DNA of 64,000 bases. Origin: Tubiluchus corallicola (lineage: Eukaryota > Animalia > Priapulida). The notes under the pieces are model-generated. The model had not been told where the DNA came from, searched no databases, and saw only the letters and a list, made by a program, of their open reading frames with translations. The DNA is taken from the NCBI GenBank assembly GCA_030141605.1, contig JAQGDQ010000040.1, forward strand, positions 682,001 through 746,000. Reading direction: 5' to 3'. Below are positions 1-64,000 of this stretch, piece by piece. The translations under genes and the position numbers were made by a program. How positions within the stretch are numbered: position 1 is the first letter of the stretch; each line of letters starts with the position of its first letter.

Positions 1-605
1 AAGAATTTATCTTTTGCAACTAAAGAAAAGAGCTGGGACATCTCCTAACGATATGGTAAAACTATACTTCACCGCGATCAGTCCAGTTGTTGAATATGCT
101 TGTCAGATAAGGCTCTCATCTCTCTTTCAAAATCTCTCTGACTTGTTATAAACTGTTCAAAAGCGCTCCTTGAAAATAATTTTTCCAAATGAAAACCATG
201 TAAATGTTGTAATTTTGGCTAATCTTCAACCTTTACTTAACCGTCGCGAAAATTCTTGCAAAAAGTTGTTTTTAACTTCTTATCACTTCATAATCCTAAT
301 AATATAATTCACACTCTATATAATTGCCAGAAACCCATGCTCATAGATATAGTACTCGCCACCATCTGAAACACCCTTTACTTGGATACAAAACAGAGAG
401 ATTCAAGGACAGTTTTATCTCATGTGGTTTATTTAATTTCCAAACATAAGTTTAGACTGATTTTAATTTATCTCATTCACATATCTTGTAACAACGTAAC
501 AGTGCTTGTTCTAACTTGTTTATTTTTTTAAAAATTACATAACATAATTTTGTAATTTTATGCTGTGATGTAATTCAACCTTTTGGTTTTAATGATAAAT
601 AAACT
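1..605 (+). mobile_element. Decayed 3' end of a non-LTR retrotransposon (CR1/L2/Rex1-like ORF2 C-terminus plus 3' UTR)
   Basis: Frame from nt 2 reads RIYLLQLKKRAGTSPNDMVKLYFTAISPVVEYACQ...DLL*TVQKRSLKIIFP...LLNRRENSCKKLF, which resembles the post-RT 'RPVLEYAC...LExVQKRALRII...RR' region. It has an in-frame stop, a later KTERFKDSFI-like segment, and ends in an AATAAA-containing tail near 600. Confidence 0.7.
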
Positions 606-1587
606 TATATTATATATAATATTTAAGTTTAATAAAGATTGCCCATCGACAGATCCTGGATGTGTGAATCTTCTGAGATCATTTCTCTCAATGACTCCTC
701 TGTAGTCTTGGAAGAAAGCCTCAGCCTGTATAGCTGAATAATGTTAGACAATTATCAGAATATCCTCCTTCAATTAAATAGCTAATGTTTATGTGCAACT
801 TTGCTTTTAAGTTTTACATTTGCAGTATCTACTCAAACCTACCAAATAAGGCAGCTTTCTTTCTAAAAACCTTAATGTTTAGCCATTCTGCTAAAAGAGA
901 TTTTCGTCAATTTACGAACTATGACACTAACTCTGCAAGCAGCACTGACAATTATCTACCTTACAAGGACTTTTAAAAATACTTTGCCTGAAACAAGGTC
1001 ATGCAGCAGCTACTTTAAATTAAATGTAAATGCAATTCAAGTTCAGAAAAAATAACAAAATGAACGTTTTTTTCTAATAGTAGAAGATGCTTCCTGAAGA
1101 GTTGCAGTTTCGAGCAAACAATTTTTTTAGTAGAAAATTCCAAATATATATGCTCCAAAAAAAAACTGGATAAACTCTTTAAGATTGTAACCTGTACATG
1201 TGGAACTCACGAGGCTTCCACAGTTCAAATAAACACTGAGGTGTAATGTCTGATTCTCTTTCGATTCATAGATACTTTGATGTAGTAAAGTGTCCTGTAC
1301 TACTACACGTTGTATGTGCATGCTCTTCCTAAGCAAGCAAATGGTTATTTTTCACCCCATAAACATACAGAGATGCAGAGCAGGCCAAGGTCTAATGTCC
1401 AAGAGTAAGGGCATCAACCAGCTTTTGGTTTTCTATATCTATGGTCGTTTTAATTGTTACATAGTTCAAATTGCCCATGTTTCAATTTCATCATTTTTTC
1501 TGCTATGGCGTCGTAAATCGCTTTTATGTTTTAAAAATTACAGAAACTCGCAAATTTATGTAATTAGCTAATTCAAAAAGTATTAGA

Positions 1588-4500
1588 ATGGGAACTAAAA
1601 CTAACCTGCAAGAGACCTCCAAAAATAAGTGCTTTGGTGGTTGGCAAAAGGTCAGCATTATCTGCTTTAGGTCAAAAGTTTTTTGTTAATGGCATTCATT
1701 CCCATGATCTCTGCTTTTGAACGTCGTGCAACACCTTTGCAGTTTACTTTGTAGATCTTTCTTGTAACAGCAACCAACCTTGCAAACTGATGCTAACATT
1801 GCAAAACCACAATTATCCGTAATGTATTATAAGTCTCCTGTCCTGTTACATGTTGTGGATCTTGCAATTATATATATCTCACGGCGTTTGACGTAATGTA
1901 TAATTAGTGGCATAGTGCAGTAACAATTATAACATACCCAGTACTGTCCCAGTCTCTTGCATTAAGTGTGTGTCACACCTATTTTAAGTCGCACACCTTC
2001 ACATGCATCTAAAAAACAGTTTTCATACATTCTGCAACTTCACACACAAGTTTGCGTATCACAATCACCTTGGTTTCTTTGCTACCAGTACCATCCAAGA
2101 CACAATAAGTAGTATTACCTTTATAATGGAATAGCATTCATGAATCTCACAATGCTAAAGGGCATGTTGTGCTAAAGGTTATTACAATTGTTAAAAATTA
2201 AGCACTTTGGGCTTTTTTCATGAGCACAGTGAACTGCAATAATAGCATAAGAAGGCTCAGCAGTACTAAAAAGTTACCCTAATTTTTTGTGTAAATTTTT
2301 TGATGATTAGTTTGATTTTGATACCCTTAAAAACAAAAATTTCTTTGGCATAATTTGAATTTGCCACCCTGCCAGGCGCGAGGTGATCCCCAAGCATTCT
2401 ACGTTCTACACTCACTTTTACAACAAATGGTTGACAGGTCTGCATATATGCATTGTGTCTTACAACACTATTGCAATAACTTGCGTTATTAACTGGTGCA
2501 CCTTGCAGTTATAATTATGACGTAATGTTTCGCAGTGCAATATGTGCCCTGTAAAATAAGCAATCTTTCATACCATCTGGCATTATGCATGCCATGATGC
2601 AGACCTCAGACATATGCTTGCGTAGCAAAATCGTCCATAAATCGGCAGTTAACCTTTTCTAGTTATTCACACACCCTGAATCTCCATTTCATAAGGATCA
2701 TTCTGATACCAAGTTCATTGCTCTATGTTATTTCAAAGCTGAGGTAATGCACGTTGAAGTTGAGGTGCATGCTGCACACTGAAAAACATAATTTTGAAAA
2801 AAATCGCTGTTAAAGTCAGCCATCGTTTTTGTCGCGTCTCTACAAAACGCTTAGCAACCATACGAAAGTATGGTTTCTATGAACTTTACAAGAGCACATT
2901 TAAATTATGTTTAAATCCAGTAGATGGCTCTTCTTCATGAGGATAAGGGCTTGGCCAGAGGAAGGAACTGAAGCAAAATGACTGCTTCCACGAGGTACAA
3001 CCGGAGTTTGAAAATACAAGTTTTTTACAATTGCAGTACTAGTTTATAGTCAGAAAAGTGGAAATGGGGTTATAAAATTAGATTTTTAGTATTTTTAACA
3101 CTTTTTTGATAATTTGATGCTGGAATATAAAAGTAAAATATATTTAGCATTTGTTTTTATAAAAATAAAAAATCAACATTTGACCAAATTTTTGGTGCAT
3201 TCGACTTTGAAGCATGATAACGTAGTTTTAGCTATGCCGACTTATGGACGGTTTTGCTTTGCAAGCACATAAATGTCAATGTCATTGGATCAACTGTGAG
3301 TTAACTTAATATATACTTGATGATTGTAATGAGGTAGAACTCTAGATCATTATCAAGGATAAATTCATAAGACGAGGCACGAGACTAACCGAGTCGAACA
3401 CCTTTTAGTTGTATTCAGATGTATGTCACTTTCACAATGCAAACAAGGCACAAGTACATCACATAAATAAAATTTGTAACTTTTTAAGTCCTCAGCAAAT
3501 AAACAAGTATTCCATCATGTCAGCAAATTAATAATTTATAAACCTAATAATATAATAATTTGTAAGCCTAATTAAGCTTTATTTGCTATTGCTATATACA
3601 CAACAGTCTATTACAAGCATTGCTGAGTGTTTTTTGCCAAATGTAAAAGTGCTGATTAATGACACCTTACATACTAAATTTTAAACTAAGTACTTGAAAT
3701 GTATGCTTGCTGCTTGTCTGAAAGCTTCCACCATTTGCGAATATTATTAATAAGCTCACATGTCTGATTCGAGAGCAATGGAAGTCCGACAAGCCTGAGC
3801 AATGTTGTGTATGGGTTCTGTGGTAATATGTGCATAGCCTGTTCCGAACATTTGTAAAAACAATACTATTTTAAAATTTAAGTATGTAGCCACACCACAG
3901 CTGAGTAAAATGGATAACTGTAATTTAAATGAAAAGCTCAAGATTACATCACCAATTAACTCCTTCCTGACGGATACATACATTTATCCATCATCTGTGA
4001 TGGGTAAAAACAAAGCCTTATTAACTAAACTTTCCACTCTCTAAATTTAATGAAATTTGGAAAAGAAATGGCTAGCATACAAGAAAATTATGTAAGAACA
4101 AAAAAGTTGTGTTGTTTTCTTTGTTTTCAATCTTTGAAGAAGTTTTTCGCAAAGTAATAAATAAAGTACCATGTTTATTGAGCGACGATTGTTTCGGCTA
4201 CTGAAGCCATTATCAAACTATAAATCAAGCCAAAAAGAAAAATAAGTAATATTTGATGACACAAAGGCACAAACTGAAACTACAAAACAACAGATTAGAA
4301 TTTAATTTATCAACATAAACTAGGTTGTAACCGAATAAATTGAAAAGAAATGCACAAAATTTATACCTAGTACATGAGAACCAAAAAAAGAACACACAGG
4401 TAAACAATTAATCCAAGTCTACATAATGAAGAACCACAGCAATAAGCATTATAAGAATAAAACACAACCTCTGCATTTTGCACAATTTACAACAAGTGGG

Positions 4501-7500
4501 AACCAGAATAAGGGAAACCAGTAGCATGTCAATGTGAAAGTGACACAGAAACTAAATCCACCAAGACCACCACAGACCCTGAGGAACATAGTCAAACAAA
4601 TTTCAAAACGCAGAAATAGACAGAGTGCGACAAGGTATCACCGATCATAGTTGCATATTAAGAATTGGGTGGTGCTTCGTAATGTGTAAGACTTCTGCTA
4701 TCTTGAGATCTTGAGCATTACTTGCACTATATAAAATGCTAAATGCAGAGTTGAAGCCATCCTAATCACTAATGCATGCAGTATGGGGAAAGACGGGGCT
4801 GGCCATTGCAAAGCTCCCCAATTCTAGTATAACGAGGATGCTTCGTTTAACCTGTTTACAGTGGGATAATTTCTGTATATTTCGCTTGTTAGCAGTACTG
4901 TATGTATGCTATCAAACTTTCAGCCTTTGTAAAAGCTCTTGGGAAGCAAACGAGTTTTCATAAAACAATATTGATGGCCACTACCCTAATGTACAGTTAC
5001 TGATATTCTGGGAGTGCCTGCTGTTAATTCAGCAGCACAGTGGCTGGTTGTTATAATTGTCTGCTAACCAGCGCAGGCTTTTATGTTGAACAGTTTTAGA
5101 TACAAGTGACTACTTGGGAGCTAGAGGGCTTTGAAATTAAAATTCTGTGAAAATTTTGCAAATTTTTCGAATTATCCTGTTAATTACTCCATTGAGTAAA
5201 AACATCTAAACATTAAATTTACAGTGCTAAAAAGAAAATTTAATTCTCTTTCGAAAAATGTAAGGTTTGCACTACGACGTTGTGGACAGTTTTATTCGGG
5301 TATGTCAAAACTGCCAAATATTCATCGTTGTGAAGAAGTTAAGGACAACAAAACTACAGCAAAAAATATTACATTGTAGTGTTAAGATTAATAGCTCACT
5401 TAGTGCATCCCTGGTTGAAGAATTAGTGGCACAATATTTAAGTCTTTCAAAGTTTTAGTTTTTGTCGATAGATTTATTAAATTATTGCTTTTAGGTATTT
5501 AGTCACGAAAGTTATGAACTGAAGTGTGTGATGAACTGTGCAATTTATTTGCCACCACAAGCAGAGTACGAAAAAGTCCCTGTACTGTACTGGCTCTCAG
5601 GTAAGTTTTATAGTTGCGTTGCAGTAACTGTCTGTGCATGTCTAGATGAAATATTAGCAAGATAGTAGAAAGTTTGACAATTTTAAATTTTTATCATTTA
5701 TAGTAACCTAAAAATAAATCTAAGCAAGACTGTCATGCAGCTGTCAGGATGCTTTCTATGCTTGCGTGCTAGATTTGTATCTATTTCTGAAGGCTTTGGT
5801 GACTCTTATGCTTTAACAGCATAAACAGGATAATTTTGTTTTATTATTAGGGAAAGTTTATTTGCTGAAATTGTCCTCTAGCCTTCTAGTACTTTGTACA
5901 ATAAGCGTTTGAATAAGAAAATTTAAAAATTCCCTGTTGCATTATAGCTAATTAGTGTAAGCTTTTGCTGTCTGTAGTGGTTCAAGTTTCTGCAAAAGTG
6001 ATTTTTTGCCTTTTGCCTTACTTCACTAAGTTTTACATCATTGACAACACTGAGTTACATAAAAATGGCTACTAGTGAGTCACTAATTATCTTTAATTAG
6101 TTAATCACATTTAAATTAAACGTGCTAAAAACGAAGTTGGTTAGTTGATTAATTTAATCAGAGATAGTGAATTCATAGTGAGTGAGTAATCATACGTGTT
6201 CATTTCATAATGAGTCAGTAGAAGTTGCATCAAATTGTAAGAAATTTTAGGGTTTACAGTATTTGATTGTGAATATAAATAAGCATCGGCTGTGTTAAAT
6301 ATTGTACTGTTTTTGTATGTAGTTTTATTGTCGTGTTTGTATTTTTTGTATAGTGTATTACTTACTTGTTTAATTTCAGGGCTCACGTGTACAGAACAAA
6401 ACTTTATATCAAAGGCAGGTGCTCAAAGATATGCAGCTGAACATGGAATTTGTATTGTTGCACCAGATACCAGTCCGAGTAAGTGTGCAAACATGGTGCA
6501 ATTTAACTTTGACATGTTACACAGTGGAAGTGCATTTTTACATTTTAGTTTAGAGACCTATAACAGTTAAGTACTGTAATTCACAAAGCATATAAATTGA
6601 TAGTAAGAGTATAAAGCACGTGATGACATTCGAACTAGAAGTACCAACATTTTTGTATGAAAGGCCAATAACTGTTGGCAAGAAAGATCTTCTGTCTTCT
6701 TAGCTGAGCTTTCTTCGAAATGAAAGTTCTAGGTTTTTTTTACAGATTTAGTATTTGAAGTTGTTTTTGCAATATTCGTAAGGAAGTGAGAAATTTGGGT
6801 TTTGCACTTGATATCAGGAGACTTTATCAACTCCTGATTATGAAAATGCACATCGTAATTTGTTTAGGAGGATGTAATATTCCCGGTGAAGACGATGCTT
6901 ATGATTTTGGCTCTGGTGCTGGATTTTATGTGGATGCAACGGAGCAAAAGTGGAAGACAAATTATAGGATGTACTCCTATGTCACCAAAGAGCTTCCGAA
7001 TGTAAGTAAGGAAACAATATTGAGATATACACTTGTGCAGTTTTGCTTGCAACTGCATGATTGGTTTCTACAATTAATTAAACTTTAAAACCAGATTTGA
7101 AAAACTGAACCAGGGACCTTCTGCTTACAAGCAGGTGTCTTAAACTGCTAGACTACCATGTTCCTTAGCGTTCAGGGCTTTCCAGAGTTCATCCCTTGTA
7201 GATGGCCAGCTGTCTCAAGCATTTCTAATATTAGATCATCTAGTTAGAGTGATTCTAACTAGTTAGATATCAAAACTTTAGTTTTGTGTAACTTTGAGCT
7301 TGAAATTTTGAAGGATGATACATCGTTTTCATTACAGTTTATCAAGGCAAATTTTCCAGTGAATATGAATAAGCAGTCAATATTTGGTCATAGCATGGGT
7401 GGACATGGTGCTTTAATATGTGCGTTGAAAAATCCTGGGCGTTATAAGAGCATCAGTGCTTTTTCACCTATATGCAATCCATGTGAATGTCCATGGGGCC

Positions 7501-9143
7501 AGAAGGCATTTACAGGTAACTTTTTTCCCCAATATTAATTAGGTATGGTGTTTACCCTACTGGCTAGGCACAATGATAATGTTACAGTAGTTTAAATAAA
7601 CAGTTTCGTATGTAGGCTTATGTGAAACTTTCAATTATAATTGTATTGGCTAAACAGAGCCAACTATCCAAGAAAATTAATATCTTTCAAAGCTGCAGTG
7701 TGAATAGCAACGAACAGCTCTGCTTTTGAGTTACAAATTCTGACAAATTAAACACAGAAGTATTTGTAATTTTTATTTTTTCACTCTACAAACAGTGCTG
7801 TGAGTGCAAAATCAATACTTGTATAACTTAGGCTATACTGAAAACAATTTTATGTATTTTGTAGATTATGTGTGATATGCTCCGTATTTAACAATCATGG
7901 ATTACATCATGTGCTCTGTAAAATTCTTAACAAAAACTGAGTAGCTAAATTGCTAAAATCCCAATTTAAATTTTTAACTTTTCCAGTGACAGAAAATTTT
8001 ATTGAAGACTCGAGGAAACTCAAGTTCTTGATTTTGCCTGAGAAACGTAAAACGAAATTTAGTATTCCAAAACGAACTTGTGCCCCAGCAGCTACACACG
8101 TGCCTCTGTGGCACATAATATAATGCAAGATTCTCTTGCCATGGCTTGTTTTAATGCATTAATATGACATATTCTGAAAACTCAGGAAATCATAACAGCA
8201 ATTTGACAACTTTTGTGGTTTATAGTACATTTATATAGTGTTTTATGTAGTGATTTAAACCTAAAATAAGATAAAATAAAATTATAAAATAAATAATGAA
8301 TTTAAGAGTAAGGATAAGATTTCGTTTGCACTAAGGCTTCTTTACACTATATTTTAATAACTAAATTTAAATTTGTTTGTTACCAATACATAGGATACCT
8401 TGGGTCAAATACTAGTGTATGGAAACAGTATGATGCCACAGAGTTGGTGAAAGCATACAATGGGCCACCTTTAAACGTCCTTATAGATCAAGTAAGTAAG
8501 CTGGCAAAAGACGATGCATATAAACTGGCTGAGCTGATGTTACTTTGCAAGTAGATCTATTCAATTTTAGTTTATAATGGTTCTTATGGAGAACCATCAT
8601 TTTACAAAACATCTTTACACGTTTGCTGGAATTTGCATTAATAATTGTTGCAAAGATGTCTATATTCACAATAGTGATCCAGTAAACACATATTGTTGTC
8701 ACTCTCACCTCAAATAGTAGAAAAGCCTCATATAAGAATTTTTAAAGGTTATGCTCTGAGATGGTTCCAGGTGTCGTTTTGCAGACCATATTTTAAACAA
8801 TAAAGTGAAACATTTGTATTTCATAATTTAATATCATCTATTTTTGTTTAATGAATTGCTTGGATCATGCAGCAATTGTAATTAGCTAATAAAAGCTGCA
8901 TAGTAATGAATTAAGTCTTCTGTAGATATAAAGATTTGTGCGACTTCACTCCTTTTTCAGGGAAAATGTGACAATTTCCTCAGTCAAGGACAACTACTTC
9001 CAGATAATTTTGTTGCAGCGTGTGCACTTAGTGGAGTTCCAGTTGAAATGAGAATGCAAGATGGATATGATCATAGTTACTTTTTCATAGCTTCTTTTAT
9101 GGAGCATCATATAAAGTTTCATGCCAAGCATATGCGTGACTGA
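1588..9143 (+). CDS. ESD: S-formylglutathione hydrolase / esterase D, 286 aa, 7 coding exons
   Basis: GT-AG exons 1588-1650, 5495-5600, 6380-6478, 6868-7001, 7338-7515, 8394-8491 and 8961-9143 join in frame (861 nt). Motifs: [46 protein letters not shown], nucleophile [19 protein letters not shown]. Confidence 0.97.
2612..3270. mobile_element. Non-autonomous DNA transposon (MITE-like) in ESD intron 1
   Basis: Imperfect terminal inverted repeats of about 35 bp: atgcttgcgtagcaaaatcgtccataaatcggca (~2614-2647) and tgccgacttatggacggttttgctttgcaagcac (~3235-3268). No coding capacity between them. Confidence 0.65.
7090..7265 (-). repeat. tRNA-derived SINE-like repeat copy
   Basis: Minus strand reads tggtagtctagcagtttaagacacctgcttgtaagcagaaggtccctggttcag (A-box-like and B-box-like segments). 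Both the head and the flank (..tgattctaacta..) resemble the copy at ~61575-61742. Confidence 0.55.
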
Positions 9144-9603
9144 ATTATAGGTGTAAATGTATCTGTTAAGTTCCCTGTGCAGAACAGAAATTGCAAAACG
9201 TGTCATTTGTTGCCACTAATGATAATCACTACAGACAGTTTAAATTCAGTCATATATGATTGATAAAGTGCCTAGTGTTTTTTAACTTTGACACTGTTGA
9301 AAACACATTGTGTCGTGGTATATTATTTTAGAATTTGGAAAGTAATTCTAGAAATTTGAAAGTATTAAGATTTATTAGATAAAGATTTTGTAGAAAAGTA
9401 AAGCTGTGATCATCATGATATGATTCTGTTTGTTATAAATTTCTTAAAATAAATGTTACGATGATGTTAAATAACCATGATCAATTGTATTTAATCTGAT
9501 GGACCTGTTTTTATTAGTAATAGCATAGTAAAACAGTAGTAGTGAACAGTACTAACAGTGACAGTAAAACAGTCATTTCACCATTTTTACCCAATTTGTA
9601 ATA

Positions 9604-10384
9604 CAGTCAAATCCCGTAAATACAAGTTTCACGGGACCCAGATATTTTTTGTATTAAGCATACTATCCATCACGTACATTTTTATTAACTTCTAATGTAT
9701 CTTGTACCTATATAGCAATTATATTATGACATCTGTAATCTCTAGAGTGGTTGTCTTTTGACCAATGAGCATAATTTATCCTTGTTCAACCTCATTTCAC
9801 AAATACAAATTACAAACAACATGCTGCCAGTCGGTTTAGTAGAAGCAAGCCTGCAAGCAAGAGGGTTAGTGGTGGCAGAGAGTCTGCAGTATGTGACTTT
9901 GCTGTTTTGGGATTTTATGCTACATATATAATGGCAATTTTTTATCAGTGGCAAGCCTGTCTTTTTTGAAAATCAGTAATTTGAAGGCATTTAAATCTAT
10001 GCAGCTGACTGATAAAATCAACAGTAGGCCTAGCTATCATATACTGTGCATATATACATTATGTTATGACACAAATCAGTTGTAAAAAAATCAGCTGAGC
10101 CATGGGCTCATACTGTTGTCAACAGGTGAAGAGTATCTAGACTGGGCAGGCCACAGCAGAAATCGTATTAGAAGTGTTTTTTGTATTAAACTTATATTTG
10201 CGGGACTTTGAGAAATCATAGTAGAAAACAAAGTTTTGTAGTAACGAGTTTCGTATTAACCGTAAGTGTAAACATAATGTTTTATTACATTAAAACCTAC
10301 ATCATAGCCTTGGCAGGTACATAATAAAATCATCCTAATACTAAGTTTCGTTATAAGCTGAATCATATTACCGGGATTCGACTG
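9604..10384. mobile_element. Tc1/mariner-pogo (Tigger-like) MITE between the ESD and MED26 3' ends
   Basis: TA|CAGTCAAATCCCG ... CGGGATTCGACTG|TA: terminal inverted repeats beginning CAGT, flanked by TA target-site duplications (9602-9603, 10385-10386). Confidence 0.75.
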
Positions 10385-11290
10385 TATCTACTTTAAATAA
10401 GATTCCGTTATTCATTTTTAGTTTTGTTTTAGCTTGTGTGTAAAGAAATAAAATGCAGATACATGCCAAATACCCAACTACGTGTCTGCATTACTCTACA
10501 AGGTTTTTTCGGTTCTTTCATCGCTGCCAAGAAACGCATTCAAATAGTGCTGTGTAAACATTTGTCAAAGATAAAATTTCAGACAACTTTGACACGCTCA
10601 GCATTGAGCCCAATCACATCACTTTTATATTTCTAGCAACTTTTACATAACAAAAAACTATCGCAAAACTATAACAAAAACATGAACACAAAGAAAAAAG
10701 TAACGATGGATAAGTTAATAGCAGCTACAAGCCATAAGCCAATGGATAGTTCTGAAGAAACTTCCAGATGAGAGTCCAATAAATCCACGTAAATTCACAT
10801 TTTAACGAACCCTCCAACAGTGAATTTTTATGTGATCTTTTTTCTGAATATAGTTACAAAAGAAGAGTCTCAATTTTTTCTCTCATCAACAAGAGCAAAT
10901 TTTTCTTATATTTTGCAATGTATGAACATTAAAAATTTTTGGAATTTGTTTTCAAAAGTAATGAGTTTCGTATAACTGAGACCAGCTCAGTATTTCAATA
11001 ATCTAACTGCCGGATATCAGGAATTCTGTCTAAAAATATGTGCACTATGCTGTTTTAAGCAACTTGTAATTGTACATGAGCTTTGCAACAGACCAACTCA
11101 AAGACACGATTTTATTTTTGAATTATAGCTGGAGCAGAAATTTCATAATATAAACAGTGAACAAAATTCATGACAATACATCCCAGCCAGTAACAAATGG
11201 CAAAATCTTGCACATACATTTCACATAATATATTAGCTGATCACAAATCTACTTTCCTCATTTTACACTCATTATTTATAATCCTCATTA

Positions 11291-14200
11291 TTAATCATCA
11301 ATATTTACATAAGGCAGTATATGAATATAGTCATTCTGGAGAGTAGGTAAAGAGAGGCAGGATGCCCAATCGTGCCACTCATTTTCATCATCATAGCAAC
11401 CGTTAACACCAGGCCACCTTTCATTACATAGTCTTTCAACCCGGCTTTCTGTGACCGGTTCATGTATTACTTCATATTCCTCTTCTTCTAGTACAACAGT
11501 TGATAAGTCAATAGGCAGGAGAGAAGGGCATTTTTTATCTTCAACTTTTGCCTCTGTTTGAGACTCGACAAGTGGCCTTCCAATAATGCTGTCAAATAGC
11601 ATTTCGTCAGTTGGATTCTCAGACAGATTGCTGGATGAGTGAGAATTGTTGAGATAAAATTTCGGCCTAGATTCCGTTTCTGCTTTAGGCGAGCTTGCAA
11701 CAGGTGAATTGAGTCTTGGCAAGTCAGGACTCGTCACAGTTTGTTCGTGGTATGAGGTGTGTGAGGTACCAGGAAGAGAGCTTTCTAAAAATTTTTCTAC
11801 CATTTCAGCTTTGGTCTGACTCAGGTCTGCACCCATGGAAAGCAATGCAGTACTGTTCTTTCTTGTATACTTCCTTTTCTTCAAAGAGTCTGGAATCACA
11901 GATTTGTGATCCTCCTCATGTGTCAAATCTTTGATTTTATGAGAAGTGATCATACTGATAGTCGGAGAATTTAAGGCTGTTGGCGTTTTTGCTTGCAGTT
12001 CTTCGATTAGTTGGGCAGTCGTTTTCACTTTAGCCAACCTAGGCAGTTTAGTTTGCATATCACTTTTGCTTGGTTTACTCAAATCGACGTCTGTCTGCAA
12101 AAATTCGGAATGATCATTGCTAGCCTTTCCCGTAAATTCGTCTGACCTTGACAAATTTCCCATCATACAATCTACACTGCGAGATTGTTTAAGATCGTTA
12201 TTCACAGTGGACAACACAACACCATTAATAGTGTCTGTTTTTGTATCTAACATTGGTTTTTTGACATTGCCCGTTTCAGGAGAAGTGGTTACAACCTTTC
12301 TTCTCCGTTTTTTATTAGCGGCATTTGTTACACTTAAGTCTTGACTGATGCCCTTGTTATTAGCATTAGTGATTAACAAATTTTTACTGTCAACAGGAAA
12401 ATCGACTGCACTGGATGACAGGCCAGCAGTACTTTGTGAATGTGATACTGACTTAGGCACTGCAGGACTAGTAAGCCTGCTGCATGATGTACTTCCAGCG
12501 GTCCTAGAGAGCTGAGAGGGTGGGTTTGAATAACTCACATTTTCTGCAGGACTAACAGGCACAGAACTAAAGCTTGGTGCTACCTTTTCACCATTAACAC
12601 CAGCTGCTTGTAAATGTTGTGAAGATGGCAGTAATTTTTGCCAACTTTTAACCAGTTTTTTAGCACGCTTTGCAAGTTCATCATTGTTGGTCTTTTTTCG
12701 CAATTCATTGACGAGTTTCCCAAGACGTGTTCGCTACAAGCGTAGAAAGAAAAATTAGTTACAAAAATTAAATAAACGTACTTGACATAATCATAGAAAT
12801 ATGGGAAAGTTTAACAATTTTCATAATAATAATAATAATAACAATAATAATGATAATAATAATTTTGCTTAGTAAGGTGCCAAAGCAGATAGGTAGGTAT
12901 AATTGACAGCATTTTTGTGAAGGATATATGACAATGAAGGCTTGAAATTTTATTAACATAGGCCTAACGAAGCCACTGCGACAGCTTCTTTAATTTGTTC
13001 AGGATGGAGCCCTACATGCAAGCAGAAAAGGCACAATCTAGTACTACTCAAGAAAGCCAATAAAAAACTAAGCAAGAAGCAGAAAATCTCTAAATTAATA
13101 AACAATTACTATCCCTAATCCTGTTTAACTAAAAGTATCTTGAAATTTTAAATGTGCCTCTTTTTACCTCCAAGTCTTCTCTAGTGAATGTGGTACGTTC
13201 CAGAATAGAGATAGCTTCGATGCATCCTGCCATATCCACAACCTAATACATTGATAAAAGAAAGCAGTTTTAAATGGCACTAATTAAGAAAATCATAATC
13301 TAATCTTGCACTAGAAGCCCTCTAGAAAAACAAATCAAAGTTCAAGTGGTTAGGTCAGATGAAAAGCAAAGTAAACATGTGCAATTAAGTAGTTATAAGT
13401 AAGCAAATTTTCAATAGAAAAAAATTTAAAGAAAATCAATGTCTAATTAAAGTCAAAGTACCAAGTCATTTTATTCATCATTTTTGCCGATGAAGTGCCC
13501 AAATGTACATTAAGTTTCAGGTTTTTAAATCAATTTTACTGCTATTGCTGCAACAGTAAGTAGCTTAAGATGCCTAAAATTTGATAATGTGATAACTTGC
13601 AAACTTCTTGTATCTTAGTTAATAAGAAGGACTTGATGCTGAGATCTGTTAGGAATTCACTGTGAATATAAATACCAGGTTGCTTAGCCCACCTCTGTTT
13701 ACCCTCTCTTTCTTTACCACCACTTTCAATTTCCTTTTCTTGCTCACTTTCTAGTCTTATTTATTCATTCTCTCCTTTGCTTTCTCCAAAACAACACGTC
13801 TCTAAACAATTAGCTTTGTTACAAATGTTCAACTAACAAGTGCCACCTCCTGTTTAGTGAGTGGATTTCTGCGTACATGCAAAAATTGAATGCACAGGTT
13901 TAGTTACACAAATTCCTAAATTCAAAAAATGAAATAAACAAACTAAGCACATAAATATGCCCCATAATTTTTAGATACAGATACGGTATTAAAAATTTCA
14001 AAAAATCTGGGAGTTAGGCCTTCTATGAAATTTAACAATGATAGTTGCATACACTAGTGAATGTTCTTTCCAATGATATATAGCACCATGCATTTCACAG
14101 TCCCGTTTTTCAAATCTCACTTTTAGGTGTTGAAACAACAATGCAAGCAAGTAATGGAAATCCCATTCTGGATGTAATAAAAATAGAAAGCTCTAGAGTG

Positions 14201-15737
14201 TTACAAATTTTGCAGCTAGATGGGCAAACTATTTTTGCTTAAAATCAATTCCATTCGGTTAGTAACACAACGACCATGAAAATATTTTGAACGTGCATCA
14301 ATGTCCACTATGGCTGGATGTACTCTAATGGATGATCTTTCTTATTTATTAAGAGTACTGAGCAGTACATAGATCGAAGGAGATTTAAAGACCAATATAA
14401 CCTCAACAGACATTGAAGTTTTTAATGCATTATTATGATTACATAAAGAATTCATAGTTATTATTAAACGAAGGAAACGTATAAATTAATGACATACCTT
14501 TTTCTGGCGAATTGTGAATGCGTCCATTGCCATGTTTCATGTCTTTGGCGTAAGTGAGCAGTAAAAGCTCATATAATAGTGAGGGCTTGGTTTGACTATT
14601 AACTGGACTGTATCATAATCTTGTAACTCTTGAAAATTTTATGAGAGAGAAAAGAGAATTGATATGCCAACCTTTTCCAATAAAGATTTTGCTCCTAGAA
14701 GAAGCAGAACTTTCACAACTTCAGTAACAACAGGCATAATAAGTTGCCATATTTTACATTTAGTGGAATAGGTAATAGGCTACTAGCAACAGTAGAAGAA
14801 CTCACTGTGAAGTTTCTGTCTGAACTGATTTTACAATAATGATAAATGTCACACAACCAAGTATTTCCCAAGTGCAAGTATTTGATGTAGTTCCAGTGTC
14901 ATATATATGTTTACATGGATTATATCTGAACTTACATTTTTGTACAGTGTTTGTGTCACCTAAATCACTGGAGCTTCTTACAACCAAACCAACAGTATAC
15001 AGAAAACAAAAAATTCAAAGAAATGCAGATTAGGTAGAAAAATGTAGAGGATCAGATTTGAGTTGAAAAGGTATTATTAAATACACTGACGAGGTGAAAT
15101 ATTTTGGGTTTTATCAACCAGTCATTAAATCGGATCCAAATGTCCAATCTATAAACACAAAAAGCAAATTATCAAAAAGATCCCAACGACAAGAACTGTG
15201 GATATATAGTTTGCGAAATGATGTAACTGTATACATACAATAATCCCACCTGAAAAAGAGCTTTCAATTTTGAAAGTCATACCAGAATGTGGACAAGATG
15301 AAACCATAGAACAATAAAAATATTTCAAATTCATGGGTGGTTCCACATAAAGAGCAACTAATCTTTATAACAATAATCGGAAAGATGTGCTGCACTACTG
15401 TAACGATATGCAAATAGACAGGAATAAAGAAAGAAAACTAGCACTTGTTATAGAAGAGCAACAAAATGTAGGTAAGAGTGGAATGATTTCCCTGATGCAA
15501 CAACAGTTAATGGAATTAAAAGGAGCTAAGAATTAAGTTACATACATAAAATAATAGTTAGTACACAAATCAGATGATTCTAACCGAAATCGAGTAAAGC
15601 CCATTTACGTCACTGCCTCACCCTTCTCATACTTATTTTGTTAAGTTATACAGAGTTCAGCTGACCATACTTACATTGCTGTGTTGGTCGATAGTCTTAA
15701 GAAGCTGTGCCTTAATATCACTAGGAGTATGCTGCAT
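11291..15737 (-). CDS. MED26: Mediator of RNA polymerase II transcription subunit 26, 526 aa, 3 coding exons
   Basis: Exons 15737-15675 (MQHTPSDIKAQLLKTIDQHSN), 13242-13168 (VVDMAGCIEAISILERTTFTREDLE) and 12733-11291 (RTRLGKLVNELRKKT...AKRAKKLVKSWQKL), all phase 0 with GT-AG borders. TFIIS-N-like N-terminal domain and the Med26 C-terminal motif WPGVNGCYD...WHDW..C......HILPYV. Confidence 0.95.
14280..15410 (+). mobile_element. Possible highly decayed Helitron Rep remnant in MED26 intron 1
   Basis: Short broken segments resemble Helitron Rep motifs: FFWRI... near 14498 and SNSWVVPH near 15326. No intact ORF, so support is weak. Confidence 0.25.
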
Positions 15738-18700
15738 GGAGCTGTACAAAAACTCTCAAAACTAGCAGAGACAACAGTTACCTCCAGCTAGCTTGCAATC
15801 ACACCGACATCCGCTAGTTGGCATAAAGTAGAAGTTGAAAATTGAAAAAGTATATAGCGAACGCCGTGCGGTTGCGGCCGCGATAGCTCCAGCCATAGTT
15901 CCAAAATCTGTAAAGAAGAAAAACGCTTCATTAAGGACCAACGGACCATTATAAGTTATAGTCAAGTCGGTAAACACTACAATATGAAGCTTACAGGTAT
16001 TAACAGTATTACTATAGAAAAAAGTCGCTACTAGCACTGCTATAAAGATAATTTGTATTAAAAGCGAAAGATTAGAGCTTTAAAAAGTCTTTCTTTGACA
16101 AATTAACAACAATAATACTTTTATAGCTCATGAGTCGTACCAAACGTATAATATTAACGGGTGCATGCCTTATAAAAGTTGATAATCATGCCGTTAAACA
16201 TGTAAACGAAGTGAAATTCGTAAGTGTTATCTGTGACAACTTAATCATGGCATAACGTGGGGCACAAAGAAAGGTAATCACTACGATTATAATATGATGA
16301 ATAAGATCATCCGGTAAACATTTTACTGTATAAATGCTGTTTGGTAAGCGCTAGGTTGGCAGGTTATTGCGTTTCGTATTTAGTGCTAGCAATTTTGTTG
16401 GCATTGTTTTATTGCTGCCTTTGTCCCGGGTATCTTTCCTTCATTGAATTTTAAAACATTCACCTACATCTTAAGTTATGTTATGCCACTGAGATGCTCT
16501 TGTGTAATGTTGTTGCTCTCGATGTTGCCTAATTTCATGCGAGCCTTTATCAGAAGTTTATACCTTTGAAAATGATGTGCAGCACAGTCAGCACGTCACT
16601 CTTTTGAAAACTTAAAAATTAATTCTGGCAATAGGTAGAACTCGGCAACCACAGCCACTGCTAGAGGAAGTGGGCTAAAATCTGCAGAACTTGTTCTAAA
16701 TTGCTCTTAATGCCACAGTGAGCGTCCTATAATATGGCCATACTGGGTGATGATGTTCTGCGATAACACTAGGTCAATCCTGTAAAATCTGCTGTGGTGT
16801 AGGTATCGTCGTCCAGAAATAAGAAAACATCGAAGCCTCACTTTCCTGAGGCTACAGAAGAGAGGGAGCACCCGATTCTGGCACAGGTTATTCAAGAAAA
16901 ATTCGTGCTGCACCCGTGACATTGACATGTTATTTAATTAAGATTAAATATATTAGCGTGTTTTCTCTCTCTGCTTAAAAACCTTGACAAATACATACTT
17001 GATTTTTGGCCCGAAAAAATAACAGTTGCTAAACGCTTGTGTATAGACTTCTGTGCAATACAATTTGACTGAATGATGCATAGCAATGTGTCGTTTTGAA
17101 AAAAGGTATAACAGTAAAATATACTTTAAACGTTTATTGATACAGAAGTTTCCACAAAACGAAGCATTTCCGGCTAGAAAATCTCCTAATGGACTGCGAT
17201 GGGCAAACAAATCATTCTGAATATGGGTAGCTGGAATCATTGGTCCCATAATGCGGTTGATGAAATCTTGTCCAATGATGACATCAATTCTTCTCTGGGT
17301 GTTTCTTCGTGGTGGCAAGTTCAATAGTCGTAGCTGCCGAACTTTTTCCCAAGCTTGTGCGTTTAGTCGAATTGGCTTTACTTGGAATGGAGGCGCTAGC
17401 TTTGGAATTGCATAAGCTTGAATTTGTAGACTAAAATCTTTAGACCCCTTTAGAATGAACTTCACTTTACTCGACTGTACTGACTCTATTACATCTGTGT
17501 TAAAGCGTGATATTTCTAGCTTGTATCTTTCCATGCGTAATAGATTAAGTCTAAAAGCTGCTCTGTCGCTGATACTTGAATGTTTGGCTCCACCATCAAC
17601 GTAGACAAAAACTTCACGAGCCTCTTAAGTTTGCGGATTCACTGCTGTGCATGGAAACGCTGGCATCACAATGCCTTCCTCTGCTGGATAGGTGACGTGG
17701 AAATCACGCTGCTTAACTATGATTTCAGTGACGCTTGGTTCTGTCTGTACAGATAAATGTTGGGGAGATAATATCTCTCGTTTCTCGCAAAGCGCTGAGT
17801 TGTGACTGGTACTTTTGCAGTGGAAACATGGCTTCTGTCTGTTGCAGTCTTTCATTAAGAGCCGGGTACTCAAACATTTGTAGCATCTTTTAGCATTGGC
17901 TATCATTTCCTTGTTTTTTTTGGATCTACCACCTTCTTGCATTCGTCACTGTAGTGATTGTCTTTTCCACAAAAGGCGCATCTCAGTTTATTTCTCGTAA
18001 ATGTTCTGAATAAGATTTGCAGTAGGGATAGCTTTTTCTGTTCCAGAACCCTGGTTCCGCAGCTGTGTTTTCTTAACTTGTCCTTCATTGGTTCGATGCA
18101 AATTTACTTCTTGGTAGTCTTGCAAAAATGAAATTAATTCTTCCATTTTTACTGCATCTCTCTTTTTGCCTTGATACAGCCGAAATCTATTCATTTCTTA
18201 CGTCAGATATTTAGGTAGTTTTTCTACTAACTCCCTCACGTGACTGTCGAGGGCTTGATTTGTTGTCTTGACGTTTGAGCGATATAGTAACTGAGCGTAT
18301 TTCATCGGTAATTTGTTCAAGGTTACTCAGGTTTTCTTTCACGTGTGGAACTGCTTTCAGGGACTCCCAATGAGCTTTCTCTTGAAAACCGGGATTGCCG
18401 TAAAAATTCTTCAAAATAGTGACTGCTTCACTGTACTTGTCGCCTTCCATTCCCAACCCTTTAATTTTGTCATACGCTGGTCCTTCTAAAACTCGATGTA
18501 GATCGTCTAATTTCTGTTTGTTGCTGAGTTGTCTGCTGTCACGGTTGATTTTGAATGACTCCCAGAAATTGTTCCATTGTAATGCGTTGCCGTTAAATTT
18601 TGCTAGTTCGATCTTTGGGAGCCTCGCGGTTGTAAAATTCATAGTAGAATCTGATGACATATGCGGTGGCGGACTGATCACGGGTTGCTTTTTTACCGTT

Positions 18701-19411
18701 TTCACCGACTCCAGGATTAACTCTGGCCTCTTCTTTGCGTTATTTTCGTTCGCGTTCGCGTTCTCGTTCTTCTTGAAGCGTTTGGAACATCTGTTGTTGC
18801 GATTGTAGAAACATTTGCATCATTGCAAGTGTAGCGTCTTGTTGTGACAGCGATCCGCCCTGCGCTGGTTGATTTACCCGTGACGTAGTTTTATTCAGCA
18901 ATACTTGATCCCTGGATGTAGTATTTTGCTGTGTTGGCAGCGAAGTGGCTTCCGTCTGATTTTCGTCAGACATTTCGACCTTATCAGTTGGTCTCGTAGC
19001 TTGAATTACATTGATGACGTTACCATTGCAACCGAATTCGGACAACTGCTTTGTAGTAAACGTTCCCGATTTCACCAGCTGAATTAGTAAATTATTGTCG
19101 CAACATTTCAAGCATGCCCATTGAAATTCGCCCAGCTTACTTAATGCCTCATAAAGTTTCTCTGTTAGTACATGATCTTGCTTTAGGTTTAAACAGTTTA
19201 TACACCACCAACGTTCACAGCTGTCACATATCAACCCACTTGCAACACTTTGATGACAATTTATGCATTTGTTATCTTTAGCCATAATTAGTCATTACGA
19301 AAATGTTCGAAAATTATTTACCGGTAGACAGACGTCCTAGCGAGTAGACGATCGCTCTTTCTTGGTAAACGTAGACTGCATACAAGTATCGTCGCCCACT
19401 GATTAGCAGAA

Positions 19412-19429
19412 AACTACTCTCTGCTACCA
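19412..19429 (-). other. Primer-binding site complementary to the 3' end of initiator tRNA-Met
   Basis: Minus strand TGGTAGCAGAGAGTAGTT begins 4 nt inside the 5' LTR end. Animal tRNA-iMet 3' ends typically read ...CTCTGCTACCA. Confidence 0.8.
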
Positions 19430-19433
19430 ATTT

Positions 19434-19730
19434 TGTGGTGTTGACAAAAGGTATAACAGTAGAATATACTTTAAACATTTATTGATACAGAAGTTTCCAC
19501 AGAAATATAGGTAAAATGATGTCTGCATATAATGTCTTGTAAAAGCCAACTGCTAGTACAGAATATAGCAAAACTAGAACAACAGTTAACTATTAGGTTA
19601 AGCCCATTTTTAGAATAGGTAACAGATAGATAGAAGCCATATCTACTACAGTAATAGCGGTTTTACAGGTTATTAATCTAATTGCAAATTAAATGTATTT
19701 TTTTATGATTTTCGGTCGTTCACAACGACA
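19434..19730 (-). repeat. 5' LTR (~297 bp) of the BEL/Pao element
   Basis: TG...CA ends, AATAAA on the minus strand near 19480, followed by the PBS. Its terminal ~69 bp are repeated at 17089-17157. Confidence 0.8.
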
Positions 19731-22341
19731 CAATGTAATCAGGGCACGACTTGGTGTAACGATAAGTGCTCATTACCTTAATTTTATGTTCAGTGCAGGT
19801 ATCCTTGTCCAGGAACAAGATAGTGCTAAAGAGCCACTCTCCTGAGGCTACGGAGGGGCATCTCAATTACACTAAGCAAGGCAAGAAGTAGGAATGGCTT
19901 GATAAAAGCACATAGATTCGGGAAAGTTTTCCGACACTGAAGATATTTTTCAGTAACTAATATTTTTCGCAGTCTTTGCGAGAGGCGGGTCTCCTCACTT
20001 TTGCAGACTTATTACTGCCAAATGCATATATCTGCAACGTCTTGGTCAACGTCTGGTCAGAGATCAATGAAAAACGTGTCACCACCCATCCGTAAACAGA
20101 CGAGAGCAGAAAGCGGGCCACTCATTCTGTCAGACAGGACAGGACAGAGGTACCTTTATTAAAGAATATTAATTGTGTAAAAGAAAGTCAAGTGAGTGGA
20201 GGAAGTCGATCCTTTAGCGCAATATTTTAATATTTTTGAAGAATACTAATAAAATATCCAAATAAAATGCAAATCATATACACTACATGTGCTTGCTGAT
20301 ATCCATATGAGTAACGTATTTTATGAGCAGTTTGAAATTGGACTTACATTTCCCCATCTGGTCTGGGTCTCAGAACGACTGTGTCCATAAAATCTTGTTG
20401 CGTATTACATATTAATGTAGGGATGATTTCTATTACCTATTGCAAAGTAATCTGCTGTCTTGCTGTCTTTGTGGTACTTGCATGGCTTCTTTAATTTGCA
20501 GTCTTTATGGCACTATGTGAGTCGACACAAATTTTATGTCAATTCAGCTTTAAAATTTATTAATGGTAATAATTATTATTTTATTATTAATATCGTTGTC
20601 ATCGTTGCTTGGCACAACACTGGTTTTCACATCGACATCCTCTTTCTGTTTCTCTGTCTTTCTTCCCATTCGTTCTTTTCATCCATCCCTCTCTCTCTCT
20701 CCTTTTCCATTTCTCCCTGAGGTTGCCTTTAATTTATGCGACTGTTTTGATATTTTTAGGTCTCCTGAGTCACACAGCTTTATTATTTGTAGTTTAAACA
20801 TATAAATTTTTCGTGTTTTTTCTACAACTATGTTGTAAATTTCTATTTGTAATTTGTAGTTTGCTGGGTGAAAATAAATAAGAAACTTGCTATTAGAGAG
20901 TTACAATTATCTCTTTACAACTGCCTTATCTTACCATACTTCAACTATTGCAATATATCTGCGGTTTGACTTATAAAACAAAGCTAAACAAGCTCATTAT
21001 AACATGAGCATTACAAAGGTCATTACAAAGAAATCCATAAGCGTACAATATTCCAAAAAAAGAAGGAAAACGTACCAATGACATGCTTTTCAGGCAGCAA
21101 AACTATTCAAGTAAACGACCTTATTAACTTCAACTTATCTGTATATACCAGCAACCATCTTATTCCGGGCTTCTACGCTAACTCTGTTACACTAAATGAC
21201 AGAAGATACTGCACAAGAAATAATGAACATAATCCACCTTATAATACTCTTACTACCTTACAGGACAGATGCAGCTAGACTATTTCTTACTTCAAGAAGT
21301 CAATTGACGTGTAACATAACGTCAATCATTTTCGTTGACTGCCCAATCAGCGTGCAAGTTATTTCACACACTCCTGCAGCAGGTACGTTCAGGACATTTA
21401 GCTACAGCTCCGTCTAATACTGTTATGAAAAATACTGTTAGCGGGAGAAATATTGGCTTGATTCTAGATTTTAATATTGTCAACTGAAATTGCAAGTAAA
21501 TTAGTGGAAATATGTAGTATAGTTTCGTTTATATATGCACACCCGCTTACGTCTATGAGTTGCTGATTATACCATTTTGCAATCAAGAAAATACGCAGTT
21601 TAGTTTAGTTTATGGCTTTGCAAGTTAGATAAAAAGAACTATTTGATTAACTTTAAATAAGGACAAAACAAAATGTTTTCTTTTCTGGCCAGTGGCACTA
21701 AAACACTTAATCTTCAATCAAAACCACCACAGCTACCCGGATTGACAACAAACAAGCACAATATACGTTTGCATGTTTATGTAGATATTGTAGGCTGGAA
21801 GCAAACGCTCGCTTGCGTGCACGTATAATAAAATGCTTTTATAAAAATACCGCACAAGCTACCCAGAAGTAAGCGATTATACAGAAGCAAAAGCCAGATT
21901 CTGCTCATGCTTACGCTCTTCCCCGTTTCTCGGATTTCTTTTAACTCTGAGTTGAACAAAGAACCAATGACTTTTTTAAACCGAAACGAAACATTGCTTC
22001 ACAGTATGTGTTCTCTAAAGAAAAGGAAAACAGCAGGGATAAGATGGTAGGCTTATATTTGTATGGTGGTGATGTTCAGGAAGGGGTTATGCTTCGCGAA
22101 AATACATTCCTCGTGAATTTTTTGTGTGAATTTATTTTAGTGAATATTATAATTGCCACGTACGCCATAATACTATTATTTTTATGCTAGCAGTTTGGTA
22201 AACTGTAACAAATAGACGTAAAGCACAGCTGTTGCTTAGGTGGCTTGTTTCTGTGCAATGTTTGTAAGTACTAAATACTTTTTTAATAAACACAAGCCTA
22301 CATTTATCAAGTCATTATTAATTTTAATATATAATTTTAAT

Positions 22342-22347
22342 TATATA

Positions 22348-22405
<58 letters not shown>

Positions 22406-22409
22406 TATA
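22342..22409. repeat. (TA)n microsatellite
   Basis: Direct reading. Confidence 0.95.
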
Positions 22410-23227
22410 GTATGATGCTTCTTTCAGTAAGATATGCCGCTTTTAACTTTGATTTCGTGATTTTTTCGCATTTTCACGAGAAAATTGGATTCGCCATTAA
22501 CAAACGTTATTAAGACTCATATTGCTTTAAACAAATGAAATGAAAAATGGGTCTTGGCATCGCTGACCTATTCAATTTCCTTTAAATACATTTGTGAGAG
22601 TCAGTAAGATGCTGCTGCTTGCCTGTTAAGTGCGTTACATTTCTTATCAGCGAAATTTGTGCTCGTGATATTTTAATGTTTCTTTAGTATTTCAGATACA
22701 TACTACGTTCTTCATGCAAAGAGGCCTACGTGAGCAATTATTTTGCATGCAGATTCCACGGCTAGTATACTGTCATTCAGTTCCTGTGAGATGGTTTGCA
22801 ACAGAAAAAAAGCGGGATCAAATATACATGTTTAGCTGACGAGTGTTCAAGTGGCCGATCCAAAATATATACAAAAATCGGGAAGCTAGCCAAACATCGG
22901 ATGGTACTACATGTACATAGCAGCAAAGATACACACGCCTTACCCGTTTTCTCATGGACTTGGTATCGTTTTTGTGTATATGGGCCATATAATTACGTAG
23001 TGTAAACTATTTTATAAATGTATGGAAATAATGTAATGTGTTTCACAATAAAGTTTTTCTTTTCAACGGAAACCTGTTATGTTATAGATTGAAATTCAGG
23101 CCTGCAAAAAAATGAGGCTGCAATGTAAGTTTCTTATTAACAATTTTTTGTACTTATTATTGTTCTTTATGGAATTGAAATCTTGAATTGTTGTGATGTA
23201 ATTAACAGTTGATGAATAATTAGCCTA

Positions 23228-23450
23228 GACTAACTAACTGACTAACTGACTGACTGACTAATTGACTGACTAACTCTGACTGACTAACTTACTAACTGGC
23301 TGACTGACTAACTAACTAACTAACTGACTGACTGAGTGACTGACTGACTGACCGACCGACAGACCGACCAACCGACAGACGAACTGACTAAGTAAATAAC
23401 GAACGAACGAAAGAACAAACAAACAAACAAACTAACTAACTAACTAACCA
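23228..23450. repeat. Compound tetranucleotide microsatellite (CTAA/CTGA/CCGA/ACGA/ACAA)
   Basis: Direct reading; the 4-nt unit drifts stepwise along the array. Confidence 0.9.
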
Positions 23451-23652
23451 ATTGTTCACTCCTCTTTGTTCAGAAAACCGGTTCTTGATTTTATCTGCAA
23501 AATTTATAGATCTTCCGTTTCGATTAAAAGAAAGAAAATTCAGCCTTAATTGCGATTCGTTGTGTTCAAAATTACTTGGAAAAGTAACTGTGGGTCTCTA
23601 AAAATTACGGGTCTTTGCCAGGCATTTCATAAGCGTTTGTATGCGTGTTTGT

Positions 23653-23858
<206 letters not shown>

Positions 23859-24567
23859 TCCAGCGATTCTGATTTCTGCTTTTTTGTTTTCCCACCTGGT
23901 TTTTGTTTGCTGCATGCTCTGTGGTTTTAATATGTGAATGTATCATTTTTGTAGTGCGGGAATTTTATTATAAATAATGTAAAAAATAATATTATAAATA
24001 ACTTTATATGATCTTATTGTTTTTTCTTTGTTCGCCTGAAAGTGAAACATCGTGTCTTTTCTTGGTTTAGTGGGATCTTTTTTAATTAGATTGGAAATCT
24101 CGGGTTAAATCAAGACTTTCTACAACAAGAAGCAATGAATAAAATGCAATGAAGCCGTTTTATTAAATTTTAATTTTAACGTATACATAATACATGGTGT
24201 TGAATAATACTACAAAATTTAATTTCCTCAATATATTTTTATCACAAACTGCTGCTTATATAAACTAATTGATTTGAATTCAATATAATTAAATTTCATG
24301 CTCTTATACCGGCCATTTGTTTAGTGCATTTTAAACGTACAATTTAAAGAGTTTTCGTTATAGCCTTGCAAGCTGGAGAAGATACACCTTACACTAGGCT
24401 CTGAATTATAACTACTAATTTATATAGCAGATATATACTACATAGCTACGTCCACCCGGCTATGAAGTACTAACTGGCATATGTGACATCAAAGACAGTC
24501 CAACTCTCAAAAATGATGTCGCTGAAAAGACTATATAGTAGGCCTACTGTACGGCTGCAACGCCGAT

Positions 24568-26942
24568 TTACAAGCTTCGTATTAGATCTTCCAGCTCGAT
24601 TTTGGACAGAAATCCATCACCTGAAAACAATAAAAAAGCCTATATACAAATTATCTGTTACTTTCTCTTAGTTTTGATTAAACCAAATTATGTTCTCAAC
24701 AAGTAATCAACAACATGTCATCAAGTAAGCTAATGATCATGTAAGAACAATGCATTCTTGTCTAAATGTGATTCTATTTAACAAGAAAAAGAGAGCAAAC
24801 AAAGGATTAATTGCTCTCGTGACCTTCTTTCCTCGTATTGCAAAAAAAGTTTTTTTCCGACTGCCCTGCTTTTAGCTTGTACGATTTCTTTTAATTAATA
24901 CTGTGCATGAGTGACTTGTAAGAACAAAAACATCTATTGCAACAAAATCTCTTTCAAGTGTCCGTCATTAGTAAGAAGGCCTTTTATCAAAAGCATCTAA
25001 AATTTTATTTGTCATTTTAAATATTTTTGCACATTAATTAAAGTCATTATAAAACATTTTTATTATTGTAGGTGCACCTTCCAATTGAAAAGTCCATAAC
25101 ATTTTGAAAGCCCACAAGGCGTAGCCAGTTTTTAAAGTTAGGGAGGACACGCACATAAAAACGCTCTTAAATTCAATTAAATAGAATTAAATTCATTTAA
25201 ATTTTAATTTATATTATAAGCACAAGGAAGTTCAAAACTCAATAAAAAACTTTATTAAATTTTAGTTATAAGTATCATTAATTATTTTTCTTATAAGCAT
25301 AAATTGAAACTTATCGAAGCAATGTGAAAATGTTTGAAACAATTATAATAGTCTCATTCATCTGAAAAGTCAAACAAGATTCCAGCGGCTGCCAGCGATT
25401 GAGAAGTAGTTGAATTCAGATGAATGAGACTATTATAATTGTTTCAAACATTTTCACATTGCTTCGATAAGTTTGGCGGTTAGGCGAGTAATGAGCCGTA
25501 AAGTTTTTTCCAAAGCCATTCGATAAAAATAAGGAGACTTTAATCTCACAAGTAAACTAAAGGGTTAAAGAATGTTGAAAAATCGCATCTTGTTTTGTTA
25601 AAGATCAATCAATTCTCTTCCCCAACTCTAGATACGTCCCAATATGGGAAGGAGTGTTTGTCAGTTTCAGTTATAACCTAAGAACAAAAAAACTTTTAAT
25701 TGAAAGAAGAACGTAAAAGAATTAGATAGAAAGCTGCACGAAGATACGTTCTTTTGAAAGCACACCTTTGTATTATGTATTTAAAAACAAGGAAATAAAA
25801 TACTGTTTATACCGTTTTCATCAAGTGTTTGCAGAAGTTGTTTGGGTTCTAAGCCAGTGTCTTCTACTAGTTCGTTTAACACATTTGTCAACAAGATCAG
25901 ATGTTCTTCACTACTCACTTCTACTTGGTAATTTGTAATACGAAGCACTCCCGATTCAGATTCTGTAGCGGATCTCTTTTTAAATCTAAAACAATGGCAC
26001 AAATAATACATGTTAAAATGATTTTAGCGATAAGGACAGTTTCTTCACTAGAAATCACAAATCAAAAAAGCAAAGACACAGTTTCGTGAAAACACCAGAC
26101 TATTTTAGTCTGGAATTGTTCAATATAAAACATATTCTACTTAGAATTGTTAGAATTTAGTTAGAATTGGACGTAATCTATAATATTTATGGTGTTTGCG
26201 TACGCAGAGCACTGCAGATTAGATTTAGACTAAATTTTCTCACCGAAACATGCGCACAATTTACGTCTCAAAAATGTCAGATCATAGAATTTACATTTTA
26301 AAATGTACATATTCCAATGTCTGCAATGCATATATGTCGATGGAAGCATTGAGATAAAGCATTTTATATATCATATAAAGACTGCTTTCCAACCACTTAC
26401 TTAGCAGGTAAAGCGCCTACTTTGGAAATAGAATATCTGGGTTCTTCCTTTGTCAAGAAATAGAAATTAAGCCAAGGAAATGCAAAAATATGTCATACTG
26501 AATAGAGGCTGCTTTCCGGCAAATTGCCTAGGTGGTAGATCGCCTGCACAGCAGATTAGCTAGAGCAAAGTTTGAGTAACAAATTTTTAATCAATTTCTT
26601 CCCCAAGCTGACAGTGGCAGCTAATTTCGCCAGGTGGTGGAAAAACAGAAAGAAAGAACTTATTAACCCACATAAAACAATAATTGCACTTTAATAACTA
26701 ATGAAATAACTTTACGATTGATTTTTGCAGTCAATGAAGGTAAAATTGAATAGTCAGTGTACTTACTCGTGTGTTATTTTTACACCGTAGTAACCGCTGC
26801 CTGGTCTGACGTCTGGACTAATGTAAGTGTTTTTTCCTACGGGATAGTGAACACCACGACTCTTACTAAAATTACAGCCTTCAGCGACCATACAAGCAGC
26901 TAATACAGTTATCAACAAAATCATTGCCGGCTTCATTATCAT
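24568..26942 (-). CDS. Small secreted precursor (133 aa): signal peptide, Gly/Tyr-rich cationic peptide, KKR cleavage site, acidic EF-hand domain
   Basis: Exons 26942-26767 (MIMKPAMILLITVLAACMVAEG-CNFSKSRGVHYPVGKNTYISPDVRPGSGYYGVKITH, ends phase 2), 25985-25813 (E-FKKRSATESE...VSSEEHLILL...QLLQTLDEN, ends phase 1) and 24620-24568 (G-DGFLSKIELEDLIRSL*). All borders are GT-AG and in frame. Splicing creates a canonical EF-hand loop, DENGDGFLSKIE. A non-coding first exon ends at donor 27269; AATAAA on the minus strand at ~24158-24163. Confidence 0.8.
25307..25474. repeat. Perfect 60-bp inverted repeat with a 48-bp spacer (intronic hairpin)
   Basis: Arm 25307-25366 (aaacttatcgaagc...tcattcatctgaa) is the exact reverse complement of 25415-25474. 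Confidence 0.92.
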
Positions 26943-27400
26943 CTGAAAGGTTTTACAAAGCATAAATACGGCACATCCTTACATTAGTATAATAATGCAA
27001 ACTGTTGCACCAATACTGAATGAGGTATTAAACAATTTATTCTTCAAACATAACTGATTACAGCTTGCACTGTATTTTGTAGCTGCATATAAATATAACG
27101 TACAAAGCAACACATAGTTAAAAGAAACAGAATGTCAAATATACCACACTTACCAATACGTCTTTAATTTGCTTTTCATTTACAAAAAAATAATATACAA
27201 TATCGAAGCGCAAAAACGTTTGTTTGCTTTCGAACTTGGACATGTAAACGCGAACGAATTTTACTTACCGTATTAATTTGCTTTTTCTTTCGCTGGAATA
27301 ACTTGCGCTTTCTCGGAGAAGTTAAAATAACAAGATCTTTTTCGAATTATTATATCTTGTATGAGTGTACGTGTTGGTACGACAGCTAAACGTCCTCCCC

Positions 27401-27442
27401 TATTTATACTGTTTCCGTGTAATTCCCCAGCTAGGATTTCCA
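27401..27442 (-). promoter_or_regulatory. Putative promoter of the secreted-peptide gene: TATA box and kB-like motifs
   Basis: Minus strand TATAAATA at ~27401-27408, GGGGAATTAC at 27419-27428 and a GGATTTCC element at 27434-27441. These lie about 135 bp upstream of the first splice donor (27269). Confidence 0.5.
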
Positions 27443-29266
27443 TTCCTACTCCCACGAGTGTTTCCTCCCTCCGCGTAAAATTTACACCCGGACACCGATT
27501 TTTAACGCTTTTTGAAAAGCGTGAATGCCTTCAAGCGTTACGGCTGTAAATTACAAGTAAAAATGTTGACCCAGCAAGCGGTTCTGTCTAAAATTTCGTT
27601 CATATAACATTACGTATTGATTTAAAATGAGAACAGTATCGTTCATTTGGAAAATAATGACCTATAATTTTATACTATTAGCGATATTTTTTATATAGTG
27701 GCGTTTAACCAGCATCCGGAATGCGTATGCGTTACACGTTATCCACCCGCAGAATAGCTGTGGAACAAAAATCAATAGAAAGGAACTGCAGAAAAAATAA
27801 TGCATAACGCAGGTCTGATAAACGATTTTGTCTATTGCAATATCCAATTCCAATAAATCTAACCAATATAAATAGATTTTATTTATCTAATGGGATGTCT
27901 AGTTTATTAGATCTCTAATGTTCCAGTTTCAGATCATCAGATAAATTTCTGGAAATAATGTTTTGTAGTTTCAAAATTTGAAGTAAAATGAAATTTTATT
28001 AGTCTGTTAAGTTCTGTTTTACATCCTATTCGCTTTTAGTAGTCCGGTGATATTTGTTTGCGTTACCGCCAAAAAAATTCGTTGCCCATCTGACTAACCA
28101 TCCAAACACATAAAATGACATAAAATAGTTTAGTTTTTTCGAAAAAAACTCAGTTAAATAGATAATAATCTTAATTACGACTTTTATTGTACAACATTGC
28201 AAACAAGTATAAAATACAACAATTTAGGGTTTTTACATAACATTTATGCCTACATTTATTATAACAACATTTTTACTATGACAACAGTTCAGCAACTTTA
28301 AAAAATTCTGCACGAATAATACAAAAAATACTGTTATATTTATCTGTAAACAAAAGTTATCTGTGGTTTTTGTTATTATACAATTAACGCACAGATCTAC
28401 GCATTGGCATTTGGGTTCGCAAGTTTCCATTCTGTCAGCTAAAATTTTTTGTGGAAATTCTGAAATTGAGCGTAAAAACTGCAACGCCTGACACAGAGGC
28501 AGTTCAGAAAGAAACACCAACATTTCCATTAAATGGCAAGAAACAGAGAGGAAAAATGACAATTCCTTCCACCTAATAAACTATAAACTTTTACATTATG
28601 GCGAAACCTCAACAAAGCCCAGTTGTGCTAAACTCAGGCATTGAGTTGTTTGCCGTTCTGGCATTGCAAAGTACGTACCTGATAACAAAAATGTGGCAAA
28701 CACTGCGTATATTACCGGGTTTCACTGACGTTTATGATGTCTTAACAGTCACACAGAAACACTGTAGTCCGAAATTATAGGTGACAAAACGCAAAAAACA
28801 TCCAAACTTAGGTTACATGTAAAAGTCACTCTTCGGAAACTTAAAACCATGGTGTTAATACGCAATCGCGTAATTAAGATTATAGTGATTGGTTTTGTAA
28901 CCATTTCAAGTAAGCCAATTTAGTTCATGTTAAGAAAAATACTTTTGCAAATTGAAGCACTTTTTCCTTAACAGTTAACATCATTGAACATTGTGAGATA
29001 GCAATTGCTAGGCCTATAAACTTTTCTTTGTGGCCTTGTTTTGTGGGGTACTATGGAAGCCGCAACCCCTACAATACTATAAATGTGACACTGCCACTAC
29101 TACTTCGAATTCTGCAATTGTTGACATCCAAGTTTTCAAAACCTACTGTGTAAGACAGCTTATCGATTAGTCAAGCTTTAAGAACATTCTCATTTCGCCT
29201 ATTTCTGGCAAGTTCTTATAAAGCGAGGGCTTATAACAGAAACTTTGTAAGATGCTTCATGATATC

Positions 29267-32200
29267 TTACTGCTCAGTTTCAAGAGAATCCCAAGTTGCC
29301 GCAAAAGGGCGTACTTCTATGTTTGACACACTTGCAACACTAGCGCTTGTGTTATTTGAAAGCACATCAAGTGGCACAGGCATTATTCTGTCTTTCACTT
29401 TGGGACTATCTTCTACTTTGTTCGTAAAACTTTGCCCAATTTTGTCATTTAGTTTTATAAGTTTATCTGTTTCAGTCGCTTGCTCCACATCCAAATCTGT
29501 AGAACCTTTGGTGCTAAAGTGTCCACTGTCTGTTGACGATGGTTTTTGAGGACTAAAATCAAGGTTAGCAGTCTGTTGATTCACTATGTTCTTTGCTGCT
29601 TTCATCATATGCATTTGTTTTGGAGTTTCAATTCTGAAAAAAACAGTAAACATAAAGTTATGAGTAACCTAAATTAACAAAAAATATTTTTCATTATGAT
29701 AGGCAAGCGACTAGCTAAATGATCGTGGTGCGTTTGAAGCAACAGATATGAATCTTAGTATAGAATGTAAAGAACTGTTTAAGTCATTTAAGATGTAAAG
29801 TGTCAAACTTTAAAAAAGTCATCTGCCAACTGGTTGCTTGACTTTGCAAATAATCACCTTCTAAATTAAGTATCGTTAACTGAGAAAAATGTTATTAGTA
29901 GCGACATTAACTTAAGAGCAAGATGAAAAGCTAGTTACGGACATTATGCAATGACTGTCTGTATAACTTTGATGTAAAACATGTAATTACAAAAATTTCA
30001 TTAACTTTACAGGCAATATAATACGAAAGATGCTTGTGCATGTGCATTGGACATATGATGTTGCAGACGCTATGATGCTTTTTCAATGCAAATCATATGC
30101 ATATTCATTGTTTACCATAACAAATTGCATATGTATTTGACTATTTTTTAAAGTGCTCTACTGTCTATATGTGCTTCTACATTTTCACAACAGAGTGCGT
30201 GATTGTGCGACAACATTGCCATCATGGCTACTTACTGTTAGAGTTGCCCAACTATAATTTTGGGATCTTTATCTGTTTTTCCTCTCTGTTAAGGAATGAA
30301 TTATTCATATGAATTTTTTTGTAAATCAGATAGTCGCTTTTTATAGAGTTGCCTTTCACACCGTTAAAAACTAAACTCGTTATAATTTGTACAATTACTT
30401 CATAGATACATAACACACGTATGCACAAAGCCATGTGTGCACAGATTGATGGTCCATAACATGTTGGTAGAGGAACAAAATTAACGAGTAACGGCATAGA
30501 ACTGCATGATAGTATTGCAGTAATAATAGAAAATCTATCATTTAGATAAGAATTTATGTCTAAGAATTTAGTCTGTAAGCCTCTATTGGACAGCTGCAAT
30601 CTTGAGAGATAGACTGTGAGAAATCACTGTCGAACTTAAGATCATTCAACACTTCTTGCGAATATTTCACACGCTTACATTTTGTGTATCGATAAAAGGC
30701 ATAATCACGAATTTTAGCCTCTTTTCTGTCTTTGAAAATAGTAGATCTGTTTGGTGAGGTTTGTGAATTCCCAGGCCATTTAATTCGACGAAAAAATGCA
30801 AGTGTTTTCGAGTTGCTGCTCCAATTATGATGTTTCTCAAGATTGCAGCCTATGCGAAACGCTCGACGCTTCCACACTACATAAGGAGGGTGTGATAGAT
30901 GTTGTATTGTTTGATGTTAAATTGAGTAAATTGAGTAGGGTAAATTGAGATTACGTAAACTCGTTGTTTTTGTATCCCATTAGCAAAACGTTTAGCACAC
31001 CCTGCATTAGCCTGTTTTGTAGATATATATCTAACATTATATGCATGGGATCGTTAGGCAAAGCACCGGGACAATTTTTACAAGGAACAGTGATACAAAA
31101 ACATGTAAAGTCTTCTCGAATAGGTCTTCCAAGACATAGCTACTGGGGTAATAATAACGACAGACATGTTAAAAATGTAACTGCTTATGCTAAAACTGTG
31201 TTGGAGAAAAGACTGACCTTTCATCTGGTGGTGGCGTAGGAAGTGGTCGTGTGAAACCATCTTTGCCAATCAACCAAAATGTTTTTGCTACGCCTTTGCC
31301 CTGTCAAGTTAATTGTAAAAAATTAGATGAGTGAAATTGATTGAACGCTTACTCCAATAGTAACTAAAAAGTGCAGTTAACGTGAAGTACTTCTGAATTC
31401 CAATTCAAAACTTTCCAGTTCTGCAAACATTTGTGCTGTAGATTTTACTACCCATCCGTCTTATTCACATGCTTGTGGAACAACATGCAAGAAGAAAAAT
31501 GCAGCAGAGTTGGCACCAGAAAGTGAGTTAAATATAAAGCAGTGTTCGAACTCATTCAGTGCATTTAGTTTGACAAAGCTTTGCCGGACATTCCACACAT
31601 TCGACCTACCATCCTCTGCACATTATATATTACATTTGTTTTCAAATATCGTTCGTAAGGTTCACGAGCCTTCCTTATGAAGAAACTCTTGAACTAGAGG
31701 ATCATCTGGGTATTTCAAAGGTTTAAACATGTTTATTTACAATACTGCGGTATGCTTGCAGATTGATGAACTCTTGCGCCGAAGAAAGAGGCAAAGAGTC
31801 TACCCTATTAATCATTAAAAAGCTTTTAAAAACTCACGAGTATATTTAATTAAAAACTACGTGCTTCACTTGAAGTGTTGAAGTGTGTGGACAGCGAGAT
31901 AGGTGAAGGTGGACTGACGAAAAGGCAATCTACAGTAAACGCAAAACTATTCAAGTAATTAGTAAACTAATTTTTATAAAACCATTTGCTTTTAGATGCA
32001 GTTACCTTGAGTTCCACCTCTCCTCTGTACTGTGTGTGATATCCACCTATATTTCTCAACCTCGTATAAAGAGCTTCACTGATATGTATTCGATGAGCTG
32101 CGAAATTAAAAAAACAATATGAAACATTACTGAGAGATATGTAATGTAAACACAGAATCTACCTGATAAATAGCTAATCCATATGGTAGAGTTCTCAAAA

Positions 32201-35200
32201 CACTCTGAAACATGGATTCCACAAAATTATCACAATTGTGTAGTGGCTTAGTAAGAAATCCATCAAATTCTGCATTGTATTTCTATACATAAAATGTTAT
32301 GTGTATTGACAGCGAAGGTACCTTTTCCAGTACTTTCCATTCTGGATGCCGTATTTACAGTATCACCAAATAAACAGTACCGTGGCATTGTCAGACCAAC
32401 CACACCTGCAACACAGTGCCCTAAAAATAAATTTTATAAAAAAAAATTATAATTATTTATTCACACGTTTGTTGCTGATATGAATGAAGGTTTGCAGCAG
32501 TCTTGCAGATAAAAAATTATTAAGATGTCACTTTAGTAGGCTTGACTGGGATCTAAAATACCACTGCCTCAATTAAGCATGAAATCAATTGTGCACAAGC
32601 TGATTGTTGATTCAATAAGAATATACAATACACAAAACCAATATACAATAGTCAAAACAAACTAACAAAAACCAATTCTCAGAAGTAGTAACCAGCTTAA
32701 GAAACCTGCATTTTGCTATAGCTTACACTTTTAAAACTTGTTACGTACCTGAGTGTAAACCTATTCGTAACATTAAAGGCTTTTTCGGCATGTGTCTTAT
32801 GACAAAGGTCCCACATTGGCTGAGCAAGTCCAATGCCATTGTTGCTATCTCTCCTGCATGGCGCCCTCCATTACGAATTGGCAGTCCACTTACAACCATA
32901 TATGCATCGCCAATTGTCTCAACCTGTTCAAAATATAATTGAATTTTGGAAGAAAAAATGTAACAATAAATTACTGTCAGTATGCTTGCTAAATATATAC
33001 AGAGACCATAGTCATAGCAACTGACTATGTGACTTTTTCCTAGTCAAAATTATGGCCTTTTCCCTGACTTTTTTCCTGTAACTTTATTATATTACACTCG
33101 TCTTGCAATGTTAGACTAATTAGACTCTAACTTTGAAAGGTTCTACTTTTTCAACAAACTTGAAAAACGGGGAATGTGAAAAAGTTGTGATACACCCTGG
33201 ATTTCAGTCAGGGACGTGAACTTTCAGCTTACGTAGTCCCTGGTTCAAATCTAGCTTACATCCCAACCTTTTCATGCTTCCCGTCTTTCAAGTTTGGTAT
33301 CATAACTTAATTAATTGTGAGTTTGTTCCACCATTAATAATAATCTTGACATTAAGATTGCAATGAAGCAAAATTTTCTTAATTAAAGTAATCAATTAGC
33401 CTTAACATATTATTTTTAGATATTAAAGTATGACTTATCCGTTAGCACTGCTAATTTTAGCTTATTACGCTTCAGAACTTTTTAGAATTTTTTAAAACTA
33501 TACGCATTTTATTTAAGCTGCAATAACACAATAACAATATCGTGCATTTGTTCTCAGTCGCATCCCATCTCTGTGCTTTAGAATTACCTTATAAACGTCA
33601 TACTGGTCAATTGTGTTATCAAACATTGTGTACAGGTCATTGAGTAAGGTTACAACTTCCATTGGTGTACTCATTGCAGATATGGATGTAAAACCCACAA
33701 TGTCTGAGAAGTAGATGGTAACGTCCTCATACGTCTCGGCGTCAATGCTGTACCCCATCTTGAGCGCATCTGCTACAGACCTGATTACAAAAGAAAACGC
33801 AGACTGTCAAAAATCTCTAAAATGCCAACAGTAAATTGTTGATTCGATTCGCTGACTATTTTCTGTACTTCCTTGCTGCATTAATACAAACAAACTTTCA
33901 GTTTTGGCTGAACATAATTGTTTAGCGATAAATTCTAAAAGCACATGCACTTCATAAGTAGAACCGTAATAAGTAAAATTCAAGGAGAAATAACAATAAA
34001 TGAAAATAGTAATTTTATAAAGTAAGAGTGGAAAATGTTACTAATTAACGATTATAAGATAACTAAAAATTGAAATCATCTAAAAGTCCGCTTCAGAAGT
34101 ATAAAATTACTTACTATCATGATAGCTGATTAATTTCGATAGTAGTAGCTGTTTGCAAAGAAATTTTAAATATCAATTTAATGTTAAAATACGATATCCG
34201 TTTAGATAATTATGAACTGTATTACGGCTACGCAGTATGCATTGCGACTTGATCAGACTGGCTGGTACTTAACAGAAATGTTATGCTATGTTTACAAAAT
34301 TAGTAGCCTCCAAAAAGTTAACTTACTTCGGAAGCATACTATATAGCAGCTGATCAGTTTTCTTCTTTTCCTCTGCCAACTGTTCTGTTCTTTCTCTCAC
34401 AATATCCTCTAGATTATTGGAGTATTTTTCCAGCATAGCAAACATGCTATCTACTATGTTAGTTTTCCTATTAATAAAGTGAGACTGTTAATACGCGCCG
34501 TATAAGGGATCACAATTGGAGGACGTTGGCAATTCTGAAATATATTCTAATCCTACCAGAACCATAAACATTTAGTAGGCTCTGCTTTAATGTTGGACAC
34601 TAGCTTGCAGGGTGCCACACTTCATACATAAAACGCCATTTGCTTTACGCAGAAAACTATACCTGTTTTGAACTTCTTAAATCCGGATCTTAAGTAAACA
34701 GTAAGCAGCCATAAAGACCAGAATGGGGACTGGACTTTCCGTGGCTCCGTGAAACCTCCGGTTTCAGCAGATCTACATAGCCATGGGATACGGATTTAAT
34801 TGGTAATGTAAACGGAACGCATGTCCGTCCATGACCTACGAAGGGCATGTTTTTTATCTTGTTTTTCACTGAAGCTTCCTATTTCATATTCTCATCCGTT
34901 CATTACAGTCAGTTAGCAAACATTGAATCATTAAGTCCGGGTAGTTTAAGAATAAGATCAATATTAAATTATGCAATAATTTAATAATTACACAATATAC
35001 TTTGAGATAATAATTATGGTACTTGTGAGTGTGAACACTTCGGAGCACTTCGACTACCGCACAGTCCTGACCAAACACTTTTTAATGCATTCGAGGGACC
35101 TGACAACGTGTTTTAATAACACAAGGTAAAATAAGTCCACAAATCTACATCTATTGCAAACGGGGATGCAAGTGGACGAAGTCATTAATAGTGCGAACGG

Positions 35201-38200
35201 ATTAAGAATATTCAGGACGCGTCCCGCATTTTCTTCGCAGTGTAAACGGGGCTTAAAGAAGTTCTCCTGAATGTTAAAAAAACTAGATGTGTTCCTAAGT
35301 TAATTTTTCGGCTAAAGTTTACAGTTTCCCATACTCTAGAAATTAGTTCGCGAAGCGGATTAGGATTAGGATTAGGGTTAGGGTTAAAGTTGGCTTAGGG
35401 TTAAAGTTGGCTTAGAGAAAGGGTTAGGGTTGGGACTAGTGTTAGGGTTGTTGTATTTAAATTGTGTGAGAAACGCCTTCGAATTTTTCAGAAAGCAATA
35501 GGTTAATGTATTTTTTTAGAATCTGCACTTTCAAATTCATCGGCGAAACACATTTGCATCGTATTATTCTGATGAATTAAACTCCGAATGCTTGTCAATA
35601 CAGTACAGTACAGTACAGTACAGTACAGTACAGTACAGTACAGTACAGTACAGTACAGTACGATACGATACGATACGATACGATACGATACGATACGATA
35701 CGATACGATACGATACGATACAATACAATACAATACAATTATGTTAATAACTCACTTTCCCTGATTCATGCCTTTGAAGCCGTCATAGATCAAGTCAAAT
35801 GTTGGTCTGGACTCCGGCATTTCCATCCAACATTGCTTCATGATGTGAATGGCTTCGGGCGGCGCTGACTGTGGCGACACCGAGGGACGTATAAGCGGGG
35901 GTGGTTTCTTTATCTTCCTTATTATTTCTACATAGTTGGTACAGATGAAAAATATTAGTCACAACACCACAACTATTAAAAACGCATCAGTCTGTATTTT
36001 CGTTTTGTTTTTTGGAAATTAACAGGTTCAATGGCCTTTGAAGTAAGTATTCACTGCAGGTAGTCAAGAGAAGCTGTATGGCACGGTTGACTGAACTGTG
36101 CCTGATTAGGCCATTAATCACAGGTAAAAGCTTTTCTAAGTCTTAAGCATAAAAGAGTACTTTGCCGCCTTAATCTTCGCGTTGAACGCAGCGCGAAGGT
36201 TCATAAATTTAACGAATCTGATTGTTTTATTTTATTAAAGACGATTAAATACAAATATATCAACATAGCAATATGCCAGAAAATGTTAATTAAAATTTGC
36301 TAAATATACTGCTGTAACATTAGATAAACGTTCAAGCGAGATTTGAAAATGTTAATCCGAGTTATTTTACAACTGAGTACGTTGAATGCTAAAACGTGGA
36401 AAAATAGAAATATCGACAAAATCAAAATAATATAACATAACATAATAAATCACGCAGTTACTGCTTTGGTAGCCTGTTATTTGAGTTGATTTCTGTATAC
36501 TACTTGTGTATATCTGTAAATGTTGATTACCAGTCGCATAAATTTTATATCCGCCATAGAGGTCACGCTCAAATTCTGTACAACTTGCTTTTTACGTTTT
36601 ACATTTTTTAGCATAATGATTCAGTGAGAAGGTTTTCCTCTTACCAAAATCAATGACGTAGCTGCAGGTTGAATCATCTCTTTAGTCTTTCGCGTTTTCA
36701 GAGAAAATGGGAAAAATTTTATAAAAAATCACGTCGCTACCTACAGAATCTGGGGAAAGCACAAATGCTAACAAATCTAATTGCAAAACTTGTCTTAACG
36801 CGCTCTTTCTATGCATAGGCCTACTCCTCAAAATAATAAGTATATTTCGCGTCAATGGTTGCATGCATCAGTATCACAAATTTCCAGCAGCCGATTAAAA
36901 GTGACACCACTCCAGACACTCTCGACCTGGCGGAAAAAGAAATGCTAGCGCAATTAGAATTACATGAATACTTTTTGTGAATGTACTGGTTTCCTCCTCG
37001 TACTCAGCACACAGCTAATTATGGTTTACAAGACAAGTACTAAATGCTGGATATATGCTTCCATTCATTGCTTAGACTGGATGAAGTAACTGATCGGCTT
37101 ATTGATCAAATTTTTCATCCTATGTTATTTGACACATGCAGTGTGGTGTTTCAGGAGTCAACAGTTCTTTTCTGTTTTTTAAAACTAAAATGTTCGTATG
37201 TTGCCACTTGCAGCTGCTCATAAATGCTAAACTTGGATGGGTCATTTCTGGTAACTTTGTTTCAGGGGAAGGTCAATGCAAAATTTAAAATGGTTTTCTT
37301 TTCAAAGTAGGCCTAGTTATATGAACTTATTTATGAACTGCATTAATTAACTAACAGTTCAGCATAAAAACATGGAATTGAATAAATTTTAAAAATGTAT
37401 AACTGTGTTCACATATAGTTTTTAAAGCAACTTAAGAACAATTCAAGTTTTGAAGTGCAATTCTCATTTACCATGCTGTGCGATAACTACACAAATAACA
37501 TTCATTTGCTACATCTCAAACGTTCGTCTCGGGTATATGACGCTTATTTTGGTAACTTTTGGCTTTAATTACCTTCTGCTGTTAGATTTATGTTGCAAAA
37601 TGGTGGCCGCCTCAGCATAACTTCCTGACAAATAATTGCAAAGGAGTAGACGTCGCCCATTTGGGTTCCTTTCTTCATCACTATAGTGTCCCTGAGTAAT
37701 TCTGGAGCTGTCCACAACAAATCTGAAAAGCAACAAATAATATAGTGACTTTGGATGTACCTTCGATCCCAAAAGCAGGGAAATAGCAAAAAAAAATTTA
37801 AAACCTGTTGCCCGTATTTTGTATTGCCAGTAAGTTTTGGAGTTATCAGGGTCAAGAGTACCTCAAATTTAATATTAAAGGTTATTTAGCCAACATACAA
37901 ACATTCAAACAGATACATATCTGAGCATTTCTTAATTATAGTCACATATACTAAAGCTGTGGGTTAGGGACCCTCGAAATGGCAATACGGCTGCCTAAGT
38001 TAAAGGGCACCTCGAGAAGGAATAGAAAAAGAGAAAGAAAGCGATGGGTGAAAAAGAGAAAAGGGAAGAAAGGCACAGAATACCAGAGAAGTTCAGTGTC
38101 GATGTAAACTTGTGATGTAAACATTGTGACTTAACAAGTCTTGTCAGAAATAGACTGGTTCACTTCCCCTATTTCTGATACCTGCATTATTTGTTGAATA

Positions 38201-41200
38201 TGTCTGACAAACCGAAGAGTATCGATGAGCTGTGTGCATGTGACCGTAAGAAGCTGAAAGCCATTACGAAGGACGATATGATAGAAATCATACTGGCTGC
38301 CCCCCCTTCGGCCGCTTCTGGTGGTGCCGATTCAGCTGTGTTGAAACGCCTGGATGAACTATCTAATAATATTAACACTAAATTTCAAAATCTGGAGGAA
38401 AAATTGTCCCAAAAGATTGAAGACAAACATTCTGAATTAAAGACTGAAGTGAATGTCTTGCGTCAAGTTGTTAAAAATCAACAACGGTTTTTGGAGCAGG
38501 TTGACGGTCGTCTCCGAAACCAGAACTTAATTATGATGGGCTTAAGTGAAAATGAGGATATCGATGGTGCTAATTCCGACGATGATAAGATAAGGAAAAT
38601 TCTTGATGTAGTGGATGTGGAAGCTGCTGTCGTCTCATACAAGAGACTCGGTACAGCTACGAATGGCCGTGATCGTCCTGTGTTGGTCATTGTTGAAAAT
38701 CATGACCAAAGGGACAATGTCGTGAAGAATGCTAATAAGCTTCAATCGTCTGCCAATGCTGCTGTGAAAAAAGTCAGAGTGAAGCGAGACACCCACCCTG
38801 CAGTTCGTGCCGAATGGAAGCGGCTATTTGACGCTGAGAAGTGCGAACGTGACAAACCTGAAAACCGGGGATGCCATATTGAGTTTGACAAGAAAAAGCG
38901 TGAGATCACCCGGGACGGTGTTGTTATTGATAGTTGGCAACCAATGTCTTTTTTGTAAACAATCGAGATAGTTGCACTGAACTCCGTATTACACATTGGA
39001 ACATTAATGCCGTGAAAAATAAACTGGAGATCGACTTTGTTCGCCAAAGTTTATGTAAATCTGATATGATATTCTTAAATGAAATCAAAACTCCGTTGAA
39101 GTTCACAATGCCTGGGTATAAAACTCTCCGAACTAATCAAGCAGCTGGTCACCGTGGTGGTTGTGCTATACTGATTTCAAATGTGCTAGCCTCTTCGATT
39201 CAATCGGTCGAATTTGGTTCCGATGTTATTGTGCTACGCCTCAATAATATACCTGGTATTGTTTTTGTATGTGTTTATCTCACGCCATCTGACTCTCATT
39301 ACCACTCACTTGAATGCTTAGCAAAAATCAACGAAGTTATGATGTCCAACCCTCATGATCAATTTGTGATACTTGGTGATTTGAATGCCCGTTACGGGCC
39401 TGCTATTAACAAATTTTTACGTAATGTTAGTGACAGTGGTGCACGATATCTTGCTTCCGAGGATTCGATTGGATCCCCGAATGAAAATGCCAAAGTTGTT
39501 TATAATTCTTTTAACTCTTTAATCGTTGTAAATAACATTCAGTATAAAGGCAGAACATTTAAAAGTAATCTGACGTATAGAAAACGTGAGAATTGGATTT
39601 CTGAATTAGACTATTGTCTTATTTCTCCTGCACTAATCGATAGTGTTGTCAATTTCACTGTCAATCAAGACTTACGATTACCTTCGAATCATGCCCCTCT
39701 GTCTGTGATTTTTGATATCAACATGTTATCTCGTGGAGCCTTACCTCACAATCTTCTTATCAGATCCGAAGCCTTAGGTGCTCATGCAGCTGAAGTTAAA
39801 ACTCCAAACCGCAAACATTGTAGCCGTCAGATCCGTATTGCTGAAACAGACTGTGTCGAATTTCAGAGAGTGATGTCTTCAGTTGAACCTCCTGATGATG
39901 TGGATGATGTAAATAGTTGTGTTACTGATATTAATAATGTTTTCCGTGATAAACTGATTAGATGTAAAGCTCCGAATCGTCTCATCAATCGTTATCAGCC
40001 GACGGATCGTTGGCGCCGTATGCTCGAGCTCAATGATTCTAAGGAAATATGGAATGCCATAGACTGGAAAGGAAACACGATTGAATCTGAATCCTTTGAA
40101 TCTCCAACTAGCGAAGAATTCAAACGTCATTTCGAGGATCTTCTCAACCCAGATCGTGATGGTCCAGAGGACTTATTATCACTGTGCGATGGTCCAAGTA
40201 TCCCTATCACAGATGATCCGATCGCTTTCGATGAGTTTGTTTCTGCTGCTTCCGAATGTAAATCAAGTAGTAGTGGTGGACCCTCTGGTAGTCCTGGTGC
40301 TGTGTTCAATTTTATCCCAGATAATTGGATTAATTACCTGTGTTTTGTTCTGAATTTCATATTCTTTTCGCGATCTTTCCCGATTCCGTGGTGCTTTAGC
40401 CGCCTTGTTACTATTTTTAAGAGAGGATCTCGTAAGGACTGCGATAATTACCGCGGTTTGTCAATCATGGATTCCCTTGCGAAAATATACGATCGAATTT
40501 TGTGCAAACGTTTAGAGATGTGGTTCAAACCCGATAGGGAGCAGGCTGGCGCCCAAAAGGGTAGATCCTGCATTGAGTGGATTGTGACTCTAAGACTATT
40601 AATGGACTATGCACTGTTTAAAAAGAGGAAATTATATATCGTTTTCGTAGACTTCTCGAAAGCTTACGATAGAGTTCCACGTTCTGGTTTGATTAGGGCC
40701 TTGAGAGCTCTTGGCTGTGGTCTTGCGATGCTTTCTGCTCTTGCTGCCATGTATGTGAATACGCAGCTGGTCCTTGGTGCTGCCGTTATTGGTGTTACAT
40801 TAGGTGTGAAGCAGGGTTCTCCGTCATCCTGTTTCCTCTTCACACTGTATATTAACCCTCTTATTCGTGAATTAAAGTCTAGATGTGGTCTCGATGGTTT
40901 CCTAGGAAATTTACACTGTTTGATGTTGATGGATGATACAATCTTATTGTCAACATCTAGAGAAGGTATTATTCAAAAACTCAGTATCCTTATTGAGTTC
41001 TGTGATCAATCCGGTATGAAGGTGAACTTAAAAAAGACTAAATTTATGGTTATTAATGGCGATGCTGTTGATCGTCTGGACCTCGTAGTGAACCCCCTTA
41101 CTGTTAATCACTGTGACTATAACGTTTACCTCGGTGCTGTCTTTAGCTCAACAGGAAAATTTAAACCCGCTCTGGAAAAACACTGCGAAGACAAATATTG

Positions 41201-44200
41201 TCACGTACTGAAGTTCGTGTCATTTATTTCTAAGAATTCAGCTTATCCTTTTGCAGTTAAGAAGTTGGTTTTAAATGCCGCGCTACTTGCTGCAATTACT
41301 TACGGATGTGAGTCTTGGCTATTCAATGACCTTAATCCTATTCAAGGGATGTATATTAGTGTTATTAAATGTTTACTCGGTGTGCGACGTACAACTGCTA
41401 ATGATTTGTGTCTCATAGAGTTGGGCCTTCCCTCCCTGAATGGTTTTGTGAAGGACACCCAATCTCGCTTTTTCAATAAGATTGTTCGCTCAAGAGTGAA
41501 TATTCCTGATGATCCGTTTATGATTGTTTACAATTTGTGTCGCGAGTCAAACACCCCATGTGCTCGATATTTGCGTAATATAACTGGATACCGTGGTGAT
41601 TTTATCGATGATGACCTGAATAGAATCAAAGATAGGACCCGCGCTTCTGACCGTACGAAATTTGTCACATACTTACAACTAAACCCTGAACTCTCTATCC
41701 ATCGAATTTACTGTGACAATGTTAATGAACTGAAACGGATAAAAACGTCAAGGCTCAGACTTTCCTCACACAACCTTGCCATAGAAACCGGTCGTTGGTC
41801 CCGTATTGAAAGAGAGCGAAGACTCTGTTCATGTGGACAAATCCAAACAGAACTGCACGTAATATGTGAATGCCCTGAAACACGTATCTTAAGAAACAAT
41901 TCCGATTTAATATTTGATGATTTAGTGACTTTTTTCAGCGGAAATCCCGCTGATATTTGTAATTTTGTACACGATGCTCTAGCCATTTTTGGTCTCTAAT
42001 TGTTACTACACCATACATTGAGTGATCTATGGACTATGATCAGCCTAAATTTCTTAAATGTTGCAACTATCTCGAAACGATTCTTATGACTTTTTGTATA
42101 TATCTTTGACCATGGTCAATAAATAAATAATAATAATAAAAACCGATGCTGCGTCAATAACAATGACGACAACAATAATAATAATAATAATAACAGCAAC
42201 GACAACGGCGGCGGCGACGACGACGACGACAACAACAACAACAACAACAATAATAATATCTATTTCTATTTTTATTGTCGTCTTGTCACCATTATCATTA
42301 TACATGTATTGCTAAATAATGATAATTGTAACTATAAGTTGGAGCACAACACTGTTATGATGATAAGAATAAATGAATTAAGAAATGTCCAGTGATAAAA
42401 AATACATTTAAAGACAATAACTTGTTCACATACATACACATTACCTTTAGGTGTTACGGTTTTATGAACTTGTCGACCTTCGTACATCATAGGTAAACCG
42501 TAGTCCGTTATTTTGAGGACCCATCGGCTATCAATCAAACAGTTTTTGGAGGTGAGGTGACCATGCACACGAATTGGACTAGAGTGTAAATATCGCATAC
42601 CCTATTAGAAAAAACCGTAAAATTTATCTACACAGTGGCACATTATAGCTGCAATAACATCAAGCTTAGATATTCTACTTGTTCTATTAACAATTACTCT
42701 TGTTTTATTAACAATTTTATTTATCACAAACTTACTGTTTTTAATTGTTTGATTGCTTCAAAGTCGCATTTTTTCACACGTTCTGCGTGTTGTGCTACAT
42801 ATTCAACTTTTTCATACCCCTATATTCCGCTGGTAGTCTAGTTTTTGAATACGTTTGAGTTTTTTATGCACACGTGCCTGCATGTGGCAGTCTCTAACTA
42901 GACATTTTTCTCTCAGCTCGTTTTTATGATTCTGTGGCAAATATACATCAACAATTGCAATATACATGCTGTCATGATCATCAATTCTCATCTTTTAGAA
43001 ATGTCTTATTTTGTTCTAACAATATAAAATCAGACCCGAAAACTCATTAGTTATCGAAAATGAGTTACCCTTGCGGTTCGTTTGAGAAATTGAGAGACAA
43101 TACAAACGTAACATTTTCTTGAATAATTTGTGTTTTAGATAATTTGCTTCGTTAAAATGCGGAAGAACTCAAACTTGCAATTCCTCAAGGTTCTGAAAAC
43201 ATAATTCTTACATCTTACTTAGTTACATTATTACTCAAATTGTTCTGTATCGTAACTGCTTTTAAATAATCACAGAATCAAGTTTTTATTACTCACCCGT
43301 ACAAGGTCTGTCAAAAACGAGAGCTTGAAGGACCACTCCAGCTTTATGTTTTCGTTTTTGTACAACTCCTTAAAATTAAAATAGCGTTGTTAAAGGACGG
43401 GTTCAGTTAGTTTTCAGTTTTACAAAAGATAAAATAAGAAAATCTGCAAGTATAACTATGTACTCAATACCTAACATAAATGATGAACGAATCCGCGTGC
43501 ACCAGCATGCTTATCACTTGAGTATGCCAGGTCCGCTGCGGTTTAATTATGTGAGACTGACCAATGTGCAACGCGCTCGAGGCAAATTATCTCATGTGTG
43601 ACCGAGCAGTCTGATCTTCGCATCTTAGCCCCTGTCTCGATCCCTTAAACAACCTCAGTTTTTTAACCGGAACATTCTCTGAGCCTTTGTTTTAGGTGTC
43701 TAGCCTGCGTGACTTTACGTACTATAGTTTTCGAGTTATTTTTTTAACTTATTCGATTTTTATTTAGACGTAACTTAGATTTAGTTTGGTTTGCATGGTT
43801 TATTAAACGCAAGGATTTTCCACTCCAGAGATTGATGGTTGGCACAGCACCAGTTTTACTGCAGTGCTTGCCCGGTTTGGAAAATCAACTTGAAGGGAGC
43901 GTGATTGAAATCAGTTACTCACTTATGGTTTTTCAAGCTTATTGGAGGAACCGAGTTACCTCAAGTTAATTTAGTGACTGATTTCCTATAAATTCGTTTC
44001 TGACTTGCTCTGGCATTAAAGGCCATAATCCTGCTACATAGAACCTTAACAAAAAATACTAATCCTTGCTTTACGTTACACACACGCCTGCCATAGGCAC
44101 ATACATTTTTTTATTAAATTAACAAGTTACAAGTAGTGTAATTTTATTTGAAGCAAACAAATTTCCACGATAATAGGGTAGTACGTAGCTAGTGTTAGAG

Positions 44201-47200
44201 TAGAGTGTCTGACGGCGTGAATGGGGCAAACATTGTTATTAAAATGACATATGAGTCAGCACAATAGTTTATTTCGTGGAAGCGAAAAACGCATTTCTTA
44301 ACCTGTAGATGAGGTGGAACAGTCAGTGTCTGAACGCCTATATAACGCCATAATATTATGTCATATCACTATTAAAGGATAAGAAAACCCTTTGCATAAA
44401 GTTAAAAAAATGTCGTCACGTACATACTGCCTTGTTGTGCACAGGGCTTTTTTATAGCATCAATGCTGTGTATAAACCTTAAAAAACTTATACTGCTGCG
44501 ATAACCACTAGGCGCAGCCATTTTGACGGTAGATTGTTTGACACAAGTTTAGATAAAATTGCTTAAAATTTAGAAAATAATCCAGGCATTCGTAGCTCAT
44601 GCTTCACTAACTAAGCAAAAGCATAAATCACTTATCTTGTCATTAAGATTAATACTGTTTCTTGTTGAGTCAGTGGTGCACACAGGGAAGGTGAGTCAGT
44701 GACGTTTTGCCAAATGGCGCGAACATTTGAAATTACTAAGAATTTTCTTTTCCAGTTATGTAAGTGTTTCAAACAGGCAAGCGTAATGCAAAGTAATATA
44801 ACTTTGCATAGAAATCTTTTTGGAACATACTTTAAAATTGCCATTTCTGCCCTAGAAGGTGCCTAATTTAAATTAAATAATCTACGTTAACAAGAGATTT
44901 CTTTAATAACAGTTCGTTTACTTGATTCATGGGCAAGCAATCACCAGGTGGTTTAATGGCTAACGAGTATCATGTCACGCTCGTTATATCATGAAGACGT
45001 CATGGGTGAAAAATAATTATTAGTAACGAGAGTCCAAGAATGCTGGGTTCTAATGCTAACACGCAGTACAATGAACATCAAACGAAATTGACTTTTGCAT
45101 CAAGCATCAATTTTGGAGCTAAAGTTAAGAGAAATAAAAATTTGCATTTGCATTAAATAAAATCGACGAACTGAACATTAATCCGCTTCAGCATTCGCAT
45201 TTCCCGTGCAGCCCACGGAAATCCCTTCAATCTGTAGGTTTCTCTACAATTTCCTAGGGGAAAATGTCATTGTCATTAAGAGTTTGTTTCACGAGGGTGC
45301 TTCAGCAATGTGGCACTGTGTTGTCAGCTAGCAATCAAACGAAACGCAATCACCAGTTTATTGTTAAATCCACGGTAAAAGTGGACTATCAGCCTTGTGC
45401 AACTGCTGGCTTGTGATAGTACAAGGTGTTCCAAAAGAAATAGTGCAATACAAATGCGGCAAATATGGCAAAGCGATCTAGACTTCTGCATTATGGCATA
45501 ATAAAAAAGAACTTTTTTAAATAAACACTAATTTATTCGTTTTTTAATTAGGTTACGACTGTGAATGCCAGAATGTTTGTAGACCATTAAGGTTATTCCT
45601 CAACAATAATTACCCATTGCGGGTAATGAGTTAAAAGAAATGAGATGCTGAAAAATTGTGGATACTCGACAGTTGAACCAGAAACCTGGGATTAGTGCTC
45701 CCAAACTACCAGTTCAACATGCCTGAGTAGGTCTGAGATTTCCTCCTTGTGGTACACAATCCATCAGCGGTACCTGTACAAAGGACAGTAGGAGGATACT
45801 ACTGGTGTCAACTTTTATTATTGAAATTAGCTAGCAATTAACGATATCATTAAATAGATTAATACTTTGAATCTTAGAATGTTTATAAACCATAACAATT
45901 ACAACCTATTGCGGGGTAATGAATTGAAAAAAAGGAAACGCTGAAAAATCGCAAAATTGTGGATTTGAACCCGAGACCCAAGATTACTGTTTTTTAGCTG
46001 TTTAATGACCTAATCTTTTTATGTGTGTGTTTTTTGCGTTAATGCTGTATGTTGATGCAGTAAATTCATACATCATATTGGCGCAAAATAACACCAATTT
46101 TACCCAATTTTCCTACCGTATAACTTGGTAGGAAACGTTTCTAAACTATTTGTAAACTAATAGTGCTTGTTAGCGCACAGTATCTTTGTAACACCCCATA
46201 TACATAAACAACAGAAGAATTTCCTATTTGTCAGTTTTGATTCATCAGTAAACTAATAATTGATTGGCTACCGTAGCGAGAACCAGCGGTAATGATAACG
46301 GTGCTGTCTGCTTTTAGTTGTTTTCCTGTTGTTTTTTTACGTGCAAAATACTGTACATTAGCTTAAATAAAACAATTTTTTACAACATTTGTAAGGAAAA
46401 TTAAGACGTGCAACGTAACGACTAGGTTAGAAGCTTACCATGAGGCTACCTCTGCTGCAAAACTCGTTCACCATACCCAAAGAAGTACCTTCATAAAAGC
46501 AGCCGATAAATGGATTGAGATTCTCGTTTCTTAAATCTCGGAGCTGCAAGAAATAAAATATTACAGAACAAAAGAAACACAGTCACTATCAGTAATTAAC
46601 CAAGCAATCAAATTCATATTTGGATACTTTCTAACAGGGGTGATTAGACAGCGTTTGGTCCCAGAAGCCTGTACGTGCAGGCTAATTTTTGTAAATATGA
46701 TGCCTCTCAATGCCTCTCATTGGCTACCCCCCCCCCCCCCCCCACAAAAAGGTGTAGAGGCTTGTGTATTCTGTATTCACCTCCCACTGTTGAGCAAATT
46801 CAAAATAGAGTGAAGTATCACTGAATCAGATAGATCAGCTCTGCTAATTTGACCATATTGCTCAACTGGAAGAACATGTATCTCCTATTAATTAGCCGAT
46901 AGATACATTTTTATACAAACGATGCCTTTTAACTGCATGCTAACCTACGTGCAAACATGGATGCCTATTTGCCTGCATGTGTGAGACTGTGAGTGTTTTC
47001 TTGTGTGCTTGTGGTCACTGCAAGTGAGTGTCTCATAAACGTCACTTAAGCTAGATATGGTCTATCCTTGCAATAGGCAGATTTTGGGGCTTCATAGTGG
47101 ATGACTATTCTAGGTAAAGTGTCCTGGTGGATAACTGCTCTAGGTAAAATGTCCTTTGTTAAGTGTCCTTAATTGTGCAGTACCACCGCTTGGTTCACGA

Positions 47201-50200
47201 TGAGGGGACCAGAGTGTACGTAAAACTTTACGTGATTATGTTGATGAAGGTAATTTGACCTTGATGATATTTTAAGATCAAACTCCTCTAATTGGAGTTG
47301 TTACTACTGATCTGATATGCAACATATTATGCTACTTATGCAGTTCGTTTACAACACTTTCTGCAGTTATTTTCACTGAAGAGGTTTACAGTGAAATGCT
47401 CCCCTTAAGGCACTCAGTGAAATGAAATGAAATGCATGAGCGGGGAGATCAATTAACTTAGTTCGATAAAACCGAGTAAGCTGAAGATTAAAGCGTCATG
47501 TAAAAGTTAAGTGAGAAAGTTAAGCTGCCTTTTGCAGTTTGAAACTCGATGAGTATTGTTAGCTGTTGAAACTGTGTATAGAAAATACAGTGCCTTAATC
47601 ATGTTTCTTTCTTAAATTGTGTGGCTGTTAACTTTAAGATGCTAAAGTGTCATCGTCATAGTTTTAGAATAATCGCTTGACAGTTTTGCAAATTAAGCCG
47701 TCATTTGTTTCTAAAGGCTGAGAATTCAAGGTAAATGTGAGCACGATGTCAGCTAGAGAAAGAGGTAACTTAATAACAACAACGTAGTTTTTTGTAATAT
47801 TGCTTGCAAGATTATTGATTATTGATCGCATAAACTCACTATTATTTGAATCAAAACTTGACCAAAAAGAAGGAAATGTGAAAACAGTCGCGACTGAGTC
47901 TGGATTTGATCCACAGACCTTTGGATTGCCAATCCAACGTCATGACCACAGCTCCCTAAGGGATGCGCAGCCCCTGTAATCCAAGGAGCTTTCAATCCAA
48001 TCGCAATCCGACTTGTTCACATCCTCTTTTTTAATAAAGCTGAGTTTAATTTTTAACGTGGTTTCGTTACATTAGCAGCACTAAGAAATTTACTAAAAAA
48101 GTAAATATTATATGTAAAATTATTTATGGTGCTATGCAAGAGTAAAGATCGGTAAAAATTGTCATCATCTTAATAAATAAAAAATCTAAACAGCCTACTG
48201 TAATACCCAAATATCTAATACTAAAAGATATAGAAACAGTTAATAAGAAAGGCAATGAACAAAAATAAATAAATAAAAATGTCTGAGCTCAAATATACAG
48301 ATGCAGCCAAATTCAAACGCACTTTTAACGCAGTACAACTTAGACGAGACAATATTTAACAAAAATCTCTGCTGGGTCTACGTTAGGCCTACCCAGACAA
48401 GAGAGTTCTAACATGCATGCGAAACAAGACTACGATAGGAACATGATTTTTTGGCAGTAATATCTTACCATTTTCAAATTATGCATAACCTTCGTGTTGA
48501 TTTCAGCTCCCTTTATAGGTAGCGTTTTAACGTGAACTAGGTCACCCTACAATAGTTCAAACAAAATTTATTTTTAATATCATCTTTAAGCATAGAAACC
48601 GTTACACAAGTGATGCCAAATAGTTTAATGTCCAATTTATAAATTTAACCAGTTTGTCTCTTAATTCTACATAATTAATTTCTAAAACTACGAGTTACTT
48701 AAAACGACTGCTCTCTTCTATAATAAGTTTGATACGAACTATTGGTCTAGGGACTCACTGAACTGGAGATGGTGACTCATAAAACTGACCCTGTCAACAG
48801 ATACGAAATTTCTTCTATATTCATTCATTCGCAGTTTAATGACGATTTGTTTCTGCCGCCATCTTGAATTCAAGATAGTAAATCATTAATCCTGCTCTGT
48901 CAGTCGATGCGAAATTTATTATAGTATATTCTTGTAAATTATAGGGAATACAATATATATTAATTCTTTATTTGTCATTAAAATGGTTTACTCATTATCA
49001 TAAAATTGCGTAAGCTTCAGCGTAATGTTAAGATAGCAACACTGTTCAAGACAAATGCGTCCAGCGCATACTAAAAAACTAGTGCAAAACTAAGGCCTAA
49101 TTATATACAATAAATGGACATATTTACAAACACCATTATAAAATATTTTTACAAAACAATATTACAAAAGTACATTAAATTTTACATGGCATATTTTACA
49201 CTATATATACATTTGACATGACACAATTAACAGAAACATGCTTTACATCACATAAATTTCACTCATTACATTTACACTATTTATACACTTGACATTAAAA
49301 AAACTAACATAACACGTATTACATTACATATTTTTTAAAATTTTACATTCTTAATTGCTTTATGCAGTCAGGGGCGGGGTAGATGAAAGTTGAGTCTGTG
49401 TAATTAGTATCAGATGCATAATCTGGAAGTTCTATTGTGTTCTATTCTTTAAAGTGGTATCAGGAATGAATGATAAAGGACTGTTTATAATCGGAATGCT
49501 CAGTTTATTGATATATTTATAAAGAAATGTCAGTGTTTTGTAATCTTGATAGGCTTCTAACATTGGTATTTTTGTGGAAGTTCTTAAGCTTGTTGCAGAA
49601 GCAGCATGTTGTTTAGCAGTTTGACGGTCCGTTGCAAATGGCAAAGCCATAGGGTTCTTTCGAAAATGATGTTTTGAACGCAAGATGACAGATCAAAAAT
49701 CATTGCTAATGATTAAGTACAAAATGCATGTAGGTACTGCCGGATGCTTAGCGAAATCACGATACATATGCAGCAGCGGAAATACAAGGGCCAGGACCAT
49801 CCTATGGACAATGTATTAGCCTGTGGACTTCACTGCAAGTGGATGCAATGGCAATGCAAAGCGTCTTTACTCATTGATGGTTTCGGTTACTGTTGTTTAT
49901 TGAGGATCTGTGTACTAATAACTATTATCTTTTTACGAATTTTAAAACTATCACGCTTGAAAAACTTAGATATGCATGAAAACTCTAGCAGGTTGCAGAA
50001 TGTAGTCCCTTTTTAGCGAAAAACTCATCTCTCATGCAAATGTAAAAGTATTGTTATATAATGATAAATGTGATAGATGGTTACGTTATATCGTGCGATT
50101 TGGCTATTATCTTTTCCAAGTACGCCTTTCTGCATTCCGTCACTGTGGTCACTCAGGACCGAGCCAAGAGAGCCGAGAGATGCTTGCAGAATGTCAGGAC

Positions 50201-53200
50201 GCTCGATACCCGTCGACGCGGTGATGTTGGTCTGAAAAGACGCAATTAAAAATTCCAATATTTCCTATTATAATTCGTGTTCCCCTGGCGATTGTGCGCT
50301 TGACAGAACACTTACTGCATCTACATCAATCTTGCTTTTGTGACATTGGAACGGGATCATGCTTTAAAGTTAATTGCATTTTTTATAAGTTCTAAGACAT
50401 TTACATTTGGAAAAGATGCAAATATTTAAGTAATGGAATTCCTTCCGCCGAAAGGCAATCAAGATGTGTAGAAATTACAGAAAAATTAAAATCCACAAAG
50501 AGCTGACATTTCGATTTACTTCAAATTCAGCAACCCAAATCAGTTATTTTATTTATAATCAATAAATCCCAGTTCCGTTCGCAAGGACACACTGGATAGA
50601 CTTGAAAACTTGAAAATAGCATGGTGTACAAATTGTTCTGGTATTAGATTAATTACTAATAAGGCGTAATAAGTTGCTATACGACTGAAATAACATCTGA
50701 AAACACTGCATATGAAGGAACGAAAATAATATGCACTAAAAACTAAGATCTGCTCTAACTCTTGAAAAATCTTAAGGAATAAAATAAACGTTGGACTCTT
50801 CATCTCACCTTTCTTAAATTCAATAATTCGACCTGTATTTTCTCTTTAGTGAAGTTACATTTTTAAATGCAATAGTAAAGCGGTATTGTGTTTCTAGTAA
50901 AGTCTAGTAAAGGCAGGATTAATTATCTTTTTCGTGTCTTATTTTTCCTTGCTGCTGTCGCATTCTACATTTTTGTAATGGTGATTCAGTAATCTTTATA
51001 TTAAGTCGACGCTATATAGTCTCAAAGTTGAATTACTACTACGAAATTCGAAGAGGATTCATATCTCTACTAGTTTGGACAAATGTTAGCCATTTTTCAT
51101 TTACTGAACAAAAGCACAGGTCTGCCGTTACTTAAGTCGAGTAAAACAAGAAAGAAAGAACCGCCAAACTTGACTGTGATACTATGAAATTTTTCTTAGT
51201 ACTTAATTTTCTTATTACTCAGTTTCATTGAAAGCCATATTTTGGTATTAACAGCTAGGCAGTTTATCAAACTACATTAATTTATTTCAAATTTGACCTA
51301 AAGTGATTTGGGCAAAAGGAAATTTACGATGAATCCCCCTTCGGCAAGCATAAGCGTCCTTTACTTTAATTTCTAACATAATTTTCGACATTTAAAAATT
51401 TTACCAAAAAATTGTGTAATTGAGAAGTAACTAAAGCTACGAACAGGTACCGCCATTAAAAAATAAAAAACACACCTTTGATTTACCGGTCATTAGATGT
51501 CTTGTGTTGGCAACGAATACCATATCGTTGCTGTCTAGAATTACTTTATTCTGACCAGTGGTCATTTCTCGATGTATTATTCTCTTTCTGCAAAATATAA
51601 TGGTTGTAAGTGTCATAATTGTTAAATATTCTTTCCTGAGCAGAATTTTGTGTGCATTCAATGTATGGAGGAGCCACAGCAACAACACTAGAAATATTTT
51701 ATGGCGATGAAACGACATGGAGATTAAAGGCTTTACAATTATGGCAGAATAGATTGTCAGAATGCTTTACTGTTATTAGGAAAAAGGAAATAAACGAAAG
51801 CCCTATTATGAAACCTGAATGAATGATATGTATGATTCAGAACTGTTGGTAAAATCAAGGATTGGTGCTCTGGAAGTCAATGGAAACGGATCATTTGGAA
51901 AAATCCCTTGCATAAATGGAGGATAAATGATAATGATAGGAGTGTAAAGTGTTAGAAACTTTAGAGTACATTCTTTTGAAGTGCTCTCTCTCTATAAAAA
52001 TGAAATATGAATGATTTCGTGGGAAGGAGTCTCTGATGATGATCGAATAAATTAGAATTTATTTAAGAATATTGATATGGGTAAATCAGTGATATAATGA
52101 AAAGACGTTGCAAAGTTTATGGGCATTAAGAATGTTTTTTTCTTTTCAGCCAAGTAGCAGGTTTTTGACTGCTCACCTTGATAGAAAAATGTTTGAGGCC
52201 CGGAACTGAACTGAACTGGACTGAGAGGAAGGAGCTCCTTCGTACTTAAAAAGAAATAACTTAAACCTACCACATCGAAGCTGCGATTTACCATTCATTA
52301 ATACGAAATACTTTGTTTGACACAATTGCAAGAGCGGCCAGAAAAACATTACCTACAAATTTTTCAACGAAGCAAAAATTACGAGTTAGAAAGGCATAAA
52401 AATTTAATATATTACGTGTTATACACAAGAAAACATTTTTATGTTTTAGTTTTGAAAAACTGTTTAAAAACGTAATGTTTAAAATTTTATTTCCATAAAA
52501 AGCAATAGGAAAAAAATTCCAAAATTTATTGTTTTAAATGAAAAAATACACCTTGGTATTTCCTTTGTCTACATAACTTACATGTGCTTTACTTCTATTT
52601 CCATCACGAAGCCTAGGTCAGAATTGGTTAATAACTGAATGAACCGTCTTTCGCAGAAATTCAGCTCATTGTTGGAACAAAACTTTTTTCAATTCAAGGA
52701 ACATCTTTTTTGATTTTTTTTTGCGCGATACACTCGCTGAGATAAGTTCTCGAATATGCTAGAGTGTTATAGTCAGGCTTGTTTTTTTCGTAAAGAAACA
52801 TTAGAGGCTGCGTTTTCATCTAAAGCAGTAAATTTTCTTTGTTATGGAAATACAGTTTTTAAAAAATCCAGTAAAAATAAAACATAAAACGTAAAACTTA
52901 TTTTTCTTGTGTGTAATATATATTCAAATAATATATAATATAAAATATATTAAATATATTCATCGATATTCTGATAAATTTTTACGCTTTATTACGCCTT
53001 TACGCCAATTTTTGCTTTATTAAAGAATTTCCATTAAAGAGGGGCTCCATACACGCATAAAAAGACTTTGCTGTGATACATGTCATGTCTTTATAGGTAC
53101 ATATAATGCTAACAAAACGTTTCAGCTTTGCTAATCATGATGTTAAATTTCTTTAATTCGTAGTTTTATTTTTTTGCACCAGACGTATTTGTCTATTAGC

Positions 53201-56200
53201 AGTGTAGCCCAAGCAGTCACTGAATGATATCTCACATTGTATAATGTATGCTGTCATTATTTTATGGCAAATATATATATATATATATATAATGTAAATA
53301 TATAATATATACATATAAATGAGCGTAACCATGTGCATAAATTTCAGCACATCATCATAAAACAATTCGAAAAATAGTGTTTCAAACAAAGAAACTTAGA
53401 AAAGTAGATGATCTTTATAATATATTTGAAATTATTGTAGATTATATAAGACCTGAATAAAACTTCTATAATTTGACATTGGAAATTTTTTTACTGCGGT
53501 TAACAGAGACAAAGACGGTTACAAGAAAGCATCACGCAATATAAATCTTTCAGAATAATTACCTAACTATTAATACTGCTCCAAAGCCAATTCCAGCCGC
53601 CACTACTAGAGCAACAATGATTATTATCAGGTTGGTCGAGCTGAAATCTGAAAGGTTCAATACAAAAACACAATAAATATTTTGAGAAAGCGATCTATTG
53701 TATAGGTTTTACGAAATTTTCGGTAAAACTTGTTGATAATTAAGTCGATTGACTTAAGAAGAAAAAAGAAAAGACAGAGTGAAAAAGTAAATGATCACTA
53801 ACATGTTGTTTACTAGCGCAGACGATCGTTTCGACAACAACTGTTGTTAACATTCGCGCTAATAAACACAGGTTGATTTCTAGACGCTGGCATTTTTATG
53901 TATTAAATTATCGCTGTTTGTGAGGTATCTATGGCAGTTTATATAATGCATATAGCATAAGATTCCTACATTGATGTTCCCCTAGAATGCAACCAAAATA
54001 ATAGGCCAGCGAGTAATATTAATCGATTGCAATCTTAACTGGTAACTTATACGGGTAACAAGTTCGAAACTCAGTACTGAATATTTTGTGCCATCCTTCT
54101 AGACTTCCGCGACGTCAAGGAAGAATAAATGATGAAAGATGTTGTGCAGGGTAATGTGTAAGCATACGTGTACTATGCCAGCTCTAATTCGCCCGGACAA
54201 AACGTTTCTAAACTAAATTTGAACTAAAATTTATTCGTTTTTTCCACTAGATCAATTTTAGAATAGCGATTTTTTTTCACTTCTCAGCATTTTGCTTGGT
54301 CCACTCAATCTGACAAGAAAACTTTATTAACCAGAAGAGTCCAGTCTAACAGAGCATACCCGCGAATTTGCTGGTGAGTTCCTTTTCATAGCTCGCAGAA
54401 AATTAACTGCTGAAAAAATTCATTAATTCAAGACGCATTAATCCAGACCCATGTTCGAAATATGGGTTTTACATGAAAACAGCTTTTGGTAAAACCGCAA
54501 CCAAGCCTTATTGTTCACTATTGTGCGAAAAATTGTAACACCTAATTAACAACGATCATGGCAAACCGACTTCAGGACAGGCTTGGCCTATTGTTGGCAG
54601 ATGTTAACGAGGTTAGCCCCACGCTGCGTTAGGCAACCCAAAGATTCATTACCGTAGTTTAGCGCTAATAATTTTGCTCCAGTGTGATTTTACTTTAATT
54701 TAATTTAATACGGCTCTAATTCTACTTCAGTGCGATTTTAATTACTGTGGCTTTAACTTACATTTTATTTTAAGGTGATTTTAACTGCTGTGGTGGTTTT
54801 TTAATTGTATTCTATTTTTAACTAGATTGTTTTTTAACTAATGTGATTTTGGTATGACCTTATAAATCATGCTACTCATGCTGGGATTAATAAATGATGA
54901 CTGTTTCTGATGTGACGTGGATCGTGGTTAATTTTAATTTAAGTTAAGTTAAACTTAGTTAATAACCCGAAAATGTTCAGCGTTATTTTCTAATGGCCGC
55001 CTGATGGTCATCCGCAGTACGTAATGCAACAGCTCAACAGTTTTCTCAGCGGCCGCAAGAGCTACCTAGTGGTGAACGAACCTTTGCTATCAGTTAATCG
55101 GTTCGTGGTGGTTTCGCCACGCGCGGTTTTCATATAAAGTCCATAACATGTATCTAGAGCCTGTGTATTGTACATGAGGGCGCTTGGTAAAAATATTTTG
55201 GCGGCGAGTTTGGGAAATTTTGGCGGCAAACCAAGGTGATTTAGGAATCAAAGGCATTATTCCATGGCTAACGAATGCTACCATGCTTTCTATGTAAACG
55301 TCGCTTCTGAACTCTTCTTTATTGACTACTAGCAAACTTAAATAACAAAAAACTAGTACGTTTCGGCATTACCGGTGAGAACAAAAAGTACAGATTATTG
55401 TTATTCAAGTTTGCTAATAGTCAATAAAGTAATTGTGATGTTGTTAGTGGATGCTGCACCAGTCTTATTTCTACAGAAACCTATAATTATTATGAACTCA
55501 TGATTCTGCAAACTAAAACAGAGAAGTTTTTTGCCCTTTTAACAAACAATTGAATGAATATTTCCTTAGAGCTAAATGTGCTGTGCTCTCTTAGCTCTCT
55601 CGTAATTCAGCCTTTTGTGCTCGAAGAGCATAAATAACGAGCTTAGTGACAAGTTTAATTGACCGAAATTGCAATACTCTCACTCTAATGAAATTTTCAG
55701 TTTAGCTTATTAAATCTTCGCACATTATTTTGGAGGTAAATTAAACTAACTTGAGTATATAAGTAAAAAAGCGCTATGTAAGCGAGAGCAAGAATATGTT
55801 ATAGATAGACATAAAAACAAAATACTACAATTTCTAAAATTCCACAGAAATAGTAAAACTTGAAAAAAAGAAATTCCACAAACAGATATCAATATAGTCA
55901 TGAAACTAGCTTTAACGATTTTGAACACGACTTATTAGATGTTTTCACAAATTTTAAATGAATTATGCTTATAGTATAGCTTCCAATCTAAATATTCAAT
56001 TACATAATACTCAGAAAATTTACTTCTTTGCTCATTCAATAAAGTGATGATACCATTTGTGGGTTTTTAGTGTCTCAAAAAATAATATCATTACATTGCA
56101 GTTTTAGAGAGTCTTAATGTTAAACTAATAATTTTAATAATAAATTAATAAGTTAATAAATTAATAATAATTTTAAACCAGATCGCTAGTCGTGTTATTA

Positions 56201-59200
56201 CCATTTGTTCATTTGCAAAGTGGAAAAGCAATTTCAGATTAATAAAATTATATAGGTCATTGATATAAGTTAGAAACGTAAAAGATCCCAAAATGGAAAC
56301 CCAGAGGACTAATGTTTCGTTAAGTATGACACTATCACATCTAACTACTTCTGTTCCAGTTTCTCATTTGGCTTTGTTGAGTTCAGGCTAAAACTGTATT
56401 GCTCAGGTTTCAGCAACAAAATTACTTTCAGTGAAAATTCAGAGGTTTTCGCTCCTCACCCACACAGCGCAATTCTATGTAGCATGCAGAGGCAGCTGCA
56501 TCCGATTTGTTCAATTAACACAATAGCAAGTAAAGGACTTCTTCTATAAGCACAGTTTTAAGCGTACTGTAAACTCAAAACGTAGGTGTTATTACAAACA
56601 AAATGTGTAGTCAGCGAACCCAAGGATTGCGTTAAAAAGATTCTGACAACTACTGGCTGACTAAAACTGCATCGTCGACGGCATAATATTGGAAAAACTG
56701 GAAAAGGTAACCGTTAGCAGCTTCAGGAATGAAAGGGTTAACGATCATGGTACAAAGTTCTCTTTTCCTGTCGTGACAGCGGCTTCTATAAAAGTCAAAC
56801 TTCTAAAACAGCGGGAACAATTAGTTTTATAATTCGTCTTGAACAGTTTTCACTTCGGGATAAAGTAAATGCAGGAAATTTGAACTGCCAACGTTAACAT
56901 GATTGATTTTGCTACCTGCGCTCAGCACTTCGTTTAAGCAGAGTCACAGCAATATTCTTTAGTTAGCCATAATGGATGCTATGGGTCCTTCTCTGACGCA
57001 TTTTTTGTAATTAATAAAAACATTTTCTTCTTGTAAAATAAAGATTTAATTGTCAAGCAAGCAGAGTGAAATCGATGTAGGAAAATTTGTTGCCTTTTCT
57101 GTTTTAGTTGTAGTAAAACTATGTACGTTCTTTAGCTCTAACGTTTTCTGTTTTTTCTTAGGGGGGGGGGGGAAAGTTCATATAAGGAGTTTATATACAT
57201 ATTTAAGGCACTCCATCGCATATCGGTGTGATTAAGGTGTGGCGCCCCTACCTTGAAAAGCTTGGGGATATTTCTACCTCTTTAATTATGCACAACTTAA
57301 AATGTTTCATTTGCACTGGATGAAGTTTCACGCTAGTACGACATTCACAAAGCTGAGAGCACAGCCATGTGTTAGAGCCTTCAATTTGATGAAGTTAGCG
57401 CAAAGAAGAAGAACAGAAGAACGTAGCACCTCAGCGAAAAATTCTATTAGCTCCTAGGAATTATTTAGTATTCCTATTAAGACCTTTCCCTTCATGTTCA
57501 CGTAACAGCTATAGATAATATAGCTGTAGATAATGGAAAATAAATGGCTGATCGAATATAATAATGGTATGTTCAAATGAGAGACAGAAGGGATAAGCAA
57601 AAGCATAAAAAATAAGAGAGAGCGCTATCGTCCCATACAGTAAAATTGAAAGGATAAGAGATGGTTCCAGAGATGATTAAAAACTAATGTACAGGGAGTG
57701 AGCATGAATACATATTGTGTGGTAATACGTCCTGTTTTTCATGTTCTTGTATAAGCACACGCAGCTAATAGAACATGGAATCTAACTGCGGTATACTAGC
57801 CGCTAGTGTGATAATTGATTTCTTAAAATTAGGCTAATTTGGCAATCTATCTGTTCGTCACACGTAATTAAGTTCAACTTCGCACACCTGAGCGGTGAAT
57901 CTGATTACCTGCGCCTGCCAACGCAAACGCTGATTGCGGGTACTTTCCGCTGAACTGCAGAAGTACTCTTAGCGTATTCGTTATTTTCTTGCTTGGCTAG
58001 TTTTATTTGCTTGCTTTAATGTGGTCTTGTGAAATGGAGTTCTCTTCAGCCTAACTTCACTTTTAATATTTATTAGATCACGGATTCAGTGCATGCACCT
58101 GCAGTCTTTCAGGTGCGTTCCAGTAATGAGGCCAACGCAAATAGTGATCAAATAAAAATTGCATGCGACAAAAGTATCAAAATTAATTAGGCCTAATTAC
58201 TTCTCGACCAAAATTAGTGTTGAAGGCGATAATGATGTTATTGACCATGATGATGCTGATGATGATCATGATGGCATATGAACCTGTTCATAGTAACTAT
58301 AATGATGTTGTTGCCGTTCATGAATATGATGATGATGACGAAGATGCCGATAATGACGAAGATAATGATGATAATGATGATGATGACCATGACGGTGGTG
58401 GTAACGATGATTAGTTAGCTTTCAGTTAACGCATACGTAAGCTAAAAATCTTGTACATCGCTGGCTAAATCGTAACAAATTAAGCTTACATAACAAAAGT
58501 TGTTATTAAACGCATGTTTTAGCACCGATGATGACGTAGCATGTTATTCAAGATACCTTAATAAGCTTTCATTTGATATGATGGAGTACATAATTCGCCA
58601 CACATTGCAAGCTCTCTCATATTTTCGCAAGGTTCCTCTCAGGATAGCAGTCAAGACATGGAATAAAGGAACTTTGGCACTTATATTTGGCGCATGTCTT
58701 TGAGTACCGATTGTCTGAGCGAGGCAAATAGGACAGGAAATAAAAATATTTAATCCTAGGTTTAAAATAGCAAATTGTGTTTGTCAACCTAAATTGAAAA
58801 ATATTGTGATGCGTGAGTAGGAGCTAATTCTAGCTCGATCATACGTGAGTAGGAGCCCAGTGAATAACGAGTTATTTTCCTGATCCAAGATTATTTCGTC
58901 AATATAGTGCGCCTGCTCGACGTTGCGTTTGCTCAATAAATTTGCCATTATGCACAGAATTATGACGTTCGAGTCTTAACTGGATTAACCACGCAAACTG
59001 GATCAAAAAGTCATTAACTAAAATCATACTAAGTTAAATCTCGTTTGAGGGCTTCCAGAAGAATGTCTGCTGATCGATACCTCAATTTAAAGAAATGTAC
59101 GTAACGATTTGCTAAGTCATAAACAGTATACATGTAGTTGCCTTTAAATTTCCGTAATAGACCAATACTGCACTTTTTCTCAGCTCTGTACAGTTTTTCA

Positions 59201-62200
59201 CTTTTTTATTTGCTTCCTGATCCAGTACTCGGGTTCTAGATAACTTAGACAACGTCACTTGCGCTGTGGACACTGAGTTGTAGGAAATTTGAGTAGTAGG
59301 CATATGGGCAATGGACACTGGACAGTTGCACTTTAGCAGAAGGACAAACTAAAGTAACCGTCTGTCGAAATACACGTGCGTCTGTTGTCACTGTTGCGGC
59401 TGTAATTGCTGTTGTTGTTGCTGCTGCTGTTGCTGCTGCTGCTGCTACTGCTGCTGCTGCAGCTACCTCCTACAGCCCCTGCTGCTCCTAACATAATGTT
59501 AAGGCTGAACATTGTTAGACCGATAGAGCTGTAGATAGCCTGAAAGCGAGTTTTAGATAGACGTAAAAACAGATAAGCAAACAGATATAAATATTTGCAT
59601 CCAGGAATATGCATTACACATGACTAATGAACGTATTTACGCCCTTTGGCGTCGAGGTTCACGCATTGAACAATTTCAGATTTTTAATAACTAATCTATA
59701 AGTTTGGCTTCTTTGCATGCACTTTGTGTATTTATGGCATTGTTTGCCCTTTGTTTATTGCATTGTGTTGTGTGAACACTGCACTCTTGTGAAATTGCAT
59801 GATTAGGGTTTTCGGCAAAAATATTAGTTTAGCGTTCCGGGCTGAATTGGTGTTCTGAAAGGGGAATCGGGGGCGGAGGTGAAGGATGCGAACGGAAGCC
59901 ACAGAGATTTAGACAAAGTCGAGGAAGAGAAATAGATCAGAAAGAGAAAATACGGAAAGTCATTTTTGAAGTCATATGAAAGACTGTCCACGGATTATAG
60001 AAACCAAACGGGCGGTAAATTATTAACATGGATTCAATTGTGAAAGATATTTCATCATGGATGGCAGCCAATAATTAGCCATCGTGTTAGAATATGCACA
60101 GAGTGATTTCCGCTTGACAGTTAAACACAAAATCTGCTAATCATATAATGGCATAAAGTACATAAATAATAGCGCACCTTCACTTGCTGTTATGCACGGC
60201 ATTGTTTCGTTCATTATACAGTCCGGATCCGGTTCTATAAATCTATTGGACGGCCATAGTGGTAGATTTACTGACAAATCACCTGATTGATTAATTGTAA
60301 TAACTGTGCGAAACCATTCCAGTGATTCATCGTAGCTTAAAAGGACGTGATCATATTCTACGTTGCCGTATCCATCTGTTTTTTCCGTCGTCAGGAACCC
60401 CTCGAAAGTCAAATTTCGGGTATTCTGGGCCACAGAAACTGGATCAACAGCGTTAAGGTAGCTGCCCTCCTCGGTCAGTGTTTTGTTCAAAGCGTAGGCT
60501 AACAACATGATAGCGTTGTAAAGCGGACTGATGAAAATGTTATCCTGAAAGAGAAAGAAACACGATTTTCTAGGAAAATAAAAACTCAACTTTGTACTGC
60601 ATGCCGTCATGGTAAAATTCGCACAAATGAAGGAAGGCGCATTCATTGCTAAAAAGAATGCTCACTAATACAGAAATATTGCATGTACACTTCTGCATTA
60701 AATATATATCACATAAACTGTATGCTTTTTACAAAATAGCACGATTCGATTCGATAAAATAAAAAACGAGAAATATTAACTGATGCTACTGCTATTAATG
60801 TTGATTAAAATAAGTAACAATGCTGTTTAAGCTATAGAGCCAGTTTGTGTACAAGCTCCTCTGTTTTCTTTTCTCTTTTATTTTTGATGTCTCCTGTCTA
60901 CCACATTCCACCGCATAGCTTTTTAAATGTCTATTACAGTTTGTTTAGTTTTTGTGTGGGCAGATCTGCACAAAGACGGATTTACAGCTGGTGTATGGTC
61001 TGTTTTATCTCTGACAGAATTAGGAAAATTTGTAAATCAACGAGTAAAATGTTGAGAACGACAGGACATCTAAAACGTAAAAATAAAGATAAATTTTTCG
61101 TGCTAACAAAGACAGATCGACAGAAGCACGGATTTGTTTTAAATCATACCATTTTCTCTTTTTAAGTCGCTTATTTTTGACGAAAAGGGAGGCTTAACTG
61201 GCCCCAAATTTCTTTCGCCTCAAAGTTTTGCCAATTTCTGTATTTTTGATGCATTTTGTTATAAGAATTTAAATTTTGCGGCAAGTTTTGTTCTTATTTA
61301 TGACGTGTTTAAATGTGCTAAAAAGATAACCTTACCCCATTTTTAAAGTTGTCGGTCTCATTGAAAGGCAGATTTGATATTTTTTCAATGTATTGTTTAT
61401 TGAGCATTTCATAAGGACCACTGGCTTCAGCTGGTATCACGGTCAAAACAAACAACATTACACTTGAACTTGCGTCGATAATCAACTGAGCTTCCCTGTA
61501 AATAATAAGAGGGTAATCAAAGGTGATACAAACCCACAAAATTGAATTTTCATGATAAATTTGAAAGACAACAAATAGGAAAAAAAATCCCAGAATACAA
61601 CCTGGATTTGAACCAGATACCTTTTGCTAACAAGCAGACGCCGTAGAAGACCGCTAGGCCACAGTCCAAAGTTAACTCCTGGTCAACCAAATCCAACATT
61701 TCCAATGTCAAATCGCTTACGTTTGAATGATTCTAACTAATTATAACATTACGAATTATTTTATTTTTTTGTTACTTTTCGGTAGGTAATTAATTATTTT
61801 GCTAGGGAGATTATTAATACTTAAGATTCAATTGAGCACAGACACGAACAATTATTGATGCAAACAGTAATGCATGCAACAGTAAAAATTATCTTTATCT
61901 TAAATGTGCGTTAACAAAATTATTAAAATCAGTGGGGAAATGTTACGAAAACATAGTTGCACTAGGTCTAAATGTCAATATGACGATTTGTATGAGAGTT
62001 AATGTGTAATCTACAACTAAGGCAGGCCTAGGAGAAATAGATTAATTACAGTGCTCTTTATAGCTGTGTACAACAGGGTTTTGGTGAAAAGATAAGGTGT
62101 AACTAAAAACTTATATCAGCGCTGAAAATACGTATTATATAAGACACTTTCATTTTTTTGAATAGTAAGAGTGTGCCTGGTATTTTCTTAACGTTTATTT

Positions 62201-64000
62201 TCTCAAGTTATTTTAAAATTATTCTATTATGTAAACTAATAAAGGCAGACGAGTTAAATGGTCGTGCGCAAGGTGTTTGATCTTTTACTGAAAAACAAAA
62301 CTTGCCGCGGTTCAAAAAAAATCTGCAGGTCTTTGTTTTTTATCTGGGCAGTCTTACCTATGCGACTCCCACGTTACCTAACAGGCATTAAACGACTGCA
62401 GAGGAAATACGTGATTCGCGTTTGTTGAAGTAACTGCTCATGTAATTACAAATCTAACCGTAAATTATGGCCACGTAACTGCATTAGTTAGAGAAGATAT
62501 TTAACTGCGCGGTTCGATCAAAGTACAGTAAATAATTATCGTAGGTGTAATAGACAGAAATTACGAAACACTACAAACGATTTTGTGACATCACCGGTTA
62601 AATTGCAAAATAATTAATCTGCAAATTAACCTTTTGTAAAATAAATAAGCTGACAGTTACAAAACTTAAACACCACTTTTTTGTGCGACGTGTAAAATCC
62701 TATTTTCAAGATGCTTACTTATTTATATACTTATTTAATTGCATATCCATCTCTCCATCTATCTGTCTATCCATCCATCTACCACCTACCTATTTATCTA
62801 TATACATATATATATATATATCTGTCTGTCTGTCTGTCTGACTGTCCGTCCGTCCGTCCGTCCGTCCGTCCGTCCGTCCGTCCGTCCGTCCGTCCATCCG
62901 TTCATCCACCCACCCACCCATCCATCCATCCATCCATCCATCCATCCATCCATCCATCCATCCATCCATCCATCCATCCATCCATCCATCCATCCATCCA
63001 TCCATCCATCCATCCATCCATCCATCCATCCATCCATCCATCCATCCATCCATCCATCCATCCATCTATCCATTCATTCATCTGTCCATTAATCTATCTA
63101 TCCATCTATTTGCCCATTTGTTTACTTATATATTTATTTGTTTATTTGCTTATTTATTTATTTATTTATTTCTTCTGGCTTAAAATGACTAAAGGACTAA
63201 AGTGATCTGCAAATAAGGGATACCATAAGTCCAGGCTGAGTACTCTGATTTGTGTAAAGTGTAGCATTTTGCCAAATGAGCTTACAGCAAATGTATTCAG
63301 GAAACCTTACAAAATGCGATTTGCATTAAGTCGCCAAAATGTAAAACTGGCTCCGCATTACAGCTATGTCGTATTTCGGCTTGTCCTTCGTCTAGTCATA
63401 AAGTGGTTCGATCAAACACCTTGCGTACAACCATTTAAATGCGTCTACCTCTATTAGTTACTATAGTACAATAATTTTAAAATAATGCACATCCATTTTC
63501 ACATTTTGGTCAGTTATAAACAGTCTTCCGGTTTGAAATTAACCGTTTTACTACTATATTAGGGTACAATTGCAATACATCAAGTGAACTGCACAAGTTG
63601 TCTTAAATCAAAAGTTATCCGAAGGCAAGTTGTTGTTTAGTGACTTCATCTTGAGTTAGCAGAAAATTCAAGACGCCACGACTTTTTACGTATTTTGAAA
63701 CTAAAGGGTCTCCAATCCTAAACCTAATCATTTCCTCTAATCAACTAGGCGAGATCAGAACGCACACCAAAACTGCCACTTCTAACAACAAATATAAATG
63801 TTCGTTTTTTGAAACCATAAAAGCGGTTGCTTAAAATGACCATAGTTTAAACGTCTTTATTGTATTTAGTCCACAGATTTATATGATTTAGTCTTACCTG
63901 GATGGATTGGAACTGAGTTTTGGCACACGTGTGTAGTAAGAAGAGATTGTTTCAATTAAGAAAAAAGCAACTCGGTCGTGTGTTAGTCCCGCTGTTTTAG
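29267..64000 (-). CDS. Receptor (single-pass) guanylyl cyclase, retinal-GC/NPR-like architecture; 5' end lies beyond the window
   Basis: Phase-consistent GT-AG exons 5'->3': 64000-63898 (partial), 61495-61336, 60544-60178 (ANF-receptor-like ectodomain), 53647-53563 (TM: [22 protein letters not shown]), 51587-51476, 50231-50085, 48546-48469, 46543-46439, 43368-43297, 42601-42445 ([23 protein letters not shown]), 37722-37573 (LLWTAPE), 35927-35756, 34467-34327 (hinge), 33780-33588 ([12 protein letters not shown]), 32923-32749 ([13 protein letters not shown]), 32420-32322 ([19 protein letters not shown]), 32097-32006, 31300-31218 (GKG...TFWL), 29633-29267. The GTP-specifying Glu and Cys are present. 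Confidence 0.95.
33155..33296. repeat. Foldback element with tRNA B-box-like arms
   Basis: Imperfect inverted arms of about 60 bp (caaacttgaaaaacgggg...ctggatttcagtcagggac and gtccctggttcaaatctag...cccgtctttcaagtttg) around a spacer of about 20 bp. The right arm contains GGTTCAAATC. Confidence 0.7.
35357..35450 (+). repeat. Degenerate (TTAGGG)-like interstitial repeat
   Basis: ggattaggattaggattagggttagggttaaagttggcttagggtt...; probably internal to a repeat element. Confidence 0.7.
35597..35738. repeat. Compound pentanucleotide microsatellite (CAGTA)n(CGATA)n(CAATA)n
   Basis: Direct reading; begins within about 20 nt of a cyclase splice donor. Confidence 0.95.
38200..38958 (+). CDS. LINE ORF1 protein (coiled coil, RRM-like and C-terminal domains), 252 aa from the first ATG
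   Basis: Heptad-rich segment ([22 protein letters not shown]...), followed by [17 protein letters not shown]....RPVLV and ..D..PAVR motifs typical of L1/CR1-type ORF1p. Confidence 0.85.
   Translation: MSDKPKSIDELCACDRKKLKAITKDDMIEIILAAPPSAASGGADSAVLKRLDELSNNINTKFQNLEEKLSQKIEDKHSELKTEVNVLRQVVKNQQRFLEQVDGRLRNQNLIMMGLSENEDIDGANSDDDKIRKILDVVDVEAAVVSYKRLGTATNGRDRPVLVIVENHDQRDNVVKNANKLQSSANAAVKKVRVKRDTHPAVRAEWKRLFDAEKCERDKPENRGCHIEFDKKKREITRDGVVIDSWQPMSFL
38934..41999 (+). CDS. LINE ORF2: AP-like endonuclease, reverse transcriptase and C-terminal Cys/His motif; no AUG before endonuclease motif I
   Basis: EN motifs HWNINA, FLNE, LGDLNAR, ELDY, SNH. RT motifs [34 protein letters not shown]-terminal [10 protein letters not shown]...RLCSC.....ELHVICEC. 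The first in-frame ATG is at 39066. Confidence 0.93.
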   Translation: MATNVFFVNNRDSCTELRITHWNINAVKNKLEIDFVRQSLCKSDMIFLNEIKTPLKFTMPGYKTLRTNQAAGHRGGCAILISNVLASSIQSVEFGSDVIVLRLNNIPGIVFVCVYLTPSDSHYHSLECLAKINEVMMSNPHDQFVILGDLNARYGPAINKFLRNVSDSGARYLASEDSIGSPNENAKVVYNSFNSLIVVNNIQYKGRTFKSNLTYRKRENWISELDYCLISPALIDSVVNFTVNQDLRLPSNHAPLSVIFDINMLSRGALPHNLLIRSEALGAHAAEVKTPNRKHCSRQIRIAETDCVEFQRVMSSVEPPDDVDDVNSCVTDINNVFRDKLIRCKAPNRLINRYQPTDRWRRMLELNDSKEIWNAIDWKGNTIESESFESPTSEEFKRHFEDLLNPDRDGPEDLLSLCDGPSIPITDDPIAFDEFVSAASECKSSSSGGPSGSPGAVFNFIPDNWINYLCFVLNFIFFSRSFPIPWCFSRLVTIFKRGSRKDCDNYRGLSIMDSLAKIYDRILCKRLEMWFKPDREQAGAQKGRSCIEWIVTLRLLMDYALFKKRKLYIVFVDFSKAYDRVPRSGLIRALRALGCGLAMLSALAAMYVNTQLVLGAAVIGVTLGVKQGSPSSCFLFTLYINPLIRELKSRCGLDGFLGNLHCLMLMDDTILLSTSREGIIQKLSILIEFCDQSGMKVNLKKTKFMVINGDAVDRLDLVVNPLTVNHCDYNVYLGAVFSSTGKFKPALEKHCEDKYCHVLKFVSFISKNSAYPFAVKKLVLNAALLAAITYGCESWLFNDLNPIQGMYISVIKCLLGVRRTTANDLCLIELGLPSLNGFVKDTQSRFFNKIVRSRVNIPDDPFMIVYNLCRESNTPCARYLRNITGYRGDFIDDDLNRIKDRTRASDRTKFVTYLQLNPELSIHRIYCDNVNELKRIKTSRLRLSSHNLAIETGRWSRIERERRLCSCGQIQTELHVICECPETRILRNNSDLIFDDLVTFFSGNPADICNFVHDALAIFGL
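42155..42256. repeat. Compound trinucleotide microsatellite (AAT/AAC/GAC/GGC)
   Basis: Direct reading, just downstream of the LINE tail. Confidence 0.85.
45600..45990. repeat. Two diverged direct copies of a tRNA-B-box-containing repeat
   Basis: attgcggg(g)taatga.tt.aaa...gctgaaaaat....ttgaacc occurs at ~45615-45690 and ~45908-45985. Confidence 0.6.
47860..48035. repeat. Degenerate foldback with a tRNA-like arm
   Basis: aaaaagaaggaaatgtgaaaacagtcg... pairs with ...cgacttgttcacatcctcttttt; the internal ctggatttgatccacagacc resembles a reverse B-box. Confidence 0.5.
52355..53032. mobile_element. MITE-like element with long degenerate inverted arms
   Basis: Matching inverted blocks: aagcaaaaatt/aatttttgctt, acacaagaaaa/ttttcttgtgt, ttttatgtttta/taaaacataaaa, tatttccataa/ttatggaaata. 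Confidence 0.6.
58228..58412. repeat. Degenerate (GAT)n repeat
   Basis: Direct reading; explains the poly-Asp/Met ORF. Confidence 0.85.
59390..59465. repeat. (CTG/TTG)n microsatellite
   Basis: Direct reading. Confidence 0.85.
61575..61742 (-). repeat. tRNA-derived SINE-like repeat copy
   Basis: Minus strand ctgtggcctagcggtc...gcgtctgcttgttagcaaaaggtatctggttcaaatccagg contains A-box-like and B-box-like motifs; related to 7090-7265. Confidence 0.6.
62745..63170. repeat. Compound tetranucleotide microsatellite (CTAT/CTGT/CCGT/CCAC/CCAT/TTAT)
   Basis: Direct reading; explains the HPSI and MDGW repeat ORFs. Confidence 0.95.

Follow-up and report, generated by a model that had tools for sequence, protein, structure and literature searches.

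A candidate allatotropin-type prepropeptide gene with an EF-hand tail and altered processing signals in the priapulid Tubiluchus corallicola

Analysis of a 64,000-nucleotide stretch of Tubiluchus corallicola DNA (hereafter the window) points to a minus-strand gene that very probably encodes a real, orphan, secreted prepropeptide of known protostome design, and whose nearest match is likely the allatotropin/myoactive-tetradecapeptide precursor. Our reading of the whole, held tentatively and at somewhat less than even confidence, is that of an allatotropin-derived prepropeptide that would be cut at a KKR site to yield a 38-residue, non-amidated, cationic peptide with a role most plausibly in host defence. 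The layout, which reads as new in the earlier note, has precedents, since EF-hand tails following a dibasic site are described for mytimycins and for several protostome neuropeptide precursors; the new part is likely an altered processing code imposed on this known design.

The three-exon model put forward in the earlier note is borne out by the DNA, in which the coordinates, GT..AG introns and an open 133-codon frame were all found. Specifically, coding exons of 176 nt (26942-26767), 173 nt (25985-25813) and 53 nt (24568..24620), the last carrying the second half of the EF loop, its exit helix and the stop codon, can be joined with no internal stop to give 133 amino acids. They are separated by a 781-nt phase 2 intron (25986..26766), lying one codon ahead of the terminal Phe of the peptide, and by a 1192-nt phase 1 intron (24621..25812) that interrupts the EF loop and contains a 168-nt inverted-repeat element (25307-25474). 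Upstream, a non-coding first exon is predicted at 27269..27375, its 5' end being placed from a TATA box at 27403..27408, and is followed by a 326-nt 5'UTR intron (26943..27268) that abuts the ATG, an arrangement common among secreted-peptide genes. A poly(A) signal, AATAAA, lies approximately 400 nt past the stop (24159..24164). All of these features are on the minus strand.

Splice sites were ranked with a generic matrix. By this measure the 5'UTR-intron donor at 27268 falls in the 99.7th percentile and the donor and acceptor of the 781-nt intron in the 98th and 92nd, respectively; the donor of the second coding intron is mediocre, at the 78th. That second junction is nevertheless the one that builds the EF loop. 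When all 585,614 GT..YAG pairs on both strands of the window were joined and scanned with PROSITE pattern PS00018, a match spanned the junction in only 8; of these, two form strict EF loops, and a single one, the modelled junction, combines a strict loop with at least 50 open codons upstream. The junction building the EF loop is thus far beyond chance, and none of the other acceptors tried in the last intron produced such a loop. Codon usage also supports the modelled frame, which scores +0.13 as against -0.61 and -0.37 in the other two; the support is clear for exon 2, at the 96th percentile of 242 open frames, and weak for exon 1, at the 72nd. GC content is likewise higher in the exons (38-42%) than in the introns (30-33%). 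From these features of the DNA, we consider it very likely that the gene exists and is spliced as modelled.

A silent or decaying gene copy, or an incorrect splice model, would account for the mediocre second donor and the unremarkable codon usage of exon 1, and the allatotropin processing signals discussed below could have been lost by decay. This explanation is given little probability, however, as the 133-codon frame has remained intact over two introns, the junction null stands at 1 in 585,614, the TATA box, UTR intron and poly(A) signal are in place, and the difference in GC content between exons and introns persists. In an independent DNA-type run (X1), the covered parts of both long exons were identical, and the contigs span exon-intron borders with no joints. 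No contigs that were at least 80% alike yet different fell on the exons, a blank that carries no weight on expression or copy number. A further run (X2) touched only a repeat upstream.

The encoded protein has the parts of a secreted prepropeptide, as the earlier note had held: a signal-like N-terminus, a dibasic KKR cut site and an acidic EF-hand tail can all be read in the sequence. Residues 1-22 (26877..26942), which reach a hydropathy of 3.1 and end in A-x-G, are the probable signal peptide, judged by hydrophobicity and the -3/-1 rule. The predicted mature peptide begins at residue 23 and runs through residue 59 (26767..26876), the last codon being split by the intron, and then to the terminal Phe60, which is followed by the KKR convertase site (residues 61-63; Phe60 and KKR together at 25973..25985) with no amidation Gly. 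This 38-mer (residues 23-60) has an N-terminal Cys, the only one found after the signal, and a computed mass of 4.3 kDa, a pI of 9.4 (9.36) and a charge of +2.6 at pH 7.4. Calculated monoisotopic masses are 4259.10 for residues 23-60, 4671.39 for 23-63, 8516.19 for a disulfide dimer and 1553.75 for 47-60. The peptide described in the earlier note as rich in Gly, Tyr, Lys and Arg is present, but its richness was overstated, as it contains 5 Gly, 4 Tyr, 3 Lys and 2 Arg (13% Gly, 5% Arg) and carries only the modest charge given above. The best of five structural models predicts a C-terminal beta-hairpin (strands 17-24 and 29-36, pLDDT 81-84), in agreement with the amphipathic terminal strand previously proposed; the five models disagree with one another, with overall pLDDT values of 46-72.

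The tail (residues 64-133) is strongly acidic, with a pI of 4.1 and a net charge of about -11 to -11.7. Its larger part, residues 64-117 (25813..25972), comprises predicted strands, two helices and the first half of the EF loop; the PS00018 match starts with residue 114 and is interrupted by the phase 1 intron at loop position 4, so that the canonical, intron-divided loop claimed previously is confirmed. A PS00018 scan returned only this one canonical loop. The degenerate EF-hand that the earlier note had placed ahead of it did not hold up: the 12-residue stretch in question agrees with the loop consensus only at Asn3, Ser9 and Glu12, and in a single-sequence model of exon 2 (mean pLDDT 72; strands 7-9, 13-16 and 19-22, helices 26-43 and 47-56) it appears to be preceded by three short strands with no entering helix.

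The closest counterpart of this architecture emerged when 22 allatotropin precursors from the supplement of PMC8557429 were set beside it and compared by eye. Around the cut site, H-x-[FY] precedes the basic pair in 20 of the 22 and is present here as H-x-[FY]-x-K-R. Similarly, a single D-x-[NDS]-x-D-G loop is found in the tail of 16 (four others are truncated and two are without it), the tail described here also having one EF loop, and an [LMV][ST]N motif stands before the loop both here and in 14 of the 22. Spacing is also alike: 44, 46 and 47 residues separate KR from the loop in three precursors for which this was counted, as compared with 50 here, and 23 residues separate [LMV][ST]N from the loop in three counted precursors, as compared with 21. 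Total length is similar. Individually, the Lineus lacteus precursor shares 9 of 13 loop positions and, like the present one, ends 7 residues later, and the Hemithris precursor shows 10 identities in 28 columns, with one gap, up to the cut. In shuffled sequences, the core motif arose 8,057 times in 1,000,000 (0.8%), a longer version 50 times in 1,000,000, and the version with a basic residue 14 upstream in 0.13%; the tail motif arose in 9,472 of 500,000 shuffles in its three-letter form (1.9%) and in 2,839 of 500,000 in its four-letter form (0.6%). These figures apply to motifs that were picked after the references had been seen, in a comparison that carries no alignment E-value.

All 22 references carry the amidation signal G-K-R, where K-K-R is found here, and the residue after His, usually Gly in the allatotropins (H-G-F), is Glu. 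The dibasic site that marks the N-terminal end of allatotropin is missing, its place being taken by a single Arg46 followed by Pro47; a basic residue exactly 14 upstream occurs in only 2 of the 22 precursors, whose peptides span 12-15 residues. As a consequence, the predicted product is a 38-residue, non-amidated peptide, as opposed to a 12-15-residue amide. Since neither the amidation Gly nor the N-terminal cut is present, the gene falls outside the allatotropins proper, and descent from an allatotropin-type precursor, as a diverged offshoot, is suggested at slightly better than even odds, a level set by the post hoc choice of motifs and the lack of an alignment E-value. In moths, an intron reportedly divides the allatotropin peptide close to its end.

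The likeness of the loop is in part generic, because EF-loop tails after a basic site are found not just on allatotropin but also on MIP/allatostatin B, NPY/F and precursors of another molluscan family (PMC8557429). Annelid myoactive-tetradecapeptide precursors likewise bear a C-terminal EF-hand (PMC2762978), and a conserved precursor domain is said to tie allatotropins to orexins (PMC5818035). The earlier note mentioned neither the match to allatotropin-type precursors nor the common occurrence of EF-hand tails on protostome neuropeptide precursors. HCS2, going by a title, is reportedly a further EF-tailed neuropeptide precursor. In the literature searched for such a layout, neither this gene nor any non-amidated offshoot of allatotropin was found described.

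Homologue searches run exon by exon brought up no relative. Exon 2 gave no match at E up to 0.001 against 1.84 billion representatives, none of its 39 candidates among longer proteins was confirmed, and exon 1 yielded no candidate among longer proteins. In the ESM Atlas, exon 2 was without a usable match, and exon 1 drew only phage lipoprotein-like clusters scoring below 0.9, which were taken as a likeness of signal plus Cys. Nothing under E 1.3 was found among PDB sequences, and a fold search gave no match at E up to 0.001, its best Z scores (exon 2, 4.4; peptide, 2.1) being uninformative since the models were partial. Pfam returned no family for the peptide at E up to 1 or 10, the query being short and lacking its last residue; for exon 2 it returned HTH_56 (E 0.004-0.085, below the cut-off), which was rejected as a chance match of two helices, and for the exon 3 frame alone EF-hand_6 over positions 12-29 only (E 0.044, again below the cut-off). 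No paralogue was found within the window. None of the exon-wise queries reached 60 residues, each lacked half of the domain, and sampling of the lineage is thin, so that the blanks they gave say little on novelty.

Orphan status in these exon-wise searches, together with the acidic, calcium-loop-bearing tail and a strong TATA promoter, could also suit some other secreted effector, cut or uncut, such as a component of mucus, slime, venom, a pheromone or a mineral-binding protein, for which the resemblances to allatotropin and to antimicrobial peptides would be incidental. Such a function appears distinctly unlikely, given the sharp switch in charge at KKR, from +2.6 to -11.7, and the placement of the motifs exactly at the cut, both of which argue for a peptide processed from a precursor of known type. 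In a search for a link to nemertean toxins, the sole mention of an EF-hand was calglandulin, which is unrelated.

As for the role of the processed peptide, defence is the leading reading, at a little short of even confidence. It draws upon the contrast in pI and charge between peptide and tail, the predicted hairpin, kappaB-like sites in the promoter, the loss of amidation, and precedents among mussel antimicrobial peptides. The promoter sites, scored against the kappaB consensus, span 27419..27465 (minus strand) and match at 9 of 10 positions at 27419-27428 and at 8 of 10 at approximately 27433-27442 and 27456-27465, the cluster lying upstream of the TATA box and within 60 nt of it. At least two 8/10 sites occurred in 93 of 6395 50-bp windows (1.5%); across the window as a whole the pattern is not enriched, with 32 occurrences observed versus 35.7 expected.

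One precedent is mytimycin, a published antifungal of just such a layout, reported from Mytilida only, for which the function of the EF-hand tail is termed unknown (PMC8004829). As presented there, mytimycin shares with the gene described here a signal of 22-23 amino acids, a cationic peptide of (here putative) defence function, a dibasic site, an anionic EF-hand tail of 70-75 amino acids and a non-coding first exon; it differs in having 10-14 Cys in the mature peptide, ten of them invariant, as opposed to one, and in that variant A1 carries two canonical loops, 35 residues apart, where one is found here (PMC8004829). Myticalins similarly place a linear cationic peptide (23-42 aa) between signal and anionic tail, possess an exon composed of 5'UTR alone and, running up to the ATG, an intron of approximately 300-340 nt, and have a signal consensus to which the present signal conforms, by eye, at 10 of 18 defined positions. 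Their pI exceeds 11 and their Arg content 10%, however, compared with 9.4 and 5% here, an amidation Gly is often present, the available text reports no EF-hand, and their second intron is in phase 1 and follows the dibasic site, where the corresponding intron here is in phase 2 and precedes it (PMC5577615). Mussel antimicrobial peptides moreover form expanded families, unlike this gene, which lacks a paralogue in the window.

The antimicrobial role suggested in the earlier note still leads, with mytimycin as its precedent (PMC8004829), but the likeness to attacins and diptericins offered there is not supported as kinship. The peptide does resemble these in being poor in Cys, containing Gly and ending in a predicted beta-strand whose last residue is aromatic; there is, however, no Pfam match for the short query, and attacins are approximately 190 aa long with an N-terminal pro-piece and diptericins approximately 8 kDa, without an EF tail (PMC7924397), so that both size and the side of the pro-piece differ from those of a 4.3-kDa peptide with a C-terminal tail. 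Defence is further weakened by the modest charge (+2.6), the 5% Arg and the disagreement among the five fold models, by kappaB-like sites that are unenriched overall and the lack of tandem copies in the window, and by the fact that the EF-tailed precursors compared are mostly those of neuropeptides.

This last point favours a neuropeptide or hormone precursor, that is, an allatotropin paralogue confined to this lineage, or else a strongly diverged orthologue, with a non-amidated product that would signal via a GPCR and an EF tail that would serve as a granule-sorting piece. The preponderance of allatotropin, MIP/allatostatin B, NPY/F and one molluscan family among the EF-tailed precursors compared (PMC8557429), a cut site of KR type rather than furin type, the absence of a tandem paralogue from the window and the allatotropin-like motifs themselves are all consistent with such a role. 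Signalling is the main rival of defence, though the less likely of the two in our estimation: the amidation Gly is missing, Glu replaces the Gly of H-G-F, Pro follows Arg46 and there is no N-terminal dibasic site, allatotropins are described as amidated (PMC4357254), and neither a cationic hairpin nor kappaB-like sites would be expected.

Under the preferred reading, that of an allatotropin-derived defence peptide, the following sequence of events can be proposed. Expression would be induced via the kappaB-like sites and the signal removed behind Gly22, after which the acidic, single-EF-hand tail may bind Ca2+, whether in the Golgi or in a granule, and so mask or pack the cationic part; the earlier note had likewise proposed that the tail could neutralise the peptide, and that the Cys could allow dimerisation. 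A PC1/PC2-type convertase would then cut after KKR and a carboxypeptidase remove the basic residues, so that Phe becomes the free C-terminus. Pro47 would block the former N-terminal cut after Arg46, such that the product would be the long 38-mer and not a 12-15-residue amide, and the amphipathic terminal hairpin of this product may act on microbial envelopes.

A more specific target is hinted at by the end of the peptide, which, once trimmed as predicted, would be an alternating strand closing in a free Phe, with a His two residues before it. Bacterial outer membrane proteins (OMPs) terminate in a strand of this kind, and in beta-proteobacterial porins that position is typically occupied by His (PMC3582582); the Gly of the GXXphiXphi motif (PMC13721041) is Lys here. 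The last ten residues were scored against a beta-signal matrix made from 49 real OMP C-termini (19 of 19 porin and 30 of 85 TonB-receptor matches), two rows of which fall back on a central open reading frame, with one (L125) probably in the wrong frame. In this post hoc test they reached 10.6 bits, exceeding 29 of the 49 leave-one-out OMP scores. The same score was reached by 11 of 100,000 shuffles (145 with the Phe fixed), by 6 of 69,525 10-mers of MED26, by 10 of 27,874 internal OMP 10-mers and by none of 103 neighbouring ORF ends, and the next best 10-mer in the precursor attained 2.5 bits.

Taken at face value, these scores would permit a scheme in which a co-opted allatotropin/orexin-type precursor has become an immune-induced antibiotic that jams BAM, a kind of darobactin of animal origin: without the amidation Gly, a free C-terminal Phe would be exposed on a hairpin that imitates the OMP beta-signal, and the EF-hand tail would act as a Ca2+-dependent storage cap. 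Darobactin mimics the OMP terminal strand and LlpA possibly does so (PMC10135246); both are bacterial products, in contrast to the animal-encoded peptide considered here, whose binding to BamA is putative. This scheme is a long shot, and both the His and the Phe at the peptide end are already explained by allatotropin ancestry. No animal-encoded beta-signal mimic was found in the limited collection of literature searched. A sponge-endosymbiont peptide is tabulated in one paper as proposed to act on BamA.

The gene links reports, so far scattered, of EF-hand tails on the precursors of neuropeptides and of antifungals. If the proposed ancestry is true, it represents a neuropeptide precursor whose processing has been rewritten, through loss of the N-terminal cut and of amidation, to give a longer and different product, and would offer a clean case for how signalling genes turn into effectors. 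Should the peptide be antimicrobial, it would constitute a new linear antimicrobial scaffold; with BamA as its target, it would stand for a novel kind of defence in animals and supply a lead for antibiotics. As no more than a neuropeptide specific to its lineage, it would be of modest, specialist interest.

The gene lies in animal DNA with a GC content, over the window, of 30-41%. Its surroundings include an esterase D gene (approximately 4.7-7 kb), MED26 (11.3-15.7 kb), a retrotransposon remnant (17-19 kb), a receptor guanylate cyclase running from approximately 61 to 29 kb and a LINE (38-42 kb). MED26 assigns the host to the protostome invertebrates at large: one record is 91% identical and the next 32%, the best named matches being nemerteans and molluscs at 30-33%; in three quick trees, the close relative of the host joins chelicerates on a long branch with SH-aLRT values of 87-98.

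At least four unrelated families of neuropeptide precursors carry EF-loop tails, acidic C-terminal parts that follow a basic cleavage site, among the sequences seen in the supplement of PMC8557429; EF-hands go unmentioned in its main text. Relatives of the peptide gene, the minus-strand model predicted to encode a secreted precursor with such a tail, did not surface in searches made by single exon with queries of less than 60 aa, despite the existence of a transcript-length assembly from a close relative. The latter is shown by a database record 91% identical to MED26, which occupies 11291-15737 in three coding exons. Between MED26 and the peptide gene lies a broken LTR-type element (16953-19504) consisting of PHD-like, gag-like and protease-like pieces, in which a direct repeat of 71 nt has its two copies at 17089 and 19434.

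On the other side, upstream of the peptide gene and on the same minus strand, a receptor guanylate cyclase gene (29267-61700) ends at a distance of approximately 1.9 kb; its product has a long, low-complexity C-terminal region. One of its introns contains a LINE (38179-41999) composed of an apparently intact ORF1 of 259 aa and an endonuclease/reverse-transcriptase frame of 1021 aa. Also inside the guanylate cyclase gene is a degenerate, interstitial (TTAGGG)n-like array (35360-35449); the telomere repeat of most arthropods is TTAGG, so the array faintly suggests a host outside the arthropods.

Smaller repeats were observed within and beside the peptide gene itself. Its last intron holds a near-perfect inverted repeat of 168 nt (25307-25474; about -67 kcal/mol, calculated as DNA) that is MITE-like in character, and self-inverted elements resembling it are present at 33155-33296 and 55317-55429. 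Lastly, a short multicopy element (27687-27734), which precedes the TATA box by approximately 300 nt, is the sole piece common to many unrelated contigs of X1, a sequencing run that behaves as DNA, and to one contig of a second run, X2.

Follow-up and report, generated by a model that had tools for sequence, protein, structure and literature searches.

A probable -1 frameshift site and a candidate long-range RNA helix in a LINE of Tubiluchus corallicola

The LINE and Its Genomic Setting

The analyzed window, a stretch of 64,000 nucleotides from the priapulid Tubiluchus corallicola (contig JAQGDQ010000040.1, positions 682,001 to 746,000), contains a full-length two-ORF LINE of the APE-type non-LTR retrotransposons (38109..42139, forward strand; Pfam RVT_1 and Exo_endo_phos). 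The element was recognized by an APE endonuclease followed by a reverse transcriptase (RT) in ORF2, by an ORF1 upstream and by an (AAT)n tail. It lies antisense inside an intron of a host gene. The exon upstream of this intron (42445..42601, reverse strand, AG/GT ends) encodes a kinase-like domain (Pfam PK_Tyr_Ser-Thr, E 2e-7), which continues in the next exon (37573..37722, reverse strand, AG/GT ends; Pfam Pkinase, E 4e-4, below the cut-off).

The 5' end of the LINE is approximate (38109-38146), with a contig branch after 38108 and another copy running from 38146. Loose ends in the contigs of the sequencing runs mark copies starting at 38146, 38686, 40509, and 41072, and read depth climbs from the flank into the LINE and again towards its 3' end. 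The LINE thus is a young multi-copy family in which 5' truncations are present. No second copy was found within the window. Any target-site duplication would amount to a few A's at most, and the loose ends possibly come from paralogous repeats in the flanks.

All features of the element described here are on the forward strand. The 5' leader (38107..38195) is predicted to form a stable hairpin; the fold of 38100-38200 has a z-score of -3.35, and none of 200 shuffles was equally stable. ORF1 (38200..38958) encodes 252 amino acids ending in WQPMSFL-stop. It matched no Pfam family above the cut-off, and 6232 relatives were found at E<=0.001. ORF2, supported by translation, Pfam, and profile searches, occupies the -1 frame relative to ORF1 (38934..41999, 1021 codons from stop to stop) and encodes the endonuclease, an RT with the LMDD motif, and a C-terminal Cys/His motif. 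It is followed by the 3' UTR (42000..42123) and the (AAT)n tail (42124..42139). The 3' UTR ends in a terminal motif common to relatives (GAC...GTCAATAAA, 42106..42123). The GTCAATAAA letters recur, together with a microsatellite tail, in all four relatives examined (L001, L006, L085, and L024), and this motif is likely the 3'-end recognition site, by analogy with LINEs described in the available part of PMC4176376.

The ORF1/ORF2 Junction

ORF2 is open from 38934 and overlaps ORF1 by 25 nt. Within this overlap, a heptamer of the X_XXY_YYZ type, U_UUU_UUG (T TTT TTG, 38949..38955), lies in the ORF1 frame and adjoins the ORF1 stop. It is followed by a 7-nt spacer (38956..38962) that opens with the stop itself (TAA, 38956-38958). 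Heptamer, spacer, and overlap were confirmed from the sequence as originally predicted. No AUG is present at the stop-start position, where the letters are TAAAC. The first AUG of the ORF2 frame is codon 45 (39066..39068), downstream of endonuclease motif I (ITHWNI, 38988..39005), which corresponds in alignments to the first strand of exonuclease III (5ewt) and, by profile, to that of L1 ORF2p. Initiation at this AUG would therefore delete motif I, and the ORF2 frame holds no alternative AUG ahead of its first conserved motif.

The junction is unchanged in the contigs of three sequencing runs (X1, X2, and X3), one or more of which may include the source of the window itself; an assembly error at this position was rejected. 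One low-depth contig of the indel-rich run X4 deviates by a U-run of five and by an insertion within the sequence just past the spacer, the 5' arm of the helix described below; this variant is probably an error, since it is absent from X3, a run of the same sample. No diverged subfamily was found over the junction among runs aligned at 80%. No local stem-loop was predicted behind the slippery site by folding that excludes pseudoknots (z-score +0.83), and no relevant element was found in Rfam.

Conservation of the Shift Site among Relatives

Phe is the last or second-last residue in 133 of 154 ORF1 relatives, which thus share a Phe(x)-stop ending. The residue preceding the terminal Phe is Q, K, E, M, or W in none of these 133 proteins vs. 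91 of 358 positions in the upstream linker (Fisher p 3e-11, for 97 non-Phe cases). At the same position, H, N, or D occur 30 times and Q, K, or E never (p 5e-14). The codon ahead of this Phe hence ends in a pyrimidine. All seven ORF2 relatives with a called N-terminus spanning the end of ORF1 read Phe there, i.e., U_UUY, and in six of the seven this Phe is preceded by G, P, or F (p about 0.001). These three are residues possible from a homopolymer codon. One relative (P0199) reads FFV in the ORF2 frame, implying the same heptamer letters as in the LINE. RDS, encoded by codons of the 5' arm, is retained in the nearest relative that has an N-terminus, a weak indication in favor of the helix. As read from proteins, the shift site is conserved across the relatives with the exception of L004, which has an in-frame stop and an AUG. 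The clade is mixed in another respect: in 9 of 32 ORF2 relatives, the called start lies shortly before motif I. The starts of two relatives (P0003 and P0007) were considered as exact UAAUG and downgraded to suggestive, since the linker lengths vary.

Similar U-runs were found in a second, unrelated LINE family, in which 25 of the 27 elements with an ORF2 start found carry U_UUU_UUA (17 elements) or U_UUU_UUG (8 elements) in frame. The latter indicates that the G-ending heptamer is used.

These data bear on two other routes to ORF2. It could be translated separately, by termination-reinitiation at the near-cognate UUG 38934 or in an AUG-independent manner, and the helix would then be a chance match or a downstream element like that of SART1. 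Such a route has precedents in the UAAUG and downstream structure of SART1 and in L1, for which AUG-independent initiation has been proposed and which accepts any sense codon where ORF2 starts (PMC3894237, PMC5972666, and PMC1965478). Overlaps of the AUGA, UGAUG, or UAAUG type in the -1 frame are also common among the control LINEs, and the called starts just before motif I fit it too. However, the TAAAC junction holds no AUG, no UGGGA motif occurs in the ~100 nt before the ORF1 stop (38860-38958), and 133 ORF1s end in pyrimidine-Phe-stop, which would not be expected under reinitiation. Moreover, where an "M" is called as a start within the overlap, it falls on the Trp codon conserved in ORF1 and could stand for ATG, GTG, or TTG. 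Separate translation is therefore considered improbable. Alternatively, the U-run could be a polypyrimidine tract, with ORF2 expressed from spliced RNA. The Phe-TAG and Phe-Gln endings of some relatives could be read as YYYYAG, and an AG is present at 38966-38967. In the window, however, the stop is TAA, the FL, FF, FH, and FA endings give no AG, and an upstream AUG exon was not identified, making splicing highly improbable.

In contrast to both, a -1 frameshift on U_UUU_UUG agrees with the AUG-less start of ORF2, the Phe-stop endings, and the second family, and on this indirect, family-wide evidence we regard it as very probable, in line with the original prediction. The relatives further suggest that the U-run at the end of ORF1 is under selection.

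The Predicted 14-bp Long-Range Helix

The 14 nucleotides following the spacer (5' arm, 38963..38976), which begin 4 nt past the ORF1 stop, are the exact reverse complement of 42062..42075 in the 3' UTR (3' arm), 63 nt after the ORF2 stop and about 50 nt from the tail. The match, noted originally, was confirmed; 3085 nt separate the two arms. As in luteoviruses and dianthoviruses, the sequence 3' of the shift site is complementary to a site kilobases away. No other match to the 14-mer with two or fewer mismatches occurs in the window, and 14 bp is the longest perfect helix of the element. The duplex of the arms is predicted at -21.8 kcal/mol, and the arms pair with each other in the minimum-energy fold of 38900-42139 (3240 nt). 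Opening the 3' arm is predicted to cost 2.8 kcal/mol; no variant of this arm was found in four runs. Among 191 windows, the 5'-arm region is the best partner of the UTR.

Whether such a match arises by chance depends on the space considered. When the 4.1-kb element was dinucleotide-shuffled, a perfect helix of at least 14 bp arose somewhere in 40 of 1000 cases (chance 0.04), while none of 5000 UTR shuffles reached 13 bp against the first 60 nt behind the heptamer. The analytic chance is 4e-5 for 60 x 140 nt and 2e-6 for a spacer of 5-9 nt against the UTR, both spaces having been picked post hoc, after the match was seen. A junction/UTR helix of 12 bp was reached by none of 73 control LINEs. 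Pairing past the 14 bp, seen in two-strand folds, was rejected (p about 0.2 on each side). A 12-nt perfect complement of 38953-38964 lies within ORF2 (41522..41533) and would be a competing partner; it is at chance level, as the longest helix measures 12 bp or more in 420 of 1000 shuffles. In the second LINE family, pairing between junction and 3' end was no stronger in cognate than in swapped pairs (seven elements, p 0.15-0.38), and the longest perfect helix was 7 bp.

Under one alternative, the frameshift is real and needs nothing beyond the six-U run and the neighboring stop codon, the 14-mer being coincidental. The element-wide chance of 0.04, when many elements were scanned, speaks for this, as do the failure of the helix to extend, the presence of three 12-mers in the same element, and the second U6R family without such a helix. 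According to the available parts of two papers, little ORF2p is needed (PMC3894237) and U6A shifts at a low level without a stimulator (PMC3458567). Against coincidence stand the location of both arms at the expected places (P 2e-6 to 4e-5) and the controls, of which 0/73 reach 12 bp. On balance, coincidence is rather unlikely.

The helix could also be real and serve another purpose. A poly(A) end folded back near a stop codon suppresses nonsense-mediated decay. The pairing might accordingly shield the transcript, whose 3' end lies 3.1 kb after the ORF1 stop, or favor cis preference by bringing newly made ORF2p close to the 3' end of its own RNA, with frameshifting independent of it. This is favored by the closeness of the 5' arm to this stop (4 nt) and of the 3' arm to the tail (about 50 nt), and proteins of stringent LINEs bind their own 3' tail (PMC4176376, available part). 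This explanation leaves the spacing, equal to the frameshift optimum, unaccounted for and seems quite improbable as the sole role. Shielding and frameshift stimulation can both hold.

The original prediction of the helix as a frameshift stimulator is favored by the 7-nt spacing, the lack of a local stimulator, the minimum-energy fold, and the controls; the lack of extension counts against it. Other parts of that prediction fared worse. The hairpin proposed to display the 3' arm (42057-42062/42076-42082) is present in letters and absent from all predicted folds, and the 3' UTR folds no better than its shuffles (z-score +0.32). A toggle between translation and reverse transcription found no support: the 3' arm stops 40 nt short of the terminal motif, and its position outside this conserved motif argues against it.

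Relatives carrying both the junction and the 3' end were sought in several collections. Among 80 loci of a metagenome scan, only L004 has the junction of the clade, and it is without a 3' end. Two viral scans yielded no relatives, and one of 16 loci of a genome scan is a 3' fragment of the clade. The ORF1 profile found no clade member in sets of 4, 201, 30, and 2 genomes; eight weak matches in G185 are LINEs of other groups and were rejected. These scans yielded no relative that includes both ends, and the copies of the LINE itself are near-identical.

Comparison with Known Systems

Barley yellow dwarf virus, red clover necrotic mosaic virus, and pea enation mosaic virus RNA2 resemble the LINE in having a heptamer that ends ORF1, a polymerase in the -1 frame, a structure ~6-7 nt downstream, and kilobase-range pairing near the 3' end (PMC5009743, available part). 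In these viruses, the bulge of a local stem-loop kisses a distal hairpin loop, whereas neither a proximal bulged stem-loop nor a distal hairpin loop is predicted in the LINE, where ribosomes would first run into the 14-bp long-range helix. The LINE also differs as a nuclear retrotransposon using target-primed reverse transcription.

A plain duplex 3' of six U's can be sufficient in vitro: antisense oligonucleotides annealed to HIV-1 U6A stimulate frameshifting (PMC3458567, available part). In contrast to the LINE, this system is artificial, acts in trans, and has a heptamer ending in A. The annealed oligonucleotides act best at spacers of 0-3 nt, not 7, and the optimum for a stem-loop on U6A is 7-8 nt (same source).

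The literature treats the way in which LINEs translate ORF2 as unsettled (PMC3894237, PMC5009743). In SART1 and mammalian L1, as described in the texts available, ORF2 likewise lies in the -1 frame at the ORF1 stop, in SART1 with a downstream RNA structure; unlike SART1, the LINE has TAAAC without an AUG and a conserved U-run instead. For the Dictyostelium elements TRE5-A and TRE3-A (L1 clade), a -1 frameshift is described as necessary for ORF2. They belong to another clade and host, and the available part of the publication mentions no long-range stimulator (PMC5911963). The claim of a mechanism new for a LINE accordingly does not extend to frameshifting, which is in print, and is limited to the long-range pairing: no publication on such pairing at a LINE frameshift site was found by a search thin on subscription journals and Repbase Reports.

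Proposed Mechanism

In the proposed mechanism, the ribosome would slip by -1 on U_UUU_UUG just ahead of the ORF1 stop, giving an ORF1-ORF2 fusion with endonuclease and RT. The bases 7 nt past the heptamer would pair with the element's own 3' UTR, and the predicted 14-bp helix would be the roadblock triggering the slip. Since translation of ORF2 terminates 63 nt ahead of the 3' arm, the helix would be unwound only by ribosomes at the junction. This whole scheme, a fusion by -1 slip with the predicted helix as its probable stimulator, is offered tentatively and falls a little short of an even chance; that the helix forms in vivo and boosts frameshifting is plausible. If it does, much ORF2 protein would be made only from RNAs with an intact 3' end.

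A broader proposal, held with similar reserve, is that the LINE gates RT synthesis on an intact 3' end through the helix, and that recoding at the end of ORF1, by U-run frameshifts in two clades and TAG readthrough in a third, may be a common, overlooked route to ORF2 in invertebrate LINEs. If so, only full-length, copyable RNAs would yield the enzyme, and the nascent fusion would arise beside the tail to be copied. Quality control and cis preference in a retrotransposon would then have a concrete mechanism open to testing, and a strategy of plant viruses would extend to mobile elements of the nucleus. Should the helix be a chance match, the clade-wide pyrimidine-Phe-stop signature, together with the two side families, still speaks for recoded ORF1-ORF2 fusions, which would alter the annotation and engineering of such LINEs.

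Affiliation of the LINE Clade

The highest scorers against the ORF2 profile are elements that we take to be RTE-X-like. They share with the LINE an APE-RT ORF2, the RLSSHxLxIExGR motif, a Cys/His C-terminus, and a microsatellite tail. The clade of the window differs in its LMDD motif, its short ORF1 of 250 aa, and its -1 U-run junction, whereas the RTE-X-like elements have an in-frame TAG. In a quick tree built without named references, the clade forms a separate long branch of 9-10 rows (support 97-99), placed weakly among the RTE-X-like contigs (support 78).

The LINE and Its Genomic Surroundings

The element is a full-length LINE of ~4.0 kb (38109-42139) whose ORF2 contains endonuclease and RT domains. 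It lies antisense within an intron, between two exons (37573-37722 and 42445-42601, reverse strand) of a kinase-like domain, for which Pfam returned kinase families only and which we take to resemble the kinase-homology domain of receptor guanylyl cyclase. In four sequencing runs of two studies, possibly including the window's own source, the depth of the element was several times that of the flanks, depth not being equal to copy number, and increased towards the 3' end. In all four runs, starts of other copies were found inside the element, the copies were mostly >99% alike, and neither arm of the pairing described below had a listed variant. The ORF1/ORF2 junction was unchanged in contigs of three runs (X1, X2, and X3) whereas a single contig of low depth from X4, a run rich in indels, differed.

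In total, 34 ORF2 relatives were found, with identities of 36-68% among the first 32 relatives and the RT motif LMDD. A quick tree puts this clade on a long branch of its own with good support, but its position close to elements that we presume to be RTE-X-like is weakly supported. No diagnostics of the clade were found in the accessible portion of PMC11203168.

The 5' leader (38100-38200) is predicted as a stable hairpin (z -3.35), and 38110-38129 partly duplicates the flank letters immediately upstream. The LINE is inserted into an A-run that belongs to a repeated flank element, in which a purine tract and an AAC/AAT microsatellite also occur (38060-38108, 42140-42260). Other copies of this flank element continue straight through the insertion site, possibly reflecting target preference or an empty allele.

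Expression of ORF2

ORF1 (38200-38958, forward strand) ends in ATG TCT TTT TTG TAA, in which the slippery heptamer T TTT TTG (38949-38955, forward strand) lies. Endonuclease motif I comes before the first in-frame AUG of ORF2 (codon 45); therefore, recoding or odd initiation is needed. Reinitiation is quite unlikely as the route to ORF2, and splicing highly improbable. The -1 frameshift of the original prediction is the probable route, as suggested by the AUG-less start, the pyrimidine-Phe endings of ORF1 relatives, and the U_UUU_UUA/UUG kept in an unrelated second LINE family.

Because DNA of relatives is scarce, nucleotide constraint was inferred from protein sequences, namely 154 ORF1 relatives (6 plus 148 from a later search). 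Phe is the last or second-last residue in 133 of the 154. Residues without a pyrimidine-ending codon (Q, K, E, M, and W) directly precede this Phe in 0/133 cases, versus 91/358 in the linker further upstream; the ratio of H/N/D to Q/K/E is 30:0 before the terminal Phe and 33:84 in the linker. All seven ORF2 relatives whose called start extends back over the ORF1 end have Phe at the ORF1-end position, which would fix the base as U if these relatives are in the -1 frame, and six of them have G, P, or F ahead of it, as a homopolymer triplet would give. The relative P0199 (52% identical) has FFVDRRDS, corresponding to the same heptamer and then a stop. A canonical U-type heptamer is compatible with the last or second-last codon in 81/154 ORF1 relatives; for the others, single slips at the stop or +1 slips on UUU_C are conceivable. 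Many of the ORF1 relatives P0048-P0195 end in F-Q, F-H, or F-R before the stop, endings that would suit +1 slips on UUU_C (cf. UCC_UUU_CGU).

Two observations count against frameshifting. The called start is just ahead of motif I in 9/32 ORF2 relatives, and L004, the sole clade junction available at the nucleotide level, keeps one frame across TGA-CTA and has an AUG 13 codons later. Thus, the clade is mixed. The L004 context (TGA-CTA-C, 410-470) is presumably readthrough-like. The G-ending heptamer is absent from a review's list of the shiftiest heptamers, but the second family keeps it in eight elements. For TRE5-A and TRE3-A, -1 frameshifting is already stated in PMC5911963; background on SART1 and L1 was taken via PMC3894237, PMC5972666, and PMC1965478.

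Long-Range Pairing at the Junction

The sequence was described correctly in the original prediction: a 14-mer (38963-38976, forward strand) starts after a 7-nt spacer behind the heptamer, and its exact reverse complement (42062-42075, forward strand) lies 63 nt past the ORF2 stop. This match is a real feature. It is the longest perfect helix of the element, followed by three 12-mers and four 10-mers, and the 14-mer has no further occurrence in the window, allowing up to 2 mismatches. The chance of coincidence was understated by the proposed probability of 4^-14, as a helix of at least 14 appeared somewhere in the element in 40/1000 dinucleotide shuffles. When UTR shuffles were compared with the 60 nt after the heptamer, 0/5000 reached 13, and the analytic chance is 4e-5, or 2e-6 for spacers of 5-9 nt, the windows behind these figures having been picked post hoc. 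In 73 control LINEs, represented by the junction and up to 600 nt of UTR, none from the window clade and a few mis-paired by the automatic junction calls, the longest perfect junction/UTR helix was 6-11, never 12. Coincidence is rather unlikely.

The arms are predicted to form a duplex of -21.8 kcal/mol, with opening costs of 4.6-5.3 and 2.8; the helix is present in the minimum-energy fold of 38900-42139, and the junction is the best UTR partner among 191 windows. No local hairpin is predicted behind the shift site (z +0.83), and no Rfam element was found there. On U6A, the optimal stem-loop spacer is 7 nt, and plain duplexes can also stimulate shifting, best at spacers of 0-3 nt (PMC3458567). 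Against a stimulatory role, pairing is not extended beyond 14 bp on either side (p ~0.2). No relative with both junction and 3' end was found in any collection searched. The 14-bp helix is a candidate long-range frameshift stimulator, about as likely as not to act in this way. It would work like the long-distance element of luteoviruses, from which it differs in predicted structure: a proximal stem-loop and a distal hairpin, both typical of the plant viruses (PMC5009743), are absent from the folds. Literature searches of limited coverage turned up no description of such pairing over a long range at the frameshift site of a LINE.

The 3' End

The motif GTCAATAAA precedes the microsatellite tail in 4/4 relatives' 3' ends examined, with an upstream GAC in each as a possible closing partner of a terminal stem. 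Judging from the example of stringent LINEs (PMC4176376), this motif is probably where the 3' end is recognized. Since the 3' arm stops 40 nt short of it, the helix would not necessarily hinder reverse transcription, and the toggle between translation and reverse transcription once proposed for the duplex is left without support. A function of the helix other than frameshifting is improbable.

Other LINE Junctions

In the second family (37 loci examined, unrelated to the window element, host contigs binned into genome G185), an in-frame U_UUU_UUA (17) or U_UUU_UUG (8) was present in 25 of the 27 elements for which the ORF2 start was located. These junctions are strong independent candidates for -1 frameshifting. 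Own junction/3'-end pairs were no stronger than swapped pairs (7 elements, p 0.15-0.38), which counts against the helix as stimulator. At these loci (L200, L205, L212, L215, and L227-L253), ORF2 has 1160-1225 aa, the heptamer stands at the start of the -1 overlap, GCCTC usually follows 8-12 nt later, and some local hairpins occur.

In RTE-X-like LINEs of G003 and G185 contigs (L109, L110, L116, L140, L142, L144, L146-L176, and others), ORF1 and ORF2 share a frame with a single stop between them. Such in-frame junctions account for 50/96, with TAG in 46 and TAG-G in 36 of the 50; the first AUG is mostly hundreds of bases on, and a G-rich motif often lies 6-10 nt behind the stop. Conserved stop-codon readthrough is a candidate mechanism here, on which nothing was found for this clade in a literature search. 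The bacterial genome bins G185, G002, and G003 each contain dozens to >100 near-full-length eukaryotic LINE contigs as contamination, and are a useful supply of LINE junctions.

Follow-up and report, generated by a model that had tools for sequence, protein, structure and literature searches.

How the ORF2 protein of a LINE comes to be translated is an open question, and the available portions of the reviews give only re-initiation, in L1 and SART1, as a studied route. The window considered herein, by which we mean the whole 64,000-nt stretch of DNA that was analyzed, contains a LINE that poses this question directly. The initial annotation held that its ORF2 has no usable AUG, that ORF2 overlaps ORF1 in the -1 frame at a slippery heptamer, and that the product is an ORF1-ORF2 fusion of about 1,270 aa.

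The element and its surroundings

The features of the window are collected in Table 1. The element is an APE-type non-LTR retrotransposon, with an APE endonuclease followed by a reverse transcriptase (RT), a simple-repeat tail at the 3′ end, multiple copies, and no terminal repeat or LTR around it in a self-BLAST of the window. The same self-BLAST returned neither a second copy of the LINE within the 64,000 nt nor a clear target-site duplication around it. The Pfam matches of ORF2 are RVT_1 (7.6e-31) and Exo_endo_phos (1.7e-7), and its top PDB match is human L1 ORF2p (E 9e-35). Contigs break at 38108, where depth climbs from tens to thousands (run X3), and depth increases toward the 3′ end of the LINE in all four runs. 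At 38087-38091 some contigs diverge from the window and run into AAAACCGATGC, which in the window comes after the LINE tail; the LINE appears to be inserted in another, lower-copy repeat. It lies antisense between two exons that, from their motifs, look like the kinase-homology and ANF-receptor parts of a receptor guanylyl cyclase, which indicates an animal host. Farther away in the window, two of the BEL/Pao-type frames (18211-18819 and 18740-19291) overlap, and that element looks decayed.

Table 1. Features of the window, with positions numbered from its first nucleotide
Feature	Positions	Strand	Basis or remark
Coding exon of Mediator subunit 26	11291-12733	-	Pfam Med26 and Med26_C
BEL/Pao-type LTR element fragments, several frames	16953-19291	-	DUF1759; weak protease and DUF1758 matches
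Two exons flanking the LINE	37565-37885 and 60137-60661	-	Weak Pfam matches, kinase and ANF-receptor
Lower-copy repeat apparently holding the LINE	37882-38108 and 42138 onward		
Young multi-copy LINE, full-length (about 4.0 kb, with approximate ends)	38109-42140	+	Contig breaks at 38108; AAT-rich tail
5′ UTR, about 90 nt, including start-stop ATG TAA at 38115-38120	38109-38199	+	Sequence; 5′ end inferred from contigs
ORF1, 252 aa, ATG at 38200; predicted coiled coil, RRM and CTD, L1 ORF1p-like, type II	38200-38958	+	Profile, AlphaFold2, Foldseek
ORF2 frame, 1,021 codons stop-to-stop: APE endonuclease, RT, C-terminal Cys/His motif	38934-41999	+	Pfam
U_UUU, the U_UUY core kept across the family; its Phe codon (38950-38952) could re-pair at -1	38949-38952	+	Six of six DNAs and protein tails
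U_UUU_UUG_UAA, tandem-type heptamer and ORF1 stop, sub-lineage of the window	38949-38958	+	Sequence; (S/N)-F-L-stop in six of six clade proteins
First ATG of the ORF2 frame, codon 45, 3′ of endonuclease motif I	39066-39068	+	Sequence
RT catalytic motif, LMDD	near 40925-40937		
AAT-rich 3′ tail	42118-42137	+	Sequence
ORF with PT repeat	62696-63205	+	Pfam PF04886

The RT catalytic motif is also LMDD in all six ORF2 homologues, in place of the YADD or FADD of the reference rows in the available part of a published alignment (PMC10294476), and by eye the RT motifs of the window look closer to the RTEX rows of that alignment than to its Proto2 or CR1/L2 rows. ORF1 itself has no significant Pfam match, and only one of the 150 members of its family matches Transposase_22. 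The top PDB match of the ORF1 family profile (150 sequences) is human L1 ORF1p (E 2.7e-4), the AlphaFold2 model of ORF1 has a pLDDT of 93.7 with 2ykp as its top Foldseek match (E 4e-5), and a search of the ESM Atlas returned eukaryotic clusters only. By these models ORF1 is predicted to be of type II (L1-like), with a coiled coil, a single RRM and a CTD, as this type is defined in the available portion of PMC4120745.

A fixed junction without a usable AUG

The coordinates initially given for the junction, namely those of the TAG, the ORF1 stop, the heptamer and the first ORF2 ATG, are all correct. The TAG at 38931-38933 lies directly 5′ of the open ORF2 frame, ORF1 ends ATG TCT TTT TTG TAA with its stop at 38956-38958, and the two overlap by 25 nt with ORF2 in the -1 frame relative to ORF1. 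U_UUU_UUG (38949-38955) is indeed phased as X_XXY_YYZ in the ORF1 frame, and the claim that ORF2 has no usable AUG also holds, as the first ATG of its frame comes after the H-W-N motif at codons 21-23. The first codon of the ORF2 frame is a near-cognate TTG at 38934, which derives from a Trp codon of ORF1. Over 250 codon positions scanned in ORF1, the terminal site is the sole strict heptamer and also the sole U_UUY, and ORF2 contains four strict heptamers in 1,010 positions. Hence the heptamer alone is not rare, and it is its position that matters.

The initial annotation allowed that other copies might carry an in-frame AUG or a single fused ORF, and this was not found: deep contigs are unchanged, and all five related loci described below are split and have no AUG between the ORF1 stop and motif I. 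In assembled contigs, a view that hides rare variants, gives no copy number, and may include the window's own source among the best-matching runs, the junction is identical at depths of 41 (X1), 95 (X2), and 1749 (X3), where X1 comes from one study and X2 and X3 from a second (X2-X4 being a single sample). An extra base that fuses the ORF1 and ORF2 frames is present in none of the contigs examined. The best 150 of 6,232 ORF1 homologues are 143-384 aa in length, and a search for fused ORF1 proteins among 2,920 longer candidates gave no match, which is a weak test. The recoding junction of this intact young LINE is real and extends across the family, and the version in which a single copy carries an indel is largely refuted.

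The conserved unit in related loci

A metagenome scan yielded five related loci (L001-L005) among 365 pattern matches, with ORF1 identities to the window of 30-41%, and in all five the endonuclease ORF comes next, in the -1 frame. Their ORF1s end TAT TTC TAA, CTT TTT TAG, CTT TTT TAA, CAT TTT TAA, and TTT TTC TAG, and all five thus have U_UU(U/C) directly before a UAR stop; in the window one Leu codon is added. Between the shift site and endonuclease motif I there is no ORF2-frame ATG in any of the six DNAs (the window and its five relatives), the first ATG being at codons 39-143. ORF1-tree distances among the loci are 1.4-4.2, as compared with a random-pair median of 2.6, and hence the loci span the tree; L002, L003, and L004 constitute one sub-clade while the window, L001, and L005 are mutually distant. 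While the initial annotation looked to conservation of both the heptamer and the -1 phase, only the latter is found in all six DNAs, as the strict tandem heptamer is present in just two of them (the window and L005) and is lacking in L001-L004. Judged from these sequences, it is U_UUY by the stop that is conserved, and not the tandem X_XXY_YYZ heptamer.

The ORF2 of L005 gives no tblastn alignment with that of the window at E values up to 1, and looks CR1/L2-like from its motifs. This locus (L005:1615-2925) carries the same ORF1 family and a U_UUC_UAG junction on a different ORF2. It appears that ORF1 and the junction are passed as one unit from one ORF2 lineage to another, possibly by a module swap, and ORF1 shuffling is reported in the available portion of PMC4120745. 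Scans of viral contigs with the ORF1 and ORF2 alignments and a scan of genome contigs for ORF1 returned no relative, and an RT scan of genome contigs returned a single broken fragment (L006) without the junction, which was excluded from all counts. This RT relative (L006:309-1863) occupies one end of a metagenome-assembled contig of bacterial origin, a placement that is likely due to contamination or a mis-join.

The protein tails of ORF1 can stand in for the RNA motif, although they cannot distinguish U from C. In 150 ORF1 homologues with pairwise identities below 50%, a set of ORF1 proteins alone with the downstream ORF outside the data, Phe is the last residue in 79, among the last two in 129, and among the last three in 139, as compared with a background Phe frequency of 2.5%; the profile used to fetch them ends in F-L, which may inflate these counts. 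The residues that occur immediately before the last Phe are F, L, N, S, Y, H, P, V, D, G, A, and R. Residues that have no U-ending codon (E, K, Q, M, and W) precede the terminal Phe in none of 103 non-FF cases, as compared with 136/693 before other Phe residues, 28/139 one position further upstream, and 7/36 before FF runs, and the Fisher p-values (1.5e-9 and 5e-5) overstate independence since the proteins are related. That FF runs allow these residues upstream is explained because the first Phe can supply the U. In a tree built from 160 ORF1s (149 labelled), no fewer than 69 changes of the residue before Phe are required, and the fact that no non-U residue appears there despite these changes suggests that the U is kept at the RNA level. 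Following the last Phe is the stop in 79 cases, Q in 15, L in 14, H in five, and others in the remainder, and in the clade of the window all six proteins end (S/N)-F-L-stop. The tails F-Q-stop (15/150) and F-H-stop (5/150) permit no tandem slip and are possibly read-through contexts.

Proposed mechanism

We propose that ribosomes probably undergo programmed -1 frameshifting at the terminal U_UUY of ORF1 and would thereby make an ORF1-ORF2 fusion, for which we compute 1,266 aa (143.5 kDa), near the initial estimate as far as length is concerned. Given the conserved -1 phase, the lack of an AUG, and the conserved U_UUY, the simplest account would be that tRNA-Phe re-pairs from UUY to UUU. The peptidyl-tRNA-Phe in the P site would leave UUU or UUC and re-pair with the overlapping UUU during a pause for which the stop codon is probably responsible. 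In most relatives this stop occupies the A site, and in the lineage of the window it lies one codon later. In that lineage U_UUU_UUG would also permit tandem Phe/Leu slippage, and a G at the last heptamer position is a weak slippage context. The majority of ribosomes would terminate at the UAA to give a 28.6-kDa ORF1p, and the fusion would be a minor product. The Phe is one or two codons before the stop in 60 of 139 cases, which fits elongation slippage better than re-pairing after termination.

The pause is ascribed to the adjacent stop because no 3′ structure folds better than shuffles, with z scores in pseudoknot-free folds of +0.4 to +0.9 for the window and -1.5 to +1.5 over six loci. By this fold-versus-shuffle test no stimulatory structure was detected where canonical eukaryotic -1 programmed frameshifting has its stem-loop or pseudoknot, at a distance of 5-9 nt on the 3′ side. 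The conservation of overlap phase and shift site among relatives that is likewise canonical is seen, as the -1 phase and U_UUY, in all six DNAs, and is accompanied by the protein tails. A weak upstream hairpin (z -2.1 in the window) was dropped as it is inconsistent across the loci (z -2.4 to +0.6). Hence the frameshift-fusion reading of the initial annotation is retained in its fixed junction, -1 phase, and absence of an AUG, and is modified in that the heptamer occurs in two of six DNAs and no downstream stimulator was detected. A wider picture, which we advance tentatively and would stop somewhat short of favoring, is that of a structure-free "-1 shifty stop" in an old and large animal LINE family, where fusion would occur via tRNA-Phe on U_UUY, the module would travel between ORF2 lineages, and fused ORF2p within ORF1p trimers would secure cis-preference and set the stoichiometry.

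Other possible routes to ORF2

The alternative that survives best, unlikely in our view but of appreciable weight, is a termination-coupled restart that would produce free ORF2p. After release of ORF1p at the stop, translation would resume in the -1 frame. This could be the work of an 80S ribosome whose deacylated tRNA-Phe slips onto UUU and which continues without Met, or of a 40S subunit that re-initiates at a non-AUG codon by the stop, much as proposed for L1 and shown for the UAAUG of SART1. Stop-start overlaps of the AUGA type give the -1 phase. UAAUG gives it too (SART1; PMC5972666, available portion), and in the available sources both of the bicistronic LINEs that have been studied experimentally, L1 and SART1, use re-initiation. 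Three of six ORF2 homologues (P0009, P0012, and P0014) have a called start before motif I, at a codon that may be ATG, GTG, or TTG, and two called starts are 13 residues before the Trp, which is the place of the stop-overlapping codon in the window, L002, and L003; these could equally be a TTG that arises from U_UUU_UGA. The remaining three of the six comprise two whose called start lies past motif I and one with a start upstream of an F-F, in agreement with the layout of the window. L002 also has an in-frame Met 26 codons 5′ of its Phe, inside ORF1. Re-initiation with Met-tRNAi, however, gives no reason for the conservation of U_UUY. No AUG overlaps or adjoins the ORF1 stop in any of the six DNAs, and the codon that overlaps the stop is near-cognate in just two, being AAC, GAT, ACA, or GGC in the other four. 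The upstream NUG arises incidentally from a Trp codon, and this Trp varies among the proteins (77 W, 54 F, and 12 Y, with Phe or Tyr thus in 66/143); in L005 the NUG is missing. The 60 of 139 cases where Phe is not the final codon also count against a restart, as do 80S restarts in yeast in vivo, which show no P-site codon preference according to the available portion of PMC5972666.

We regard as improbable the reading in which the terminal Phe is kept for the ORF1p protein itself, as a binding tail, with ORF2 reached in another way, for example through a spliced RNA (the U-run and a nearby AG acceptor) or internal entry. Terminal aromatic tails are common binding motifs, and an AG is found close 3′ of the U-run in several loci (TTTAG, CTAG, GCAG, and ACAG), but this reading leaves unexplained both the -1 phase in six of six DNAs and the exclusion of non-U codons before Phe when K and Q do occur before FF. 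The shortest pyrimidine run, in L001, has only four bases, and the pLDDT of 62 for the last two ORF1 residues in the monomer model is neutral on a binding role. Finally, the loss of one nucleotide from the T run of a single fused ORF in this copy, or RNA polymerase slippage that adds a base, is highly improbable. It can draw on a run of six T residues (38949-38954) and on one contig of the indel-rich run X4 (depth 9.7) that has one T fewer and an additional A at 38964, but that contig leaves the frames unfused at the run, deep contigs from two studies are unchanged, the split is common to all five relatives, two of which have TTC and no long run, and homologue lengths, with the weak test of longer candidates, point the same way.

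If the frameshift fusion is correct, LINEs of this family would act like retroviral Gag-Pol and would offer a naturally occurring eukaryotic example of -1 shifting at a stop codon with no RNA structure involved, while if free ORF2p is made they would provide a natural case of a tRNA-guided 80S restart. Either way, annotation of ORF2 from its first ATG gives a truncated nuclease. The four-base motif outlasts dozens of neighboring substitutions.

Comparison with known systems

Statements on published systems in this section refer to the available portions of the sources. A search of the literature outside most subscription papers and Repbase Reports gave no report on the U_UUY motif or on frameshifting in the LINE group of the window. 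The 2016 frameshifting review (PMC5009743; first 300,000 of 449,034 characters) contains nothing on -1 shifting in animal LINEs with two ORFs and attributes LINE ORF2 to unconventional initiation; it treats an early report on potato virus M with caution and without discussion. The term "frameshift" is absent from the available text of PMC11203168, as are "frameshift", "slippery", and "overlap" from that of PMC13343379. Curated bivalve LINE libraries offered 400 characters per sequence, with the junctions outside this view.

The UAAUG of SART1 and the re-initiation of human L1 resemble the window in that the mRNA is bicistronic and translation of ORF2 is coupled to the end of ORF1. The SART1 overlap has the same -1 phase, and the fold predicted for ORF1 in the window is that of L1 ORF1p. 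In contrast to SART1, none of the six DNAs of the window family has an AUG on the stop; L1 differs in its AUG and in a spacer of 63 nt, and the sources available describe a conserved U_UUY for neither. The Paramecium non-LTR groups 1-3 have an ORF2 that was inferred from consensus sequences to need recoding or re-initiation (PMC5405496), but they differ from the window in their +1 frame or read-through and in their ciliate host.

The Dictyostelium elements TRE5-A and TRE3-A are stated to "require a -1 frameshift" in a figure legend and table of PMC5911963. Like the element in the window, they are two-ORF APE-RT-ZF elements, but they are amoebozoan L1-clade elements that target tRNA genes, and the comparison covers the stated -1 shift for ORF2. 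The available text of PMC2881922 and PMC3159450, which include a later TRE5-A paper, does not contain "frameshift".

The U_UUU_UUA of HIV-1 is, like the site in the window, a U-run heptamer that is read Phe-Leu and whose junction residue is Leu or Phe (PMC5009743), and its Phe-Leu reading matches the F-L-stop tails of the window lineage. The window differs from HIV-1 in that the last base is G, the stop follows immediately, no 3′ stem-loop was found, and most relatives are without the tandem heptamer. In antizyme, pheL, and the Listeria phage tsh gene, as in our proposal, a P-site tRNA re-pairs when the A site is occupied by a stop (PMC5009743), although these shift +1 whereas the frame in the window is -1.
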